Source: an uncultured Chloroflexia bacterium
GTDB lineage: Bacteria; Chloroflexota; Limnocylindria; Limnocylindrales; CSP1-4
Length of the DNA: 64,000 bases
Assembly (NCBI GenBank): GCA_963788685.1
Contig: CAWBHP010000016.1
Coordinates: forward strand, 76,272-140,271
Direction: 5' to 3'
How positions within the stretch are numbered: the first letter of the stretch is position 1; each line of letters starts with the position of its first letter. A model generated the notes under the pieces. It was not told the DNA's origin, ran no database searches, and worked only from the letters and a program-made list of their open reading frames with translations. The translations under genes and the position numbers were made by a program. Shown piece by piece: positions 1 to 64,000 of this stretch.

Positions 1-375
1 ATCTGGGGCGCCGACCGGTTCGCGATCCAGGAGGTCAACGAGAACGTCCTCTACTACATCCCCGAGGAGGGCGGCGATCAAGGGCTCGGACACGGTCGCC
101 GTGTTCTCCGGGCGCGCAGCACCCGATCGCCGCTCACCTGTTCATCAACCACCTGCTCGACGCGCAGAACAGCGCCGCCAACACGAACCTCATCTACTAC
201 ATGGGCCCGAACGCCGCGGCCAAGGAGTTCATCGACCCGGCGATCCTCGAGGACCCGACGATCAATCCGGACCAGAAGATCGTCGACAAGCTCGAGGAGC
301 TGCTGCAACCTCGACGCGGCCGCTGCGCGACGAGTACCTGAAGCGCTGGCAGGAGCTGCAGCTGAAGCCGGCTAG
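1..375 (+). CDS. ABC transporter substrate-binding protein, polyamine (PotD/PotF) type, C-terminal part; 5' end outside window; frame broken at least 3 times
   Basis: Joining frames gives IWGADRFAIQEVNENVLYYIPEEGG | IKGSDTVAVFSG | AQHPIAAHLFINHLLDAQNSAANTNLIYYMGPNAAAKEFIDPAILEDPTINPDQKIVDKLEELL | RDEYLKRWQELQ, a PotD-family C-terminus. It is directly followed by potB/potC-like permeases. Frame switches near 76, 110-112 and ~305-320. Stop position is approximate. Confidence 0.6.
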   Translation: MWGADRFAIQEVNENVLYYIPEEGGDQGLGHGRRVLRARSTRSPLTCSSTTCSTRRTAPPTRTSSTTWARTPRPRSSSTRRSSRTRRSIRTRRSSTSSRSCCNLDAAAARRVPEALAGAAAEAG

Positions 376-385
376 ATCGCCGACG

Positions 386-1310
386 GTGAGCGGCGTGACG
401 CGGCGAGCCGCACGCGTCGCCGCCGCACCGGCGCTCGGCCGGTCCCCGGCCAGTCGCCTGGCGACGGCTCCGCGGGATCGCGCTCGTCCTGCCGGGCGTC
501 GCCTGGCTCGTCGCTGTTCTTCGTCGTCCCGCTGGCGATCATCTTCATCGTCAGCCTCGGCCAGCGGGACGCGCTCGATCGGGTCGACCTGTCGAGCGCC
601 GAGCCTCGACAACTACGCGCCGCGCCTTCGACCCGGTCTTCCTGCCGACGTTCCTCAAGTCGATCCGATATCGCGGCGATCACGACGATCCTGTCGCTGG
701 CGATCGGCTACCCGATCGCCTACTGGATCTCGCGCTATGGCGGCCGCCGGAAGGCGCTGCTGCTGATCCTCGTGATGCTGCCGTTCTGGACGAGCTACCT
801 GATCCGGACCTACTCCTGGATGATCATCCTGCGCGACAACGGGGTCCTGAACACGCTCCTCCAGGCGGTCGGCCTGACCAGCGAGCCGATGATCCTCATG
901 AACACCGACGTCTCGGTGATCCTGGGCATGACCTACGGCTTCCTGCCGTTCGCGATCCTGCCGCTGTTCGTCTCGATCGACCGGCTCGACTCGAACCTCC
1001 TCGCGGCGGGTCGCGACCTGTACGCGTCCGGCCGGGCGGTGTTCCTCCACGTGACGCTGCCGCTGACGATGCCCGGGATCGTCGCCGCGGCGCTGCTCAC
1101 GTTCATCCCGGCGATCGGCGACTTCGTCACGCCCGACCTCCTCGGCGGACCGCAGACCACGACCATCGCCAAGAACATCCAGGAGCTGTTCCTCGAGGGG
1201 CGCGACTGGCCGTACGGCGCGGCGCTCGGGTTCATCCTGATGGTCGTGACGCTGGGCGGGACGCTCGCTCGCGCTGCGGACGCTCCGCCGCGAGGTGCGT
1301 CGGGTCGTGA
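386..1310 (+). CDS. potB: Polyamine-type ABC transporter permease (PotB-like); frame broken several times in the first ~400 nt
   Basis: ORF 772..1500 gives LPFWTSYLIRTYSWMIILRDNGVLN...AAGRDLYASGRAVFLHVTLPLTMPGIVAAALLTFIPAIGDF (permease EAA loop, PotB-like). N-terminal TM segments (FFVVPLAIIFIVSLGQ; ITTILSLAIGYPIAYWISRYGG) appear only after switching frames between 386 and 771. Proposed stop TGA 1308-1310 overlaps the potC GTG (GTGA). Start is approximate. Confidence 0.7.
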
Positions 1311-2127
1311 GCCGCGAACGCAATCCGCTCCTGACGGCGTTCGCGATCGCGGTCTACGCGTTCCTCTTCGCGCCGGTCGTCGTCCTGATCGTCTTCTCGT
1401 TCAACAGCGCCAGGCGCGGGCTGGCGTGGCAGGGGCTTCACGCTCGACTGGTACCCGACGCTGTTCTCGAACGACGAGCTTCTCGATGCGCTCTGGGTGA
1501 CGCTCCAGGTCGCGGTCGTCGCGGTCGTCGCTGTCGACCGTCCTTGGTTCGCTGCTCGGCCTCGGGCTGGCCCGGCTCCGGTTCCGCGGCCGGGCGGCCA
1601 CGGAGACGCTCCTGCTCGTCCCGATGGTCACCCCCGAGATCGTCATGGGCCTGTCGCTGCTGCTCTTCTTCCTCCAGCTGTTCGACGGCCGCGGCTCGAT
1701 CGGCCAGCTGTCGATCGCCCACGCCACGTTCTGCATCTCGTACGTCGCGGTCGTCGTCCGCGCGCGGGCGGCCAACATGAACCCGGCACTCGAGGAGGCC
1801 GCGCGCGACCTCGGCGCGTCGGCATGGGGCGCGTTCCGGTACGTGACGCTGCCGCTCATCGCCCCGGCGGTGCTGGCCGGCGCGCTGCTCGCCTTCTCGC
1901 TCAGCTTCGACGACTACGTCGTGACGACGTTCAACGCCGGCGTCGGCAGCTCGACGCTGCCGCTCTACATCTACAGCAAGGTCAAGTTCGGGGTCACGCC
2001 GGAGATCAACGCGATCTCGACGATCATCGTCGCCGGGACGGCGCTCGCGATCCTCGTCGCCTGGCGGCTGGGCGCGTTCGGGCGCGAGGGGCGGACGATC
2101 GTCGAGGAGGACGCGCCGCCGGGTTGA
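1307..2127 (+). CDS. potC: Polyamine-type ABC transporter permease (PotC-like); about 3 frame breaks in the first third
   Basis: LLTAFAIAVYAFLFAPVVVLIVFSFNSARRGLAWQG | FTLDWYPTLFSNDELLDALWVTLQ | ...PMVTPEIVMGLSLLLFF...EEAARDLGASAWGAFRYVTLPLIAP...LPLYIYSKVKFGVTPEINAIS. One break is an extra G in the G4 run 1432-1435. The last 167 aa (ORF 1624..2127) are intact. Confidence 0.75.
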
Positions 2128-2146
2128 GCTCGTCGACTGCGCCGCG

Positions 2147-3449
2147 TCAGCGGCGCGGCGACGCCTTCGCCCGGGCTGCGGACCGAGTCGCGTGTTGTCG
2201 GCGGCGCGCGGCAGGCGGACGGCCGCGATGTCGCCCTCGAACATCGGCCTCCCCGTCCTTCGGCGTCGGCACGTCGTACCGAAGCCGCACGGTCCGCTGG
2301 GAGTTGATGCCGTCGTTCGCATACCGGTCGACCGCCATGAGGTCGAACGCATGGACGCTCGGCTCCTGGTTCGAATAGCGACCCGCGACCCAGCTCTTCG
2401 ATCGCGTCCCGCGGTGCTGCAGCTCGCAGACGTGCCAGTCCTGGCGGTTCGTCAGGTCCCAGAACGCGATCGCGTCGGACGGGTCGAAGCCCGGCAGCGC
2501 GATCGTCGCCGGCTCGAAGAGCCACTGGCAGACGATCCGGGTGTGATCCGGGCCGGCGGGCTCAAGGCGGTGGATCGAGCAGGTAGTCGGGATGGATCGA
2601 GAGGAACGTCGTCGGCCAGACGAGGTAGTAGTAGATCCGCCGCTCGTCGATCGGCGTCATGCCGGCGATGGCCGGTCGCCCGTCGCGGTGGCCGCCGTCG
2701 ATCGCCATCGTCTCGGCGTTTTCGACGAGCTCCATCCAGCCGCCCTGCCATGGGCCGGTCGGGGCGAAGTCGCCACCGAGGTCGTACGGCGTCAGCTTGT
2801 TGAGCTGGGGATGGATGCCCGGGCAGTGATAGCACTCGCTGTAGTTCTCGGCGATGAACTTCCAGTTGGCGTCGACCTCGTAGGTGACTTCGTGGGCGCT
2901 CCGGAGCCCCGAGAAGTCGAACCGGGCGAGGTGCGGCGGCAGGTCACCCAGCCACTCGACCAGCGGCGGTGCCTCGGCGGAGAGGTTGACGAACACGAAT
3001 CCCTGCCACGTCTCCATCCGGACTGACACCAGGCCGAACTCGTCGAAGCTGAAGTCGTCGAGGTCCTCGGTGTGCTTGGCGCGGACGAGCTTGCCCTCGA
3101 GGTCGTAGATCCAGGCGTGGTACGGACACTGGAACCGCACGGCCGAGCCGCAGGCCTCCTGGACGACCGCCGTCCCCCGGTGGCGGCAGACGTTGTAGAA
3201 GGCGCGCAGCTCGCCGTCGCGCCCGCGGGCAATGAGGAGCGGCTCGTCATCGATCTCTGCTGTGAAGTACGTTCCGGCTGACGGCGCGTCCTCCTCCCGA
3301 CCGACCGCGATCCAGTCGCGGCGGAACCACTCGCGCCGCTCGAACTCGTGGATCGCCGGGTCGTGGTACGCCCGGCCGGGTAGCAGTGACGCGGCGCGGT
3401 ACGGTCGTCGGACGGCTGCGATCTCCTCGGGCGTGAGCGGCGTTGTCAT
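2147..3449 (-). CDS. Rieske [2Fe-2S] non-heme-iron oxygenase alpha subunit (GbcA/CntA/Stc2-like); one frame break near 2563
   Basis: Rieske motif CRHRG...CPYHAW and catalytic-domain motif [13 protein letters not shown] in ORF 2562..3449. The C-terminal part ([22 protein letters not shown]...[17 protein letters not shown]) continues in another frame down to the stop at 2147. ATG 3449 overlaps the stop of the upstream gene (ATGA). Confidence 0.75.
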
Positions 3450-4616
3450 GACTTCGGAACGTCCTTCTTCGGATCGATGAACGGGATGGCCGCGGTGCGA
3501 GCCGGCCAGTGGCCGCCGTCGGGCGCCTCGATCTCAAGCTCGGTGCCGGGCCCCGACAGCCCGATCGGCAGCCACACGTAGCCGATGTTCTTGGCCAGGC
3601 GCGGCGACCAGATGAGGTCGGTGACCGTCCCCACGGGCTCGCGATCGGTGAAGCGCCGTGCATTTGCGCGATAGCTCGAACGGCAGCGCGTCGCCCTCGA
3701 CCTCGATTCCGACGAGCTTGCGATCGACGCCGCGGGCGCGGATCGCCTCGAGGGCGTCCTTGCCGATGTAGTCGGCCGCCTGTGGCTCGACCAGCCGCTC
3801 CAGACCCGCTGATCTCGAACGGGTTGTTGTCGATCGTCATGTCCGAGCCGTAGTTGAAGATGCCGGCCTCGATGCGGCGCGCCTCCGACGGCGCGATCGG
3901 CCGGATGTCGTGCGGCCGGCCGGCATCCATGATCCGGTCCCACAGCTCGCCGCCGCGCGACGGGTCGCGCAGGTAGATCTCGTAGCCGACCTCGCCCGTC
4001 CAGCCGGTTCGGCTGATCACGACGGGGATGCCATCGAGCTCCGTCGTGAGCGTCCAGTAGTACTTGATGTCACGAACGGCATCGCCGAACAGGGCGGCCA
4101 TCACGTCCTTCGACTTCGGGCCCTGGACCTGGACCGGGTAGACCTCGGGCTCGCGGACCGTGACGTTCAGCCCGGAGTTGATCGCGACGCCCCGCGCCCA
4201 CAGCCCGGCATCGGAGTCGGCGAGGGCCAGCCACCAGCGATCGGCCTCGACGCGGAGCAGGACGGGGTCGTTGACGATGCCGCCGTCCTCCGCGGTGATG
4301 AGCACGTACTTGCCCTGGCCGACGGCGCATTTCGTCAGGTCGCGGCAGGTCAGCATGTTCGTGAAGGCGGAGGCGTCGGGACCGGTGATCTCGACGATGC
4401 GCTCGACCGACACGTCCCAGATCGTCACCCCGTTCAGCAGGGTCCAGTACTCCTCGATCGGGTCGCCGTAGTAGCCCGGCAGGTACATGTGGTTGTAGAT
4501 GTCGTAGGCGCTGCAGCCGGCAGCCAGCGTCTTCTCGAAGAACGGCGAACGGCGATACCAGGGCCCGAAATAGAGCGTCGACGAATCGGACGTGGCGGGG
4601 GTCGCGGTCGAGCTGG

Positions 4617-4620
<4 letters not shown>
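3446..4620 (-). CDS. Folate-dependent aminomethyltransferase family protein (GcvT/DmdA-like); 2 frame breaks (~3810, ~3680)
   Basis: VTSSTATP...[34 protein letters not shown]...[18 protein letters not shown]...[14 protein letters not shown] from the 1029-aa ORF. Then [38 protein letters not shown] in a third frame. The end ...[39 protein letters not shown] comes from ORF 3446..3943. GTG 4620 overlaps the MttB stop (GTGA). Confidence 0.75.
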
Positions 4621-6177
<1,557 letters not shown>

Positions 6178-6384
6178 CGACTCGGCCAGGACGGCCGTTG
6201 CCGCCAGCGTACCCTCCGGCGTCGGTCGCTGAGCAAGCTCAACCATGCGCCCGATTGTGTGGCGGCCCGATTCCAATGCCCCCGACGTTCCGCCTGATGG
6301 TGCCCACGGTTCCGTGCCACGGGACACGCCACGCACGGCGAGCCACGCCGCCGGGCCAGACCCGGGGCGAAACCCGGGCGTCGA

Positions 6385-8090
6385 TCAGTCGAGGGCGACC
6401 CGTTCGCGCCAGTGCGGAATCTTCGTCTCGAAGCCGAGCGCCTTGACCTTCGGCTCGATCGCGATCTGGGCCTCCGGGTCGCCGTGGACGAGGAAGATCC
6501 GGCGGGGAAAGCCCTCGTCGCCGGGCTTCTTGCCGCGGCCGAAGTTCGACAGCCAGTCGAGCAGCTCCGACTCGTCGGCATGGGCCGAGAAACCGCTGAT
6601 CGAGCGGATCTGGCAGCGGACCTCGCGGAGCTGGCCGTCGATCTTGACTTCCTTGGCACCGGCCTGGAGGTGGGACGCCGAGCGTCCCCTCGCCCTGGTA
6701 GCCGACGAACAGGATCGTCGCGTCCGGATCGCCGATCAGATTGCGGAGGTGACCGACGACGCGGCCGCCCGTCAGCATCCCGTTCGAGGCGACGATCATG
6801 TAGGGCCTGGGCGCCTTGGCGATCGCCTGCGACTCCTCTACGCGGCGGGTCACGTGCTGATCCGGGTAGTCGAGTGGCGAGCCGCCCGCCCGAAGGAGCT
6901 TGGCGGTCTCCTCGTCGAAGTAGTCGGCATGGCTGCGATAGATGTCGGAGGCCTTCGATGCCATCGGCGAGTCCAGGTAGAGCGGCAGCAACGGTATCGC
7001 CCCGGCGTCGATGAGCCGATCGAGCTGCCAGACGACCTCCTGGGTCCGACCGATCGCGAACGAGGGGACGAGCAGCACGCCATTGGCTTCCGCCACGAAC
7101 CGAACCGTTTCGGCGAGAACCCGGACTGCCTCGTCCTGCGGCTCGTGCTCACGGCCGCCGTAGGTCGATTCGATGAGGATGTAGTCGGCGTCGGTCAGGA
7201 TCGTCGGGTCGCGGATGATCGGCGTGTCCGGCCGGCCGAGATCGCCCGAGAAGACGATCGTCCGTTCCGGCTCGCCGGCGCGATCGGCGACACGGATCCG
7301 GATGATCGCCGAGCCGAGGATGTGGCCGGCGTCGACAAACGTCGCGTTGATGCCCGGCGCGACCTCGATCTCCTCGTCGTAATCGATCGCCTTGAACTGC
7401 TCGATGGCCCGGCGGGCCTCTTCCTGCGTGTAGAGCGGCTCGTCGAGGTCAACCTCGAGGACCGGCGGCTGGCGGCGGAGGTCCTCCTCCATGTCGTCGA
7501 TCGCGGCGGCGCCGACGCCGCCGGCTGGGGTTGGCCACCGCGCGCCGTGAGACGCAATCGCCCAGGCACCTTCGCCGCCGGTCTCGGTCGCGACGGCCAC
7601 CTCTTCAGAGGCCGCCTCCGATGCGATCGTCGCGGCGTCCGGGGTGAGGGGCGTGGCGGCGTCCGGGTTCTCGGAGAGCCGGACGCGCGGCGTCGTACGC
7701 CGCGCGCTCTTCCCGGTCGTCCGTGACGGCCTCGTCCGGATGCTTCTTTTCCCAGCGTGCTTCGCGCTTCGCGAATTCCTCCTGGAGGTGGCCCGAGTCG
7801 AGGAGGACGAGCTCGGCGAGCTCGCACGTGCCGTGGGTCGCGAAGACTGGCCCGCGAAAACCTTCGTCGACGACGTGGGGAACCAGCCCGCAGTGGTCGA
7901 GATGAGCGTGGGTCAGGAGGATGGCGTCGAGCGTCGCCGGGTCGAACCCGAGTGGGATCCGATTGCGAACCGCCTCGTTCGGGCTGCCCTGGAACATCCC
8001 GCAGTCGACGAGGATTCGGGCTCGCTCGGTGACGAGCAGGAACTGGGAGCCGGTGACCGTCGTGGCACCGCCGAGGAAGTGGATCTCCAT
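6385..8090 (-). CDS. MBL-fold metallo-hydrolase with beta-CASP/RNA-specificity domain (RNase J/CPSF-like ribonuclease); 2 frame breaks (~7600-7640, ~6660)
   Basis: MEIHFLGGATTVTGSQFLLV...LLTHAHLDHCGLVP (HxHxDH), then ...GHILGSAIIRIRV...IESTYGGREHE...LVPSFAIGRTQEV...YLDSPMA...MIVASNGMLTGGRV, and the C-terminus ISGFSAHADESELLDWL...FLVHGDPEAQ...VALD* in a third frame. Confidence 0.8.
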
Positions 8091-8157
8091 CGGCCCATCG
8101 TGCCACGCCGCGGGTGGCACGGAGCGTCGATCCGGGCCCGCTGACGTTTCGGCCCGC

Positions 8158-10643
8158 TCACGAGAGGCCGCTACCGAGGGTCGTGCACGGGTACTGAGCA
8201 CGACATCCCGGGCATCGAACCACGTCGCGATCCCCGGGTTCCTGACCAGGATCAGGCCGCGGACAAGTCCTCGACGATAGATATGGTCCCGCGGCGTGGC
8301 GGACGTGGAATGCCAACCGTAAGCGCCGCCGATCGCCTCGAAGCTGTCGTAGGTCCCAGTCCGCCCGTTGAATACCCCGAGGAAAATCCCTGGCGGTGCT
8401 GAGAGGCTGCCTCGGCCGCGGACGGCGAAGGTCAGGGACGTTTGCGTGATGCTCCTCGGCACGCTGAATTCATAGGCGGCCCACGCGAGACTGCCCGTCG
8501 TCCCGCCCGAGTTGATCCGGACCCCGCCGGAGTACGAGGAGCCGGCTTTCGAAATCGTGGCGCTGCCTGATTTCGCAGACTCCACGAAGGAAGCAGCCGC
8601 GATCGTTGATGAGTACGTGTGGAGCACGAGCTTCTCGTGCGAGACGATGATTTCTTCCCGCAGGACGGCCGCGACGCCGGCCTCGTCGCGGAAGGACTGG
8701 ATCAACGTGTAGGCCCCTGCTGGCGCGAGGGTCCCGTCGGTCTTCCGGCCATTCCAGACGCTTGCGTACGGACCGATCGGCCGCGAGCCGAGGTCCATGG
8801 TTCGGACGGCCGCCCCGGTTGCCCTGCTGACGACGCTGACGACGACCTTCGCGGGCTCGGCGAGGTAGCCGCGCGCCGTGATCGTGTCGCGGTAGCCGTC
8901 GACGATCGGGTAGAACTTCGTGTTGCCGTCGCCGACGTGGACATCAATGACATGGACGATGTCAGGTGTGACCACGATCTCGTAGAGCCCGCTGGAACTC
9001 GGAAGGTGCTGGGAGTCGCCGGCGTACTGGATCGAGATCTTGTGCGTACCCGCCGCCAGGGACGGCACCTCGATGAGCGCTTCGGAGAAGGCGGAGTACG
9101 GAGTCGCCGGCGCACTGCCCAGCGCCGTGGTCGAGCCGTTGTGGGTGTCGTAGAAGGTCACCAACCCGGTCGCGGTGTTCGGCGCGACGATGCCGAGCAG
9201 CTGAATTGGGTGGTTCGTTTCGAACTGTGACTCGAAGAACAGCACTTCCGAGGTGGTCGGGAGCTTCGCGACCGTATGGAAGATCGACGGACTCGTCGCG
9301 GCCCTGTCAGTGGGCGAGCCGTTGAAGGTCGCGTAGATCTCAGTGGTGCCGAGGGGAAGATCAGTCGGTGTCCACGTCGCCGTGCGAATCTCGTCCCAAC
9401 TGGTTCCTCCGAGGGTCAGCGTCTTGACCTTGGTGGCGACGCCGCCAACCACCTTCCAGAAGCTCACCGAGCCACCCGTCCTATAGTCGGCGACGGACGC
9501 GGTGATGGCGACGGGGTCGCCCGGTATCGATGGGTTTGGCGCAGACGAGATCGAAACGGCAGACGAGCGTTTGGTTACGACGTGGTCGAGAGCGGCCGCC
9601 GGCTGGGAGGACTGCCACGGAGGCCCGCCGATGTACCGCATCGTGAACTGGTGGGTCCCGACGCCGTATGGCTCCTGCGCCGAAAACTGTTGGGGCGTGA
9701 CGATGGTGCCGTAGCCAGGGAACCATGGTGGGACGGGGCCGGCGAAGATGCGCGTGTTTACGCCGCCGTAGTTGTCCCACAGCTCGAGGGTTCCGGCTTT
9801 CGGGACGGGCGTGATTTCGTAGGAGAACTCAAATGACGTTCCCCACGGGCTCGACGCGCTCGGCTGCGTCAGGGGCGGCATCGTCGTCGGGACGGGAGGC
9901 ATGAGCGATCCGATCTCGTCCCGCGACAGGACACGATCGTAGACGCGGACGTCGTCAACGGATCCGGCGAACGGCGTCTTGCCGGGACAAGTCGCGGGGT
10001 AGGAACCGATCGTCATCGCCGAAGACGATGCACCCACATACCCAACGGTCCACGTTCCCGCCGACCATGAGCCGGAGTCGCGGACTCCATCAACGAGGAT
10101 TTCAACGTTGCCGGTGGCGCCATCGACGACACCGGCGACCAGGTGCCACTCGCCGTCCCAGATTGCATCGTCCCCGCCGATCGACCTCGGAAACTGGACC
10201 TCCGCGAAGGTCTCTCTCGCCCGCCAATCGAACGTGACGCCGGTCGCTGTCGCGACGAATCCATACGCCGGCCCGGTGCAGCCGAAGTCACCTTTGGCGA
10301 GGATTACCTGCCCTGCGGCTGGCGTGCCCTTCACCCACGCGACGACAGTAAGCGACGGCGGCTCGAGACCAGCGGGGGAAGCGACATCGACCCTGTCGTT
10401 GACGCCATCGAAGGACAGTGCCCACGGACCGACGGCGCCTGCCGTCCACGGCGCTCCGCCGACGATCGAGCCGTCGTGCCCGTTACCGCTCGTATCGACA
10501 GCGGTCGTCCCAGTGCCCGCATCGAACGCCAGGTGGACGAGCGGGGATCCGGTGTCGGCTCTGACGGGCTGTCCGATAGCGGGAGCCACGAGCGCAGCGG
10601 CGCACAACAATCCGAGGGTCGCGAAACCCTGCCGTATCGACAA
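8158..10643 (-). CDS. Large secreted protein with an N-terminal LamG/concanavalin-A-like lectin domain followed by Ig-like repeats; 3' end uncertain
   Basis: TTG start at 10643 with GAGAGGGGA 7 nt upstream. Signal peptide MSIRQGFATLGLLCAAALVAPAIGQPVRA. LamG_3-like stretch ALSFDGVNDRVDV...VVAWVK...WHLVAGVVDG...FAGSVDDVRVYDRVLSRDEI. Several Ig-like segments (e.g. GTHKISIQYAGDSQHLPSSS; KTDGTLAPAGAYTL). The ORF runs in frame into the MBL gene with no stop. Candidate true stops are at 8158-8160 or 8171-8173 in the other frames. Confidence 0.6.
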
Positions 10644-10715
10644 CGACGTGTCCCCTCTCGTTTTTACGACGGCACGATCCCGGACCGGAGCGACAGTTAC
10701 CCCCTCGAATTCGCC

Positions 10716-11660
10716 TCAGCCGAGCGGGGCGGCCACGATTGCGTCGAGCGCGATCGCCGCGAACAGCAGCGTCAGGTACGAGATCGAGTACTTGTAGAGG
10801 CGGATCGCGCCGGCGGTCGACGCCTCCTCGGAGGCGCCTTCGCGCCACAGGCGGTAGGCCTGGCGAAGGAAGATCGCGCCAAGCACGACCGCGGCGACGA
10901 GGTAGATCCAGCCCATCCGGGCGACTGCCCACAGCACGAGCGAGATCGCGACCATGAGGATCGCGTAGAGCCCGATCTGGCGGGTCGTCTCGGGGATGCC
11001 CCGGACGACCGGCAGCATCGGGACGCCGGCGGCGGCGTAGTCCTTCCGGATCCGCAGCGACAGCGCCCAGAAGTGGGGCGGCGTCCAGTAGAAGACGAGG
11101 GCGAAGAGGAGGAGCGCCGGGATCCCGACGTTGCCGGTGACCGCGGCCCAGCCGATGACCGGGGGCAGGGCGCCGGCGGCGCCGCCGATCACGATGTTCT
11201 GGGGCGTCGTCCGCTTCATGACGATCGTGTAGACGACGACATAGAAGGCGATCGCCAGCAGCGCGAGGAACGCCGAAAGGAGGTTGACGAACCACGCCAG
11301 GACGACGAACGAGATCACCCCGAGGACGAGGCCGAAGACGACCGCCCGCTCGGGGTCGACCTCGTGGGCCGGCAGCGGCCGGCGCCGGGTGCGGACCATC
11401 AATTCGTCGATGTCACGATCGAGGTAGCAGTTGATCGCGTTCGCGCTGCCCGCTGCGAGCGTCCCGCCGACCAGCGTCCAGAGCGTGAGCCAGGCCCAGT
11501 GGCCGACCTGGATCCCCGGCACCTCGCGCGTGGCGAGGACCATCGCGGGGACGGTCGTGACGAGCAGCAGCTCGATGATCCGGGGCTTGGTCAGGGCGAT
11601 GTAGGCGCGGACCGTGTCGGTCGTGGTGTGCCGCTCAGCGCTGTTCTCGTCGTCGCCGAT
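10716..11660 (-). CDS. ctaB: Protoheme IX farnesyltransferase (heme O synthase) domain; no canonical start codon upstream of the conserved N-terminus
   Basis: UbiA-family motif NCYLDRDIDELM plus YWTPPHFWALSLRIRKDYAAAGVPMLPV. The conserved N-terminal VRAYIALTKPRIIELLLVTTVP lies upstream of the first ATG (11543), in a frame that is open back to the stop at 11763 and contains no ATG/GTG/TTG. Confidence 0.85.
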   Translation of the reverse strand: MGDDENSAERHTTTDTVRAYIALTKPRIIELLLVTTVPAMVLATREVPGIQVGHWAWLTLWTLVGGTLAAGSANAINCYLDRDIDELMVRTRRRPLPAHEVDPERAVVFGLVLGVISFVVLAWFVNLLSAFLALLAIAFYVVVYTIVMKRTTPQNIVIGGAAGALPPVIGWAAVTGNVGIPALLLFALVFYWTPPHFWALSLRIRKDYAAAGVPMLPVVRGIPETTRQIGLYAILMVAISLVLWAVARMGWIYLVAAVVLGAIFLRQAYRLWREGASEEASTAGAIRLYKYSISYLTLLFAAIALDAIVAAPLG

Positions 11661-12596
11661 TGGGCCGCCCGTCGCGCCCGTCCGGTCGCGGCCAGCCGGG
11701 GCCGGGGCGGTCCTCGCCGCGTAATAGCTCGTCGTCGACGAGGGCCGCCATCGCCGCCCAGATCAGGGCCCCAAGCGCGACATGGAGCGTCTGCGTCCAG
11801 CCAGCCAGGTTCGGTCAGGACCTGGAGGCCGCCGATGACCGCCTGGATCGGGAAGAGGACCGCCGCGATCAGCGTCAGCCGGAGGATTGCCCGGTTCGAC
11901 CGCTGGGTCCGCCACGCGGCAACGGTCACCGCCGCCACGATCAGTCCGACGACGATCGCCACCCAGCGGTGAAGCACGTGGGCCGACGTGTCCGTCGCTG
12001 AGCGGCGGCACGAGCGAGCCGTTCATCAGCGGCCAGTCGGGGAAGGCGAACCACTGCGACGGTGGCCGTCACCTGCGACCCGAAGAGGAGGAGGGCGAAG
12101 ACCGCCAGCGGCCCCGAACGCGGCGAGCAGCGTGAATCGCTGGCTGCCGCCCCGGCCCGCCGATGCGCGCCGGGTAGAACGACCGGACGAGGATGTACAC
12201 GAGGAGCCCGACGAGCGCCATCGCGGCGGCGAGATGCGCCGTCACCGATTCACCGGAGTTGTTGAGCCGAACCGTCTCGCGCCCGAGCCACGCCTGGAAC
12301 CCGACGAGAAGCACGGCCCCGACCGACGGCCACAGGAGGCTGGGGCGGTCGCGGTGGTCGCGTAGCGCGACGAAGGCGAGGGCAAGGACCACGAACCCGA
12401 TCGCGGCAGCGACCGTGCGATGGACCCACTCGATCCAGGCCTGATAGTCGTCGAGCGGCGGGATCAGTTGGCCGTGGCAGAGCGGCCAGTCCGGACAGCC
12501 CATACCGGAACCGGTCGCGCGGACGATGACACCGATCGTCACGAGCGCGAGCGTCATCGCGACGCTGAGCATCGCCAGTCGCTGGAACCGGGTCAA
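11635..12596 (-). CDS. ctaA: Heme A synthase (COX15/CtaA); at least 3 frame breaks; may be fused to ctaB
   Basis: ORF 12069..12596: MTRFQRLAMLSVAMTLALVTIGVIVRATGSGMGCPDWPLCHG...WIEWVHRTVAAAIG. Later pieces in other frames: FPDWPLMNGSLVPP, HVLHRWVAIVVGLIVAAVTVAAW, FPIQAVIGGLQVLT | NLAGWTQTLHVALGALIWAAMAAL. One frame stops at 11635-11637. Confidence 0.75.
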
Positions 12597-12704
12597 CGCG
12601 CTCTCCCAGGAGGTCGCCCGGCGGGCGACGCGGTTCGGGGGTCCGACGGTCCGGCCATTCTAGCGCGAGCGCCCTCCGCGCCATTGACCGCTACCCTATC
12701 GACG

Positions 12705-13624
12705 ATGACTCCCCGAACCCGATGGACCGGCGCTCCTGGCCGCCGTCCTCCTGATCGTCGCGGCCTGCGGGCCCGCGACCCCCACGCCGACGCCGCTCGC
12801 GAGCGCCCCCGCCAGCCAGGCCGCGGGCGGCGTGCTCCCCCAACCCATCAGCAGCGAGCTCGTCAAGGGGCCGAACCGCTTCGTCTTCTCGTTCCTCGAC
12901 GCGAGCGGCACCAAGCCGGTGGGCTCGCCGGACCGAACGGCGACGGTCCAGTTCCAGGGTCCCGGCGGCGAGTCGGTCGCGGCGCCGGCAGCCGAGTTCG
13001 TCTGGGCGATCGAAGGGGTGAGCGGCGTCTACGTCACCCACGTCGAGTTCCCGGTCGCGGGTGCCTGGACGGCCCTGTTCGAGACGTCGGCGCCGGGCTC
13101 CCCGGCTGAGTCGATCCCGTTCAGCCTCGACGTGAAGGACGACGCCCGGGTCGTGGTGCCGGGCGAGAAGGCGCCGTCGGTCGACACGCCGACGCTGGCC
13201 GATGTCGGCGGCGACGTCGCGAAGATCTCGACCGACGAGACCCCGGTGCCGGCGTTCTACGAAACGTCCGTGGCCGACGCCCTCGCGGCGCACGAGCCAT
13301 TCGTCCTCGTCTTCGCGACGCCGAAATTCTGCGTGACCAAGACCTGCGGTCCCACGCTCGACAAGATCAAATCGATCGCCACGGCTCACCCGGAGGTCAC
13401 GTTCATCAACGTCGAGCCCTACCAGCTCGAGGTCGTCGACGGCCAGCTCCAGCCCGTCCTGAGCGACGCGAACGAGCTCCAGACCGTGCCGGCAACCGAC
13501 GCCTATGGCCTGCTGACGGAGCCCTTCGTCTTCGTCGTCGGCGGCGACGGCATCGTCAAGGCGTCGTTCGAGCTCATCTTCGCGCCCGACGAGATCGACG
13601 AGGCGCTCGACGGGCCTCAACTAG
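12705..13624 (+). CDS. Thioredoxin-fold lipoprotein (TlpA/SCO-like) with an N-terminal Ig-like domain; about 2 frame breaks
   Basis: MTPRTRW | ...LLAAVLLIVAACGPATPTP (lipobox after a frame switch), then ORF 12832.. ELVKGPNRFVFSFLDASGTKPVG...VLVFATPKFCVTKTCGPTLDKIKS...EPFVFVVGGDGIV. The in-frame stop is missing. TAG 13622-13624 is reached by a 1-nt shift. Confidence 0.55.
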
Positions 13625-13970
13625 GCGACGCGGCCGGGGCGTCCTCGAGGCGGAACGCGACGCGCTCGCCGTTCTCGTCCCGATACGTCACTCGGACCGG
13701 CACCGCGTCCACTTGGTGCACGTTGAGATGGCTTGGCGGGAACTGGGCGCCGTTCTCCAGCTGGCCGATCCGGAACTCGACCGTCCGCCCATCCGGCGTC
13801 CGGATCGAGAAGGCGCGGACGTTTGTGAGGCTGACCGAATCGACGAAGACCACGACGCCGACCTCCGTCTGCGGAGCGGGCCGGTTGAGCGTGGTGGCGA
13901 CAACGAAGATCCCGGCCAGGAGGGCGATCGCGATTCCGAGCGCCGCGATCGCGCCGCGGCGTTGCTGCAT
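13617..13970 (-). CDS. Small membrane-anchored hypothetical protein
   Basis: Intact 117-aa ORF with one N-terminal TM helix (AIAALGIAIALLAGIFVVATTL). It is the last gene of the pyrK-pyrD-pyrE transcription unit, 8 nt after the pyrE stop. Confidence 0.5.
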   Translation of the reverse strand: MQQRRGAIAALGIAIALLAGIFVVATTLNRPAPQTEVGVVVFVDSVSLTNVRAFSIRTPDGRTVEFRIGQLENGAQFPPSHLNVHQVDAVPVRVTYRDENGERVAFRLEDAPAASPS

Positions 13971-13977
13971 CAGGGCA

Positions 13978-14652
13978 TCACGCCCCGGTGCCGGTGCTGC
14001 CCGGCGCGTGGAGCGGCGTCCCGTCGGCGCAGAGGGGGCACGTATCGGGGCCGGGCTCGTACGTCGGAAGGTCGAGCTGCCAGAGAGCCTGGAGGGAGTA
14101 GACGCGGCCTGTCGTCGGCGAGGTGAGGGTCGGCCGTCCGCCGCTCCGATCGACCAGGACCGCGCATTCGACGATCTCGCCGCCCATCGCCTCGACCGCC
14201 GGGATCATCGCGAGGAGCGAACCGCCGGTCGTCAGGATGTCGTCGACGAGCAGGACGCGCTCCCCGGGCTCGATCCGGAAGCCCCGCCGGAACTCGCGGT
14301 GCGTCGAACCGTCGTCGTCGCGGACCTCCTCCGCGAAGATCGCCCGGACCCCGAGCTGGCGACCCGTCTCGAAGGCGAGGATGACGCCGCCGGTCGTCGG
14401 GCCGGCGACGAGGTCGACTCGCGGGGAGCGGTCGTCGGCGCGGTGACGCCCGGCCCAGAACGCGCACAGCTCGCTCGTTGCCGCGGGATCGGACAGGACG
14501 GCGAACTTTTCGACGTACGCGTCGCCGTGGCGGCCGCTCTTCAGCAGGAAGTGGCCATCGCGGAGCGCGCCGGAACGCCGGAACAGGGCCTCGGTTCGGG
14601 CGGCAATCGCGGCGCGGGCCGATGCCTCGAGGGCGGGCTTGATCGTCGTCAT
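13978..14652 (-). CDS. pyrE: Orotate phosphoribosyltransferase
   Basis: MTTIKPALE...LRDGHFLLKSGRHGDAYVEKF...VLLVDDILTTGGSLLA (PRPP-binding motif). ATG at 14652 inside the longer ORF 13978..14913. Confidence 0.9.
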   Translation of the reverse strand: MTTIKPALEASARAAIAARTEALFRRSGALRDGHFLLKSGRHGDAYVEKFAVLSDPAATSELCAFWAGRHRADDRSPRVDLVAGPTTGGVILAFETGRQLGVRAIFAEEVRDDDGSTHREFRRGFRIEPGERVLLVDDILTTGGSLLAMIPAVEAMGGEIVECAVLVDRSGGRPTLTSPTTGRVYSLQALWQLDLPTYEPGPDTCPLCADGTPLHAPGSTGTGA

Positions 14653-14704
14653 CGCCGCGAAGTCTAGCCGCGCCGGGACGTTTGTCCCGATGGTGCACCC
14701 GCGG

Positions 14705-15685
14705 TCACGGCCGGTACTCGACTCCCTTGGACGATGGCGCGCCGGGCTTCCGCGGCAGCGCGGTCCCGATGAGCGGCGCGTACGAGTCGAGGCCGCGGCG
14801 GCGGCACTCCGCTTCGAGCTCGTCGACGAGGCGGACCGGGAGGGTCGGGTCGGCGAAGATCGCGGTCCCGACCTGGACCGCGGCGGCGCCGACCGCGAGG
14901 AAGTCGAGGACATCGGCGAGCTCGGTGATGCCGCCGATCGCGACCACGGGGATGTCGACGACCTGGCTGACCTCGTAGACGATCCGCAGCGCCACCGGCT
15001 TGATCGCCGGACCCGACAGGCCGCCGTAGATGTTCCCGAGCAGGGGCTTCGCTCGGGAGGGCGCGACGGCGATGCCCGACAGCGTGTTGATCGCGGTCAG
15101 GGCGTCGGCGCCGGCGGCTTCGATGGCCCGGGCGATCGGGCGGACGTCGGCGACGTTCGGCGAGAGCTTGACGAGGAGCGGGAGGTCGGTCGCTCGGCGG
15201 ACGGCGGCCGTGACGGACGCTGCGGCGTCGGCGTCGATCGCGAACTGGAGGCCGCCCTTGCCGACGTTCGGGCAACTGATGTTGAGCTCGATCCCGGCCA
15301 CGCCCGGCACGCCGTCGAGCCGCCGGACGACCTCGACGTAGTCCTCGACCGACTCGCCCGCGACGTTGACGATGACGGCCGTCCGCCAGCCGGTCCACGT
15401 GCCGGCGTACTTCTCGATGACCGCGTCCACGCCCGGGTTCTGGAGGCCGATCGAGTTCAGCATGCCGGCCGGGGTTTCGGTGACGCGCGGAGTCACGTTG
15501 CCGATGCGCGGCCGGAGCGTGGTGCCCTTGCAGCAGATCGCCCCCAGGCGATCGACCTCGACGACGTCGCCGTACTCGACCCCGTAGCCGAACGTGCCCG
15601 ACGCGACGAGGATCGGGTTCTGGAGGACGAGACCGCGCCCAAGATCGACCGAGAGGTCGACATCGACGGCGTCGGGCGCGGTCAC
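14705..15685 (-). CDS. pyrD: Dihydroorotate dehydrogenase, class 1B catalytic subunit
   Basis: LQNPILVASGTFGYG...MLNSIGLQNPG...GIELNISCPNVGKGG...GGLSGPAIKPVAL...AIGGI. The start is taken as GTG 15685 (alternative GTG 15694). The upstream ORF extension is a DNA-level repeat region, not protein-like. Confidence 0.85.
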   Translation of the reverse strand: MTAPDAVDVDLSVDLGRGLVLQNPILVASGTFGYGVEYGDVVEVDRLGAICCKGTTLRPRIGNVTPRVTETPAGMLNSIGLQNPGVDAVIEKYAGTWTGWRTAVIVNVAGESVEDYVEVVRRLDGVPGVAGIELNISCPNVGKGGLQFAIDADAAASVTAAVRRATDLPLLVKLSPNVADVRPIARAIEAAGADALTAINTLSGIAVAPSRAKPLLGNIYGGLSGPAIKPVALRIVYEVSQVVDIPVVAIGGITELADVLDFLAVGAAAVQVGTAIFADPTLPVRLVDELEAECRRRGLDSYAPLIGTALPRKPGAPSSKGVEYRP

Positions 15686-15708
15686 GAGACGCACGCTCTG
15701 GTTCGCGC

Positions 15709-15880
15709 CTGGTCCGGCAGGCGGACCAACGAGCGAAGGAGGATCATCGGGGCCGTCGGTTGGTCCGGCGAGCGGACCGACGGCGAACGGACGCGGTCGA
15801 ACCGCCAGTTGGTCCGGCAGGCGGACCGCTGGGCGAAGGAGGCGGACGCCGACCGCCCGTTGGTCCGGCAGGCGGACCGG
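15709..15880. repeat. Array of 4 palindromic hairpin units (GGTCCGGCAGGCGGACC) spaced 49-51 bp apart in the pyrK-pyrD intercistronic spacer
   Basis: Copies at 15711-15727, 15762-15778 (GGTCCGGCGAGCGGACC), 15811-15827 and 15862-15878. The stem is GGTCCG/CGGACC with a 5-nt loop. Copies 2-4 share the GTT prefix. Inter-copy segments are related (GCGAAGGAGG after copies 1 and 3). Confidence 0.85.
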
Positions 15881-15903
15881 GACGGAGGAGAGAGCGCGCC
15901 GGC

Positions 15904-16764
15904 TCACCAGCCGGCCTCCCAATTGATCTCGTCCGAGGCGAAGACCGGCCCCTCGCGGCACACGCGCTGAGGGGTCCCCGATGCGCCCATCACGACGCAG
16001 CCGAGACACGCCCCGACCGCACAGCCCATGTTCTGCTCCATCGACACCTGGAGGAACGCCTTCCGGCGGGCGCCCGGCGACCCGACGGCGTCGACCCGGC
16101 CGCCACCGCGCTTCCGGCCAAGTTTCGCCACCCCGAGTCGCTGCCGCCGTCCGGCGGCCTGTCGGGCGAGCGCCGCGAGCATGCCGGCTGGTCCGCAGGC
16201 GAACGCCTGATCGGCCCAGGCCTCGTACTCGGGCACGAGCTCCGTCACGAACCCGCGCCTGCCGACGGAGCCGTCGTCGGTCGCGATGACGTACTCGACT
16301 TCATCGGGCAGCAGCGACGACGGATAGACGTCGCGGGCATTCGCGGCACCGAACAGGAGCGTGACCTGGCGGCCGTCCCGGATCGCTTCGTCGGCGAGGG
16401 AGCGGATCCCGGCCATCCCGAGGCCGCCGGCGATCAGCAGGAGGCGCCGCGATCGCGGATCGACCTCGAACGGCCGGCCGAGCGGGCCGAGCATGTCGAT
16501 CGTGTCGCCGGGCCGGAGCCGGGTGAACCATTCGGTCCCCCGGCCGATCGTCCGGAAATGGATCGTGATGATCCCCGTCGCAAGGTCCGCGGTGTTGATG
16601 GAGAACGGGCGCCTGAGCACGAACCCCGAGTAATCGCCCGTCCGGATGTGGACGAACTGCCCGGCCCGAGAGCCCGTCGCGAGCTCCGGCGCGTGGTACG
16701 ACTGGAGCCACTGGCCAGGCAGAATCTCGCGGCTCTCGACGAGCTCCGAGGTGACGAGGCGCAT
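15904..16764 (-). CDS. pyrK: Dihydroorotate dehydrogenase electron-transfer subunit (FAD/[2Fe-2S])
   Basis: MRLVTSELVESREI...RRPFSI...LIAGGLGMAGI...C-terminal cluster MGCAVGACLGCVV...RVCREGPVF. ATG 16764 lies 2 nt after the stop of the upstream gene. Confidence 0.9.
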   Translation of the reverse strand: MRLVTSELVESREILPGQWLQSYHAPELATGSRAGQFVHIRTGDYSGFVLRRPFSINTADLATGIITIHFRTIGRGTEWFTRLRPGDTIDMLGPLGRPFEVDPRSRRLLLIAGGLGMAGIRSLADEAIRDGRQVTLLFGAANARDVYPSSLLPDEVEYVIATDDGSVGRRGFVTELVPEYEAWADQAFACGPAGMLAALARQAAGRRQRLGVAKLGRKRGGGRVDAVGSPGARRKAFLQVSMEQNMGCAVGACLGCVVMGASGTPQRVCREGPVFASDEINWEAGW

Positions 16765-16766
16765 CG

Positions 16767-17723
16767 TCACGCGCGGGGAGTGTCCTCCTCGTCGTCCGCC
16801 GATTCGCCGTCGTCGGCGGGGGTGCCGTCGCTCTCGGCGATCGCCCCGGCCGGGATTCCCTCGCCGGTGCCGTTCGTCGCGTCGGGCGCCGTGCTGTCGA
16901 GCTCGGGGGCGATCGCCGGGTAGGCCTCGGCGAGGGCGTCGGCCAGGTCGCCGAAGACGTCGGTCGGGTCGTAGTACTCCACGAGCTCGTCGGCGCTCGC
17001 GAGCGGCCGCCACTCGTTCTCTTCCTCCGTCAGGACCTCGGCCTTGAATTCTCCGGCCGCGGTGAGGGTGAGCCGCTCGTCTTCGTCGTCGTTGATGATC
17101 ATGTCGCCGATCCGGCCGCTCAGCAGCGAGGCCGCGTCCTCGAACTGCTCGAGGAGTCGCGATTCGCTGCGCTGACTCCGCTCCTGGAACTCCAGCGCGA
17201 GGTCGTAGAGCCGCTGGGCGGCGACTTCGTCGTCCTCGGCATCGAGCGGGATCGGCTGCGTCGCGGCCCAGTCGTCCGCGGCCGCGGCGTAGGGATCCGG
17301 GCCGGTCGAGACCGCCTCGTCCAGACCGATCCCGGCCGCCTCGAGCATGTCGGGCGTCGCGGTCGGCTCCTCGCCAAGGCCACCGGCGTCGCGCGCTGCT
17401 TCGGCAAACGCGGCGTAGATGTCGGCCGGGTTGTAGAGCTCGACGAGCTCGCCGGCCGACTCGATGACCTCCGTCTCAGCCGTCCACTCCCCGCTGAGCT
17501 CGTCGACGAACCGCGTCCGGCTCCGGAACGTGAGGTCGGGGGCGATCGACAGGTAGTCGGGATCCTCGTCGATGAGCGTCAGGCCGCCGAGCTCAGCGAT
17601 CCTGCCCTTGTTCGCCTCGAGGAAGCGGCGAAGCTGCTCCGTCGCCTGGACCAGGAAGTCGGAACGCTCGAGGGCGGCGTCGGCCGCGATCTCACCGAGC
17701 AGGTCATTGCGGCTCGTGTCCAT
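16767..17723 (-). CDS. Highly acidic hypothetical protein with an internal two-fold repeat
   Basis: Intact ORF. ATG 17723 is preceded by GGAGG. Two related halves: ...LIDEDPDYLSIAPDLTFRS..ELSGEWTAETEVIESAGELVELYNPADIYAAFAEAARDA and ...IINDDEDERLTLTAAGEFKAEVLTEEENEWRPLASADELVEYYDPTDVFGDLADALAEA. The C-terminal tail is D/E-rich. Confidence 0.6.
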   Translation of the reverse strand: MDTSRNDLLGEIAADAALERSDFLVQATEQLRRFLEANKGRIAELGGLTLIDEDPDYLSIAPDLTFRSRTRFVDELSGEWTAETEVIESAGELVELYNPADIYAAFAEAARDAGGLGEEPTATPDMLEAAGIGLDEAVSTGPDPYAAAADDWAATQPIPLDAEDDEVAAQRLYDLALEFQERSQRSESRLLEQFEDAASLLSGRIGDMIINDDEDERLTLTAAGEFKAEVLTEEENEWRPLASADELVEYYDPTDVFGDLADALAEAYPAIAPELDSTAPDATNGTGEGIPAGAIAESDGTPADDGESADDEEDTPRA

Positions 17724-17749
17724 CGCTCTGCCTCCGTCTTCGCCGTCGC

Positions 17750-18077
17750 TCAACCGTGGAATTCGAGATCGGGACCCATCCGCTCTCGAAGGAACATCGA
17801 GTGGTGGCGCTGGAAGATCCACTCGCCGGCGCGGTGTCCGATCGCGCGGATGCCCTCATCGGCCTCCAGCCTGTCCAGTGTTGCGTAATCGGGGAGTTCC
17901 AGCAGGATGACATTGTCGAAGTCCCAGCCGTGGGCCACGTTGTACCAGCCGAGGAACCGGATCCCGTACTTTTCGCCGTACTCCTTCATCTGCCGTGCGA
18001 AGAGCGTCTTCATGTAGAACTTGAAGAATGCGTCCCGGCCGCGGCGAACGGAGAAGTAGGTCGCGAGCACGGGCACG
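17750..18077 (-). CDS. Small hypothetical protein (possible alpha+beta barrel, NIPSNAP/Dabb-like)
   Basis: VPVLATYFSVRRGRDAFFKFYMKTLFARQMKEYGEKYGIRFLGWYNVAHGWDFDNVILLELPDYATLDRLEADEGIRAIGHRAGEWIFQRHHSMFLRE. GTG 18077 is preceded by GGAGGAGG 10 nt upstream. The family call is tentative. Confidence 0.45.
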
Positions 18078-18165
18078 TTGGGGGCGCCTCCTCCGCTTCG
18101 ACGAGCGCCGATCGATCCCGGCGCCGGCCTATTGTCGCACGGGCCCTTCGTCGCTCGGGTCCGGA

Positions 18166-18525
18166 TCAGGCACGTCGGCGGGCGCCTCGTCGGGCGCCTC
18201 GTCGGGCGCTTCGTCGGGCGCCTTCGTCCTCGATCTCGCCGACCGTCTTCGAGGCGCTGCCGAGCGGTCGCCGCCGCGTCCGCCGGTCGGCGGCCACGAG
18301 GCGGAGCAGGAAGATGATCGTCTGCCCGGCGACGAGCAGCAGGAGGATGACGAAGAAGAGGAGCGCGGCGCTCAGCCAGTCGGGCCAGTTCCAGACGACG
18401 CTGAGCGGCGTCAGCACGATCGCGATCGCCAGGACGACGAGCTGGAACCGGAAGCAACCGAGGCCCGGGCCGCGTTCGGCCTGCAGCTCCTCGCCTTTGT
18501 ACTGGATCGGCCCGGGGGAGGTCAC
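18166..18525 (-). CDS. Small two-TM membrane protein with a repeat-encoded C-terminal tail
   Basis: FRFQLVVLAIAIVLTPLSVVWNWPDWLSAALLFFVILLLLVAGQTIIFLL. Start is uncertain (GTG 18525 or ORF start 18594). The C-terminus is encoded by the 12-bp tandem repeat at 18174-18228. Confidence 0.4.
   Translation of the reverse strand: MTSPGPIQYKGEELQAERGPGLGCFRFQLVVLAIAIVLTPLSVVWNWPDWLSAALLFFVILLLLVAGQTIIFLLRLVAADRRTRRRPLGSASKTVGEIEDEGARRSARRGARRGARRRA
18174..18228. repeat. Tandem ~12-bp repeat (GTCGGGCGCCTC), about 4 copies
   Basis: gtcggcgggcgcctc / gtcgggcgcctc / gtcgggcgcttc / gtcgggcgccttc read directly from 18174-18225. It encodes RRSARRGARRGARR on the minus strand in the ORF frame, or (APDE)n in an alternative frame. 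Confidence 0.7.
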
Positions 18526-18571
18526 GGCGTGCAACTCTACGGGACGGCGCCTCGGCCCGTACCATCCGGGC

Positions 18572-20208
18572 ATGCCCCCCGACGACAAGCCCACCGCCGA
18601 TCGGTTCGCCTGGCACCCCGAGCCAGAGCTGCTCGGCTACGGCGATCCATCCGCCCGCCTGGCGCTCGAGCGCCTCGGTGCCGAGGCCTGGGCGGCCGCC
18701 CTGGACTACCTCTACGACCATGCGTTCGTCCGGGCGATGGGCGAAGGCAGCGGCTATGCAGAGCTGCGAGCGTCGTTCTTCGGACCGACGGGCGGACCCG
18801 CGCGCAGCGCCGGACCAGCCGACGACCTCCGCCGCGATCCTCGACGAGTTCCGGACCCGTCTCGCCCCGCATCAGCTCAACGCCCATCATCCGCGCTCGC
18901 TCGAGCTACTTCACCCCGCCGCCGCTCCTGCTGTCCGTCGTCGGCGAGCTGCTCGCCCAGGTCACCCAGCAGGGCGTCGACGTCTGGCATGCCGGTCCGT
19001 CGGCCGCGTTCGTCGAGGAGGAGGTGATCCGCTGGCTGTGCGACCTCGTCGGCTACGGCCCGGACAGCTTCGGGCTGCTCACCTCCGGCGGCGTCATGGC
19101 CAACTTCCTCGCGATGGCGCTGGCTCGCGACGTCCACCTCGCCGGGCTGCGCGGATCGGCGAGGCCGCCGCGCGGCGGCGAGCTGGACGGCGTCCGGGTC
19201 TATACGTCCGATCAGACCCACTTCTCGATCGGCCGGGCCCTCGACGAGCTCGGGTTTCCCGCCGACACGCTAGTCGTCCTTCCGACCGACGACCGCTTCC
19301 GGCTCCACGCCGAACCCGCCGCCGACGCGATCCGCCGCGATCGGGACGCCGGCCTCACGCCACTCGCGATCTCCGCGGTCGCGGGGTCGACGAACACGGG
19401 CTCGGTCGACCTGCTCGAGGAACTCGCCGAGGTGGCGCGGCGCGAGGGGCTGTGGTTCCACGTCGACGCGGCCTACGGAGCGGCCGCCCGCCTCTCCGCC
19501 CGCGACGCGGGCCGAGTCCCGGGCCTCGAGCTGGCCGACTCGGTGACCGTCGATCCGCACAAGTGGTTCTACCAGGCCTACGACATCGGTGGGCTCGTCG
19601 TCCGCGACGGGGCGCTGCTCGAGCGGACCTTCGGGGGGCGCCGGCCCGAGTACTACCGCGGCGGCGAGGCACCGATCGGCGGCGACGGCAACCACGGGGC
19701 CGCCGACGACCACGACGACCACGACGTCCCGGGCCAGCTCAACTTCTACAAGCTCGGCTTCGAGGGCACGCGCCGGTGGCGCGCCCTGAAGCTGTGGATG
19801 AGCTGGAAACACCTCGGGACGAGCGGGTTCGCGAGGCTCATCGAGGCGAACATCGACCAGGCGGCGCTCCTCGCCCGGCGCTGCGCGGAGAGCGACGATC
19901 TCGAGGCGCTGCCCGCCGAGCCGGAGCTGTCGGTCGTCTGCTTCCGGCACCTGCCCGGCGGCCGCGCCGCCGCAGGTCGCCTCGCGCCAAGCGACCTCGA
20001 TGCCCACCAGGATCGCCTCCAGGCCGCCCTCGAGGCCTCGGGCGACGGCTGGCTGTCGACGACGCGGCTCCGCGGCGCGACGTGGCTGCGCGCCGGCATC
20101 GTCAACACGCAGACGACGGAAGCCGACATCGACCGATTGCTCGCGACGCTTCGCCGCCTCGCTGCCGACGCCGAGGCCGAGGCCGAGGGCGAAGCGGAGG
20201 CCGGCTAG
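18572..20208 (+). CDS. Pyridoxal-phosphate-dependent group II decarboxylase (aromatic amino acid/DABA/glutamate decarboxylase family); about 2-3 frame breaks in the first 350 nt
   Basis: MPPDDKPTADRFAWHPEPE...LDYLYDHAF | AAILDEFRTRLAPHQLNAHHPRS | YFTPPPLLLSVVGELLAQVTQQGVDVWHAGPSAAFVEEEVIRWL...LTSGGVMANFLAMALAR...FHVDAAYGAAA...SVTVDPHKWFYQ (PLP lysine). There is an (AE)n C-terminal tail. Confidence 0.8.
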
Positions 20209-21036
20209 CCCGCGGGCCGCGAAAGCCCCTTCGAGAAACGCCGTTCGATCGGCGAGCGCGTCCGGGACGGCCATGTCGTGTTCGGCCTCGTAGGCCTTCA
20301 GCTCGCCGCCCTCGCCGGCGGCCCGCTTGAACTCGAGACCTGTCATCGGGGCGATGAAGAAGTCGCAGCGGGCGAACTGGAGGAGCAGCTTCGCGGGTGC
20401 CATCCGCCCGATGTGCTCGATCGGGTCGACCGGTCGCATCGCCGCGAGGTAGTCGATCCGGTCCTCCTCGATCGCCCAGAACGCGAGGAACCAGTCGGCC
20501 CAGCGGGGCACGGCGGCGATCAGCGCGTAGGCGGTCGGCCGGCGGTCGGCCGTGGCGAGGAGCGCCGCGTGCATCGCACCGAAATCGTGCCCGACGACGC
20601 CGACCCGGGCCGGATCGATCGCCGGCCGGCCCATCACGACGTCGAGGCAGCGCCGAAGCCGGTTCACCTCGGCGGTCACGCGCTCGCGGTCCGCGGTCGA
20701 GCCGGTTGGATCGCCCTGCCAGGGGAACGTCAGCTGCGGCAGGATCGCCGCGGCGTCGTGACGCCGCGCCCAGTCGACGGCCTCGTCAACGAACTGCGTC
20801 CGGTTGCCGTTGGGCGCCTCGGTGTCGAACCAGTGGGCGAAGAGCAGGCCAGGCCGAGTGACCCGGGCGTCCACGATCGAGGGCTCGACGAGGTACGCCT
20901 CGATGGGCTCACCCGCGCCGCCGGGCGCCACCCGGATGTCCCGAACGAGGACGCCGTCGCGAGCCTCGTCGCCGGCGATCTCGAACACGGGCGGTCCGGG
21001 ACCGGAGGCGGCTTCGCCGGGCGTTCGGTCGCTCAC
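20200..21036 (-). CDS. Alpha/beta-fold hydrolase (dienelactone-hydrolase-like) with a GHDFG elbow; 3' end uncertain
   Basis: GTG 21036, 9 nt after the stop of the FAD oxidase gene. ...GLLFAHWFD...RVGVVGHDFGAMHAALLA...LLLQFARCDFF... The frame stays open far into the convergent decarboxylase gene, so the true stop is probably masked by an indel near 20200-20230. Confidence 0.6.
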
Positions 21037-21045
21037 GGGCCGAGT

Positions 21046-22361
21046 CTAGCGGGACGGGCGCGAGCGGGCCGCCAGCCAGTCCTGGAGCCGGAACCACTCG
21101 CCAGCGAACGGCAGGAACCACGGGCGGCCCTCGTACGGCGCCGGCACGAGCGGGAACTTCAGGCGCGACAGCGCCGGCGCCGGATCGCCCGACAGCCAGC
21201 CGCCGACCGCCGTCCCGAGTGACGTCATGAGGGCGACGCCCGTCCCGCAACAGCCCATCGCGTAGGTCACGCCGTTCATCCGTCCGACGTGGGGCATCCG
21301 ATCGAACGTGAACCCGACGTTCCCGCCCCAGGCGTAGTCGACGCGCAGCCCAGCGAGCTGGGGGTGGACCTCGAGCATCCCCTTGTGGAGGATCGCCGCG
21401 GTCCGGTCGACGGTCGTCGGCAGGAAGCTGGCCCGGCCGCCGAAGATCATCCGGCGGTCGGCCGAGACGTGCCAGTAATAGAGGAAGTTCTTCGTGTCGA
21501 AGAACGCCCGGCCCTTCGGCGAGATCTCACGCGCGAGATCCTCCGACAGCGGCTCCGTGGCGATGATGTAGCTGCCGATCGGGATGATCCGGCGGCGCAG
21601 CGACGGGACCAGCCCGTCCGTGTAGCCGTTCGTCCCGACGACGACGTCCCTCGCCAGGATCGCGCCCCGATCCGTCTTGACGACCAGGCGGCCGTCGGCC
21701 TGGCGGCGGATCGTCCGCGCCCGGACGCCTTCGTGCAGATCCGCGCCGGCGCGCTCCGCGGCCGCGACCAGCCCGCCGAAGTACTTGCCCGGGTGGAGCA
21801 GCCCGCTCGACGGGACGGCGAGCCCACCGTGATACGCGTCGCGACCCGATCTCCTCGCGCAGCCGCTCGCGGGGCACGAACGTCGCCTCGACACCGAACG
21901 CGGCGAGGCTCTCGGCCGCCTTGACGAGATGGTCCACGTGGGACGGTGCGTAGGCGAGGTCGATGTAGCCGCACTCCCGGAACTCGCAGTCGATCGCCTC
22001 GTCGGCGATGAGTGCCTTGACGAGCCCGTAGGCGTCGAGGGTCTCGCGGAACAGCTCGCGTCCCGTCTCCTCGCCGTAGCGCTCGACGAGTTCTCGCGGT
22101 CCCCACTTGTAGCCGGGATGGACGATGCCGCCGTTGCGCGTCGAGCCACCGAAGCCCGAGCGTCTCGGCCTCGAGGAGGCTGACCGATGCGCCGCGGCGG
22201 GCGAGCTCGCGGGCCGCGGTAATCCCCGTGTAGCCACCGCCGACCACGACGACATCGACCGAGTCCGGGAGCTGCCGCCCGCGCCGGTCGGGCAACGGGG
22301 GCATCGTCGCGTGCCAGTACGGCCGGCGCTCGAAGTCGTCGTTGAGGGTCGAATCTGGCAT
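21046..22361 (-). CDS. FAD-dependent oxidoreductase (DAO family; glycine/D-amino-acid or gamma-glutamylputrescine oxidase-like); 2-3 frame breaks
   Basis: MPDSTLNDDFERRPYWHATMP...VDVVVVGGGYTGITAARELARRGASVSLLEAETLGFGGSTRNGG (pieces from ORFs 21447..22430 and 21527..22255). C-terminal 300 aa come from ORF 21046..22149 (LHPGKYFGGL...VVGTNGYT...YYWHVSADRRMIFGGR...GCCGTGVALMT). Confidence 0.75.
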
Positions 22362-22483
22362 CGGGCGCAGCGTAGCGGAGCGGGCGGCCGTCATGCTGTT
22401 GCGGCGGCTGGTTCCTGCGGCGTCGCGCACGCTGTGAACCTTCGGCCCGCGAGCGGCATCAACTCACTGAACGCAAGGAGGGT

Positions 22484-23040
22484 TACGCCGATCGGACCCG
22501 CGATTGACCGGTCGGTCGTCGACCGGGCACGCAACGGCGACCTCGATGCGTTCGAGTCGATCGTTCGTGGCCGGATGGATGCCGTGTACCGACTGACCAG
22601 CGCGATCCTCGGTGACGAGGCCGACGCTCGCGACGCCGCCCAGGAGACGTTCGTCGCGGCGTGGCGAGAGCTGCCCCGACTCCGCGACCCCGACAAGTTC
22701 GAGGCGTGGCTCCAGCGCGTCGCGGTGAACGCCTCGCGAATGACGCTCCGCGCCCGCGGCCGGCGCCGCGTTCGGGAGATCCCGTCGTCCCAGGTGGCCG
22801 CGCTCGCGAGTCACGCCGCGCCGGGCGGCGCCGATGACGATGCAGGCCTCCTCGATGCGCGCGCTTCGCCGCCTCACGATCGACCAGCGGTCGATCCTCG
22901 TCCTCCACCACCTCGAAGGACAGCCGCTCGCGGCGATCGCGGCGGTCCTCGAAATTCCGCTCGGGACGGCGAAGTCGAGGCTGTTCAGCGCGAGGCGCGC
23001 GCTCGAGTCGGCCCTTCGAGCCGAAGAAGGCGACCGATGA
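22484..23040 (+). CDS. ECF (sigma-70 family group 4) RNA polymerase sigma factor; one frame break near 22830; start unresolved
   Basis: Region 2: DRARNGDLDAFESIVRGRMDAVYRLTSAILGDEADARDAAQETFVAAWRELPRL. Region 4 from ORF 22834..23040: LTIDQRSILVLHHLEGQPLAAIAAVLEIPLGTAKSRLFSARRAL. RBS AAGGAGGG at ~22470. Confidence 0.8.
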
Positions 23041-25334
23041 CGGACGACCGACGGCCGACCGACTGGCCGGACGAGCGCCTGGCCGAGCGCCTTCCTGGCC
23101 CGAGCCGCAGCTCGCCCTACCCCGCCGGATCTGGCCGCGGCAACGCTCGAGCGGGTTCGCCGCTCGTCTCCGCGATCGCATCGAGCGCCCGTGGCTAGGT
23201 CGTTCGGAGCGATCGGCGCGGCTGCGGCGGTCGTCGTCGTCGTGGCGGTCATAACCATCGGCCGACCTGCCGTGGAACCAGGCCAAAGTCCCTCGACGGC
23301 TCCTGGCCTGGAGGTCCTGAGCGTCGCGGAGGCGATCGCGATCCGCGACGCGGACCCCACCGATCGCGAGATCGCCGGTCCGCGGCTACTTTTCGCCCGC
23401 CCCCGCGATGCGCTGCGTCGAGTCCGGACTTCGTCGCGAACCCCGTCCGGCTCGAATGCCCCGACGCGTTTCAGTGGCTCCTCGACACACCAGCGCCGCT
23501 CGGTCAGATCACGAGAACGCTGCCATCGGGCCGCGTCGGGTTCCAGCCGATCCTGCCGTTCCTCGACACGTCGGTGCTGACTCCGGCCGCGACGAAGGCG
23601 GAGATGGCGGGATCGCTCGTCGAGGTCGTGTTCATCGGCCACTTCCACGACCGGCGCGGACACCCGAACCTGTGCGCTACGGGGAAAGACGCCGACTGCG
23701 ACGGCTTCGTCGTCGACGGGATCCGCTCGGTCGGCGGCGAGAACGTTCCAGCGAGCACCCTGATCAGCCTGGAACCGTACCCGGATATGCCGCGCCACGA
23801 GCCGGTCTGGACTCCAGCCGATGTCGATCGTCTGTTGCTCGCGGCGGCACCGGACTTCGAGATCCTGTCGCGGGTCGCTCTGCCAGGGCACCGCATCCGC
23901 GAGCTGGAGCCGGCCCTCGGGACTGGCGCGCTCGGGATCATCGATCGACCGATCGCTTGGGTCGTAACAGGCCTCGACGCGGGCGGCGGCGGGGCGCCAG
24001 TTCGGCGGACCTTCCTTCTGGTCGACAACACGGCCGAGGCATACGAGACAGTGCCGTGGGACGTGGACAACGTCGGCTTCGTGCCGTTCACCCTGGTCGC
24101 GCATGCCACTTGCCCCGATCACCGAGCCCGATCACGCTCGATCTCGTCGATCACGAGGGCAGGCACCTCAGCGTCGAGATCATCGACGAGTCTGGGCTTC
24201 TCGTCTCGGCCGCACCCGTTCCGCCCGGCACGCCGTTGGACGTGCCAACTCCGGGCAATGACGTTGCGGTCAGCCAGGTGGCTGGCCAGCCGAACGAGAT
24301 TCGCCTCAGCTGGGTCGGTGGGGTGTGTGATGGGCCAATGCGCTTCACGATTCGCCCCGATGGCCGGACGATCTTCGTGGAATTACTCCCCTGGGAGAGC
24401 GGAACAGACGACCATATCATGCATCCTCCTCGGGATCCAGCGCGGCGTCGACCCTGACCTTCTCGGAGCCGGTTTCCGCGTCGGAAGTCGAGATTGTAGT
24501 TTCCCGGCTGCATCAGTCCCCGGCCCCGTCGGAGTCGCCGACGGTTTCGACGGTCGTTGGCGAACCGATCACCGTCAGCAGGCCATCGAGCGCCGTGCAA
24601 CCGGCTCGACGACACGGAAATCGCCGTTCGCGGCTACGTCTGGAGCCCGCCCGACGTGACCTGCCAACTGTCTCTCGCCCGGCCCAAGTCGCCGCTCCTG
24701 CCCCTGTGCCCGGCTGAGCTGTCGTTGCTTGCCGACGGTCCGCAGCCGGCCTCGTCGAGCCCCGCGGTCCCGGACGCCCGTTGTGCCCGCCCTCGACTGT
24801 TGATCCAACCCGAAACGTATGTCGGCGAACGATCGTCCCCGCGGAGCCGCCGGAAGTCGACCTGTCGAGGTGATCGGCTCGGCCACTTCGACGACCACCG
24901 GGCCGCCCAGTGCCCGCCGATCAAATCGAAACCTGCCGTCGAACATTCGTCGTCGATGCCCTCTCGATGCGGGGCGGCCGGATCTCGACCTCAATGCGAT
25001 CGAGGCGGTGCGCCCGGATCCATCGATCCAGACCGTCGCCACTGCGGCGGAGACGGAGCGAGCCGCCACCGCGGCGACGGCGGGCGGCGCAATCGTCCTC
25101 GCGGCGTTCGCCGTCTCCGGCTCGGACCTCATGTCATTCGAGCCGCAGGCGGCCGAATCGAGCGAATTCACTGCCGCTGCGGCAGTCTGGATCGTCCGTT
25201 ACGTCGAGTGGGATGCGGAGCGGCCGGTGCTCAAGACGAAGCTGATCATCGACGGGCCGGTCGAGTCGCTTCGTCGGTTCGTCTGCTCCCCGACGCTCGA
25301 TGGCCTGGCGTGCCGAGTTGCCATCATCAACTGA
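23037..25334 (+). CDS. Putative anti-sigma factor / membrane-anchored protein with two Cys-containing extracytoplasmic modules; heavily frame-broken (8 or more switches)
   Basis: The ATG overlaps the sigma-factor stop (ATGA at 23037). TM segment SFGAIGAAAAVVVVVAVITIG. Module 1: EIA|VRGYFSP...CAASSPDFVANPVRLECPDAFQWL...LVEVVFIGHFHDRRGHPNLCATGKDADCDGFVVDG. Module 2: EIAVRGYVWSPPDVTCQ...LCPAEL...VEVIGHFDDHRAAQCP...ETCRRTFVVDAL. The end ...WIVRYVEWDAERPVLKTKLIIDGPVESLRRFVCSPTLDGLACRVAIIN* stops at 25332-25334. Confidence 0.45.
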
Positions 25335-26705
25335 CCTCGACTGCCGCCTGGTGCGCCAGTTGGCCGTTGGCGATCGTCGCAAGCACTCGACCTGAGAGCC
25401 GGCGACCCAGCAGCGGCGAGTTCTTGCCTTTCGAGACCAACAAATCGGCCGAGACCGTCCACGATTCGGACCGATCGAAGACGACGAGGTCCGCCGGCTC
25501 ACCCTCCGCAAGGCCGACCGGCCGGTCGACGAACCGCCTGCCAAGAACCGCGGCCGGGCCCGTCGTGAGCGACTCGATCGCCCGCGCTAGCGGCATCAGC
25601 CCGGCATCGACGGCCGCTAACAACACGCCAAGCGCCGTCTCGATCCCGCTCATCCCGTTCGCGGCCAGCCCGAACTCGACCTCCTTGTCCACGGCGGTAT
25701 GCGGCGCGTGGTCCGTCGCGACCGCGTCCGCGGTCCCGTCGAAAAGCGCCTCACGGCACGCGGCCGCGTCGCCGGCCGAGCGCAAGGGCGGGTTCACCCG
25801 CAGCGAGCTCGCGTACGGCGCGGCCGTGATCGCGCCGTCGCTCCATGGGTCGCCCGTCGCCTCCCACGCCCAGCGCCGCGAGCCGGCGACCCACTCGTCG
25901 GTCAACGCGAGGTGATGCGGCGTCACATCGCACGTCACGGGCAGGCCCGCTGCCTTCGCCCGCCGGACCAGGTCGAGCGAGCCGGCGGTCGACACGTGGG
26001 TCAGGTGAAGCCGCGCTCCGGGCACGTCCCGAACCACCTCGGCGAGGATCGCGAGGTCGCGAGCCACGGCCGCCTCCTCCGCGGCGGCGGGCCAGCCGCG
26101 CAGCCCGAGGACCGTCGCGACGAATCCGTCGTTCGCCACGGCGCCGACGGTCTGGGTCGCGTCCTCCGCGTGGTCGACGAGCGGCAGCCCGAGCGCCCCG
26201 GCGTAGGCGAGCGCGTTCCTGACGAGCTCCGCCGAGCCGACGCACGATCCGTCGTCGGAGAAGCCGACGACGCCGGCATCCGCCAGCTCGCCCAGCGCCG
26301 CGAGCGTCTCTCCGCCACGCCCGGCCGTCACCGCCCCGTACGCCAGCGCCCGCACCGGCGAGCCGCTCGCGGCGGCGGCCGCGGTGACCCGTGCCAGGAC
26401 CGTCGGGTCGTCGAGCGCCGGGGTGGTGTTCGGCATGAGGCAGACGGTCGTGAAGCCGCCATGGGCGGCAGCCGCCAGCCCCGACGCGATCGTCTCCGCG
26501 TCCTCGTTGCCCGGCTCGCGAAAGTGGGCGTGGAGGTCGATGAAGCCGGGGGCCACGACAACGCCGCGGTCGTCGATCCCCTCCGCGTCCACCCCGTCCA
26601 GCCAGACGACCGACTCGAGGATCCCGTCCCGGACGACGATGTCGCCCGGCCCCTCCCGGCCCGCCGCCGGGTCGACGAGCCAGGCCCGGCTGATGTCGAG
26701 GTCGG

Positions 26706-26709
<4 letters not shown>
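25327..26709 (-). CDS. pyrC: Dihydroorotase
   Basis: VTDLDISRAWLVDP...APGFIDLHAHFREPG...GGFTTVCLMPNT...HLTHVSTAGS...DVTPHHL...ATDHAPH. GTG 26709 overlaps the pyrB stop (GTGA). Intact. Confidence 0.9.
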
Positions 26710-28375
<1,666 letters not shown>

Positions 28376-28485
28376 GCCGACAGGATACCGCAGCCCGCTC
28401 CCCGACCGACACCGGCGCGGGCCCGAATGACGGACTTGGGCGAACATGGACCCGGACAAGCGACAGTCGAGGAGGCGGCCCTTCA

Positions 28486-29490
28486 ATGTTGACCCTCGGA
28501 TACAAGGCATCGGCCGAGCAGTTCGGGCCGCGGGAGCTGCTTGACTTCGCGATCCAGGCCGAACAGACGGGCTTCGACAGCGTCTTCGTCAGCGACCACT
28601 ACCAGCCGTGGCGCCACACCGATGGCCACGCCCCGAACTGTTTCGCCTGGCTGGGCGCGCTGGCCGCGCGGACGGAGCGGGTGGCGATCGGGACGAGCGT
28701 GCTGACTCCGACGTTCCGCTACCACCCGGCGATCGTGGCCCAGGCGATGGCCACGATCGGCTGCCTCGCGGAGGGCCGCCGGGTCATCCTCGGCGTCGGC
28801 ACCGGCGAGTCACTCAACGAGGTGCCGCTCGGGATCGAGTGGCCTGATCAGAAGGAGCGATTCGCGAGGCTGAAGGAGGCGAGCGAGCTCATCCACCGGC
28901 TGTGGACGGAGGAGTTCGTGACGTTCGAGGGTGAGTTCTTCAAGACCGTCAACGCGACCGTCTACGACCGTCCGAAGAAGCCTGTCGAGTACTGGATCGC
29001 AGCGGCTGGTCCGGCGGCGGCGCGGCTGGCGGGACGGGTCGCCGACGGCTTCATCTGCACGTCCGGCAAAGGGATGGAGCTGTACGCCGACACGCTCCTG
29101 CCGGCCGTCGCGGAGGGTGCCGAGAAGGCCGGTCGGTCAACCGACGCTGTCGAGAAGATGATCGAGGTCAAGGTCTCGTACGACCACGACCGGAATCGGG
29201 CCCTCGAGGACACCCGGATCTGGGCGGCGCTGGCCCTGCCGGCCGAATCGAAGATGGGCGTCGAGGATCCGCGGGAGATGGAACGCCTCGCCGCCGAGCT
29301 GCCGCTCGAGAAGGCCGCCAGCCGCTGGCTCGTGTCGTCCGATCCCGAGGAGCACGTCGAGCAGATCCGGCCCTACGTCGAGCTCGGCTTCACCCACCTG
29401 GTGTTCCACGCCCCGGGCAACGACCAGGCCCGCTTCCTCGACCTCTACAGCCGCGAAATCCTGCCGCGACTACGCGACCGCTGGGGCTGA
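28486..29490 (+). CDS. fgd: F420-dependent glucose-6-phosphate dehydrogenase (LLM-class F420 oxidoreductase)
   Basis: Intact 334 aa: MLTLGYKASAEQFGPRELLDFAIQAEQTGFDSVFVSDHYQPWRHTDGHAP...VGTGESLNEVP...WIAAAGPAAARLAGRVADGFICTSGK...LVFHAPGNDQ. RBS GAGGAGG upstream. Confidence 0.88.
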   Translation: MLTLGYKASAEQFGPRELLDFAIQAEQTGFDSVFVSDHYQPWRHTDGHAPNCFAWLGALAARTERVAIGTSVLTPTFRYHPAIVAQAMATIGCLAEGRRVILGVGTGESLNEVPLGIEWPDQKERFARLKEASELIHRLWTEEFVTFEGEFFKTVNATVYDRPKKPVEYWIAAAGPAAARLAGRVADGFICTSGKGMELYADTLLPAVAEGAEKAGRSTDAVEKMIEVKVSYDHDRNRALEDTRIWAALALPAESKMGVEDPREMERLAAELPLEKAASRWLVSSDPEEHVEQIRPYVELGFTHLVFHAPGNDQARFLDLYSREILPRLRDRWG

Positions 29491-29498
29491 CGCGACAG

Positions 29499-30057
29499 TC
29501 AGTAGACCGAGACCGTCACCCACGTCGTGCCGGCCCACGACGGGCAGCCGCAGACATCGAAGAAGTCTGGGGTGTAGAGGTCGACGATCCGCTGGTTGAA
29601 GTCGTGCGGACCGTAGTCAGTGATGACCCGCTCGATGCAGCCGCCCTTGCCGCAGACGATGACGGTCGTCCCTCGCGGCAGCCGCATCGCCGTCGTCCCG
29701 TTGCTGTAGAAGGTCGCGTAGCCGCTGATCTTGTAGCGCGGCGGCTTGAGGCGTCGACCCGCCGTTGGCCGCGGGCTGCTGGACCGTCGGGCGGCCGACG
29801 ATCCGTTCGGGCGCCTGGCCCGGCTCCACGAATGCCGTGTCGGCGGTGACGCGGCCGGCGGAGGCCAGCGACGGATCAAGCGGACCGACCGAGGTCGGAT
29901 GTTCGCCGGCGGACGCTGGGATCGGAATCGACTGGAACGCCGCCGGATCCACGATGCTCGCGGAGCTGGGGCTCCGGGAGCCGGCGATGTCCGGCAGCAC
30001 GACCAGGGCGAGGGCGACGGTGAGCGCCGCGATCGCGAGCAATCGGCTCGGTCGCAC
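29499..30057 (-). CDS. RlpA-like double-psi beta-barrel (DPBB) domain secreted protein; one frame break near 29760
   Basis: GTG 30057. Signal/anchor MRPSRLLAIAALTVALALVVLP (ORF 29617..30057). C-terminal DPBB from ORF 29499..: KISGYATFYSNGTTAMRLPRGTTVIVCGKGGCIERVITDYGP...RIVDLYTPDFFDV. Confidence 0.65.
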
Positions 30058-30133
30058 GATCCGCGCACGATACGCCGATTCGGGCCCGCCCGCATCCTCC
30101 TGTCCCGCCGGACGGGTGCGCGGCGAAAGCGCC

Positions 30134-31863
30134 TCAGCGAACGAGCAGGAAGTCCCCCTCGGCGCTCTCGACCCGGCCGAATCCCTCGTTCGTCCAGGCG
30201 AGGATCTTCACGTGCTTGGCCTTGCCCGAGTTGCCAGCCGGGGCCGCCCATGCGAGCCGGCCGTCGGCGATCGAGAAGCCGGCGAGCGCGCGCTCGTCCT
30301 CGAGCTGCGGGCTTGCGAGGTCGATCCGACCGTCGAACGGGTCGACGACGTAGAGGCTCAGGGTTCCGACTGCCGGGTCTTCCGCGTCGGCGACCCAGAC
30401 GGCGAGCCGCGTGCCGGTCTCGTCCCAGCGCGCGTCCCAATCGGCGAGCGGACCCTCGGCGATCGTGGTCTCGGCGCGTTCCTCGGTCTGGTCGCCGGTC
30501 AGGGGCGTTGGGCTTGCGCCGCCGGAGGTGTCCGTGCCGCCACTCCATCGACCGACGACGAGGCGCCCCGCGACGGTCCGCCAGCCGAGACCGTCGGCGG
30601 CCGGCTCGAGCGGGCCGGCCCAGTAGACCGCCGCGCCCCCGGTGGGGTCGACCACGGGGCGCCACGCGAGGCCGGCCTGCGGAAGGGAGACTGCGCCCTG
30701 GCCGTCAGTCGCGAGCACGAAGGCCGCGGGAGTGCTCGTCAGCCCGTCGGCCGAGGTCACAACGGTGCTGCCGACGACCGTCTCGCCGTCCCACGAGCCG
30801 AAGACCGATCGGTGGTCGGTCGTGATCGGACGGGCCTTGGCATCGCCGACGTTCCAGAGATAGATGTCGGGTCCGTGCGAACCATCGGACGGCCGAGCCG
30901 TGAAGGCAAAGGCCGAGCCATCCGGGGCGTAGGCCGCGGTCGTATCGACCACGTCGAGGCCACGTCGCGATCTCGACCGTCCCGGTCGGCGGTTCGTTCG
31001 AGGCCGGTGGCGTCGTGGCGACGGGCGGGCTAGCCGGTGGCGTCGGGCCGCTCGTGTCCGAGCCCGATGGCGATGCCGTCGGCGCGACCGGCGGGGTGGG
31101 CCTGATCGACGGTGTCGAACCGGGCCCGATCGTCTTGTCCGGCTTCGCGATCGCAAAGACGCTCGACCCGTTGGCGGTGTCGCCGAGGACGACGAGCGGC
31201 GCGTCGCCCGATCCGAACACGGTCTCCGGGCTGGCGAGGGGACCGAGGTTGACGACCTCGCTCGGCCTCGTCGTCGCACACGTGCCGGCTTCGGGCGGAC
31301 AGACCTCGGAGATCCGGGTGGTGTTGAGCTGGTACTGACCGTTGGGATCGAGGCTCACGTACAGAACTTCCTGGCGCGCGACCGCGAGCATCGTCGGGCC
31401 CGCGGACGGGGCGGTGCTGGTGACGGCGATCTCGCTCGATGCGGCGGGCGTGAGTGCCGGTACGACGGAATGCTGGGAGGAGGTCAGCGTTCCGACGACG
31501 ACAGCCACGGCCACCGCACCGGCGAGCAGGGCATACGGGGCAAGGGTGGACCGGCGTGGCCCGCCGCGAGGTTGGAGTGCCCGATGGCGCGCCTCGCGCT
31601 CGATCGCCGTTGCGGTCCTCGCCCACAGGTCGCGGGGCGGGGCGGGCACTCGATCGCGCAGGGTCCGGAGCTCGAGACGCTGGGCCGCGTACTCGACGGC
31701 CGTGACCGCGCAGTCGTCACAGCTCGCGAGATGCTCGTCCAGCCAGCTGCGACTCCTCGGGATCGAGGGGGCCGTCGAGCCGTTCCGAGAGCCGCGAACG
31801 AGCACGGTCGTGTTGCGTCGTCCAGTCGTCGGAGCGCCCGCCGCGGCCGCCGAGGAGGCTCAC
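30134..31863 (-). CDS. Anti-sigma factor (zf-HC2) with a TM segment, Pro/Thr-rich linker and C-terminal TolB-like beta-propeller; about 2 frame breaks (~31745, ~30930)
   Basis: GTG 31863 overlaps the sigma-factor stop (GTGA). LDEHLASCDDC (zf-HC2). TM APYALLAGAVAVAVVVGTL. Linker PSIRPTPPVAPTASPSGSDTSGPTPPASPPVATTPP. Propeller-like AYAPDGSAFAFTARPSDGSHGPDIYLWNVGD...AVYWAGP...RLAVWVAD...GRLAWAAP. Confidence 0.65.
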
Positions 31864-32426
31864 TGCTTGTCTCCGGATGTGGCGGTGAACCGCGGCTCAG
31901 CCTCGGCGAGTCGTTCCGAAGCGAGCGCCTGGCGGAGGCTCTCCCGGGCCCGAGTCAGCAACGCTCGGGCGGCCACGTGGCTGACGCCGAGGGCAGCCGC
32001 AAGTTCGAGGCCAGTCAGATCGTGCAGCTCGGCCAGGAGGAGGGCGGCCCGTTGACGTTCGGGAATGCGCTCGAGGGCACGCTGGAGGTCGCCCGAGAGG
32101 TGGGCCTCCATCACGAGATGCTCGGCCGACGGGACCGCGCCGCGGGACTCGCCGGTCCATGGCAGGAAGCGGACGATCTTCTGGCGACGGATGTGGTCGA
32201 GGGCCACCCGGTGAGCGATCTGGTAGAGCCAGGCCCGCGCGTTCTCGGGCTTTTCGAGCGAGTCGTACGCGCGGTAGGCCTTGACGAACGCGTCCTGGGT
32301 CAGGTCCGCGGCGAGCTCCGGGTCGCGAATCATCCTGATCAGGTAGGCGTAGATCTCGCCGTGATGCTTGGCGAACAGCTCCTCGACGAAGAGGCCCGCG
32401 GAGTCGTGATCCCAGGCGCGGCTCAT
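31860..32426 (-). CDS. ECF RNA polymerase sigma factor
   Basis: LFAKHHGEIYAYLIRMIRDPELAADLTQDAFVKAYRAYDSL..ARAWLYQIAHRVALDHIRR...IPERQRAALLLAELHDLTGLELAAALGVSHVAARALLTRARESL. ATG 32426 (alternative start ~32486). Confidence 0.85.
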   Translation of the reverse strand: MSRAWDHDSAGLFVEELFAKHHGEIYAYLIRMIRDPELAADLTQDAFVKAYRAYDSLEKPENARAWLYQIAHRVALDHIRRQKIVRFLPWTGESRGAVPSAEHLVMEAHLSGDLQRALERIPERQRAALLLAELHDLTGLELAAALGVSHVAARALLTRARESLRQALASERLAEAEPRFTATSGDKQ

Positions 32427-32604
32427 CGCCGCGCCGCCGAACACGGCCCGGGTCGCGCCGAAGTCGCTGGTAAGGCCGCCGACCATCGGTCCTCCGAGGA
32501 GGGAGTGAGGAGGGAGCCGAGCGACAGTCGTCGCCCAGTCCACGAGGCAGAGACGAGGTGTTCCGTCCTCGTGTGACGCCGTCCCCGCAGCGGCGCACCG
32601 GCCA

Positions 32605-33612
32605 TCAGCCCGCCGCCTCCCGCGCATCGTGGAATGCCGGCCGGACGCGACCGAGAAGCTCCTCCACGGCATCCTCCGGAGAGACGGGATTGACGGGCAA
32701 TCCGGTCCCGAGTTCGAGGCCCGCGATCTCCCGGAGCCGGGGATGGACCTCCCAGTGCCAGTGGTACGTCGCGTCGACCTGCTCACGGAGCGGCGAGGTG
32801 TGCAGGACGAGGTTGTACGGCGGCCCGTCCAGGCCGGCGGCGAGTCGGCCCAGAACCTGCCGAAGGGCCTCGGCGGTGGCGGTGACGTCCGGATCCGTCG
32901 CTCTCCCGAAATCCGACTCGTGGCGGCGCGGAACGATCCAGATCTCGAAGGGAGAGCGCGAGGCGAACGGCGCGAACGCGACGGTGGAGTCGTCCTCCCA
33001 GACCATCCGATCGGGCCTGCTCGTCTCGTCGCGGACGAGGCGGCACCACGGGCACTCCCCTTCCCGGATGACGAACCGGGCAGAGCCGCCCAGCTCCTCC
33101 GCGACCCGGTGCGGGATCTGGGGGATGTCGTACAGATCGAGGCAGAGGTGGTTCGTCCGCGCTCCGGCCTGGGCACCCCAGTTCTGGATCACCTGGAGAT
33201 GGTCCGTCTGGGCGGTCGATCGGGCGTCCGAGATTGCCGCTCGCGCCTGGCCGACGAGGCCTTCGATGATCTCGTTGCCGACGGCGTGGAGCGGCCGGTG
33301 CTCGCCGGGAGGCGCGACGATCGTTCGCCAGCTACCGCTCGCCCGGGCCTGCGACAGCGCGACCTGGGCGAGCGTCCCGTCCAGCTCGCGGGCGTCCTCG
33401 TTCGTGCCGACGACATGGAAGGCGAAGTCCTTGAGCGTCCGGACCCGGATCCCGTCGCCCGCCGGCAGCCGGCAGTTCTGGCAGTCGCCGCCATCGTCGA
33501 CCAGCTCGGCCGGCGTCGCGAACCGGTCGCGATGAAAGGCGCGATCGACGACGGTGGCGACCCACCAGCCGGTAATCGGGTCCTTCCGGAGCTCGAACAG
33601 TCCTGCGGCCAT
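32605..33612 (-). CDS. Galactose-1-phosphate uridylyltransferase-like protein (GalT/HIT superfamily nucleotidyltransferase)
   Basis: LRKDPITGWWV...DCQNCRLPAGD...GECPWCRLV...FEIWIVPRRHE...ATYHWHWEVHPRL (HxHxE/Q-type motif). Intact. The start is 33612, or 33645, which would overlap lipB. Confidence 0.7.
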   Translation of the reverse strand: MAAGLFELRKDPITGWWVATVVDRAFHRDRFATPAELVDDGGDCQNCRLPAGDGIRVRTLKDFAFHVVGTNEDARELDGTLAQVALSQARASGSWRTIVAPPGEHRPLHAVGNEIIEGLVGQARAAISDARSTAQTDHLQVIQNWGAQAGARTNHLCLDLYDIPQIPHRVAEELGGSARFVIREGECPWCRLVRDETSRPDRMVWEDDSTVAFAPFASRSPFEIWIVPRRHESDFGRATDPDVTATAEALRQVLGRLAAGLDGPPYNLVLHTSPLREQVDATYHWHWEVHPRLREIAGLELGTGLPVNPVSPEDAVEELLGRVRPAFHDAREAAG

Positions 33613-33616
33613 TGGC

Positions 33617-34338
33617 TCAGCCGGACCGGCGGAGGGATGCGGCAAGCGCTCGCGCGAAGACGCCGGCCGCGTCTTCCACGGACGGGGCTTTGGTCGCTGC
33701 GCCTCGTCGTGTCAGCTCGTTCGCAATCGAGGTGGATTCCACGCCTGGCATCCCGCACGGATCGATCAGGTCGAAATCGGCCAGGTCCGGATCGATATTG
33801 AGGGCGATCCCGTGGTAGCTGACGCCGCGCTCGACGCGGATTCCCAGCGCCCCGAGCTTCCTCGGTGACGGGCCCGGCCGGGTCGCACCAGCAGCCGGGG
33901 TGGCCGTCGCGCCGCGCCGCGGCGACGCCGAACGCCTCACTCGTTGCGACCATCGCCGCCTCGAGCGCCCGAACCAGGGGCCGCAGCAGGAGGCCGCGCC
34001 GCGACAGCGCGATGATCGGATAGGCGACGAGCTGGCCCGGGTCCGTGATACGTGACCTCGCCACCCCGCTCGACCCGCAGGACCTCGATGCCGCGGCGGG
34101 CAAGCTCCGCGGGCGATGCGAGCACGTGAGATTGGTCGGCGTGCTTGCCGAGGGTCAGGACCGCGGGGTGCTCGAGCAGCAGCAACCGGTCGCCGATCGC
34201 GCCGTCGGCACGGGCGGCAGCGAGGCGCTTCTGGAGATCCCAGGCCTCCCGGTAGTCGATCCGGCCGAGCCAGCTCACCTCGAGGGCGTCACCAGCGGAA
34301 TCGTGGTCGGATGCGGGAATGAGCGTGGCAGTATCCAC
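33617..34338 (-). CDS. lipB: Octanoyltransferase (lipoyl(octanoyl) transferase); about 2 frame breaks
   Basis: ORF 33937..34338: WLGRIDYREAWDLQKRLAAAR...LLLLEHPAVLTLGKHAD...VERGGEVTYHGPG | QLVAYPII... | RKLGALGIRVERGVSYHGIALNIDPDLADFDLIDPCG (ORF 33617..33940). Confidence 0.85.
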
Positions 34339-34417
34339 CGCCGCACGATAGCAGTTGCCCAGCGATCAGCCGTCTGCGCGCCGGCCTGTAGCGAGCGCTG
34401 GGTAGCGTCGCCGCCGG

Positions 34418-35380
34418 TCAGCCAGGACGATCGATGGGCGCCGTCGCGCCGTAGACGTCCTCGTTCAGTTTGTAGGCCCGTTCCTCCATGTCGAGGATCG
34501 TCTGGCGGAGCTTGGCCAGGTCCTCGCTGCCGAGCTTCGTGACCTCGACCAGCTCAAGGACCTCCTGGTCCTTCTCGAGCGCGCCGGCCCAGCCCACCCG
34601 GACGTTGCCGACCCCGGGTGCGTAGTACTTGAGCTGATATGCGTCGGGCTCGTCACGGTTGTACTCGGCGGTCACCAGGACGTCGTCGTAGCAGCCGGCG
34701 GGAACGCAGGTCGCCGAACCCGTCTCGAAGATTCTGGCCCGGTCCGCCCAGCCGACGTCGGGGCCCCAGCCCTGGGAATAGCTGAGACTGCCGAGCCGCG
34801 GCTCCGCCCACATGTAGATCCCGGCCTTGTCTTCCTTGACCCCGGCGATCCAGGCCGGCGTTGCGGTGATCTCGCCTTCCTCGTACTCCTCGGGATACTC
34901 CCCCATGTGCCAGACCGTGCCGTCATCCGCCTGCGCCCAGAACGCGAGCTCCGCCTCGACGAGCTCGCCATCGTGGTAGTCGAGCTCGTACTCGACGACC
35001 GTACGTACGCCATCGATCTCCTTGGTGAGGTCGGAAACAGTGATTACGACGCCGGCAGCAATACGCTCGCCCTCGTCGCCGTTGACCGAGCCCTCGTAGG
35101 TCAGGCGCGTTCCGGGAACAAGCGGGTACCAGGTGTCATTGATCTCGGTCGGGTGGTGGAAAGAGTCGCGGTGGAATGTTTCGGTCACCGACTCGGCGGG
35201 CGCGGGCGGGACGGTGGGCACCGGCGTCGGCGCGACGGTAGGCGCAGCCGTGGCGGAAAGGACGCGGCCGCTGGGTGGCGCCGAGGCGGCGCTGGGCGAA
35301 GGGCCGACGGCCGCTGCGCAGCCCGCCGTCGCCAGCACGATCGAAACACCGACCGCAAGCAAACCCGGGATGGGACGCAT
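34418..35380 (-). CDS. Secreted lipoprotein of unknown function, last gene of the RND operon
   Basis: Intact 320 aa with lipobox VLATAGC and a Pro/Ala/Thr linker, then an acidic Trp/Tyr-rich domain (DTWYPLVPGTRLTYEG...WHMGEYPEEYEEGE...YYAPGVGNVRVGW). It starts 35 nt after the RND-1 stop on the same strand. Confidence 0.55.
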   Translation of the reverse strand: MRPIPGLLAVGVSIVLATAGCAAAVGPSPSAASAPPSGRVLSATAAPTVAPTPVPTVPPAPAESVTETFHRDSFHHPTEINDTWYPLVPGTRLTYEGSVNGDEGERIAAGVVITVSDLTKEIDGVRTVVEYELDYHDGELVEAELAFWAQADDGTVWHMGEYPEEYEEGEITATPAWIAGVKEDKAGIYMWAEPRLGSLSYSQGWGPDVGWADRARIFETGSATCVPAGCYDDVLVTAEYNRDEPDAYQLKYYAPGVGNVRVGWAGALEKDQEVLELVEVTKLGSEDLAKLRQTILDMEERAYKLNEDVYGATAPIDRPG

Positions 35381-35415
35381 GTCACGAACCCTCCGAGAGC
35401 CCCCGGCAACGCAAA

Positions 35416-38400
35416 TCAGGCTGCCTTGATCGCGGCCTCCGTTCCGCTCCCGCCACCCCCACGCCTGGCAAACCGCAGGTAGAGGGACGGGACCACGAAC
35501 AAGTTGAGCAGCGTCGAGGTGACGAGGCCGCCCAGGATGACGATCGCCATCGGGTGCTCGATCTCATGCCCCGGCAGGTCGCCGGCGATCGCCAACGGCA
35601 CGAGGGCCAGACCCGTAGCCAGGGCCGTCATCAGGATCGGCGACAGTCGTTCCCTGGCGCCCCGGAGGACGAGGTCGGGTCCGAGCGGTTCGCCTTCGTA
35701 GCGCTCGAGGTGCTGGAAGTGGTTGATCATCATGATGCCGTTGCGTGCAGCGATGCCCAGCACGGTGAAGAACCCGACGAGCGAGCCCAGCGAGATCACC
35801 CCGCCCCCGATCCACGTGGCAAGCACGCCACCGACGAGCGCTGATGGCAGGGTCAGGAATGACAACGTGGCAAGGCGGGTGCTGCCGAACGAGGCCTGGA
35901 GCAGGAGGAAGATCCCGACCAGGGCAACGAGTGCGAACAGCAGCAGCCGGTCCTGGGCTGTCTGCCGCTCCGCGTATTCACCGAGCATCTCGGGGTGATA
36001 TCCGGCGTCGAACTCGACGCTTGCGAGGGCTGCCTCGACGTCGCGGATGACGGCGCCGAGGTCCCGACCGCTCACGTTCGCGTCGACGTCGATGCGACGA
36101 TTGAGGCCCTCGTGGCTGACGCTGTTGGGGCTCGACACGACGCGGACGTCAGCAAGGTCGCCCAGAGGGACCGGTCCGGCGATCGGCGTGTCGATCGGGA
36201 GGTTCTCGATGTCGGTCACGCTCTCGCGAATGCCCGGCGTCGTCCAGACCATGACGTCGTACGCCTTGCCGGCAACGAAGATGTCACCGACCTCTTCGCC
36301 GGCCAGCAGGACGGACACGGCGCGGCGTACGTCGCCCGGCTTGACCCCGAACTCGAGACCCTTCGCGAGGTCTACCTCGACCTGGACCTGCGGGATCTCG
36401 ACCTGGAGCTCGCGGTGGAGGTCGATGATGCCCGGAATGCTGGACATGGCCTCTTCGAGCTCGGCCGCCTTGGTCCGCAGAACCTCGAGGTCGGGGCCGT
36501 AGATCCGGATGACGATCGCGTCGCTGGAGCCGGTCAGGACCTCCCGGATCCGCTCCTTCAGGTAGGTCTGGACGTCGCGTCGCAGGCCCGGATAGCCGTC
36601 GACGACCTCCTGGATTGACGCATGAGTCGCGTCGTAGTCGACGGCCGGATCGACGCTGATCCAGTTCTCGCCGAAGTCGATGCCGTACGGCTCGTCGGCC
36701 TGGAAGGCCTGGCCGATGTGGGACCCGCAGTTGCGCACACCCGGAATCGAGCGGAGTTCGATGCAGGCGGCCGTCGAGACCCGAACCTCCTCTGCATGAG
36801 AGGTTCCGGGCGCGGTCACCCAGTGCATGAGGAAGTCGCGCTCCTTGAAGTCGGGCAGCAGCGACTGGCCGAGCTGGGAGAAGACGAGGAGTCCCAGGAC
36901 GCTGATCGCCCCGACCATCGCGAATGCCGGCCGCGCCGTTCGGACGATCCGGGCCAGCAACCGCGAGTAGCCCCGCTGCAGGATTCGTGCCACGGGCGAC
37001 TCGCGGCGCTCGACCGGCGCGTTGCGGAGCAGGATGAAGGCCATCGCCGGCGTGACGGTCAGGGCAACGAACAGTGAGGCGAGCACGGCCAGGGCATACG
37101 AGATCACAAGCGGCTGGAAGAAGGCGCCAGACAGGCCTGCGACGAAGAAGACCGGGATGATGGCGACGACGTCGATCAGCGTCGCGTAGATGATCGCGCT
37201 CCGGACCTCAAGCGACGACTCGAGGACGATCGAAGCCGTCGACCGACCGCTGCCGGCGAGGCGATGCTGGCGCAGGCGGCGGACGATGTTCTCGATGTCG
37301 ATGATCGCGTCGTCGACGACGACCCCGACCGAGATCACCAGGCCGGCGATCACCATCGTGTTGATCGTCGTGCCCCGCAGGTCGAGGACGAGGGTGGCGG
37401 CCATCAACGAGAGCGGAATCGCGACGAGGCTGATCAGGGCCGTCCGCCAATCGAACAGGAACAGGACGAGAATGACGAAGACGAGGATCGAGCCGACGAG
37501 CAGGGCCCGGGCGAGGTTGTCGAGGGCGACCGTGATGAACGTCGCCGGCCGGAAGATCGTCGTGTCGATCTCGATGCCCGTCAGGCCCGGACGCAGCTCC
37601 TCCATTGCCACTTCGACGCCGCGTGTGACGTCGAGGGTATTGGCCCATGGGAACTTCTCGACGATGAGCATGATGCCCGGTCCGTCGTTGATGACCGCGT
37701 CGCCAATCAGCGGCTGGAAGTCGGGGACGAGGTTGGCGACATCGGCCAGGGCGACCTTGTCGCCATTGGCGGCGTCGATCTGGACCTTCTCGAGGCTTTC
37801 CGCCGTGATGACCGTCGAGACGTGCTGGATCACGATGCGCTGGTTGGCCGTGTCGACGAAGCCGCCGGTGCCGATCAGGCTGCCGTCCGTGAACCGGAGG
37901 AGTCCGGCGTCGAGGGCGGATGCCGCCGCCTCCATGACCTGGTCGAGCGTGACGCCACGAGCCGCCATCTGCTCGGGGATGACCTGCACCTGGAGCTGCT
38001 TCAGCCGCTCGCCGTAGATCGTGACGTTGGCGACCCCTTCGACGCTTAGCAGGCGGCTCCGGATCGTCCAGTACGACATCATCGAGAGATCCATCATCGA
38101 CACGGTGTCCGATGACAGGCCGATCTTCAGGACTCGGCTCGTAGCCGACAGGGGCTGGATCATGAAGGGCGGGCTGGCCCAGGTTGGCAGCGACGAGGCG
38201 ACGTTCGCGATCCGCTCGGCGACCAGCTGGCGAGCCCGCAGAAGATCCGTTTCGCGCGAGAAGATCAACTCGATCTGCGACAGCTGCGGGACGGACTTCG
38301 AACGCAGGATGTCGAGCCCCTCGACGCCGGCCAGCGCCTGCTCAATGGGCACGGTGACGAGCGACTCGACTTCCGCGGTCGACATCCCGAGCGCGATCGT

Positions 38401-38550
38401 CTGGATCTCGACCCGCGGCGGGGCGAACTCCGGGAAGACGTCGACGGGCACGCTCTGAAGGCGGCTCAGGCCGATGACCATCAATCCCGCAGCGGCCGCT
38501 ATGACGAGGAAGCGGTAACGCAGGCTGGTGGCGACGATGTGGCGCATCAA
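35416..38550 (-). CDS. RND-superfamily efflux transporter permease (AcrB/CzcA-like), copy 1, intact
   Basis: 1044-aa uninterrupted ORF. N-terminus [53 protein letters not shown]4 proton-relay motif [22 protein letters not shown]. 12-TM/two-loop architecture. Confidence 0.9.
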
Positions 38551-38588
38551 GGTGAGGTCCCTCCCTGGTCAGCCTTCAGCCGACCGCC

Positions 38589-39077
38589 TCAATGGCCGCC
38601 GCCGACCCCGGTCTCGACGCCCCACAACTCGGCCGCGCCGGTCGTGACGACGGCGGTCCCGACCGGGGGCCCGGAGGTGAGGATCGCCACGTCCTCCGCG
38701 ATGCGCTCGACCGTGATCGCGGCGCGGAGGTACACGAGCCCCTCCGGGTTCGTGTAGGTCCATGTCGCACCAGTCTTGTCGTAGACGACGGCCGAATAGG
38801 GGACGGCGAGCCGGGCTCCGGACGGTCCGGCCGCGACAGCCGCCGTTGCGATGCCGAGGCGACCGGCCGCCTTGGTCGAGAGGGTCATTCGGCTCAGTCC
38901 CGAGTCCTCATTTTTCTCGACCTTGACGGGCGGATCCTCGGAAACGATTCCTGCCACTCCGCCCTGCGAGCACGCCGCAAGCAGGAACGCGGCGACGCCC
39001 ATGACGATCAGCATCTTTCGGTTGCCGCGGGCCATCGTGATCCCCTCTCGTGTGTTGGTTGGCTTGGACATGTTCAT
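38589..39077 (-). CDS. Minimal periplasmic-adaptor-like lipoprotein (MFP C-terminal beta-barrel region only)
   Basis: 162 aa with lipobox FLLAAC. LSTKAAGRLGIATAAV then directly LAVPYSAVVYDKTGATWTYTNPEGLVYLRAAITVERIAEDVAILTSGPPVGTAVVTTGAAELWGVE. This resembles the first and last segments of HlyD/CusB-type adaptors without the lipoyl and alpha-hairpin parts. The ATG shares one nt with the RND-2 stop. Confidence 0.55.
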   Translation of the reverse strand: MNMSKPTNTREGITMARGNRKMLIVMGVAAFLLAACSQGGVAGIVSEDPPVKVEKNEDSGLSRMTLSTKAAGRLGIATAAVAAGPSGARLAVPYSAVVYDKTGATWTYTNPEGLVYLRAAITVERIAEDVAILTSGPPVGTAVVTTGAAELWGVETGVGGGH

Positions 39078-42000
39078 CAGGCCGGACTCATGCCGGGCTG
39101 CTCGACGAGCTGGGCAGCTGCGTCGGGCTCCGGGCTGGGGCCGGATCGGAAGTAGACAGCGGGAACGAGGAACAGGGTGAACAGGGTCGAGGTTGCGAGG
39201 CCACCGATCATGACGATCGCCATCGGTCGCAGGATCTCGATGCCCGGCATGCCGCCAAGAACGATGAATGGAGCCATGGCGAGGGCCGTGGCAGTCGTCG
39301 TCGCGAGGATCGGCGCCAGTCGCTCCCTCGCTCCTTCGATGATCAGGTCAGGCCCGTGCTGGGCGTCCAGTGCGCCCTCGAGCTCTTGATATCGCTCGTC
39401 CGTCAGGATCGCGTTGCGCACGGCGATCGTGAGGACGGCCACCGTACCGGCAATGACGCCGATCGAGAGGAAGCCCCCGGTCAGGATCTCCCCGAGCGCG
39501 ACACCGGCCAGCGCGACGGGCAGCGCGACGAAGACCATCAGGGCCCGTCGCCAACTGCCGAATGCCGCCTGGAGAAGCAGGAAGATACCGAGCGCTGACG
39601 CGGCCGCGATGGCGATCAGCCGAACGAGGGCCGCCTGTCGCTCGAGGGTCGTGCCGAGGATCTCGGCGCGGTACTCGAGCGGGAACTCGATTCCGGCCAG
39701 GCGGCTCTTCACGTCGGCCATGACGGACCCGAAGTCGCGCCCGTCCACATTTGCAAGGACATCGACGAAGCGGAAGACGCCTTCGCGCCTGATGACCGAC
39801 GGGCCCGGTGCGATGCTGATGTTTGCTACGTCGCCGAGGCGGACCACGCCGCCGCCCAGGGTCGGGATCGGTACATCCGCCACGCTGGACAGGCTGTGCC
39901 GCAGCTCGGGGGCTCCCCAGACGATGACCTCGAAGACCTTCTGCTCTTCGAACAGGAAGCCGACCTCGATGCCCGCGAGCATCGTCGCGGCGCCGCGCCG
40001 CACGTCGCCCGGAGCCACGCCGCGTGCGCCGGCCGCCTCGAGATCGACCTCGATCTTGAGCCGCGGCTCCTCGACTGCGGCCGGGACACCGACGTCGACG
40101 AGGCCGTTGATGCCGCCCAGGGCCTGGGCAACCTCGTCGGCCTTGGCTCGGATGACGCTGTCCTCATGGCCATAGACCCGAACGACCACGTCGTTTCGCG
40201 GGCCCCTGCAGGACCTCGACTCATCCGCTCGGAGGTGTACGTTCCCACGGCGTGACGCAGGCCGGGATAGCCCGCGATCACGCCCTCGATTGCGGCCAGG
40301 GTCCGCGCATGATCGGCCGCCGGATCGATGCTGATCCAGATCTCTCCCGCATTCGCATTCACGACCTGATCGGACGTCAGGGCCCGGCCGATGTGGCCGT
40401 CCGCATTGCGCACACCCGGGATCGTCCGAAGCTCGGTCGCCGCTCGTGCCACGATGCGGTTCATCTCAATGCTGGACGTGCCCGGCGCACCATCCCAGCT
40501 GATGAGCATGTCGCCCTCCTTGAACGGAGGAACGAACGAATCGCCGAGGTGCGGCACGGTTAGCGCGCCCGCGACGACCATGAGGGCAACGGTGATTGCC
40601 GCGACTGCGACGAAGAACGGTCGCGTCCGCTGGAGCAGCCGCGACAGCAGCGATGCGTAGCCGTTGTGGAGCCGTCGCGACAGGGGCGTCGGATGCTGCT
40701 CCCGTTCTGAACCGGACAGCAGGACCATCGCGAGGGCCGGGGTGACCGTCAGCGCCACAACCGTCGAGGCGAGCATCGCCAGCAGGTACGCCACGATAAG
40801 TGACGGCATGAACGCACCCGCTTGCCCGCTGAGGAAGAACAGGGGCGCGATCGCGATCAGGGCGATCAGTGTGGCGAAGACGAGCGCGCGTCGCGGCCGC
40901 AGGACGGCCTCGAGAATGATCGATGCGGCGGGCTGGCCGGCGTCGAACTCCTGGGGATGACGCCCGCGCCGGAGGATCTCGTCGATGCCGACGATGACGT
41001 CGTCAATGAGAACCCCGATCGCGAGGACCATTCCGGCGATGACGATCGCGTTGAGGGTCGCCCCGAGCTGGTTGAGGACGAGTAGCCCGGCCACCAGCGA
41101 CAGGGGAACCGACAACAGCCCGATCAGCCCGGCTCGCCAGTTCCGGAAGAACAGGAACAGAACGGCGGCAGCCAGAACGAGCCCGGCCAGCAACGCGATC
41201 GAGACGCTCCTGGTTGCCTCCTCGATGAAGGTCGCCGGCCTGAAGACGGTCGTATTGACTTCGATGCCCTTGAGACCCGGCGCGAGGGCAGCAAGCGCCT
41301 CCTCGACCGCCCTCGTGACGGCGAGGGTGTCTGCGCCCGGGAACTTCTCGACGACGAGCAGGAGCCCATCGCCGTCGTTGACGACGGCCTCGCCGATCAG
41401 GAGTTGATGATCCTCGACGACCGCGGCAATGTCGCCCAGGCGCACGGTCCTCCCGTTCGTGAACTCCGGTGGGATCCGGATCTGGGCCAGTTCTTCGGGC
41501 GTGCTGATCGGGAAGACGTGCTGCACACCGAGGCGCTGGTTGGGCGTGTCGATGAACCCACCGGTGCCCGGGGTCGAGGCGTCCAGGAATGTCAGCGGCG
41601 AGACCCAGAGGGCGTTGCCCGTGGCCTCGATCACATGCTGAAGCTGGACGCCCTGGGCCCGCATCTTGTCCGGGTCGACCCGGACCTGGAGCTGCCGCTC
41701 CTGGTTGCCGAAGACCGCGACATTGGCGACTCCCGGCACGCCCATCAGGCGCGGACGGACGGTCCATTTGGCGTGGACTGACATTTCGATCAGTGACATC
41801 TCGGCTGAGGACATAGAGACCATCAACAGCCGGCTCGCCGATGAGAGCGGCTGGAGCATCTCGGGTGGCTTGGAAACATGCGGCAGGGCATGCGCCTGGG
41901 TCAGCCGTTCGGCGACGACCTGACGGGCCCGGAAGATGTCCGTGCCCGGTTCGAAGATCATGACGATCGACGACAGTCCGGCGACCGACTCCGAGTGGAT

Positions 42001-42246
42001 CTCGTCGAGGAATGCCACGCCCTGCAGGAGGTCGGCCTCGAGCGGGACCGTGATCAGCTGCTCGACCTCGTCCGCGGAGAGGCCCAGGGCCTCGGTGTGG
42101 ACCTCGACGTAGGGCGCCGTGAATTCCGGAAGCACATCGCGGGGCATGCTGGGAAGCTGTAGGAACCCGAAGAGCAGGGTGATTGCCGCCAGGCCCAGCA
42201 CGAGGCCGCGATACCTAAGGCTCCAACCAACGACCGAACGCATCAT
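39077..42246 (-). CDS. RND-superfamily efflux transporter permease, copy 2 (paralog); one frame break near 40190-40250
   Basis: ORF 39826..42246 (806 aa): MMRSVVGWSLRYRGLVLGLAAITLLFGFLQLPSMPRDVLPEFTAPYVEVHT...TM4 VLAIGVLIDDVIVGIDEILRR. The C-terminal 370 aa come from ORF 39077..40189. Confidence 0.85.
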
Positions 42247-42462
42247 CCTGCAGACCTCCCTGCCGAGTCGGGATGTCGTCGCGGCGCCGGCGCGCGAAAC
42301 CGCACGCCAGGCTCAACGACAAGCCTCTCCCCAATCGCCACGCGCCACTCCCACGCGACATGGCCCCCCAGGTGCACCGGCGCGGCAAGGCCAGTCCGCG
42401 GCGCGGCGTACGAAAGCCCCGGGGTTTTGCCCTCTCCGGCGGATCGGTTCCACCAACCGTGA

Positions 42463-42485
42463 CCGCGACGCCAGATGCGTCGCGG
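42463..42485. promoter_or_regulatory. Perfect 9-bp inverted repeat (CCGCGACGC-cagat-GCGTCGCGG) in the RND/two-component divergent intergenic region
   Basis: Read directly from the sequence. It lies ~217 nt upstream of the RND-2 start and ~52 nt upstream of the -35 box proposed for the kinase gene. It could be an operator or a 5'-UTR hairpin. Confidence 0.35.
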
Positions 42486-42536
42486 ACGCCCCAATTTCCC
42501 TGTCCGCAAACCCCCGCGGAATTCGTAACTAGATCA

Positions 42537-42565
42537 TTGTCGGAAAAAGTACTAGTGCCTATACT
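42537..42565 (+). promoter_or_regulatory. Near-consensus sigma-70-type promoter for the histidine kinase/response regulator genes
   Basis: TTGTCG (42537-42542), 17-nt spacer, TATACT (42560-42565). It sits in a conspicuously A+T-rich island (42520-42580). RBS GAGGGGG is at 42580-42586 and GTG at 42593. Confidence 0.55.
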
Positions 42566-42592
42566 CAAAAAACGCCATTGAGGGGGTCATGA

Positions 42593-43669
42593 GTGATCAT
42601 GGGCGCGGTTCGTAGACGGTTCGGTCTCGGACGCCTGTCGGGCCTCGATCCAGTAGCAACACGCCATCTGGTCGAGGCGGCGACGTACCTGCTCGCGTTC
42701 GCCACGTTCATGCGGGTCGGCGACACCGAAATCCTGCTCCATGCGATGTGGGTAACCGTCGCGCTCGGCGCCTTCGTCTACGGCCTGCGAATCGCCCTGG
42801 CCCGAATCCTGATCGCGGCGATCATTGCGGTGGGCTACTCGTTCGCCAGCACCGCTCTCGGTCGGCCGGCAGAGGTCGAGCCATTGGATTTCTCGGAGTG
42901 GCCGCTGATGGTCGCCATCTCCGTGGTCGTCGCGATCATGGCCGACCTCCTCTCGACATCCGCGAAGCGCTACGCGTTGCTCTATCGGCAGGCTAGCGAC
43001 CGGCTGCACACCGCTCACGAGGACGAACGCGCACGCCTGGCTCGGGACCTCCACGACGGCGTCGGCCAAACGCTAACCGCAGTGATCCTGACTCTGGACG
43101 CGGCGGAGGCGGCCCTGGACCGCACTTCGCCAGCCGCTGAGGCGTCGATCAGGCGCGCCCAGGTGCTCGCGGCATCCGCGCTCGAGGAAGCGCGCGACGT
43201 CGCAATGCGATTGCGCCCGGTGCGAATCCATGAGATCGGTCTCGGCGCCGCCCTGCGAGATCTCGCGGACCGTGCGGGGATCCCTGTCGAGGTCCGGCTC
43301 GACCCGGCGATTCTGCCGGCCGGCCTCCTCGAGGCCGATCGCGAAATCGATGCCTATCGGATCGTCCAGGAGGCGATCAGCAATGCGGCGCGCCACAGTC
43401 GGGGAGCCCATGTCTGGATCGACGGACAGGTCATCGACGGACAGGTCCGGATCGCCATCGGCGACGACGGCGTGGGATTCGATCCGTCCGCGCCGGCCCG
43501 CGGGCTCGGCCTGGACGGCATGCGGGAGCGAGCCGCGATCCTTGAGGGTCGGCTGGAGGTGGCGTCGAGGCCGGCCGAAGGCACGACGGTCGAGCTGTAC
43601 GTGCCCCTTCCGGCCCAGCCGGCCGGCCCAGTCCCGACGACCAAGCCTGTCGCGGGCCCGGTCGTCTGA
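42593..43669 (+). CDS. Sensor histidine kinase, HisKA_3 (NarL/DesK/LiaS-type) family
   Basis: Intact. N-terminal TM helices. H-box ERARLARDLHDGVGQTLTAV. N-box IVQEAISNAARHS. G-boxes IGDDGVGF...GLGLDGMRERA. Confidence 0.88.
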   Translation: MIMGAVRRRFGLGRLSGLDPVATRHLVEAATYLLAFATFMRVGDTEILLHAMWVTVALGAFVYGLRIALARILIAAIIAVGYSFASTALGRPAEVEPLDFSEWPLMVAISVVVAIMADLLSTSAKRYALLYRQASDRLHTAHEDERARLARDLHDGVGQTLTAVILTLDAAEAALDRTSPAAEASIRRAQVLAASALEEARDVAMRLRPVRIHEIGLGAALRDLADRAGIPVEVRLDPAILPAGLLEADREIDAYRIVQEAISNAARHSRGAHVWIDGQVIDGQVRIAIGDDGVGFDPSAPARGLGLDGMRERAAILEGRLEVASRPAEGTTVELYVPLPAQPAGPVPTTKPVAGPVV

Positions 43670-44400
43670 TGGCGGAGCCAAGGGACGGCGGCCCGTTCGA
43701 ATCCCCGGACTCAGGGGTCTCCAAAGGTGGGCCGGATCGCCCGCCGCACGGCTTCGTCTCGGTGTCGGCGCCGATCCGGGTGGGTCTGGTCGACGACCAT
43801 CATCTCGTGCGCGAGGGTCTCCGCCTTGTGCTCGCTGGTGACGACCGGTTCGAGGTCATCGGTGAGGCGTCGACCAAAGCCGACGCCAGCGACCTCGTCG
43901 CGGCCAGCAAGCCCGACGTTCTCGTGCTCGACCTGACGTTTCCTGACGGGGACGCGCTGCCGCTCGTGCGTGACCTGCGGAGCCGGCACCCGGCCCTACG
44001 GATCGTTGTCCTGACCATGCACAGCGACCCCGAGACGGTCCGCCAGGCTCTGGCCGCCGGAGCATCGGGCTACCTGGTCAAAGGAGCCCATTCGCAGGAG
44101 CTGTTCGCGGCGATCCTGGCGGTTGCCCGCGGGGAGCGATATCTCCACAGCAGTGTCACGGGCGCCATCGTCGACGACTCGGTCCGCTGGCTTCAGACGG
44201 GTCCGATGAGCATTCGTGAGCGCGAGATCCTGAGCCTGCTGGCGTCGGGCCATCCGCCGGCCGAGATCGGCCGCCGATTGGCCATCAGCATTCATACCGT
44301 CCGCCGACATATCGCCAACCTGTCGACGAAGCTTGGCCTGCGCGGAACGAACGCCCTGACGCGGTATGCAATCCGAAACGGGCTGGTCAGGGACGAATAG
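43669..44400 (+). CDS. LuxR/NarL-family response regulator
   Basis: The ATG shares one nt with the kinase stop (TGATG). Alternative start GTG 43762. RVGLVDDHHLVREGL...VLVLDLTFPDGDAL (receiver Asp)...VVLTMH. HTH: LSIREREILSLLASGHPPAEIGRRLAISIHTVRRHIANLSTKLG. Confidence 0.88.
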   Translation: MAEPRDGGPFESPDSGVSKGGPDRPPHGFVSVSAPIRVGLVDDHHLVREGLRLVLAGDDRFEVIGEASTKADASDLVAASKPDVLVLDLTFPDGDALPLVRDLRSRHPALRIVVLTMHSDPETVRQALAAGASGYLVKGAHSQELFAAILAVARGERYLHSSVTGAIVDDSVRWLQTGPMSIREREILSLLASGHPPAEIGRRLAISIHTVRRHIANLSTKLGLRGTNALTRYAIRNGLVRDE

Positions 44401-44444
44401 CGCAGCTGGCGGCGGCCCTGCGGAACTCCTCTCGGGCGCCTTGG

Positions 44445-45713
44445 TCAGGCGGCCGGCGTCGGGGCCGCGATGACCTCCTTCGGTCCCTGAAGGCCACCGA
44501 CGGAAATCCGGGTCGCGAGTAGCACCGCGACGAAGCCGATCAGCGCTGCCGAGATGAAGATCGCGTGATAGTCGCCGAGGACGTCATGGAAGAAGCCGCC
44601 GAGGAACGCCGCGAGTGCGGCCCCGGCCATGTGGCTCGCGAAGATCCAGCCGTAGATCGTGCCAAGTGAGCCCCGGCCGTAGATGCGTGCGGTCAGATTC
44701 GCGGTCGGGGGCACGGTCGCGATCCAGTCGAGGCCGTAGACGACCGCGAAGAGGAACAACTGCGGGATGTTGAGGATCAGCGGCAGCGCGGCGATCGACA
44801 GCGCCCGGAAGCCGTAATAGACGGCAAGAAGCCGGCGATTGTCGTAGCGATCGGTGAGCCAGCCCGACGCGAGCGTGCCGACGATGTTCATCGTCCCCAT
44901 CAGCGCGACGGCGCCGGCAGCCGTGACCTCGGTGAAGCCGTGCTCGACGGCGTGAGGGATGAGGTGCGTCCCGATCAGGCCGTTCGACGTGTAGCCACAG
45001 ATGAAGAAGCTGCCGGCGAGGAGCCAGAAGTCCCGCGTCCGGGCGGCATCGCGGAGCGAGGTCGTTCGGACGGCTTCGCGTTGATCGGCGGCCTCAGCGG
45101 CGGCATCGCCGGTGGCGCCGAACGCCGCCTGGCCGACGTCCTCTGGCCGATCGCGCATGAGCAGCAGGACCGGCAGCAGCATGAGCCCGACGGCCGCAGT
45201 CAGGACCGCGACAGCCATCCGCCAGCCGCTGTCGAGGATGACTCCCTGGAGCGTCGGGATGAAGATCAGCTGGCCGGCCGATGAGGCCGCCGCGAACGCT
45301 CCAAGGATGATCCCGCGGTGGGTCCGGAACCAGCGTAGCGCGATCGTGGCGCCGAGGACATTCGTGACCGCGCCCGTTCCGACGCCCGTGACGATCCCCC
45401 AGAACAGGTGGAGCTGCCAGAGCTCGGTCATCAGGGCGAGGGGAATGAGGCCGCCGACGATGAGGACGAGGCCACCGAGCATGACCCGCTTCGGGCCGAA
45501 CCGGTCGATCAGGCCGCCGGAGAGCGGCGCACCGAGACCGAAGGCGAGGATGCTGACGGCGATCGCGAGGGAGATGCTGGCCCGGTCCCAGCCGAACTCG
45601 GCCTCGAGCGGCCGGATGAGCACGCCCGGCGCAGCACGTACGCCGGCTGCGGCGAGCAGGACGAGGAACGTGACGACGACGATGAGCCAGGCGTAGGGCA
45701 GCCGACGGAGCAT
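44445..45713 (-). CDS. MFS transporter
   Basis: MLRRLPYAWLIVVVTFLVLLAAAGV...12 predicted TM helices...GGLIDRFGPKRVMLGG (MFS loop 2-3 motif). Intact. ATG 45713 lies within ORF 44445..45791. Confidence 0.8.
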   Translation of the reverse strand: MLRRLPYAWLIVVVTFLVLLAAAGVRAAPGVLIRPLEAEFGWDRASISLAIAVSILAFGLGAPLSGGLIDRFGPKRVMLGGLVLIVGGLIPLALMTELWQLHLFWGIVTGVGTGAVTNVLGATIALRWFRTHRGIILGAFAAASSAGQLIFIPTLQGVILDSGWRMAVAVLTAAVGLMLLPVLLLMRDRPEDVGQAAFGATGDAAAEAADQREAVRTTSLRDAARTRDFWLLAGSFFICGYTSNGLIGTHLIPHAVEHGFTEVTAAGAVALMGTMNIVGTLASGWLTDRYDNRRLLAVYYGFRALSIAALPLILNIPQLFLFAVVYGLDWIATVPPTANLTARIYGRGSLGTIYGWIFASHMAGAALAAFLGGFFHDVLGDYHAIFISAALIGFVAVLLATRISVGGLQGPKEVIAAPTPAA

Positions 45714-45751
45714 GCCCGCGACTGTAGCGCGAACCCTCCGAATGCGAGCCG

Positions 45752-46543
45752 CTACCGGGGCGTGGCGTCGGGGTCGATCGGGCGGACCCATTCGTTACAA
45801 GACCAGCTCAGCGTCCCCGACAGGACGGCCGGGTAGCCATCGGGTGGAGCCTTGTCCGGTTCCGCGAATGCGATTCGGGTGAATTCGACGCGGCCGCTGC
45901 GGTCGCCGTCAATTCGATCTACAAAGTCGCCAGGTCCATCCCAGAACGGCGCCGAACCCTTGTCCTCGACGGAGGGTCGGATCCAGATGTGGACGACCGG
46001 TCGACCTTCTGGATCCCCGGCCAACACGGTCAACGACGCGCCGACGACGGCCGTCCCGACGCTCCCGACGACGTCCCCGCCGATGCCCGCGATTCCCTCC
46101 GCGTCCAGCTCCGACTGACATGTGGTGAGCGCATCGCCCCGGCTGGTGTAACCGTCCAGCCTGTCGATCGACACGCTCAACGTCCCCGGAGCCTCGAGGA
46201 CCACCGAGTCGTGGAACTCGGGCCGGAACGCCGGCTCGACGGCCCAACCGATTCCGACGCCGATGACAAATGCTGTGCCGGCGAAGAAGATCGATCGCGC
46301 GGCCGCGTGACCGCTCGTATCCCGCGATTTCGCAAGGATGGCGGCGACCACGGCCATCACCGCGAGGATGCTCCCGACGACAATCCCGCCGATGAGGGCG
46401 AAGAGCGAACCCATGCCGCCCTGGTTAACCCCGGACGCGATGGAACCGCCCAGATAGGCTCCGACGGCAAGAGCCAGCACGAGGCTAATCAGCATCGGCT
46501 TCGACATGCCCGTGGGCGGGCGATGAACAGTGACGGGGTCCAT
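45752..46543 (-). CDS. Membrane-anchored hypothetical protein
   Basis: Intact. Three N-terminal TM helices (PMLISLVLALAVGAYLGGSI; LFALIGGIVVGSILAVMAVVAAIL; IFFAGTAFVIGVGIGWAV) then a soluble ~170-aa domain. Start is 46543 or 46507. Confidence 0.5.
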   Translation of the reverse strand: MDPVTVHRPPTGMSKPMLISLVLALAVGAYLGGSIASGVNQGGMGSLFALIGGIVVGSILAVMAVVAAILAKSRDTSGHAAARSIFFAGTAFVIGVGIGWAVEPAFRPEFHDSVVLEAPGTLSVSIDRLDGYTSRGDALTTCQSELDAEGIAGIGGDVVGSVGTAVVGASLTVLAGDPEGRPVVHIWIRPSVEDKGSAPFWDGPGDFVDRIDGDRSGRVEFTRIAFAEPDKAPPDGYPAVLSGTLSWSCNEWVRPIDPDATPR

Positions 46544-46668
46544 GACAAGGGCTCCAGATTTGGGGTGTAGGCACCTAGGACGCGCGCCGCCGCGCGATGT
46601 CACGGCGCCAGGGTGTCGGCATGGCGACACGGTTGAGACGTCGCAAGCGGACGCTGCCGCGTGTCTCT

Positions 46669-47639
46669 CTATGCTCCAGCCGAGCCGGTGGCGCGGACGA
46701 AGAACTCGCCCATCCGTCGCACGTAATCACGCAGCTCCGGCGGCTCGAGACTCGAAGTCCGCGCCGACGCGGCGAGGACCATCGACCGGCCACTCGAGCG
46801 AGTCGACATTCATCCGCAGCCGGCACGAGCTGCTCGTCGATCGGCTCGACCGTGCCCCAGCGGCCGACGACGCGCTCGACGTCCGCGGCCGCGGTCCGGA
46901 TCGTCACGACGACCTGGTACTGCGTCGGCATCGACGCCAGAGCATCTGGCTGCACGAACGCGGCCGCGTCGCCGCCCGGGATCTCGCGCGGCTCGAACCG
47001 GTAGCGGCGTCGATCGCGGATCGGTCAGCCGATCGACGCGGAACGTCCGCCAGTCGCGCGCGGTCGACGTCCCAGGCGACGAGGTACCAGCGCCGCCCGA
47101 CCGTGACGAGCCGGTTCGGCTCGACGAGGCGGATCGCCGGGGCGCCGTCGCGGGCGGTGTAGCCGAAGCGCAGCCGCTCGTCGTCGCGGCAGGCCTGGGC
47201 GATGATCGTGAGCGCGTCGGCGTCGACGGTCGGTCCGCCGCCGAACACGGCGGGCACCGTGTAGTCCCCGAGCGCATCGATCTGGCGGCGGAGCCGCGGC
47301 GGCATCATCCGGATGATCTTGGTCAGGGCGCGGACCGAGGTCTCCTCGATCCCCTTCACGGCCCCGCCGGCGGCCTGGCGCAGACCGACCGCGATCGCGA
47401 CCGCCTCGTCGTCGTCGAGCAGGAGGGGCGGCAGCGCTCCTCCCGCCTCGAGCTGGTAGCCGCCCGCGACGCCGCGGCTTGCGTCGACCGGATAGCCCAG
47501 CTCCCGAAGCCGGTCGACGTCGCGCCGGACGGTCCGCTCGCTCACCTCGAGTCGGTCGGCCAGCTCGCTCGCCCGTCCAGTACCGATGCGTCTGCAGGAG
47601 CGAGAGCAGCCGCAGCATCCGTGTGCTCGTGTTCGCCAT
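46669..47639 (-). CDS. HTH + WYL domain transcriptional regulator (YafY-like); about 3 frame breaks
   Basis: MANTSTRMLRLLSLLQTHRYWTG | ELADRLEVSERTVRRDVDRLRELGYPVDASRGVAGGYQL...RLRFGYTARDGAPAIRLVEPNRLVTVGRRWYLVAWD | WRTFRVDRL | ...PTQYQVVVTIRTAAADVERVVGRWGTVEP | ELRDYVRRMGEFFVRATGSAGA* (stop 46669-46671). Confidence 0.75.
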
Positions 47640-47658
47640 GGCTCGAACCTTCGCTCGT

Positions 47659-47683
47659 ATTGCGGACAGAAACTGTCCGCAAT
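47659..47683. promoter_or_regulatory. Perfect 25-bp palindrome (ATTGCGGACAG-aaa-CTGTCCGCAAT), candidate operator between the WYL regulator and the ABC exporter genes
   Basis: 11-bp arms are exact reverse complements. It lies 20 nt upstream of the regulator ATG (47639) and 52 nt upstream of the ABC GTG (47735). Confidence 0.6.
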
Positions 47684-47734
47684 GGATCATAGCGTCTGAG
47701 TCGACAGGCAAGCAACCCATGAGCGAGGTGCACG

Positions 47735-48750
47735 GTGATCCATGCAGAAGGACTGACCCGGGAGTTCCGGGTCGGGAAGGAAACGGTTCAGGCAGTCCGC
47801 GGCCTGGACCTCGACGTCGAGGAGGGCGAGCTCGTGGCCTTCCTCGGGCCGAACGGGGCGGGGAAATCGACGAGCCTGCGGATGCTCACGACGCTGCTGC
47901 GTCCCGACATCCGGGACGGCGACGGTCGCGGGCTTCGACGTCGTGGCCGAGCCGGCGTCGGTCCGGCAGCGGATCGGCTACGTCGGGCAGGGCCACGGCG
48001 CGGCCGACGACCAGCGGGTCCGCGACGAGGTCGTCACGCAGGGCCGCGGCTACGGGATGAGCCGCGTCGATGCGGCGGCCCGGGCCGACGAGCTGATCGA
48101 ATCGCTCGAGCTGACGTCGCTCGCAAAGCGCAAGGCCTCCACCCTGTCCGGCGGCCAGCGGCGGCGACTCGACGTCGCGATCGGCATGGTCCACGCCCCG
48201 CGGCTGCTGTTCCTCGACGAGCCCTCGACCGGACTGGATCCGCAGAGCCGGGCGAACCTCTGGGAGCACCTCGTCCGGCTGCGCGAGGAGCACGGGACGA
48301 CGATCTTCCTCACGACCCACTACCTCGAGGAGGCCGATGCGATGGCCGAGCGGGTCCTCGTCATCGATGAGGGCCGGGTCATCGCCGACGGCACGCCGGA
48401 GGAGCTGAAGGCCGGGATGGCCGGCGACCTCATCACGATCGGCACGAGCAGTCCGGCCGATGCGGCGCGTGCCGCGATGGTGGCGGGGCGGCTGGACTCG
48501 CCGCGCGAGATCACGATCGATGGCTCGACCGTCCGACTCCGGACCGTCGGCGGCGCGACGGCGCTGCCCGGGCTTCTGCGGGCGCTCGATGCCGTCGGCA
48601 TCAACGCCGTCAGCGCCGAGGTCAAGCGACCCACGCTCGACGACGTCTTCCTCGAGCTCACCGGCCGCAGCCTCCGCGACGCGGGCGACATCGTGGCCGA
48701 ATTCAATCAAGCCCAACCCAGACCGCTGAGACCCTGGAGGTCGCGTCATG
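47735..48750 (+). CDS. ABC transporter ATP-binding protein (DrrA/ABC-2 exporter type); about 2 frame breaks (47903-47905, ~48700)
   Basis: Walker A GPNGAGKSTSLRML. Removing one C at 47903-47905 restores LLRPTSGTATVAGFDVVAEP. Signature LSGGQRRRLDVA. Walker B LLFLDEPSTGLD. The proposed stop overlaps the permease ATG (ATGA at 48747-48750). Confidence 0.85.
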
Positions 48751-49505
48751 ATGCTCGCCAACCACACCGGGATCGTCCTGGGTCGCCAGCTCCGCCCGAT
48801 GTCGCGTGACCCATTCACGTTGATCTTCGGGGTGCTCCAGCCGATCGTCTTCCTGGCGCTGTACGGGCCGCTCCTCGTCGGCATGGCGGGTGCCGGCGGC
48901 GAGTCGCCATGGCAGTGGTTCGTGCCCGGGATCATCGTGATGGTCAGCCTGTTCGGGACGTCCGTCGCGGGCGCGTACCTGCTCGAGGAGCTCCGCGTCG
49001 GCTCGTTCGAGCGGTTCCTCGTCACGCCGCTCGATCGCTCGTCGCTGCTGATCGGTCGGGCGCTGAAGGAGGTCGTGCCCGCTGACGCTGCAGGCGATCC
49101 TCATCGTCGTGATCGTGACGCCGTTCGGCTTCCAGCTGCACCCGGTCGGGGTCATCGTCGGGCCTGCTGATCCTGGGCACGTTCGGGGTCGGCCTCGGCG
49201 CGCTGTCGCACTCGCTGGCGATGGCCGTCAAGCGCCAGGAGTACCTGTTCTGGCTGGTCCAGCAGACGCTCCTGTTTCCGTTGCTCCTGCTGTCCGGCAT
49301 CCTCCTGCCGCTGGAGTTCGCGCCCGGCTGGCTCCAGGCGCTCTCGCGCCTCAACCCGCTGACCTACGTCGTCGAGGCGGAGCGAGCGCTGTTCGCCGGT
49401 GACTTCGCCGAACCGTCGATCGTCGTCGGGGCGGCCGTGGCGGTGGGCCTGGCGATCGTGGGGTTGGCCGTCGGGACGCGGATGATGCGGCGCGCGGCCG
49501 CGTAA
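48748..49505 (+). CDS. ABC-2 type transporter permease; one frame break near 49080
   Basis: MMLANHTGIVLGRQLRPMSRDPFTLIFGVLQPIVFLALYGPLL...FERFLVTPLDRSSLLIGRALKEV | TLQAILIVVIVTPFGF... | LAMAVKRQEYLFWLVQQTLLFPLLLLSGILLPLEFAPGWLQALSRLNPLTYVVEA. Confidence 0.8.
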
Positions 49506-49512
49506 CAAGGCG

Positions 49513-49539
49513 GGCGGCCGGCGGGAGATCCGTCGGCCG
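49513..49539 (+). terminator. GC-rich stem-loop just after the ABC-2 permease stop (no U-tract)
   Basis: GCGGCCGGCGG-gagat-CCGTCGGCCGC: 11-bp stem with one G.U pair, starting 8 nt after the TAA at 49503-49505. Confidence 0.4.
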
Positions 49540-49711
49540 CGCGTGCCGTGGTCAGGTGGCGACGATCGCGTTCCAGGCTGGGTGCCGCTCAAGCCGCCGC
49601 CACATCTCGGCTGCGGTTCCCCTCTGCACCGGGATTCGAGCCTAGGCGTTGTCTATTGGCCCCATTCATGAGTACCATCGCGGCGCGCGTGCGGTCTCGG
49701 GGGCGAAGCAA

Positions 49712-50701
49712 ATGCAGCACAAGACCATCGATTCGGAATTGGGAGTCGAGACGACCGGCCCCTCGCCCGATGGCGGGGTCGAGACGGCGGACCCGATGGA
49801 CGATACGGTTGCGTCCGTTTCACCGGCAGCGGCGTCAGACGATCAGCCCGAAGCTGCGTCGCCTCCCGGCGAGGATCACGCCGAACCAGTCGAAGTCGGA
49901 CGGGTTCCGATGTTCCTCCACGAGATCGCCCGTACGATGCAGGCGGCCGCCGACCGGGAGCGCGAGCAGATTGCCGCCGAAATGGCGGATAGCCTCAGCG
50001 CCCATGTCGAAAGGGTCCGATCTCGAGCATCGACCGAGGCCGAGGAGCTCAAGCGGCTCGCGGAAGAGGACGTTAATCACATTCGCGAGTGGTCAGCGGT
50101 CGAGGCCGAGCGACTCCGCCAGGAAACTGATGGCCGGATCGGCGCACGCCGGGAAAATCTCGATCGAGACCTCCGCCAGCACGACACGCTGGTTGAGCGC
50201 GAGATTTCCCAGGCCGGGGTCGCGGTCGCGGAGTATCGGGGCGAGCTGGATCGCTTTGTTGGTCGCCTGGCCAGCGAACGGGAACCAACCGAAATTGCGC
50301 GCTTGGCGAGCCTGCTGCCAGAACCACCTAGCGTCGAAGAGATCGCGTCAGCGGCACGGGCTGATGCGATCGCACAATTGGCGCGCTCGGAGGCGGCCAC
50401 CAATTCGACCGCCGCGGGACCTGATCTCCTTGGCGTCATGGACCCCAGCGTCATTAGCCGTACCGCTGGTCCCAAGGCTCAGGAGGCCGCATCCGCTCCG
50501 GCCGCCAACGCCAGCCCTGATGGCGAACAAGTCGGCCAAGAACGACGCCTGGGAATCCTTGGTGCCCGAAACAGAACCGACCTGGTCGTACGACTGGTGC
50601 TGGTCATCGCCGTCGCGGTCCTCGTCGTTACTCTGGTGCTGCTGATGGTGACCGGTCAGCCTCAAGCGGCGTCCAGCAATAGCCTGTCGCGAAGCATCTG
50701 A
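49712..50701 (+). CDS. Tail-anchored coiled-coil hypothetical protein
   Basis: Intact ORF (track start 49649; first ATG 49712). Acidic N-terminus. Long Arg/Glu-rich helical region (REREQIAAEMADSLSAHVERVRSRASTEAEELKRLAEEDVNHIREWSAVEAERLRQE...). Single C-terminal TM (VVRLVLVIAVAVLVVTLVLLMV). Confidence 0.55.
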   Translation: MQHKTIDSELGVETTGPSPDGGVETADPMDDTVASVSPAAASDDQPEAASPPGEDHAEPVEVGRVPMFLHEIARTMQAAADREREQIAAEMADSLSAHVERVRSRASTEAEELKRLAEEDVNHIREWSAVEAERLRQETDGRIGARRENLDRDLRQHDTLVEREISQAGVAVAEYRGELDRFVGRLASEREPTEIARLASLLPEPPSVEEIASAARADAIAQLARSEAATNSTAAGPDLLGVMDPSVISRTAGPKAQEAASAPAANASPDGEQVGQERRLGILGARNRTDLVVRLVLVIAVAVLVVTLVLLMVTGQPQAASSNSLSRSI

Positions 50702-50732
50702 TGCGTGACAGCGGCGCTGCGGCGGCGTCGCG

Positions 50733-52430
50733 ATGGTAGCGAAGTCGGCCGCCGCATCGGCGTCTCCGGCCTTGGCCGGGGATCCCATCCAGCTTCGTCA
50801 ATTCGTCCAGTGGCTGGCGGCCGTCGCGTTTGCTTTTGCCAGTGCCAGCGTGGTCGCGTACATCGACGTGCACGATCCCGCGATCGCTGCGATCGCCCTG
50901 GTCAACGCGGGCTTCGGCTGCTGCCTGCTCCTCGTCGGCTATCTCGGTGTTGGAACGCGTATCACGGCCGCGGCCGGCCTTGCCGTCGCCCTGGGCTTCC
51001 TGGTAATAGCGTTGGCGATCGCGGTCGCCCTGCCCGAAGGCATGACGGCACTGGCGGTTCTGCCGATGTTGGCGGTCGCCGTCGCCCTGCGGGCGCCCGA
51101 CCCGCGCGTACTACTTCGGCTGCTCGTCGTCGGAGGAGCGGCGGGACTCCTCCTGGGAGTCGTGGGCGAGATCGCCCAACGCCAGTCGGCGTTCTCGGTT
51201 GGCTTGGGCCTGCTACGCGTTGGCGGGCAGGCAATGGCCGTGGTCCTGGTCATCTACTCGCTCTGGCAGTTCAGCGGCCTCCTGCGCCACTCACTCGACC
51301 GGGTCAGGGAGGCGAACGCGGCCCTGCAGGAGGCGCAGGGCGGCCTGACGTCGGCCAACGAAGTGCTCCGCCGCCACGTGTCCCAGCTCGAGTTGCGCAA
51401 TCGGGAGATGACCCGGCTGGTCGAGTTGGGCGAGTTGCTCTCGTCGTCCCACACGAGCGCGGAAATGGCGGCGGTGATCTCGCGGCTCGTTCCACCGCTG
51501 TTTGCCGGGGATGCCGGCGCGTTCTACGAGCTCGGCGGCGGCAGCGTTGCGGTGGAGGCGGTGGCGGTATGGGGCGACCCACCGCCGGCTCGGCTGGTCT
51601 TCTCGCCGACTGAATGCTGGGCGCTCCGGCGGGGGCGCGTCCACGTCATGGACGGTTCCGCTTCCGAGCTCCGCTGCCCGCACGTCGAGGAGGCAACTCC
51701 GGAAGGCGCCATCTGCGCTCCGCTGGCGGCCGAAGGCGAGTCCCTGGGTGTCCTTCACCTTCAGCTCCGGCGGATTGTTCCGGAGCGGCAGCGAGCCGCG
51801 CTCCTCGCGGACCGCGGGCGTCTGATCCGGACCCTTGCCGAGCAGCTCGAGCTCGCGCTGGCGAATTTCCGGTTGCGAGAGACGCTACGCGAGCAATCCG
51901 CCCGCGATCAGCTGACGGGCTTGTTCAATCGCCGCTACATGGAGGAATCGCTGGTTCGCGAGCTTCGGCGGGCGAGCCGCGAGCACTACAGCCTGGGACT
52001 GTTGATGATGGACCTCGACCACTTCAAGGATCTCAATGACGGCTACGGCCACTCGGCAGGCGATCTGATGCTGCGCGCGGTGGGTGATTTCCTGGGGACC
52101 TCGGTGCGCGGCGACGACGTGGCCTGCCGGTACGGCGGCGAGGAATTCGTCGTGATCCTCCCTCGGGCCTCGCTGGAGAACACGCGCCGGAGGGCGGAAG
52201 CGCTCCGTGAGGGGATGAAGGGCCTGCAGTTCGAACCGTCGGGGCCTCTCATGCCGAACGTGACCATGTCGGTCGGGGTCGCCTGCTCGCCGGAGCACGG
52301 CGAGACCCCCGAACAGCTCATCCACGCTGCCGATGTCGCCCTCTATCGCGCCAAGGCACGAGGTCGGGATCGGGTGGTGGTGGCGAGTGACGGCGACGTT
52401 CGCGAGATTGAGGTGTTCGCGGAGGGCTGA
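50733..52430 (+). CDS. Diguanylate cyclase: multi-TM N-terminal domain, coiled coil, GAF-like domain and GGDEF domain
   Basis: Intact 565 aa. About 6 TM helices. DQLTGLFNRRYMEESL...LMMDLDHFKDLNDGYGHSAGDLMLR...RYGGEEFVVILP (GGEEF active site)...ADVALYRAKARGRDRVV. Confidence 0.88.
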   Translation: MVAKSAAASASPALAGDPIQLRQFVQWLAAVAFAFASASVVAYIDVHDPAIAAIALVNAGFGCCLLLVGYLGVGTRITAAAGLAVALGFLVIALAIAVALPEGMTALAVLPMLAVAVALRAPDPRVLLRLLVVGGAAGLLLGVVGEIAQRQSAFSVGLGLLRVGGQAMAVVLVIYSLWQFSGLLRHSLDRVREANAALQEAQGGLTSANEVLRRHVSQLELRNREMTRLVELGELLSSSHTSAEMAAVISRLVPPLFAGDAGAFYELGGGSVAVEAVAVWGDPPPARLVFSPTECWALRRGRVHVMDGSASELRCPHVEEATPEGAICAPLAAEGESLGVLHLQLRRIVPERQRAALLADRGRLIRTLAEQLELALANFRLRETLREQSARDQLTGLFNRRYMEESLVRELRRASREHYSLGLLMMDLDHFKDLNDGYGHSAGDLMLRAVGDFLGTSVRGDDVACRYGGEEFVVILPRASLENTRRRAEALREGMKGLQFEPSGPLMPNVTMSVGVACSPEHGETPEQLIHAADVALYRAKARGRDRVVVASDGDVREIEVFAEG

Positions 52431-52440
52431 GGGGCTACGT

Positions 52441-53146
52441 TCACCCGCCCTGGAGGATGAGGCCGACCCCCAGCGCGATCAGCCAGATCGACCAGGCGAT
52501 GTAGGCGATCGGGATGATCGTGCCGGCCAAGGCCCAGCCACGTTCCTCGTTCGGGCCGACGAACTCGAGCGTTCCGACCAGCAGCGCCAGCCCGATCGGG
52601 ATGCCGATAAGCCCGAGCCAGCCGGGCAGCACGGCGGTCGAGACGATCGAGCCCGCGACGAGCAGCGTCCAGATGCCCGTGAGCAGGTAGCCGAGGTGCT
52701 CGCCGATGCCCACGCCGAGGAGCCGGTGGAGCGTCGCGAAGGTCACCTCGATTGCGCCCCGCGTCGCTTCGGCATCCGGTCCCTCGGCGGCGACGTACCG
52801 ACGGGCAAGCTCCGGCACCGCGAACGGCCAGCGCACGAGACCGAGGGCCTGCACGAGGGCCGCCGCCGAACCGATGACGATCGAGGCGACGGTCAGCGGT
52901 GCCGGAGCGCCGAGCGCGACCGCGAGTAGCGCCACCAGGGGCAGCATCGCGAGGGCGCTCAGGAGGAGAGCTTCCCAGCGCAGGATCAGTCCCGAGCCCC
53001 CCGGCGGCGAAGCGCCGCAGGATCTCGTCCGGCTCCTTGCGGAGGATGTTCGGGTAGTCGAACGCCCGGCCGAGCTCGAAGAAGGCGACGTTGAAGGCGA
53101 TCGGGACCGCGATCAGCAAGACCGCGGTCAGGACCTCGGCTGTCAC
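52441..53146 (-). CDS. DUF4386-like integral membrane protein; one frame break near 52975
   Basis: VTAEVLTAVLLIAVPIAFNVAFFELGRAFDYPNILRKEPDEILRRFAAGG | ...MLPLVALLAVALGAP...GYLLTGIWTLLVAGSIV...IIPIAYIAWSIWLIALGVGLIL. GTG 53146 overlaps the upstream stop (GTGA). The family call is tentative. Confidence 0.55.
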
Positions 53147-53734
53147 GCCGCCGAGACGGCGCCCGTCTCTCCGCTAGAGAGGACCTTCCAGAGAACGACG
53201 CCCGTGATGATCTGCGAGACGAGGGCCCCGCTCAGACCGTAGACGGGCCAACCGGAAGCAAGAGCCACGCCGATGCCGGAGGTGACGGTCCAGCCGACCG
53301 CCCAGGCGACGCCTGAGGCAACGACCCACAACCAGGCATTGGCGACCCGTTCCCGCATCAGCAAGTGCGGCCTGCCCGGCGCCGAGGGCCAGCCCCGAGA
53401 TGGCACCTAGCACGATTGCCTCGGTCTGGGTCTCGATCTGGCCGATCACCGCAGTGACCGCGGCGAGGGCCACGCCGAGTCCGATCGCGGTCGCTCCCGC
53501 CCAGAGCGCCAGGGCCTGCGGCCGAACGAGCCCCAGCGCAACCGCCTGGCCGGCGCCGATGATCGCCCCTGCGATGAGGCCGGAGATCAGCGCCGCGGGC
53601 ACTGTCGCCGCAGGCCCGCCGATGAGGTGTCCGATGAAGCCGCCGATCGGGAAGCCGATGATGGCGACGATCCAGCGCAGCAGAAGTGATCGTCCGGCTC
53701 CGGAAAGGGCGGGCACGCCCGATGTGGTTGACAC
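53143..53734 (-). CDS. Integral membrane protein, Gly/Ala-rich TM helices; one frame break near 53390
   Basis: GTG 53734 with GAGGAG 7 nt upstream. LLLRWIVAIIGFPIGGFIGHLIGGPAATVPAALISGLIAGAIIGAGQAVALG... | ...ANAWLWVVASGVAWAVGWTVTSGIGVALASGWPVYGLSGALVSQIITGVVLW. Confidence 0.5.
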
Positions 53735-53904
53735 GGTCTGACTCCTCTTCGGGCGCCCCGGCCCCGCTCGCGTGAAGTCATCAGCCGGCGCGCGAACTCC
53801 TGACGGGTGGACCGCGCGCGGGCTGGTAGGGACAAGGCCCAATGCCTCGCGGCCGAGATTGTGCGCCGCTATCTATCCGGTGGCAATGCGCGCACACTCC
53901 CGAT

Positions 53905-54762
53905 CATGACGATGACCGGAAAGACGGTATTGATCACCGGTGGCACAGGCGGAATCGGCCGCGCGGCGGCGATCGGCTTGGCCGCCATGGGTGCCCGGGT
54001 GGGCATCACGGGCCGCGACCGTGCGAGGGCCGAGGCCGCCGCGGCGGCGATCGCCGCGGAGTCGGGCAACCCGGCCATCGACGTCTTCGTCGCCGACATG
54101 TCGTCCCAGGCGGAGGTCCGGCGGTTGGCCGGCGAGGTGCTCGCCGCCTATCCGCGGCTCGACGTGCTGCTCAACAACGTCGGCGGCTTCTGGAATCACC
54201 GCCACGTGACCGCCGACGGCCTGGAGCACACGTTCGCCCTCAATCATCTCGCGCCGTTCCTGCTGACGAACCTGCTGCTCGAACGGCTCACGGCCAGCGC
54301 ACCGGCCCGGGTCGTGACGGTTTCGTCGGGGCGCAGGCCATGGGAAGGATCGACTTCGACGACCTCATGGGTGAGCAGAAGTACTCCGGATCGCGGGCCT
54401 ACGATCAGTCGAAACTGGCCAACGTGATGTTCACCTACGAACTCGCCAAGCGGATCGAGGGAACGGGTGTCACGGCAACGGCGCTGCATCCGGGCCTGAC
54501 GAGTACCGCCTTCAGCGCTGAGGATCCGGCCCTGGGCTGGCTCGTCGCCATCCTGCGACCGTTCATGAAGAGCCCGAAGCGAGGCGCGGAGACGCCCATC
54601 TACCTCGCCAGCTCCGCCGAGGCGGAGGGGGTCAGCGGCAAGTACTTCGCCAACCGCAAGGCCAAGGACTCTCACAAGTCCTCGTACGACGCCGCGACGA
54701 CCGCGCGGCTATGGCAGGTCAGCGCCGATCTCGTCGGCATCCCCGCCGACGCGCCGCACTGA
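53905..54762 (+). CDS. Short-chain dehydrogenase/reductase (SDR); one frame break at the G-run 54328-54331
   Basis: MTMTGKTVLITGGTGGIGRAAA (TGxxxGxG)...LLNNVGG...VVTVSS | GAQAMGRIDFDDL...YDQSKLANV (YxxxK)...LHPGLTST. Adding one G at 54328-54331 restores the frame. Confidence 0.85.
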   Translation, partial: HDDDRKDGIDHRWHRRNRPRGGDRLGRHGCPGGHHGPRPCEGRGRRGGDRRGVGQPGHRRLRRRHVVPGGGPAVGRRGARRLSAARRAAQQRRRLLESPPRDRRRPGAHVRPQSSRAVPADEPAARTAHGQRTGPGRDGFVGAQAMGRIDFDDLMGEQKYSGSRAYDQSKLANVMFTYELAKRIEGTGVTATALHPGLTSTAFSAEDPALGWLVAILRPFMKSPKRGAETPIYLASSAEAEGVSGKYFANRKAKDSHKSSYDAATTARLWQVSADLVGIPADAPH

Positions 54763-55014
54763 CCAACGCCCGCGGCGGTTCATGCGCTGGCTCACCGGCA
54801 CGATTCTGGTGGGTCTCGGCGCTCGCGTGGCGCTCGAACGGGCGTAAGGCCGGTTCCGTCGACAGATCGCACCGGACATTGCTCCCACGTCCTGCATACC
54901 CCTATCGTCCCGGTCGAGCCCGGTGTACGTTGCTGGGCCGGTGGCTGCCCGGCGGACTTGCAGCCACAAATCGGCTCGCCTAGGGCCGCCACGTCTACAC
55001 TTGGGGCCATTGCT

Positions 55015-55852
55015 GTGCGGACCATTGCCGTCGTCAATCGGAAAGGCGGAAGTGGCAAGACCACGACCGCGGTCAGCCTGGCCGCGGTCCTCGCCGAGCG
55101 AGGGCTGACCACCCTCCTGATCGACCTCGACCCCCAGGCGAGCGCGTCAGCCTGGCTCGGCGAGGCCCCTGGCGACCGCGGCCTCTTCGACGCGTTCGTC
55201 GGGACCCGCGATCTCGCCAGCTTGGCCACGAGGACCAAGGTTCCCGGCCTTGACGTCGTGCCTTCCTCGCCGTGGCTGCTCACGGCCGAGCAGACGCTGA
55301 AGGGCGACATGAGCGTCGGGGTCTTCCGGGCACTTCGATCGATTGCCACCCGACTGGGACTACGTGATCGTCGATTGCCCGCCGTCGCTGTCATTCCTGG
55401 CCGTCGGCGCGCTGATGGCCGTCCGCGAAGTCGTCGTCCCCGTCGAAGCCCACTCGATCGCGCTGCCAGGCGTCGCGGCGGTGGTTCGCGAAATGGGCCG
55501 GATCCAGTCGGACCTCAATCCCCACCTCCGGAGCCCGATGATCGTCGCGTGCCGGCTGAACCGGACCGTTCACGCCCGGCGCGTGGTCGAAGAGCTGGAA
55601 CGCGTCTACGGCTGGCGCCTGGCCCGGGCGACGATCCGCGAGAGCATCCGCCTGGCGGAGGCCGAGGCCGCTCGGATGCCGATCACGACCTATGCGCCCG
55701 ACAGCGGAGTCGCCGTCGACTATCGGCTCCTCGTGGACGAGCTCATCGCGCGGGAGGAGATCGCCGAGCCGAGTCCTCACGGCGGTTCCCGCCTGCATCG
55801 ACTGGTGACGCGCTCCTTGCGGTTCGCCACCTTCAAGCGCCGAGCCGTCTGA
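55015..55852 (+). CDS. ParA/MinD-family P-loop ATPase; one frame break near 55345
   Basis: GTG 55015. IAVVNRKGGSGKTTTAVSLAAVLAERGLTTLLIDLDPQASAS (deviant Walker A KGGxGKT)... | WDYVIVDCPPSLSFLAVGALMAVREVVVPVEAHSIAL...TTYAP. Confidence 0.8.
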
Positions 55853-55856
55853 CGTC

Positions 55857-56672
55857 ATGCGCCAGGACGAGTTTCTCCTGGCGATTCTCGGGGCCACCAT
55901 CCTCGTCAACGTTCTACTCGTCGTCGCCAGTTGGCTCCACGCGCGCGGCGCCGGACGGGGCCGGACTCGGGTTGCTCGCGTACCGCCGGGCGAAGCGACC
56001 CCGCGACCAGTGGCGCCACTCAGCGACGCCGACCGGCAGGACGACCGGCGAGTCGCGGCGGCCGTCGAGGCCTTCGTCGCCGACGTTGCGCCCGACTCGG
56101 CCGGCTCGACGCACGTGCCAACCCCGGCGGACGTGCTCGCCCGTAGCCAGGAAGCCCGCGGCGGCGGACCTGCCGCAGTGACAGAGACGGAGACGGACGA
56201 CCGATTGCCGGCCGGGCCTGTCGGGCTCGTCAGGCTTGCCGGGCCGACAGATGCGGAGACGTGGGAGCGAATCGTCCGCGAGGAGTCCGCGCGAGCGGCG
56301 CGCTTCGGGCGGCCTTCCACGGTGGTGACGGCCAGCCTGCCTCAACTCGAGGACGTCGCCGATCGCTCGGGCCGCGAGGCCGCTGATCGGGTCGTGGCGG
56401 AGATCCTGCGTCTGCTGGAATCGGAGGTCCGCGCCGTCGACCGAATCGTCCGGCTGAGCGACTCGACGTTCGGCATCCTCCTGCTGGAGACGGGCGAGCT
56501 GGGGGCGTCGCGCTATGCGGCCCGCGTTCGAGCAGCCGCCGACGCCTGGCTCAGCGCCGCGGGCCTGGCGGTTCGGCTCGAGTTCGACTGGACGAGCCTG
56601 CCCAACGATGGTGAGCTCGATGCCCTGATGGCGGCGGCCCGGCCACGAACGGGAAACGCCGCGGGCGCCTGA
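55857..56672 (+). CDS. Membrane-anchored protein with a degenerate GGDEF-like domain (GGDEF replaced by SDSTF)
   Basis: Intact. N-terminal TM LLAILGATILVNVLLVVASWL. C-terminal WERIVREESARAARFGRPSTVVTASLPQLEDVADRSGREAADRVVAEILRLLESEVRAVDRIVRLSDSTFGILLLET follows the GGDEF-domain pattern but lacks the catalytic GG[DE]EF. It starts 4 nt after the ParA-like stop. Confidence 0.5.
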   Translation: MRQDEFLLAILGATILVNVLLVVASWLHARGAGRGRTRVARVPPGEATPRPVAPLSDADRQDDRRVAAAVEAFVADVAPDSAGSTHVPTPADVLARSQEARGGGPAAVTETETDDRLPAGPVGLVRLAGPTDAETWERIVREESARAARFGRPSTVVTASLPQLEDVADRSGREAADRVVAEILRLLESEVRAVDRIVRLSDSTFGILLLETGELGASRYAARVRAAADAWLSAAGLAVRLEFDWTSLPNDGELDALMAAARPRTGNAAGA

Positions 56673-56676
56673 CGAA

Positions 56677-57072
56677 TCAGGCGCCGCGCTCGCGCGCCGA
56701 CCAGTATTCCCGCCAACCGCCGAACTCCGTGATGTCGCGATGGATCCCCTCCGCCAGCTCGCGCGGGAAGAGGATCCCCGGCACGGTGCGGCCGTCGGCC
56801 AGCTCCACCGGCCCGCGATAGAGGCCCGGCGGCTCACCCGCCTCGACCCGCGCCCAGACATCGTCTGGCACGTCATAGAGCTCGCCCGGAACGGAGATCC
56901 CGCCCTCCGCGACCTCGAACATGCCCGGATGGACGTCCCCGATCGAAAAGATCCGATAGCGCGGTGCGGTCATGAATTCACCGAGGAACGTCGCCCCGTC
57001 GAGGTTCGCGTTGAGCTTCAGACCGCGCATCAGCGTGCCGTTCACGAAGAGTTGGCGTCGACACCTGGTCAC
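56677..57072 (-). CDS. Gamma-glutamylcyclotransferase-fold protein (AIG2 / allophanate hydrolase C-terminal-domain-like)
   Basis: GTG 57072 with AGAAGGAG upstream. LFVNGTLMRGLKLNANLDGATFLGEFMTAPRYRIFSIGDVHPGMFEVAEGGISVPGELYDVPDDVWARVEAGEPPGLYRGPVELADGRTVPGILF. Confidence 0.6.
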   Translation of the reverse strand: MTRCRRQLFVNGTLMRGLKLNANLDGATFLGEFMTAPRYRIFSIGDVHPGMFEVAEGGISVPGELYDVPDDVWARVEAGEPPGLYRGPVELADGRTVPGILFPRELAEGIHRDITEFGGWREYWSARERGA

Positions 57073-57096
57073 CTCCTTCTTGCGTCCGAACGATAG

Positions 57097-57129
57097 GGAA
57101 GGCGCCGGCGACTTCCGCCGGCGCCTTCC
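57097..57129 (-). terminator. Very strong GC hairpin (14-bp stem, 5-nt loop) between the permease and the GGCT-like gene; no U-tract
   Basis: GGAAGGCGCCGGCG-acttc-CGCCGGCGCCTTCC read directly. It lies 44 nt downstream of the permease stop (57173) and 25 nt upstream of the next GTG. Confidence 0.45.
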
Positions 57130-57172
57130 GCTGGATCGGCCGGGTTGGGGGGACCACCGGCCGAGGCAATAA

Positions 57173-58834
57173 TCAGGGCATCGCCGCTTCCGGTTCCTCC
57201 TCGGGTGGTGCCGTCAGGGCGGTGCGGAGCTCGTCCATCGAGCCATGGCCCTCGCGCCACGCGGAAAGCCAGATGACGATGGCCGCGAAGACGTAGCCGA
57301 TCCAGATCGGCTCCGGCGTGCGGACACTGAACGACCCATCGACGACCTGGAAGATCAGGCCAACGGGGTCATGGATCAGCCCGACGAACGCAAGGACCGC
57401 GGCGATGAGCGTGTAGACGATCGCCCGGCTGTACTCCTTGGCGATGACGAAGTAGGCAATCGCGCCGAGCATCAACCCGGCCACGACCGCCCCAGCGCCG
57501 AGCCGCTCGAGGCCGGCGTACAGCACGCCCTGCGCACCAAGCGCGTCGTAGCCGACCGTGCCGGCGTTCGTCCCGGCCGCTCCGAGGGCGCCGTCGACGA
57601 GCGTCTTCGCCCACTGGGCGATGTTCGGGACGATGGCCAGCACGATCGCCGGGGCGTACTTCGCCCTCGACGTCTGGAACGCCTGCGCGCCGATGACGAG
57701 GCCGATGAACAGCAGGATCGGGAACAGCGCGGCTCGCGGGATGACCGCCAGGAACAGGCCGACGAGCCCGAGCAGGCAGATCACCGCGATGACGATCCCG
57801 GTCGCGAGCGAATAGCCGATCCGGCCGCCGACGGCCTTCCAGCCCGGATGGCCGATGTAGACCGCGGGCGGAAACGGGCTGCCGAGGAACGACCCGACGA
57901 TCGCCCCGATCCCGTCCGCGAGCAGGATGTGGCGGAGGTTGTAGTTGTCGCCGGCGACGGACGCCGACTCGACGTTGTTCATGCCCTCGGTGAAGTTGTA
58001 GACGCCGAGCGGGATCGCCGTGACGAGGAGGGGCAGGATGTCGGTCAGGCCGCTGAGCACCTCGCTGCCGGGGGTCGGCAGGTGGATCCCGACCTGGGCG
58101 AAGGAGTCCGTCACCGCCTGCGGCGACAGGCCGGTCCAGCCGAACACGAAGTACGACAGCCAGCCGATGACCGAGCCGACGATGATCGCGGCAAGACCGC
58201 CCGGGATTCCGAACGGCAGCCGAACGCCGGCCGTCCACGACAGCAGGATGATCGCGAACGTCGCGAGCGCGATCCACGCGGCGTTGAACATCTCGAACGA
58301 CGCGTTCATCGAGATGAACGCGACGGAGATGCCGGCCAGCGTCCCGAGCATCGCCGCACGCGGCGTGTATTTCCGGATCGTCGGGCCGATGAACGCGCCG
58401 ATCAGGACGATGACGCCGATGAGGAACGCCCAGGCGAGCCCGGCCTGCCAGGCCTGCATGACGTCGCCGGTCCTGCCGAGGACCGGCAGCATGATCACGA
58501 AGGTCACGAAGAAGTAGTGCGGCACGGACGGTCCGTACGGCATCGCCGCGACGTCGTCGCGGCCCTCTTTCCTCGCGAGTTGATATGCGAGGTAGGCATA
58601 GAACAGGTTGCCGAGCGGCAGCGCGATCGCCAGGGCTGGCAGGATCCGGCCGAAGACGGTGTCGGCCGGCAGCTGCACGACGAACAACATGAGCGACGAC
58701 AGCACGAGCACGTTGAGCAGGACGTTCGTGCCGAGGCCGAAGAATGCGTTCCAGTCGCCCGGAACCCAGAGCCTCGGCCTGAATGTGCCGGAATTCGTGG
58801 TCACGTGGTGGACTCCCTCCTCGTGCAGGGCCAT
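57173..58834 (-). CDS. Multi-pass permease, NCS2 (xanthine/uracil/vitamin C permease)-superfamily-like
   Basis: Intact 553 aa with about 13 TM helices. LWVPGDWNAFFGLGTNVLLNVLVL...NFTEGMNNVESASVAGDNY...LGSPFPPAVYIGHPGWKAVGGR. The family assignment is from overall pattern only. Confidence 0.55.
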   Translation of the reverse strand: MALHEEGVHHVTTNSGTFRPRLWVPGDWNAFFGLGTNVLLNVLVLSSLMLFVVQLPADTVFGRILPALAIALPLGNLFYAYLAYQLARKEGRDDVAAMPYGPSVPHYFFVTFVIMLPVLGRTGDVMQAWQAGLAWAFLIGVIVLIGAFIGPTIRKYTPRAAMLGTLAGISVAFISMNASFEMFNAAWIALATFAIILLSWTAGVRLPFGIPGGLAAIIVGSVIGWLSYFVFGWTGLSPQAVTDSFAQVGIHLPTPGSEVLSGLTDILPLLVTAIPLGVYNFTEGMNNVESASVAGDNYNLRHILLADGIGAIVGSFLGSPFPPAVYIGHPGWKAVGGRIGYSLATGIVIAVICLLGLVGLFLAVIPRAALFPILLFIGLVIGAQAFQTSRAKYAPAIVLAIVPNIAQWAKTLVDGALGAAGTNAGTVGYDALGAQGVLYAGLERLGAGAVVAGLMLGAIAYFVIAKEYSRAIVYTLIAAVLAFVGLIHDPVGLIFQVVDGSFSVRTPEPIWIGYVFAAIVIWLSAWREGHGSMDELRTALTAPPEEEPEAAMP

Positions 58835-58879
58835 CCCGGGCTCCGCGTGCGATTCCCCTCCGTCAACCCATCGGGGCGG

Positions 58880-59611
58880 CTAGTCGATAGGCATCACGCC
58901 GTCGCGGGGGCCGCCGAGGCCTGGGCCACGGCGTCCGGATACTGCTCGGCCAGGCCCGTCGAGGAAGTCCGTCGACGTCCCGACGAAGCCGAAGATGCCG
59001 CCCTGCGCCTTGATCATCTGCCAGGGCCGACTCTCTGGAACTCGGGGAAGTAGGACGCCACGGCGTCCTCGAGGACGAGGGCGTCGTAGCCGCGGTCGTT
59101 CGCCTCGCGGACGCTCGTCTGGACGCACACCTCGGTGGTCACGCCGCAAACGACGAGCTGCCTGATGCCACGGGTCTTGAGGATCGCGTCCATGTCGGTC
59201 GCGTAGAAGGCGCCCTTGCCCGGCTTGTCGATGATCGGTTCGCCCGCGATCGGGTAGACCTCGTCGACGATGTCGTGGCCGTGCTCGCCGCGAACAAGGA
59301 GCCGACCCATCGGGCCCTCGTCGCCGATGTGGATCTTGGGCCTGCCGCGCTCGTACTTCGCGGCCGGGAGGTCGGACAGGTCCGCCCGGTGGCCTTCGCG
59401 GGTGTGGATGATGAACAGGCCCGCGGCCCGGCAAGCCTTGAGCACCCGCTCGGCCGGCGGGAAGGGCCTTGAGCAGGAGCGACGTGTCGTTTCCGAGCGA
59501 TTCGCCGAAGCCACCCGGGTACACGAAGTCCCGCTGGAAATCGATCATGACCAGCGCCGTGGTCTTCGGATCGAACTCGAACTCATACGGTTCTGCCTTG
59601 GCAGACAGCAT
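58880..59611 (-). CDS. Isochorismatase-family cysteine amidohydrolase (BiuH/RutB/N-carbamoylsarcosine amidase-like); about 2 frame breaks
   Basis: ATG 59611 with GAAGGAGG 7 nt upstream. KTTALVMIDFQRDFVYPGGFGESLGND | ...AAGLFIIHTREGHRADLSDLP...IDKPGKGAFYATDMDAILKTRGIRQLVVCGVTTEVCVQTSVREANDRGYDALVLEDA (Asp-Lys-Cys triad context) | QMIKAQGGIFGFVGTSTDFL. Stop at 58880 or 58894. Confidence 0.75.
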   Translation of the reverse strand: MLSAKAEPYEFEFDPKTTALVMIDFQRDFVYPGGFGESLGNDTSLLLKALPAGRAGAQGLPGRGPVHHPHPRRPPGGPVRPPGREVRARQAQDPHRRRGPDGSAPCSRRARPRHRRRGLPDRGRTDHRQAGQGRLLRDRHGRDPQDPWHQAARRLRRDHRGVRPDERPRGERPRLRRPRPRGRRGVLLPRVPESRPWQMIKAQGGIFGFVGTSTDFLDGPGRAVSGRRGPGLGGPRDGVMPID

Positions 59612-59634
59612 CTCGTCGCCTCCTTCGTCCCTGC

Positions 59635-60611
59635 TCACGTTCGTGATTGCACCGGATCGGGCACGATGCGCGTGCCGGTTTCCCCGCCGATCGCCCGTTC
59701 GAGCGCGGCCGGGGTGGTGATGAGGACTTCCTGGCCGCCACGCTCGAGGAAGCGGATCGCCGCCTCGACCTTGGGGCCCATGGATCCCTTGGGAAACTCG
59801 CCCGCCTCCAGGTACGCCGCGCGCCTCGTCGACCGCCATCCGATCGACCCAGCGCTCGTCCGGCTGGCGGAAGTGGACCGCGACGCGCTCCACGCCGGTC
59901 GACAACACCAGGAGCGGGATGTCCAGACTGGCCGCGAGCAGGGCCGACGCCCGATCCTTGTCGATGACCGCCTCGACGCCGCGGTACTGGCCGGGCGCGG
60001 TCTCGACGACGGCGATGCCACCGCCGCCGACGGCGATGACGACGTAGCCGGCGTCGACGAGGGCACGGATCGGTTCGCCTTCCACGATCCGCAGCGGCTC
60101 CGGTGAGGCGACGACCCGGCGGTAGCCGCGCCCGGAGTCCTCGATCATCGTCCAGCCGTTCCGCTCGGCCTTCTGGTCCGACTCCGCCTTGGAGTAGAAC
60201 GGTCCGATCGGCTTGGTGGGCTGACTGAAGGCCGGATCGGCCGGGTCGACCACGACGTGCGTCAGGACGCAGGCGACGCGGTCGGGAAGCCCGCGGGCGG
60301 CCAGCTCGTTGAGGAGCGCCTGGCCAAGGATGTGGCCGATCCCGCCCTGCGAGTCGGCGACGGACATCTCGAGGTTCAACTGCGGGACCGGCACATCCTC
60401 GGGGACCGAGCTCGGAGCGGAGGAGGATGAAGCCGACCTGCGGGCCGTTGCCGTGCGTGACGACGACGCCCCAGCCCGTGGCGACCAGCGCGGCGATGTG
60501 GCGGGCCGTCTCCCGGGCGTTCTCGTACTGCTCATCGATCGAGCCGCGCTGGCCGTCGAGGATGAGCGCGTTGCCGCCGATCGCGACGACGGCTCGACGT
60601 TCCATCGTCAT
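59635..60611 (-). CDS. arcC: Carbamate kinase; about 2 frame breaks
   Basis: MTMERRAVVAIGGNALILDGQRGSIDEQYENARETARHIAALVATGWGVVVTHGNGPQVGFILLRSE | ...MSVADSQGGIGHILGQAL...PTKPIGPFY...GYRRVVASPEP...VIAVGGGGIAVV...GVEAVIDKDRASALLA | EAGEFPKGSMGPKVEAAIRFLERGGQEVLIT. Confidence 0.85.
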
Positions 60612-62070
60612 GCCGCAGCCTCGCTGGGCCCGGCCACGCCGAGCGAGCGCGCCGAGAGCCGCGATCGCGCTCGAGAAGCAGGCCAGCGGCGCGCGGGCGA
60701 TCCCCGCCCCGATCTGCCCGACGCCAGCCCGGCGGTGGGCGATGCCGGTGTTGATGACGGGCGCGATCCCGGAGTCGACGACCCGGCGGGCATCGATTCC
60801 GGTCGGCGTGCCGACGAACCCCAGCGGTGGCAGCGCGTACGACGGGTTGCGGGCGAGCGTGATCCGGCCCATCAGGCGGGTGAACTCCAGGGCGTCGGCC
60901 GGGCTGCCGCCCACGAAGCGGACGATCGCCGGTGCCGCGGCCATCGCGAACCCGCCGATCCCGAACGTCTCGGTGATCGCGCTGTCGCCGAGGTCGGGGT
61001 TGGCGTCGTCGGGGCCGTAGCCCGGGAAAGTAGAGCCCGTCGGGGACGCCGACCGGCGTCGTGAACCAGGCATCGCCGGTGCCGGACAGGCGGATCCCGA
61101 AATCCACGCCGTTGCGGGCCATCGCGGTCACGACCGTCGATCCGTCGATCCCGTGCGCGCTGTCCATGCGCCGACTTGCACGCCGCCATCGACAGGTTGA
61201 GGAAGAAGTGGTCGTTGCCGCGCAGGAAGTCGAAGACAGCCGCGGCCGTCGTCGTATCGGCGGTTCGAACCAGGGCCGGAGCGATGGCCCGGGTGAACAG
61301 CGAGGTCGCCGCGATGTTCCGGTTGTGCCCTTCGTCGCCCATCTGGAGCGCCTGGGCGGTGAGGCTTCGCAGGTCGAGCGGCCCACCGCTCTGGAGAGCG
61401 CCCGACAGCGCCGGGCCCAACACGTCGACGAACCAGCGCAGGCGATCGAGCACCGACTCGTCGTACGCCCCGAATCGCAGGACCTTGCCGAGGCCCTCGT
61501 TGAGCGTCGCGTGCGCCCGCATCCCCGAGGCGACGTTCTCGACGACCACGACCGGCATCGACGGGCTGATCACGCCCGCCATCGGGCCCGACGGCCTCGT
61601 GATCGTGGCAGGGCGAGAGCTCGACGCCGCCCGACTCGACGAGCGCCGTCGCCTCCTCGGGCGACGCGGCCCAGCCCTCGAACAGGATCGCCCCGATGAT
61701 GGCGCCCTCGACCGGCCCGCACATCGCGCTCCCACGCGATCGGCGGGCCGGCGTGGAGGATGTGCCGATCGCCGAGCCCGAGCGCCACCCGGGCCGGCCG
61801 GACGTCGACGAGCATCGGCTGCGCGGCGAGGAGGCGATCAACGGCCGTGGCGTTGGCCGTGGCGATCCTTTGGCCGATCGGATCGTCCGGGTCGTCCTCG
61901 AGGCGGGCGAGGAGGAGGCCCACGTCGCGATCGCCCTCTGCCGGCGGGCGCCAGTCGAGGCGGGCGACCGACGCCCCGTTGGCGGCGAGCGGTTGGGCGA
62001 ACATCTCGAGGCCGACATTCACGGCACGCACGCCCTCCGGGAAGAGCACCGACGTTCCCGCCTCGCTCAT
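60608..62070 (-). CDS. DUF1116 (YlbE/AllG-like) protein; about 3 frame breaks
   Basis: MSEAGTSVLFPEGVRAVNVGLEMFAQPL...HILHAGPPIAWE | MCGPVEGAIIGAILFEGWAASPEEA...SPCHDHEAVGP | MAGVISPSMPVVVVENVASG...ATLNEGLGKVLRFGAYD...MGDEGHNRNIAATSL... | GIGGFAMAAAPAIVRFVGG...PTGIDARRVVDSGIAPVINTGIAH. The ATG overlaps the FdrA stop and the stop overlaps the arcC ATG (both ATGA). Confidence 0.7.
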
Positions 62071-63607
62071 TCGTGATGTCCGGCTGCGACCGCGGCCGGC
62101 GCAACGATCCGGGCCGCGAGGGCCGCGGCCTGGGCATTGCTCGGGGCGAGGAGGACGCCGGCCTCGGCGAGCCGAGCCTCCTGGGCGACGAGGTTCTGCG
62201 GGTCGCCGCTGGTGCCACACACCGACGCGACGACGGCGAACCGGCGGCCGTCACGGGCGGCCTCCTCCCTTGCGGCCTCGATCGCGCTCGCCAGCGCGCC
62301 GGCGGGATCGGCATGGGCGCCGTAGCCGAGCACGACGTCGAGCAGGATGACCGCCGTGGAGGGATCGCGGGCCGCGGCTGCCAGGTGCTCGTTCCGGAGG
62401 CGTGGATCGATCATCGGGTGCGGTCGACCGACGGTGTACTCGTCGTCGCCCAGGTCGACGATGTCGTGGAGCTTCGCACCCTTATCCCCGAGCGACGCGC
62501 CGCAGGACGAGCTTGGCCTCGCCCGCCAGCGAGCCGCCGCTGTAGAGCCCGCGGATCCGCCACTGCGTCGAATCCAGGGCCGCCTGCGCTTCGCGAACCA
62601 CTGTCTCGTCGGTGGCCGCCCCGTTCAGGGCATCGTCGTCCGGGATCGGCTCGTCCCAGCGCCGATCGCGCTGGCGATCGTCGCGGCCGCCTCGAACGTC
62701 GCCGCCGGGATCACTCCGGCGGCGGTGATCGCGGCCGGATCGCCGCCCAGGAAGTTGACGATGACCGGCTTCCCGACGGCGCTTGCTGCCGCCAGGACCA
62801 GCGTCGGTCACCGATTCCGACGGCGGCTTCGAGATCAGGACGATGAGCTCCGTCCCGGGATCGGCGCCAAGCCGCTCGAGCGCCGCCAGCATCATCGTGC
62901 CGCCGACTCGTTCGTCCAGATCGCGCCCGCCGACGCCGATCGCCTGCGAGACCCCGGCGCCGTAGCGATCGATGAGGCAGCTCACCTGCTGGAGGCCCGT
63001 CCCGGACGCGCCGATCAGGCCGATCGTCCCGCGCCGGACGACATTGGCGAACCCGAGCGGAACGCCATCCAGGATCGCGGTACCGCAGTCCGGGCCCATC
63101 AACAGCAGGCCCCGTCTCCGGGCCATCGACTTCAGCTCGATCTCGTCCTCGACCGGGACGTTGTCGCTGAAGAGGAAGACGTTGAGGCCGCGCTTGAGCG
63201 CCTTGAGCGCCTCCGCCGTGGCGTACGTGCCGGGCGTGGAGATCAAGGCGAGGTTGGCGCCGGTCTCCGCCACGCCTTCGGCGAGCGTCCGCGCCTCCGT
63301 GCGGGTCGGTCTCGCTCGAGCCCTCCGTGCCCGGCCCGGCCAATCGTTCCGCGGCTCGCTCCAGCGCAAGCGTCGCGGCGCTCTCGTCGTCTGACGCGAC
63401 CGCCACCACCAGGTCATTCGGCCCGGCCGACGCGGTAGCGTCCGACAGGAGGCCGGCGGCCGCGAGAACCTCCCGATTGGCGGGCGTGGCCATGACCAGG
63501 CCGGCCCGATCGATGCCGGCCAGCGACTCGATCTCGGCAGCGATCTGCATCAGCTCGACCGAATCGCGGTAGCTGTTCGGGAAGATGCGGGCCTGGACCG
63601 GCGACAT
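62067..63607 (-). CDS. fdrA: FdrA (AllF-like) protein, succinyl-CoA-synthetase-alpha/CoA-ligase fold; about 3 frame breaks
   Basis: MSPVQARIFPNSYRDSVELMQIAAEIESLAGIDRAGLVMATPANREVLAAAGLL | LALISTPGTYATAEALKALKRGLNVFLFSDNVPVEDEIELKSMARRRGLLLMGPDCGTAILDGVPLGFANVVRRGTIGLIGASGTGLQQV...AIGVGGRDL | MIDPRLRNEHLAAAARDPSTAVILLDVVLGYGAHADPAG. It is collinear with E. coli FdrA as I remember it. Confidence 0.8.
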
Positions 63608-64000
63608 CAGGCCAACCCCCGGCGCACGCCGGCCGCGACGTCGAGGCCGACCAGGACCCCGAACAGGCAGTCCGTGCCCGACGTCGCGCCCCAGGCAACC
63701 GCCCGATCGATGGCCGCGGGGATCGCCTCGTCGTCGGACCCAAGGAGCGCCGCCAGCAGGGTGTGCAGTCGCTCGGCAAACTCGCCAGCACCTGCATGGC
63801 GCAGGAGGGTGGCAGCGAGCGCGGTCGTACGGCCTTCGACTTCGCCGACGGCCAGCGCCAGGAACCCGGCGGACGGCTGAGGAAGGGCGTGGAGTGCGGC
63901 CTCGATACCGACCAGGACATCGTCGCCGGATGGGGTCAGGCCCGGACCAAGCCCGATGAGGCCTGCAGCCATCTCGGCCGCGAGACTCCGGTCGCCTGTC
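63607..64000 (-). CDS. DUF2877 (YlbF/AllH-like) protein, C-terminal part; 5' end beyond the window
   Basis: ...AAEMAAGLIGLGPGLTPSGDDVLVGIEAALHAL...AVAWGATSGTDCLFGVLVGL. The stop shares one nt with the fdrA ATG (TGATG at 63605-63609). The frame is open to the window edge. The family call is from motif memory plus synteny. Confidence 0.5.
   Translation of the reverse strand, partial: TGDRSLAAEMAAGLIGLGPGLTPSGDDVLVGIEAALHALPQPSAGFLALAVGEVEGRTTALAATLLRHAGAGEFAERLHTLLAALLGSDDEAIPAAIDRAVAWGATSGTDCLFGVLVGLDVAAGVRRGLA

Follow-up and report, generated by a model that had tools for sequence, protein, structure and literature searches.

Two paralogous RND pumps can be encoded side by side with neither a full adaptor nor an outer-membrane factor (OMF) in reach, which raises the question of what kind of machine they form and how it would work. 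The case considered here lies in the window, that is, the whole 64-kb stretch of DNA that was analysed. A preliminary description had read four genes on one strand as an operon encoding two pumps, a small lipoprotein between them and a second lipoprotein behind them, and had proposed a heteromeric assembly. The four genes do exist on one strand, and they form a single operon, which adjoins a divergent two-component system.

Organization of the locus

The features are as follows, in the order of transcription of the operon and then of the neighbouring genes.

39077 to 42246, minus strand: RND-2, a faster-evolving RND permease, of which relatives have copies of about 1055 aa (both pieces match ACR_tran)
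38589 to 39035 (alternative ATG at 39077), minus strand: mini-adaptor lipoprotein, 148-aa precursor (family alignment, Shine-Dalgarno sequence, hhalign, Foldseek)
35416 to 38550, minus strand: RND-1, a 1044-aa RND permease with an intact proton relay (full-length ACR_tran match)
34418 to 35380, minus strand: 320-aa accessory lipoprotein, putatively a LolA/YmcC-like open beta-barrel with a C-terminal helical hairpin (AF2, Foldseek)
42247 to 42592, no strand: intergenic control region from which the pump operon and the two-component system diverge (ORF map)
42593 to 43669, plus strand: HisKA_3 sensor kinase (Pfam HisKA_3 and HATPase_c)
43669 to 44400, plus strand: NarL/LuxR-type response regulator (Pfam Response_reg and GerE)

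The stop codon of RND-2 (39079–39077) and the ATG at 39077 have one base in common, as had been noticed. The divergent arrangement of the operon and the two-component system recurs in loci L001–L003, L055 and L056, and a kinase adjoins the cassette in those Chloroflexota loci where one was detected. Judging from its sequence, the N-terminus of the HisKA_3 kinase is embedded in the membrane and has no sizeable extracytoplasmic domain.

Conservation of the cassette and the missing conduit

The order RND-2, mini-lipoprotein, RND-1 is found in 41 of the 41 informative loci, which come from Chloroflexota, Actinomycetota and Dormiibacterota, and the RND pair is never found apart in them. Among the hosts are cultured Oryzobacter, with complete genomes, and Knoellia. 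As for the four-gene order of the preliminary description, the three-gene core holds in all 41 loci, but no Actinomycetota cassette examined has the gene for the 320-aa lipoprotein. The family of the cassette comprises 1806 representatives at 50% clustering (E ≤ 1e-10) and is unannotated, and no description of the cassette was found in the literature searched. The cassette is widely conserved among single-membrane soil bacteria, yet it is undescribed.

No TolC/OprM-like gene had been seen in the window, and indeed none of five TolC-family proteins matches anywhere in the 64 kb. Seven full adaptors likewise match nothing there except the small lipoprotein itself. No monoderm locus has an OMF or a full MFP within 10 kb; the Myxococcota locus that served as the positive control for this search (L046) carries an OMF, a full MFP and one RND. 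Diderm relatives of RND-1 (52–55% identical) lie in TolC-MFP-RND operons. The OMF is gone from the locus, the ancestor of which was presumably a tripartite pump of the TolC-adaptor-RND kind, from the heavy-metal-efflux-like (CusA/ZneA) side of the RND tree. That the host lineages lack a classical outer membrane is undisputed for Actinomycetota, while the outer membrane of Chloroflexota is still under debate (PMC8871954).

The mini-adaptor

The 162-aa open reading frame at 38589–39077 does encode a lipoprotein, with the lipobox FLLAAC. Since a Shine-Dalgarno sequence (GAGAGGGGA) lies 6 nt upstream of ATG 39035 and most homologues start there, this codon is the likely start instead of ATG 39077, giving a precursor of 148 aa. 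The mature form of about 126 aa comprises the lipobox and an MFP/PAP membrane-proximal domain with the conserved tail AELWGVETGVGGGH. The term "stripped-down adaptor", under which the protein was introduced, proves apt, because hhalign, Foldseek and profile comparisons all confine its homology to the C-terminal membrane-proximal domain of a full adaptor. By hhalign, the family aligns with residues 225–313 of the 314 of a Methylomonas adaptor (E 6.5e-14) and with residues 343–411 of the 414 of a Hymenobacter adaptor (E 3.3e-12), where Pfam places CusB_dom_1 (329–399). A profile match links the mini-adaptor to the C-termini of TriA/TriB. Adaptors make up all of its top 15 Foldseek matches, and the matches with CusB, ZneB, MexA and AcrA extend over 56–71 columns at an rmsd of 1.2–3.1 Å.

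On the other hand, the family of 47 members matches no family in Pfam beyond scattered chance matches, and its hhalign comparison with E. coli CusB is not significant (probability 2.9%). Against TIGR01730, the mini-adaptor scores 15.8 bits, at C-terminal model positions only and below the cut-off of 94.9. It has no alpha-hairpin, lipoyl or beta-barrel domain and is not a full HlyD-type protein. Its homology seems to be detectable only against adaptors of the right subfamily. The full adaptor that it matches serves the closest Gram-negative relatives of RND-1. Intermediate adaptors of about 225–270 aa also exist, and those of Anaerolineae take an intermediate form, with the barrel and the membrane-proximal domain. 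To judge by these sequences, the adaptor has been cut down stepwise, from the full form of diderms through the barrel form of Anaerolineae to the membrane-proximal domain only.

The accessory lipoprotein and the substrate

In the 320-aa protein (34418–35380), Cys21 is invariant among 43 homologues, and no sequence family in the Pfam and NCBIfam profiles matches it. The best Foldseek match of its AF2 model (pLDDT 83) is 3fzx, a YmcC-like fold (E 4e-7, TM-scores 0.36 and 0.51), and further matches are LolA, VioE and nitrobindin, with TM-scores that are low overall (0.32–0.51). The fold is putatively a LolA/YmcC-like open barrel. All of the homologues sampled (3/3) lie after the cassette, the gene being cassette-specific in Chloroflexota, and the protein is naturally fused with the adaptor in three different fusions, each encoded between two RND genes. 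Linkage and fusions bear out the idea of a dedicated lipoprotein; its absence from Actinomycetota makes it an accessory one.

The substrate may be a metal cation or an amphiphile/lipid. More distant relatives adjoin ArsR/SmtB and P-type ATPase genes, and the Oryzobacter cassette adjoins glycosyltransferases of the polyprenol-phosphate type (GT2-GtrA, PMT_2). These hints conflict, in that the ancestry and the neighbours of metal type stand against the lipid-carrier-like fold and the kinase without a periplasmic sensor.

The machine might be an envelope-building exporter, MmpL-like with a lipoprotein acceptor, and not a detoxifying efflux pump. A lipid, a glycolipid or a lipoprotein-like cargo would then be passed to the LolA-like lipoprotein and on to the wall. 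Such a role would suit an accessory barrel of the LolA/YmcC/VioE type, a class of folds in which hydrophobic ligands are usually housed, the fusion of this protein to the adaptor in some organisms, the membrane-embedded kinase and the glycosyltransferases beside the Oryzobacter cassette. Against it stand the low TM-scores of the fold matches, the lack of the lipoprotein in every Actinomycetota cassette, the nearest characterised relatives, ZneA and CusA, which are metal pumps, and the ArsR/SmtB and P-type ATPase genes beside more distant relatives. An envelope-building role is considered somewhat unlikely.

The two pumps

Both pumps are RND permeases of AcrB/CusA architecture (about 1000 aa, 12 TM and two loops). 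RND-1 is, as described, an intact 1044-aa open reading frame on the minus strand (35416–38550), and its residues 6–1027 match positions 2–1020 of the 1021 of the ACR_tran model (PF00873; E 2e-211). RND-2, which is read in two pieces in this record (see below), jointly covers model positions 9–626 and 676–1018. The two are indeed paralogues, 47% identical, and they form one clade in the tree (support 100) with RND-2 monophyletic (100). This clade is sister to diderm single RNDs, on the CusA side of AcrB/MdtBC, and both pumps arose in a single old duplication, early in the lineage.

The solved structures closest to RND-1 are ZneA (E 1.4e-98) and CusA (1.4e-91). The best NCBIfam model is TIGR00914 (CusA/CzcA, HME-RND), against which the pieces of RND-2 score 252 and 160 bits and RND-1 scores 561.1 bits, less than the curated cut-off of 701.45 for HME-RND. 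In the tree, the paired-RND clade and its diderm relatives make up a separate group on the CusA side. TM4 of ZneA reads IDFGIIVDGAIVVMEN, from which TM4 of RND-1 differs in carrying a DD pair. Acidic RND residues align with ZneA positions 602, 610, 654 and 658, as counted on the alignment; we take these positions to be zinc ligands, and the argument is tentative.

The proton-relay residues of AcrB are D407, D408, K940, R971 and T978. The TM4 Asp-Asp pair is kept in both pumps, as first read (TM4 of RND-2, VLIDDVIVGIDE), and the divergence noticed downstream in RND-2 is also there, with D-E where RND-1 has E-N. The relay of RND-1 consists of DD in TM4, a TM10 Arg in the place of Lys, and the TM11 residues R and T, and its motifs are nearly invariant across relatives. 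In the lineage of the window, the relay of RND-2 is complete as well (DD, R, plus R and T in RERLAPILAT). In six Intrasporangiaceae-type genomes, RND-2 has lost the DD pair and the Arg of both TM10 and TM11, and the residues equivalent to the AcrB set are all gone. These six copies are full length, with dN/dS of 0.21–0.33. RND-2 is conserved chiefly in subdomains PN1, PN2a, DN and DC, with relaxed transmembrane domains, and its most conserved segment aligns with the inter-protomer hairpin region of AcrB. The transmembrane domains are the most conserved parts of RND-1.

Because RND-2 copies with a dead relay are still under purifying selection, and because of this conservation pattern, a heteromer of RND-1 and RND-2 is favoured. 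Paired paralogous RND genes, a co-transcribed arrangement and conservation of the pair (41/41) are shared with the MdtB2C type; the full adaptor and OMF of that type are encoded neither in the window nor in any monoderm locus. A homotrimer of RND-2 alone would be possible in the window and in most Chloroflexota, where its relay is complete. The genes might instead encode two separate homotrimeric pumps with different substrate ranges, which share the mini-adaptor and are merely co-regulated. The full relay of both paralogues there (DD, TM10 Arg, TM11 Arg and Thr) agrees with this, as do their full length and purifying selection, but a relay-less RND-2 cannot be proton-driven alone and yet is kept intact in the six Intrasporangiaceae-type genomes at the dN/dS given above. 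Nor do separate pumps readily account for a pair that is unseparated in 41 loci, or for relaxed transmembrane domains next to strongly conserved docking subdomains in RND-2, and this alternative is regarded as unlikely.

On the whole, it is fairly probable that the locus encodes a heteromeric, proton-driven RND export machine suited to an envelope without a classical outer membrane. In this machine, RND-1 would be the conserved proton-coupled motor, and RND-2 would join it in a hetero-oligomer, most probably a trimer like MdtB2C, and supply chiefly docking and porter surfaces on the periplasmic side. The mini-adaptor would bind the porter domains and stabilise or activate the assembly without bridging to an exit duct, and the substrate would leave via the funnel directly into the wall zone. 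In Chloroflexota, the LolA/YmcC-like lipoprotein may sit on the adaptor in place of the lost upper adaptor domains and pass substrate to the pump or receive it from the pump. Expression would be set by the two-component system next door, with its membrane-embedded HisKA_3 kinase and NarL-type regulator. A stricter form of the heteromer can be advanced only tentatively, namely an obligate hetero-oligomer in which RND-1 is the sole motor, RND-2 a partly or fully dead subunit for structure and substrate handling, the one-domain adaptor an activator and the LolA-like protein a hand-over module. If true, it would represent a fourth RND architectural class beside tripartite pumps, MmpS-MmpL and SecDF, and the one-domain adaptor would show that the core job of adaptors is transporter activation and not the bridging of two membranes.

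The frame break in RND-2

The assignment of 39077–42246 to an RND pump stands, but as a single open reading frame it does not, since the gene reads here as pieces of 806 aa (39826–42246) and 370 aa (39077–40189) in different frames. The split is due to two extra single bases, at about 40197/8 and 40218, about 20 nt apart. In tblastn, the intact L001 orthologue matches in two frames, with 92% identity over residues 1–677 and 89% over residues 679–1055. Both extra bases are missing from L001 and from contigs (about 95% identical) of four independent soil runs. In the window, the neighbouring lipB-like housekeeping gene falls into three frames, and many loci of long-contig MAGs of this kind have RND genes broken into several fragments. 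No sequencing run holding this exact strain was found, the best one sharing 0.17 of the sampled words. Because every relative lacks the extra bases and neighbouring housekeeping genes are frame-broken too, the break most probably reflects faulty assembly of this record. That RND-2 has only just become a genuine pseudogene in this organism, leaving RND-1 and the mini-adaptor as the only active set, is improbable, for although the deposited sequence has two frame-breaking bases and no run of the exact strain contradicts it, both pieces are otherwise open and close to the L001 orthologue, and the four independent runs, the broken lipB-like gene and the fragmented RND genes of similar MAGs all speak against it. 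A programmed frameshift is ruled out by the two separate one-base insertions, which occur in no relative.

Significance

The role of adaptors in Gram-positive envelopes has been called a significant knowledge gap (PMC4338810), and the hairpin-less adaptors expected in Gram-positive bacteria had not been found (PMC4446572). Actinobacteria, Chloroflexi and Firmicutes were left out entirely when HME, NFE and HAE-1 pumps were surveyed phylogenetically on a large scale (PMC10872679). The mini-adaptor supplies the missing case, an adaptor reduced to the transporter-binding domain and always accompanied by two paralogous pumps. The cassette thus offers a natural minimal system for what pump adaptors do without an outer membrane, and its cultured hosts, Oryzobacter and Knoellia, make genetic and structural work possible. 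It also shows how a tripartite machine was remodelled step by step in lineages without an outer membrane, and in the relay-less RND-2 nature provides a transporter paralogue that is kept despite the loss of its energy-coupling residues.

Comparison with known systems

MdtABC-TolC of E. coli and MuxABC-OpmB of P. aeruginosa likewise have adjacent paralogous RND genes in one operon that stem from an old duplication, and MdtB and MdtC are 50% identical, compared with 47% here. Probably unequal roles of the two paralogues are a further point in common; in MdtB2C, one subunit's proton relay counts for more than its partner's (PMC4338810). Unlike in MdtBC, one of the paralogues lacks the relay altogether in one lineage of the present cassette. 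MdtBC is an HAE-1 pump, whereas RND-1 and RND-2 stem from an independent duplication on the CusA/ZneA side. MdtABC uses a full adaptor and TolC, whereas this cassette has no OMF, and its adaptor, a membrane-proximal domain, is encoded between the pumps.

CusCFBA and ZneCAB contain the closest solved structures to RND-1, and the mini-adaptor matches domain 1 of CusB. They differ in that RND-1 carries in TM4 a DD pair typical of HAE-1 where ZneA has a DFG...DG motif, that RND-1 falls under the HME cut-off (561 versus 701 bits) and that the cassette lacks an OMF and the hairpin, lipoyl and barrel domains. The accessory lipoprotein, a separate periplasmic partner that some organisms carry as part of the adaptor, has a parallel in the C-terminal domain of SilB, which is CusF-like. 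The partner lipoprotein of the present cassette is predicted to be a LolA-like barrel, unlike the small CusF fold. In BesABC of Borrelia burgdorferi, the adaptor is naturally reduced too, and BesA is among the Foldseek matches of the mini-adaptor. SilB has been described with its C-terminal domain as an extra one, and BesA without a hairpin (PMC4446572). BesA retains three domains (lipoyl, barrel and membrane-proximal) and still works with the OMF BesC in a diderm, whereas the mini-adaptor has the membrane-proximal domain alone and no OMF accompanies it.

The comparison with mycobacterial-type MmpS/MmpL in the preliminary description does not extend to family membership, which was rejected. 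The MMPL family gives only a weak, partial match, on RND-2 only (E 3e-8 over 201 residues, against 6.5e-116 for ACR_tran), and the small protein, which has no Pfam family, is not homologous to MmpS, while the pumps are full AcrB/CusA-type permeases. The likeness to MmpS-MmpL (e.g., MmpS5L5) is one of function, in that a small accessory protein works with a transporter of the RND superfamily where there is no Gram-negative outer membrane.

Gene organization of the cassette

The ORF map of the window places four minus-strand ORFs at 34418-42246, and a two-component system is encoded divergently from them.

Features of the pump operon and its regulatory neighbours
34418-35380, minus strand: 320-aa lipoprotein, Cys21 invariant in 43 homologues
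35416-38550, minus strand: RND-1, intact, 1044 aa, end-to-end match to the AcrB/AcrD/AcrF family (E 2e-211)
38589-39077, minus strand: small lipoprotein, 162-aa ORF with the canonical lipobox FLLAAC
39077-42246, minus strand: RND-2, in two frames, 806 aa (39826-42246) and 370 aa (39077-40189)
42593-43669, plus strand: HisKA_3 kinase, divergent from the pump operon
43669-44400, plus strand: NarL/LuxR-type regulator, divergent from the pump operon

The intergenic gaps in the cassette are only about 35-42 nt, which argues for a single operon, and a GGAGG-like ribosome-binding site lies upstream of each of its genes. The small lipoprotein was previously started at 39077, but the Shine-Dalgarno sequence supports the ATG at 39035 as the likely start; 'REGITM' at the N-terminus of the longer calls is this Shine-Dalgarno sequence translated, and its conservation is only apparent. 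The divergent two-component system stands alongside many Chloroflexota copies of the cassette. Just past the response regulator, a lactate/oxalate-formate-type MFS transporter (44445-45791, minus strand) is found, and the closest relative, L001, has the same neighbour, so that it may be part of the conserved neighbourhood.

RND-2 had been described as one gene spanning 39077-42246, but it reads in two frames. Compared with L001 (about 85-92% identical), the gene contains two additional single bases, separated by about 20 nt, and in the ancestral frames the stretch at the break reads ERM-VEVLQGPAK-DVVVRVYG, which parallels its RND-1 counterpart residue for residue. Contigs from four independent soil runs, about 95% identical, all lack both bases (at 40197/40198 and at 40218), and away from the break both pieces are open and 89-92% identical to the intact L001 orthologue. 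The adjoining lipB-like (lipoyl/octanoyl transferase) gene (33698-34338, minus strand) is split over three frames, with pieces 82-96% identical to the intact 216-aa gene of another relative, L002, and one break in the L001 copy; in this housekeeping gene, the breaks have the appearance of assembly indels. RND genes are also in many fragments in several loci from similar long-contig MAGs. Because the extra bases are missing in the four runs, the pieces are otherwise open, and the lipB-like gene and MAG RND genes are also broken, the RND-2 break is very probably an assembly error; less probably, RND-2 of the window organism is a very recent pseudogene. In a soil 'metagenomic RNA-Seq' run (X3), contigs about 95% identical extend across RND-2 (39700-40700), and relatives may thus express this gene, the alternative being DNA carry-over.

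A minimal adaptor

None of the 47 members of the small-lipoprotein family is matched by any Pfam family, and NCBIfam gives a weak match to the C-terminal end of an RND adaptor model. The nearest Gram-negative relatives of RND-1 (52-55% identical) are encoded on Methylomonas and Hymenobacter plasmids in TolC-adaptor-RND operons, and the small-family profile aligns with the last ~90 residues of their adaptors: residues 225-313 of 314 in Methylomonas (probability 98%, E 6.5e-14) and residues 343-411 of 414 in Hymenobacter (E 3.3e-12), with a common tail, AELFGTEFGVG versus AELWGVETGVGGGH. Residues 329-399 of the Hymenobacter adaptor correspond in Pfam to CusB domain 1, the membrane-proximal domain. 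Among PDB entries, the fused TriA-TriB adaptor is matched by the profile as well, at the C-terminus of each half. The AlphaFold2 model of the small lipoprotein has pLDDT >90 at residues 60-150, and the 15 top-ranking Foldseek matches are without exception adaptors, among them CusB, ZneB, MexA, AcrA and a membrane-proximal construct of SilB (56-71 columns, rmsd 1.2-3.1 Å), with BesA lower in the list. By homology and predicted fold, the small lipoprotein is an adaptor cut to its membrane-proximal domain, and the stripped-down adaptor of the preliminary description is borne out by the exclusive alignment with the adaptor C-terminus and by the Foldseek matches.

A reductive series can be traced. 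A full adaptor with a coiled-coil is present in Myxococcota; lipoproteins of about 225-270 aa, which occur in Anaerolineae and account for 28 of the 150 best library matches, keep the N-terminal strand, a barrel-like centre and the C-terminal domain and have neither hairpin nor lipoyl domain; the minimal form of about 120-130 aa (mature) occurs in all other groups. The extreme C-terminus of the small family differs by lineage (GVGGGH, [TFL]GVGK, FKVGKY or ELGIE), always after an invariant AEL[WFY]G, a motif also found in the full adaptors of diderm relatives.

Distribution of the cassette

The first search for the small lipoprotein returned 372 relatives with a typical length of 144-148 aa, and a library clustered at 50% identity contains 1806 representatives at E ≤ 1e-10 and 511 at E ≤ 1e-30. 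A locus scan limited to a single genome for each species gave 43 loci, from Chloroflexota (Limnocylindria, Anaerolineae), Actinomycetota (Gaiellales, Thermoleophilia, Pseudonocardia-like, and Intrasporangiaceae, including cultured Oryzobacter telluris, O. terrae and Knoellia sinensis) and Dormiibacterota and, in the case of L046, from Myxococcota. The order RND-2, small lipoprotein, RND-1 is found in 41 of 41 loci with enough upstream sequence; outside these are L043, cut by a contig end, and L046, with a classical outer-membrane factor (OMF), a full adaptor and a single RND gene. The four-gene order proposed at the outset is thus conserved in its three-gene core, but the 320-aa lipoprotein gene, which follows RND-1 in the majority of Chloroflexota loci, is missing from those of Actinomycetota.

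In a Chloroflexia MAG (L019), the cassette occurs twice: the additional copy (14488-20330, minus strand) is inverted, lies about 1 kb from the first and consists of an RND-1-like gene, a short fragment of an adaptor and an RND-2-like gene. Two loci on contigs of MAGs labelled Steroidobacteraceae (L008 and L016) have RND-1 and RND-2 that nest within Limnocylindria/Chloroflexia on very short branches, L016 beside L003. Both contigs were probably assigned to the wrong bin and are not proteobacterial.

Unequal paralogues

The solved structures closest to RND-1 are ZneA (E 1e-98) and CusA (E 1e-91), ahead of the HAE-1 pumps, and the best curated model is CusA/CzcA, with a score under its cut-off. 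A maximum-likelihood tree joins RND-1 and RND-2 in a single clade (support 100), with the Methylomonas and Hymenobacter pumps as its sister group; relative to AcrB, MdtB and MdtC, the clade falls on the CusA side. The RND-2 proteins are monophyletic (100), and the RND-1 and RND-2 subtrees contain the same lineage groups, so a single duplication came before the cassette spread. This duplication also predates the final shrinking of the adaptor, because Anaerolineae already carry both pumps.

RND-1 is extremely conserved: the motifs VVDDAIID[IV]EN, AARNG and RERLxPILMT are nearly invariant, and the transmembrane domains are the most conserved parts. RND-2 has evolved about twice as fast as RND-1. 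Its proton relay is kept in the lineage of the window; the DD pair is damaged in two Actinomycetota genomes (AD, SD), and the DD pair, TM10 Arg and TM11 Arg are all missing in six Intrasporangiaceae-type genomes. The relay-less RND-2 proteins are full length, with dN/dS of 0.21-0.33 versus 0.11-0.15 for RND-1, dS being rough in these G+C-rich genes. With approximate, AcrB-numbered domain boundaries, conservation across all RND-2 copies is at least that of RND-1 in PN1, PN2a, DN and DC, and in the transmembrane domains about two-thirds of the RND-1 level. Conservation within RND-2 peaks in STPGTGGFIDTP, a segment that aligns with the inter-protomer hairpin region of AcrB. Since proton coupling is lost while oligomerization and docking surfaces are retained, the best explanation for relay-less RND-2 is that it serves RND-1 as a partner.

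The 320-aa lipoprotein

No sequence family matches the 320-aa lipoprotein. Its AlphaFold2 model (pLDDT 83) is an open β-barrel with a C-terminal helical hairpin, and structure comparison gives, with modest TM-scores, a YmcC-like-fold protein as the best match (E 4e-7), followed by the LolA superfamily, VioE and nitrobindin. Three of three homologues chosen regardless of context lie directly after the cassette, one being a tandem-duplicated 554-aa form. Double-length forms of about 550-560 aa, with two tandem domain copies, occupy the same place in L054 (7923-9662) and among library proteins (P0127, P0131-P0140).

Natural fusions of this lipoprotein with the adaptor were found in the library search. 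One shows 51% identity over 252 residues (E 6e-79), with the insertion exactly at the site of the barrel, lipoyl and hairpin domains of classical adaptors; P0376 and P0285 have two further fusion orders. Every fusion gene adjoins an RND gene, and P0285, whose contig is the longest, has one on either side. These fusions are strong evidence that the 320-aa lipoprotein acts in physical contact with the adaptor. The protein is accordingly dedicated to the pumps, as first proposed, but not an 'orphan'.

No outer-membrane factor at the locus

No TolC-family gene or full adaptor was detected in the 64-kb window or within 10 kb of any monoderm locus, with L046 as a positive control, in agreement with the absence of a TolC-like gene from the window noted initially. 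Actinomycetota are monoderms, and the envelope of Chloroflexota, which share an outer-membrane gene pattern with monoderm Terrabacteria, is debated (PMC8871954). The cassette thus appears to belong to lineages without a classical outer membrane, this envelope type being a presumption for Limnocylindria. Gene content and homology show that the cassette descends from a tripartite system whose OMF is no longer encoded at the locus; the adaptor domain content, the single duplication, the unequal constraints on the paralogues and the fusions are established at the same level.

Possible mechanism and substrate

Proton coupling would come from RND-1, which would form a mixed oligomer with RND-2. Held by its lipid anchor, the membrane-proximal domain would clamp the porter domains and stabilize or activate the assembly, with no bridge to a duct; the substrate would leave through the funnel, and the LolA-like protein, beside the adaptor, would hand over or take up substrate.

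The substrate may be a metal cation, as suggested by the ancestry of the pumps, by relatives (about 40% identical) adjoining ArsR/SmtB and P-type ATPase genes, and by acidic residues that align, in a hand count, with ZneA positions 602, 610, 654 and 658, presumably metal ligands. Alternatively, the substrate may be an amphiphile or lipid: the predicted fold of the 320-aa lipoprotein is carrier-like, the kinase lacks a periplasmic sensor domain, and glycosyltransferase genes neighbour the cassette in Oryzobacter. In both Oryzobacter genomes (L033, 1025-5026; L038, 1080-5163), divergent GT2-GtrA (polyprenol-phosphate glycosyltransferase-like) and PMT_2 (ArnT/PMT-like) genes lie upstream of the cassette, and in L033 a 430-aa protein without any family is encoded immediately upstream of RND-2.

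Comparison with known systems

Literature searches found no published description of the cassette. Hairpin-less adaptors have been expected in Gram-positives and not found so far according to one review (PMC4446572), adaptor function in these bacteria is a knowledge gap according to another (PMC4338810), and the main phylogenetic survey of HME, NFE and HAE-1 pumps left out the phyla concerned (PMC10872679). Like MdtB2C, the cassette has paired paralogues, with presumably unequal roles, but it arose independently and has neither a full adaptor nor an OMF. The BesA adaptor lacks the hairpin, and the minimal adaptor of the cassette is reduced further. The likeness to MmpS-MmpL is a functional analogy only.

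What the first reader, a model, noticed from the sequence alone, without database searches (positions are those of the whole stretch)
56677..64000. FdrA/DUF1116/DUF2877 + carbamate kinase operon wired to a cysteine amidohydrolase, a permease and an allophanate-hydrolase-C-like domain: candidate uncharacterised ATP-yielding N-carbamoyl catabolic pathway
Seen in the sequence:
- Seven same-strand genes are packed with 1-4 nt start/stop overlaps (TGATG 63605-63609, ATGA 62067-62070, ATGA 60608-60611).
- The order is DUF2877-like, FdrA-like, DUF1116-like, carbamate kinase, isochorismatase-fold cysteine hydrolase, a 13-TM permease, a strong hairpin, then a GGCT-fold protein.

Established knowledge, from memory:
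- E. coli fdrA-ylbE-ylbF-ybcF lie in the allantoin regulon. They have been reported to encode oxamic transcarbamylase (allFGH) plus carbamate kinase, so oxalurate + Pi gives oxamate + carbamoyl-P, which yields ATP.
- Isochorismatase-fold cysteine hydrolases include biuret hydrolase, RutB and N-carbamoylsarcosine amidase.
- The GGCT-like fold is the C-terminal domain of allophanate hydrolase.

Inference: no allantoinase, allantoate amidohydrolase or ureidoglycolate gene is visible in these 7 kb. The transcarbamylase-like complex may therefore act on a different carbamoylated substrate (biuret, allophanate or an N-carbamoyl amino-acid type). That substrate would be imported by the permease and trimmed by the amidohydrolase.
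Basis: partly seen in the sequence, partly recalled or inferred. Interest (0 to 1): 0.72.

Follow-up and report, generated by a model that had tools for sequence, protein, structure and literature searches.

The report
Triuret-hydrolase-linked carbamoyl-phosphate ATP cassette
The operon is real: a widespread but never-tested gene cassette, also present in about 29% of complete E. coli genomes, that probably breaks down a small urea-type nitrogen compound such as triuret and makes ATP from it through carbamoyl phosphate; its frame breaks here look like sequencing errors.

Summary
The seven minus-strand genes are present as described. In order they are AllH/DUF2877 (partial), FdrA/AllF, AllG/DUF1116, carbamate kinase, an isochorismatase-fold cysteine hydrolase, a permease, a conserved hairpin and a stand-alone allophanate-hydrolase C-domain (AH_C) protein.

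About 16 net frame breaks are single-base insertions relative to two close relatives whose genes are mostly intact. Similar breaks split unrelated genes elsewhere in the window, so they are most likely sequence errors, not pseudogenes.

The hydrolase is TrtA-like. Its best solved match is triuret hydrolase, and all six residues that separate TrtA from biuret hydrolase are TrtA-type.

Relatives show no allantoin genes beyond 64000, only a divergent PucR regulator.

The same module (TrtA-like, AllH, AllF, AllG, carbamate kinase, AH_C, a permease, a regulator) recurs in at least eight phyla. It is in 1556 of 5426 complete E. coli genomes, including BLR(DE3) and Nissle 1917, but not K-12.

Two papers noticed the co-location but tested nothing.

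Best model: a phosphorolytic, ATP-yielding route for triuret or carboxybiuret-type ureides. The substrate is inferred, not shown. Interest 0.6; new variant of a known kind.

The parts
63607..64000 (-). allH-like gene (DUF2877), C-terminal 131 codons only. The gene starts beyond the window end.
   Evidence: PF11392 AllH, E 4.7e-27. 85% identical to the C-terminus of the 305-aa AllH of L001. The stop overlaps the allF start (TGATG).
62067..63607 (-). allF-like gene (FdrA; CoA_binding plus Ligase_CoA fold), about 511 aa after correction. About 5 net single-base insertions break the frame (near 63315, 62804, 62664, 62650, 62501).
   Evidence: NCBIfam NF004760 FdrA, 513 bits, cutoff 433. Pfam CoA_binding and Ligase_CoA on fragments. 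42% identical to E. coli AllF and 45% to the E. coli B cassette FdrA. Indel map.
60608..62070 (-). allG-like gene (DUF1116), 485 aa after correction. About 5 net insertions (61725, 61583, 61169, 61030, about 60645). The N-terminal ~60 aa resemble the C-terminal tail of E. coli FdrA.
   Evidence: PF06545, E 3.5e-57. PDB 3CLQ, E 1.4e-121. 56% identical to the E. coli B cassette DUF1116, 52% to AllG/YlbE, 48% to YahG.
59635..60611 (-). Carbamate kinase (allK-like), 324 aa after correction. 2 insertions (60408, 59819).
   Evidence: NCBIfam PRK12352, 379 bits, cutoff 266. 51% identical to the E. coli B cassette ArcC and 39% to AllK/YbcF.
58894..59611 (-). TrtA-like isochorismatase-fold cysteine amidohydrolase, 237 aa after correction. 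4 insertions (59457, 59033, 59018, 58958). A strong AAGGAGG ribosome-binding site sits upstream.
   Evidence: PF00857, E 2e-34. Best PDB match is triuret hydrolase 6XIX/6XJ4 at 261 bits, then BiuH at 235 and 217, then RutB at 106. The BiuH equivalog model scores 266 bits, below its 370 cutoff. Residues D24, K129, C162, F29, K132, Q202 and the TrtA-type F35, N41, A134, E160, Y187, I205 are all present (positions from PMC7948467).
57173..58834 (-). Intact 553-aa polytopic membrane protein, the presumed substrate permease. It belongs to a family without Pfam, NCBIfam or PDB coverage.
   Evidence: Intact ORF. More than 8000 homologues, which JGI labels 'AGZA family xanthine/uracil permease-like'. 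No Pfam hit even at E<=10, no NCBIfam hit, no PDB hit. It is conserved next to the TrtA-like gene in 23 loci. In Proteobacteria and Bacteroidota an NCS1 permease takes its place.
57103..57135 (-). Intercistronic hairpin: 14-bp G+C-rich stem, 5-nt loop, no U tail. A second weaker hairpin lies just upstream, at about 57140-57165.
   Evidence: Sequence. The spacer folds at -56.1 kcal/mol, z = -4.6, and the equivalent hairpins in L002 and L001 differ in the inner stem. The terminator scan reports no minus-strand site here and Rfam has no match.
56677..57072 (-). Stand-alone allophanate-hydrolase C-terminal-domain protein (AH_C, GGACT-like fold), 131 aa, with no amidase domain.
   Evidence: PF21986, E 8.7e-32; PF06094, E 8e-10. 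PDB 5C5Z (a stand-alone 137-aa homologue), E 5e-26; AH C-domains 4GYR and 4ISS are weaker. It is conserved in 26 of the 80 related loci and replaced by full-length AtzF in 4.

Best explanation
This is the Chloroflexota (Limnocylindria-like) copy of a self-contained, horizontally spread catabolic cassette for a small imported polyureide. The substrate is most likely triuret or its product carboxybiuret, compounds that arise from urate oxidation, cyanuric acid or urea fertiliser.

**Proposed steps**
1. The permease imports the substrate.
2. The TrtA-like cysteine amidohydrolase removes a terminal amide nitrogen as NH3 and leaves an N-carboxylated ureide (carboxybiuret).
3. The FdrA/DUF1116/DUF2877 complex is a paralogue of E. 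coli oxamate carbamoyltransferase AllFGH. It cleaves a carbamoyl-N bond with phosphate, for example carboxybiuret + Pi -> carbamoyl phosphate + allophanate, and possibly allophanate + Pi -> carbamoyl phosphate + carbamate.
4. Carbamate kinase converts carbamoyl phosphate + ADP to ATP + NH3 + CO2.
5. The stand-alone AH_C protein handles an N-carboxy intermediate by decarboxylation, the role proposed for this domain inside allophanate hydrolase.

A PucR-type regulator, encoded divergently just beyond the window in relatives, probably controls the operon.

**Shown:** gene families, gene order, the TrtA active-site signature, conservation of the module, and absence of allantoin genes.
**Inferred:** the substrate, the order of steps, and the AH_C role.

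The frame breaks in this window are most likely sequence errors.
For: **Families and order.**

**The hydrolase is TrtA-type.**
- Its best solved relative is triuret hydrolase: 261 bits, against 235 and 217 for BiuH and 106 for RutB.
- All six TrtA-versus-BiuH discriminating positions of PMC7948467 are TrtA-like in the window protein, and all but position 134 (Ala, Ser or Met there) in the homologues from the related loci where those positions could be read (44 loci in all).

**The module is conserved.**
- Of 40 related genome loci with at least 6 kb on both sides of AllG, 23 carry the TrtA-like gene.
- Of those 23, 20 also have AH_C or AtzF, 20 have carbamate kinase and 21 have a permease. None has AllC/D/E.
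- No locus holds a second isochorismatase-family paralogue such as BiuH.
- The permease is replaced by a non-orthologous one, AGZA-like versus NCS1, while the enzymes stay the same.

**Link to allophanate.**
- In four loci a full-length allophanate hydrolase sits next to AllF-AllG in place of AH_C. In two of them it is in one divergent unit with the TrtA-like gene and the permease, again without BiuH.
- That gene set is simplest to explain if the carbamoyltransferase turns carboxybiuret into allophanate.

**The carbamoyltransferase has diverged by context.**
- AllG clades follow context, and E. coli AllG falls outside the TrtA-type clades.
- The E. coli species carries three paralogous sets at 40-56% identity: allFGHK and yahEFGI in K-12, and this cassette in B and B2 strains. 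The window set is closest to the cassette set.

**Phenotype hint.** E. coli Nissle 1917 carries the cassette and uses biuret as a nitrogen source in Biolog PM3. K-12 lacks the cassette and does not (PMC7924626).

**The enzyme chemistry is known.** E. coli AllFGH is an experimentally shown carbamoyltransferase coupled to carbamate kinase (PMC11326118, PMC9843812).

**The frame breaks look like errors.**
Against: - No biochemical or genetic test exists for this cassette in any organism.
- The hydrolase is only 56% identical to characterised TrtA against 50-52% to BiuH. The cassette hydrolases may be a sister subclade with a different substrate.
- The carbamoyltransferase is 52% identical to E. 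coli AllG, so it could still use oxalurate.
- In comammox Nitrospira, allFGHK sits beside a complete trtA-biuH-atzF set (PMC12625717). That fits two neighbouring pathways as well as one.
- With only AH_C and no amidase domain, the fate of allophanate in this cassette is unexplained.
- The Nissle versus K-12 biuret phenotype is a correlation between strains that differ in many genes. Characterised TrtA barely acts on biuret (PMC7948467).
- The survey took the 80 AllG relatives closest to the window, so it is not a random sample.
Confidence: 0.5

Rival explanations
1. An oxalurate pathway with a different entry point. The complex is a true oxamate carbamoyltransferase, as in E. coli. The TrtA-like hydrolase and AH_C either make oxalurate from an imported precursor (for example an oxaluric amide or an N-carbamoyl-oxalurate-type ring-opened urate oxidation product) or dispose of oxamate.
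For: - AllG is 52% and AllF 42% identical to the characterised E. coli enzyme, and the kinase pairing is the same.
- The FdrA model scores above its curated cutoff.
- Oxalurate and triuret are both urate oxidation products (PMC12625717, PMC7948467).
Against: - No known enzyme for making oxalurate (AllB/C/E/D) is in the window or in any of 82 related loci.
- The triuret-binding residues of TrtA are strictly conserved.
- The E. coli species keeps this set alongside chromosomal allFGHK at only 41-49% identity, which argues against the same job.
- Full-length allophanate hydrolase replaces AH_C in some loci. That points to allophanate, not oxamate.
Confidence: 0.25
2. Two independent pathways that happen to be neighbours. 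One is triuret or biuret hydrolysis, completed by BiuH and AtzF encoded elsewhere. The other is oxalurate phosphorolysis. This is how the nitrifier study read it.
For: PMC12625717 reports allFGHK next to a full trtA-biuH-atzF set in comammox Nitrospira and proposes two pathways for purine breakdown products.
Against: - The genes overlap translationally in one operon.
- One permease and one regulator accompany the whole set.
- The same gene set moves as a unit across phyla, onto plasmids and into an E. coli island.
- No BiuH or AtzF is found in the 64-kb window.
Confidence: 0.1
3. Pyrimidine (Rut-like) degradation. The hydrolase acts like RutB on a ring-opened pyrimidine, and the NCS1 or AGZA-like permease imports a nucleobase. 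This was suggested for the E. coli island in PMC12928451.
For: - The hydrolase has a weaker match to RutB: 120 bits in NCBIfam and 106 bits to PDB 8BKD.
- The E. coli version has a 'cytosine permease' annotation.
Against: - No RutA-type ring-opening monooxygenase or other Rut genes turn up among the conserved neighbours.
- The hydrolase scores far better against TrtA and BiuH than against RutB and carries the TrtA signature.
Confidence: 0.05
4. The operon is a dead relic in this organism: the roughly 16 frame breaks are genuine inactivating mutations.
For: - The density of breaks is higher here, about 1 per 250-270 nt between 58958 and 63320, than in the window overall.
- The adjacent permease and AH_C genes are unbroken.
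Against: - Almost every indel is a one-base insertion outside homopolymer runs. Real gene decay would be expected to include deletions and stop codons, and the corrected genes have no internal stops.
- Similar breaks split unrelated transporter, ATPase and RNase-like genes elsewhere in the window.
- Substitutions specific to the window lineage in the broken genes still sit mainly at third codon positions, 89 of 122.
- The related long contig L001 has a frame break of its own in allF.
Confidence: 0.08

Closest known systems
E. coli oxamate (oxamic) carbamoyltransferase AllFGH with catabolic carbamate kinase AllK (fdrA-ylbE-ylbF-ybcF; PMC11326118, PMC9843812)
   Same: - Three adjacent genes of the same families plus a carbamate kinase.
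- AllG is 52%, AllF 42%, AllK 39% and the AllH C-terminus 38% identical.
- The expected chemistry is the same: phosphorolysis of an N-acylurea-type carbamoyl bond to carbamoyl phosphate, then ATP.
   Different: - The gene order is H-F-G-K, not F-G-H-K.
- No allB/C/D/E genes are nearby.
- The set sits in a different AllG clade.
- A small domain at the FdrA C-terminus in E. coli is at the AllG N-terminus here.
- It is wired to a TrtA-like hydrolase and an AH_C protein, which the all operon lacks.
Uncharacterised E. coli cassette in the tkt1 island / GR29 (APECO1_2632-2639; between ysgA and metE in B and B2 strains, and on conjugative plasmids)
   Same: - Same enzyme set: cysteine hydrolase, DUF2877, FdrA, DUF1116, carbamate kinase, AH_C protein.
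- It is the closest paralogue set: hydrolase 65-66%, AllG 56%, kinase 51%, AH_C 48%, AllF 45% identical.
- The hydrolase carries the same TrtA signature.
   Different: - In E. coli the hydrolase gene comes first, the permease is NCS1 ('cytosine permease') and the regulator is LysR.
- Here the hydrolase follows the kinase, the permease is the AGZA-labelled family and the regulator is PucR-type.
- Neither version has a tested function.
Triuret/biuret hydrolytic pathway TrtA-(TrtB)-BiuH-AtzF (Herbaspirillum BH-1, Rhizobium 3841; PMC7948467)
   Same: - The hydrolase shares the catalytic triad and all six TrtA-specific positions.
- It is 56% identical to both classical TrtAs.
- An allophanate-hydrolase C-domain homologue is present.
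   Different: - No BiuH, no amidase domain of AtzF, no TrtB and no AtzD are present.
- A phosphorolytic carbamoyltransferase plus carbamate kinase stand in their place.
- The transporter is a permease rather than the BMP-type ABC system.
biuH/trtA-allFGHK co-location in comammox Nitrospira and ammonia-oxidising archaea (PMC12625717)
   Same: An isochorismatase-family ureide hydrolase lies next to allFGH and allK. Upstream purine or allantoin genes are absent.
   Different: - Those clusters also hold biuH and atzF or a gatA-like amidase, and ABC or CodB transporters.
- The authors read them as two pathways.
- The window cassette has a single hydrolase and only AH_C.

Membership tests
Oxamate carbamoyltransferase AllFGH (EC 2.1.3.5) | Three adjacent genes of the FdrA, DUF1116 and DUF2877 families | tested here: met
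   NF004760 at 513 bits against a cutoff of 433; PF06545, E 3.5e-57; PF11392, E 4.7e-27.
Oxamate carbamoyltransferase AllFGH (EC 2.1.3.5) | Co-transcribed catabolic carbamate kinase | tested here: met
   PRK12352 at 379 bits against a cutoff of 266. The ATGA overlap at 60608-60611 joins it to allG.
Oxamate carbamoyltransferase AllFGH (EC 2.1.3.5) | Placed with the allantoin-to-oxalurate genes (allB, allC, allE, allD) | tested here: not met
   tblastn with the E. coli proteins gives no AllC/D/E hit in the window or in 82 related loci. The only AllB-like hits are weak (25-28% identity): one far away in the window at 25351-26643 and a few in related loci, where they correspond to a dihydroorotase-like gene next to pyrB.
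Oxamate carbamoyltransferase AllFGH (EC 2.1.3.5) | Orthology to E. coli AllFGH rather than to a paralogous set | tested here: not met
   The window AllG is 56% identical to the E. coli B cassette protein, 52% to AllG and 48% to YahG. E. coli AllG falls outside the TrtA-type clades in a neighbour-joining tree. The margins are modest.
Oxamate carbamoyltransferase AllFGH (EC 2.1.3.5) | Oxalurate + Pi <-> oxamate + carbamoyl phosphate activity | not testable with these tools
   Needs an enzyme assay.
Triuret hydrolase TrtA | Isochorismatase-like fold with the Asp-Lys-Cys triad and substrate residues F29, K132, Q202 | tested here: met
   D24, K129, C162, F29, K132 and Q202 are all present. The alignment to 6XIX is ungapped.
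Triuret hydrolase TrtA | TrtA-type residues at the positions that separate TrtA from BiuH (F35, N41, A134, E160, Y187, I205; PMC7948467) | tested here: met
   All six are TrtA-type in the window protein. BiuH has Y, Y, A/S, D, T, V at these positions.
Triuret hydrolase TrtA | Closer to characterised TrtA than to BiuH overall | tested here: inconclusive
   56% identical to two TrtAs against 50-52% to BiuHs. The classical TrtAs are 62% identical to each other, so the cassette enzymes may be a sister subclade.
Triuret hydrolase TrtA | Genomic company of BiuH and AtzF (classical pathway) | tested here: not met
   No second isochorismatase-family paralogue is in any locus, and no amidase-domain AtzF is in the window.
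Biuret hydrolase BiuH (NCBIfam NF050097 equivalog) | Score above the curated equivalog cutoff | tested here: not met
   266 bits against a cutoff of 370.
Allophanate hydrolase (AtzF / AH) | N-terminal amidase-signature domain fused to the AH_C domain | tested here: not met
   Only the C domain is present, as a 131-aa protein (PF21986, 110 bits). The full-length models score 64-71 bits against cutoffs of 487-511.
NCS2 / AzgA-like (AGZA) nucleobase permeases | Match to the Xan_ur_permease family profile | tested here: not met
   No Pfam hit at E<=10, no NCBIfam hit and no PDB hit. hhalign against a Xan_ur_permease member gives probability 0.3%. The AF2 model is too poor to compare folds, with pLDDT 46. 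The AGZA label comes only from JGI names.

The most novel reading that the evidence does not exclude
The cassette encodes the first phosphorolytic, energy-conserving route for polyureides. A carboxybiuret/allophanate carbamoyltransferase would be a new substrate specificity of the FdrA/DUF1116/DUF2877 enzyme class. It would yield up to two carbamoyl phosphates, and so up to two ATP, per triuret. It would release all four nitrogens without urea, urease, BiuH or the allophanate amidase. That would explain why urease-negative E. coli lineages (B, B2/ExPEC, poultry plasmids) keep the cassette.
Probability: 0.35. Interest if true: 0.75.

Novelty: new variant of a known kind. Interest (0 to 1): 0.6.

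Why it matters
**If the model holds**
- It adds a new substrate class and physiological role to a transcarbamylase type whose genes were identified only in 2024.
- It gives the first ATP-yielding route for triuret- or biuret-type nitrogen. These compounds are fertiliser impurities and urate or cyanuric-acid breakdown products.
- It assigns function to eight unannotated genes present in about 29% of complete E. coli genomes, including BL21-lineage laboratory strains, Nissle 1917 and most B2 ExPEC.

**It is directly testable**
- K-12 lacks the cassette, while B, Nissle and CFT073 carry it.
- A published Biolog difference (biuret used by Nissle, not by K-12) already points the same way.

**For this window itself**
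- The operon is an ordinary member of that cassette.
- Its frame breaks are a data-quality issue.

Tried and rejected
- **Exact-sequence look-up of the window permease** found nothing. I used near relatives instead.
- **Canonical allantoin cluster.** Rejected: no AllC/D/E anywhere, and the flank beyond AllH in relatives is PucR, PyrR and in some loci pyrB/pyrC.
- **AH_C as the known carboxybiuret decarboxylase TrtB.** Rejected: TrtB is treed with AtzH and HpxZ in the supplement of PMC12625717, and I take those to be a different fold, not checked here.
- **BiuH assignment.** Rejected: below the equivalog cutoff and with the wrong discriminating residues.
- **Permease classification** failed by every route: Pfam, NCBIfam, PDB sequence search, hhalign, and an AF2 model with pLDDT 46 that I did not send to fold search.
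- **Rfam** found no riboswitch or known RNA in 52000-64000, L001 or the E. coli B locus.
- **Terminator and promoter scans** found nothing above chance.
- **BL21(DE3) Biolog nitrogen data** are uninformative, because the strain grew in the negative control (PMC6150544).
- **Literature searches** found no functional study of the cassette or of the yah paralogues.
- One locus coordinate guess (L006) was wrong, and I ignored that fold.

Full report
**1. What is there**

The window has about 70% G+C, so raw ORF lists are noisy. Profile searches on the minus-strand ORF fragments between 56677 and 64000 give the following genes, in the direction of transcription:
- AllH/DUF2877: only the last 131 codons, because the gene runs off the window.
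- FdrA/AllF.
- AllG/DUF1116.
- Carbamate kinase.
- An isochorismatase-fold hydrolase.
- A 553-aa membrane protein.
- A 131-aa protein that is an allophanate-hydrolase C-terminal domain (AH_C, GGACT-like fold).

The scores are far beyond chance:
- FdrA: NCBIfam model, 513 bits against a cutoff of 433.
- AllG: E 3.5e-57.
- Carbamate kinase: 379 bits against a cutoff of 266.
- Isochorismatase fold: E 2e-34.
- AH_C: E 8.7e-32.

The hairpin between the permease and AH_C is real: a 14-bp stem at 57103-57135, with the spacer folding at z = -4.6. It is kept, with inner-stem changes, in two relatives.

**2. The frame breaks**

The window permease has 98% and 96% identical relatives on two metagenome contigs. 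L002 is 92% identical at the DNA level and L001 is 88%. Both carry the same operon. Every gene is intact in L002. In L001 all are intact except allF, which is called as two genes and has a break of its own.

Against these relatives, the window differs by about 16 net frame-shifting events between 58958 and 63320. Nearly all are one-base insertions outside homopolymer runs. Deleting them restores full-length proteins with no internal stop and 90-98% identity to the relatives.

Three results argue against real gene decay:
- A codon-position HMM finds similar unexplained frame switches across the whole window.
- Translation shows that these switches split single unrelated proteins, for example an ABC permease near 1427 and 1531, an ABC ATPase near 47899, and a beta-CASP RNase-like protein near 6673 and 7685.
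- Substitutions specific to the window lineage in the broken genes are still concentrated at third codon positions, 89 of 122, as in the intact permease.

I conclude that the breaks are most likely sequencing or assembly errors. Real, very recent decay cannot be fully excluded (about 8%).

**3. What lies beyond 64000**

I could not recover the source contig. In L001 and in several other Chloroflexota loci, the DNA beyond allH encodes a divergently transcribed PucR-family regulator (PucR, GGDEF_2 and HTH_30 domains), then PyrR, and in some loci pyrB and pyrC.

tblastn with E. coli AllA/B/C/D/E finds no allantoin-branch gene near the operon in any relative or in the window. The only hit in the window is a distant amidohydrolase at 25351-26643, 28% identical to AllB. 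The AllB-like hits in a few related loci (25-28% identity) correspond to the dihydroorotase-like gene next to pyrB.

**4. The hydrolase is TrtA-like**

- The best curated model is BiuH, but at 266 bits against a cutoff of 370. RutB scores 120 bits.
- Against solved structures, the best match is the Herbaspirillum triuret hydrolase TrtA (6XIX/6XJ4, 261 bits, ungapped). BiuH follows at 235 and 217 bits, then RutB at 106.
- The TrtA paper (PMC7948467) lists conserved catalytic and substrate residues, and six positions that differ between TrtA and BiuH: F35, N41, A134, E160, Y187, I205.
- The window protein has the TrtA residue at all six, plus D24, K129, C162, F29, K132 and Q202.
- It is 56% identical to both classical TrtAs (Herbaspirillum and Rhizobium 3841) and 50-52% to BiuHs. 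The two classical TrtAs are 62% identical to each other.
- It is therefore a TrtA-type enzyme, possibly a sister subclade.

**5. The module is conserved and mobile**

A scan of one genome per species with an AllG alignment returned 80 loci at 51-89% identity. I clustered the flanking ORFs de novo and named the clusters with Pfam. Two contexts emerged.

*Type A.* The TrtA-like gene, allH, allF, allG, carbamate kinase, AH_C, a permease and a regulator.
- In Chloroflexota, Verrucomicrobiota, Acidimicrobiales, Methylomirabilia and others the order is that of the window, with the AGZA-labelled permease and PucR.
- In Serratia, Buttiauxella, Dyella, Silvimonas, Burkholderia, Caballeronia and Chryseobacterium the hydrolase comes first, the permease is NCS1 and the regulator is LysR.

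*Type B.* Found in Spirochaetota, Thermotogota, Bipolaricaulota and Clostridia. AllF and AllG sit with a PF04199 cyclase, a xanthine-dehydrogenase-like molybdoenzyme, a Xan_ur_permease, a thiolase and GntR.

Counts among the 40 loci with at least 6 kb on both sides of AllG:
- 23 are type A. Of these, 20 have AH_C or AtzF, 20 have the kinase and 21 have a permease.
- 16 are type B.
- One has both, two have neither, and none has AllC/D/E.

Further points:
- The cassette hydrolases from the 44 loci carry the TrtA signature wherever those positions could be read (three are cut short and one lacks its N-terminus), with Ala, Ser or Met at position 134. No locus has a second paralogue.
- In four betaproteobacterial or Nitrosomonadales loci a full-length allophanate hydrolase (Amidase + AH_C) replaces AH_C next to allF-allG. 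In two of them it is in one divergent unit with the TrtA-like gene and the permease.
- AllG clades follow context, and E. coli AllG lies outside the type A clades.

**6. The same cassette in E. coli**

- A protein search of plasmids found the hydrolase at 65% identity on 77 E. coli plasmids, many from poultry.
- The annotated neighbourhood is cysteine hydrolase, DUF2877, FdrA, DUF1116, carbamate kinase, hypothetical (AH_C), cytosine permease, LysR.
- The 8.2-kb unit is in 1556 of 5426 complete E. coli genomes, mostly chromosomal.
- It lies between ysgA and metE in BLR(DE3) and in Nissle 1917.
- It is part of the 'tkt1 island' / GR29 of B2 ExPEC (PMC3349570, PMC12928451). Those papers list the genes without a tested function, and one suggests pyrimidine breakdown.
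- K-12 lacks this cassette but has allFGHK and a third set, yahE-F-G-I with yahJ.
- The three E. coli sets are 40-50% identical to one another, and the window set is closest to the cassette set.
- Nissle 1917 uses biuret as a nitrogen source in Biolog PM3 and K-12 does not (PMC7924626). This is only a correlation.

**7. Mechanism**

What is known:
- E. coli AllFGH catalyses oxalurate + Pi <-> oxamate + carbamoyl phosphate, and AllK then makes ATP (PMC11326118, PMC9843812).
- TrtA converts triuret to carboxybiuret + NH3 (PMC7948467).
- From my own recollection of Fan et al. 2013, which I did not read here: the C domain of allophanate hydrolase is proposed to decarboxylate the N-carboxy product of its amidase domain.

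Carboxybiuret (H2N-CO-NH-CO-NH-COO-) is oxalurate (H2N-CO-NH-CO-COO-) with one extra NH.

The simplest pathway that uses every conserved gene, needs only one hydrolase and explains the AtzF variants is:
1. Triuret is imported.
2. The TrtA-like enzyme makes carboxybiuret.
3. The carbamoyltransferase makes carbamoyl phosphate + allophanate.
4. The kinase makes ATP.
5. Allophanate goes to AtzF where it is present. Otherwise it is cleaved again by the transferase or processed with the help of AH_C.

An alternative order has AH_C decarboxylate carboxybiuret to biuret, followed by biuret + Pi -> carbamoyl phosphate + urea. This is equally allowed by the data.

All substrate assignments are inference. 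I give the general model 0.5. The rivals are an oxalurate pathway with a new entry point (0.25), two unrelated neighbouring pathways (0.1), a Rut-like pyrimidine route (0.05) and a dead relic (0.08).

**8. Comparison with what is known, and novelty**

- The locus meets the gene-content definition of an AllFGH-AllK module. It fails the context and orthology tests for the allantoin enzyme.
- It meets the residue-level definition of TrtA but lacks TrtA's classical partners.
- It is not a BiuH equivalog and not an allophanate hydrolase.
- The co-location of allFGHK with biuH/trtA has been published for nitrifiers, where it was read as two pathways (PMC12625717).
- The E. coli island genes have been listed. 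I found no experimental study of the cassette.
- The window locus is thus a new member of an already noticed but uncharacterised cassette. The proposed function would be a new variant of a known kind of pathway.

Interest 0.6. The hypothesis is specific, has energetic and ecological meaning, and can be tested at once in standard E. coli strains. The substrate is not established, and the gene association itself is not new.

Noticed in passing
window, e.g. about 1427, 1531, 3651, 3802, 6673, 7685, 11722, 21841, 40220, 47042, 47899, 48705, 49082, 52988, 54321, 55326: Frame switches with no stop codon occur throughout the window. They split single proteins such as a PotC-like ABC permease, an ABC ATPase, an aminomethyltransferase-like protein and a beta-CASP RNase-like protein. 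The window sequence carries scattered one-base errors, so any ORF-based reading of it needs correction.
   Followed up: partly
window 61890-62070 (AllG N-terminus), compared with L003:17205-17348 (E. coli FdrA C-terminus): The first ~60 residues of the window AllG match the last 47 residues of E. coli FdrA at 36% identity. A small domain sits on different sides of the allF/allG gene border in different lineages, which fits the two proteins working as one complex.
   Followed up: partly
L026, L037, L042, L048, L052-L054, L056, L061-L063, L065, L067-L069, L073, L078-L080, L082: A second, different conserved context for FdrA + DUF1116 in anaerobes (Spirochaetota, Thermotogota, Bipolaricaulota, Clostridia). 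It has a PF04199 'cyclase', a three-subunit xanthine-dehydrogenase-like molybdoenzyme, a Xan_ur_permease, a thiolase-like protein and GntR, and is usually without DUF2877. It is probably another uncharacterised N-heterocycle pathway.
   Followed up: partly
window 57173-58834: The permease belongs to a large family (8000 or more homologues) with no Pfam, NCBIfam or PDB sequence match. JGI labels its relatives 'AGZA family'. The AF2 model from a shallow alignment was poor (pLDDT 46).
   Followed up: partly
L036:9239-11647 and L075:8153-11437: Long single ORFs of 802 and 1094 aa cover the allF-allG region in two proteobacterial MAGs from long-read assemblies. They are either true AllF-AllG fusions or read-through caused by assembly errors.
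   Followed up: no
L086:4926-11508 (E. coli K-12 yahE-yahJ), L003:15681-20333 (allFGHK), L085:6001-14188 (E. coli B cassette): The E. coli species carries three paralogous FdrA/DUF1116/DUF2877/carbamate-kinase sets, each with a different partner hydrolase (allantoin genes; the YahJ amidohydrolase; the TrtA-like enzyme plus AH_C). The enzyme type looks like a reusable 'carbamoyl to ATP' module.
   Followed up: partly
L001:2163-2741; L018, L020-L022 upstream of PucR: In several Chloroflexota loci the cassette lies next to pyrR, pyrB and a dihydroorotase-like gene, that is, next to consumers of carbamoyl phosphate. This may be coincidence or a metabolic link.
   Followed up: no
window 55857-56672 (+) and L001/L002 equivalents: A GGDEF-domain protein of 271 aa lies immediately downstream, on the opposite strand. 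ParA-like and further GGDEF/EAL genes follow in relatives. It has no evident link to the operon.
   Followed up: no
window 25351-26643 (-): An amidohydrolase 28% identical to E. coli allantoinase over about 430 residues. It is more likely a dihydroorotase or hydantoinase-type enzyme, and it is 30 kb from the operon.
   Followed up: no
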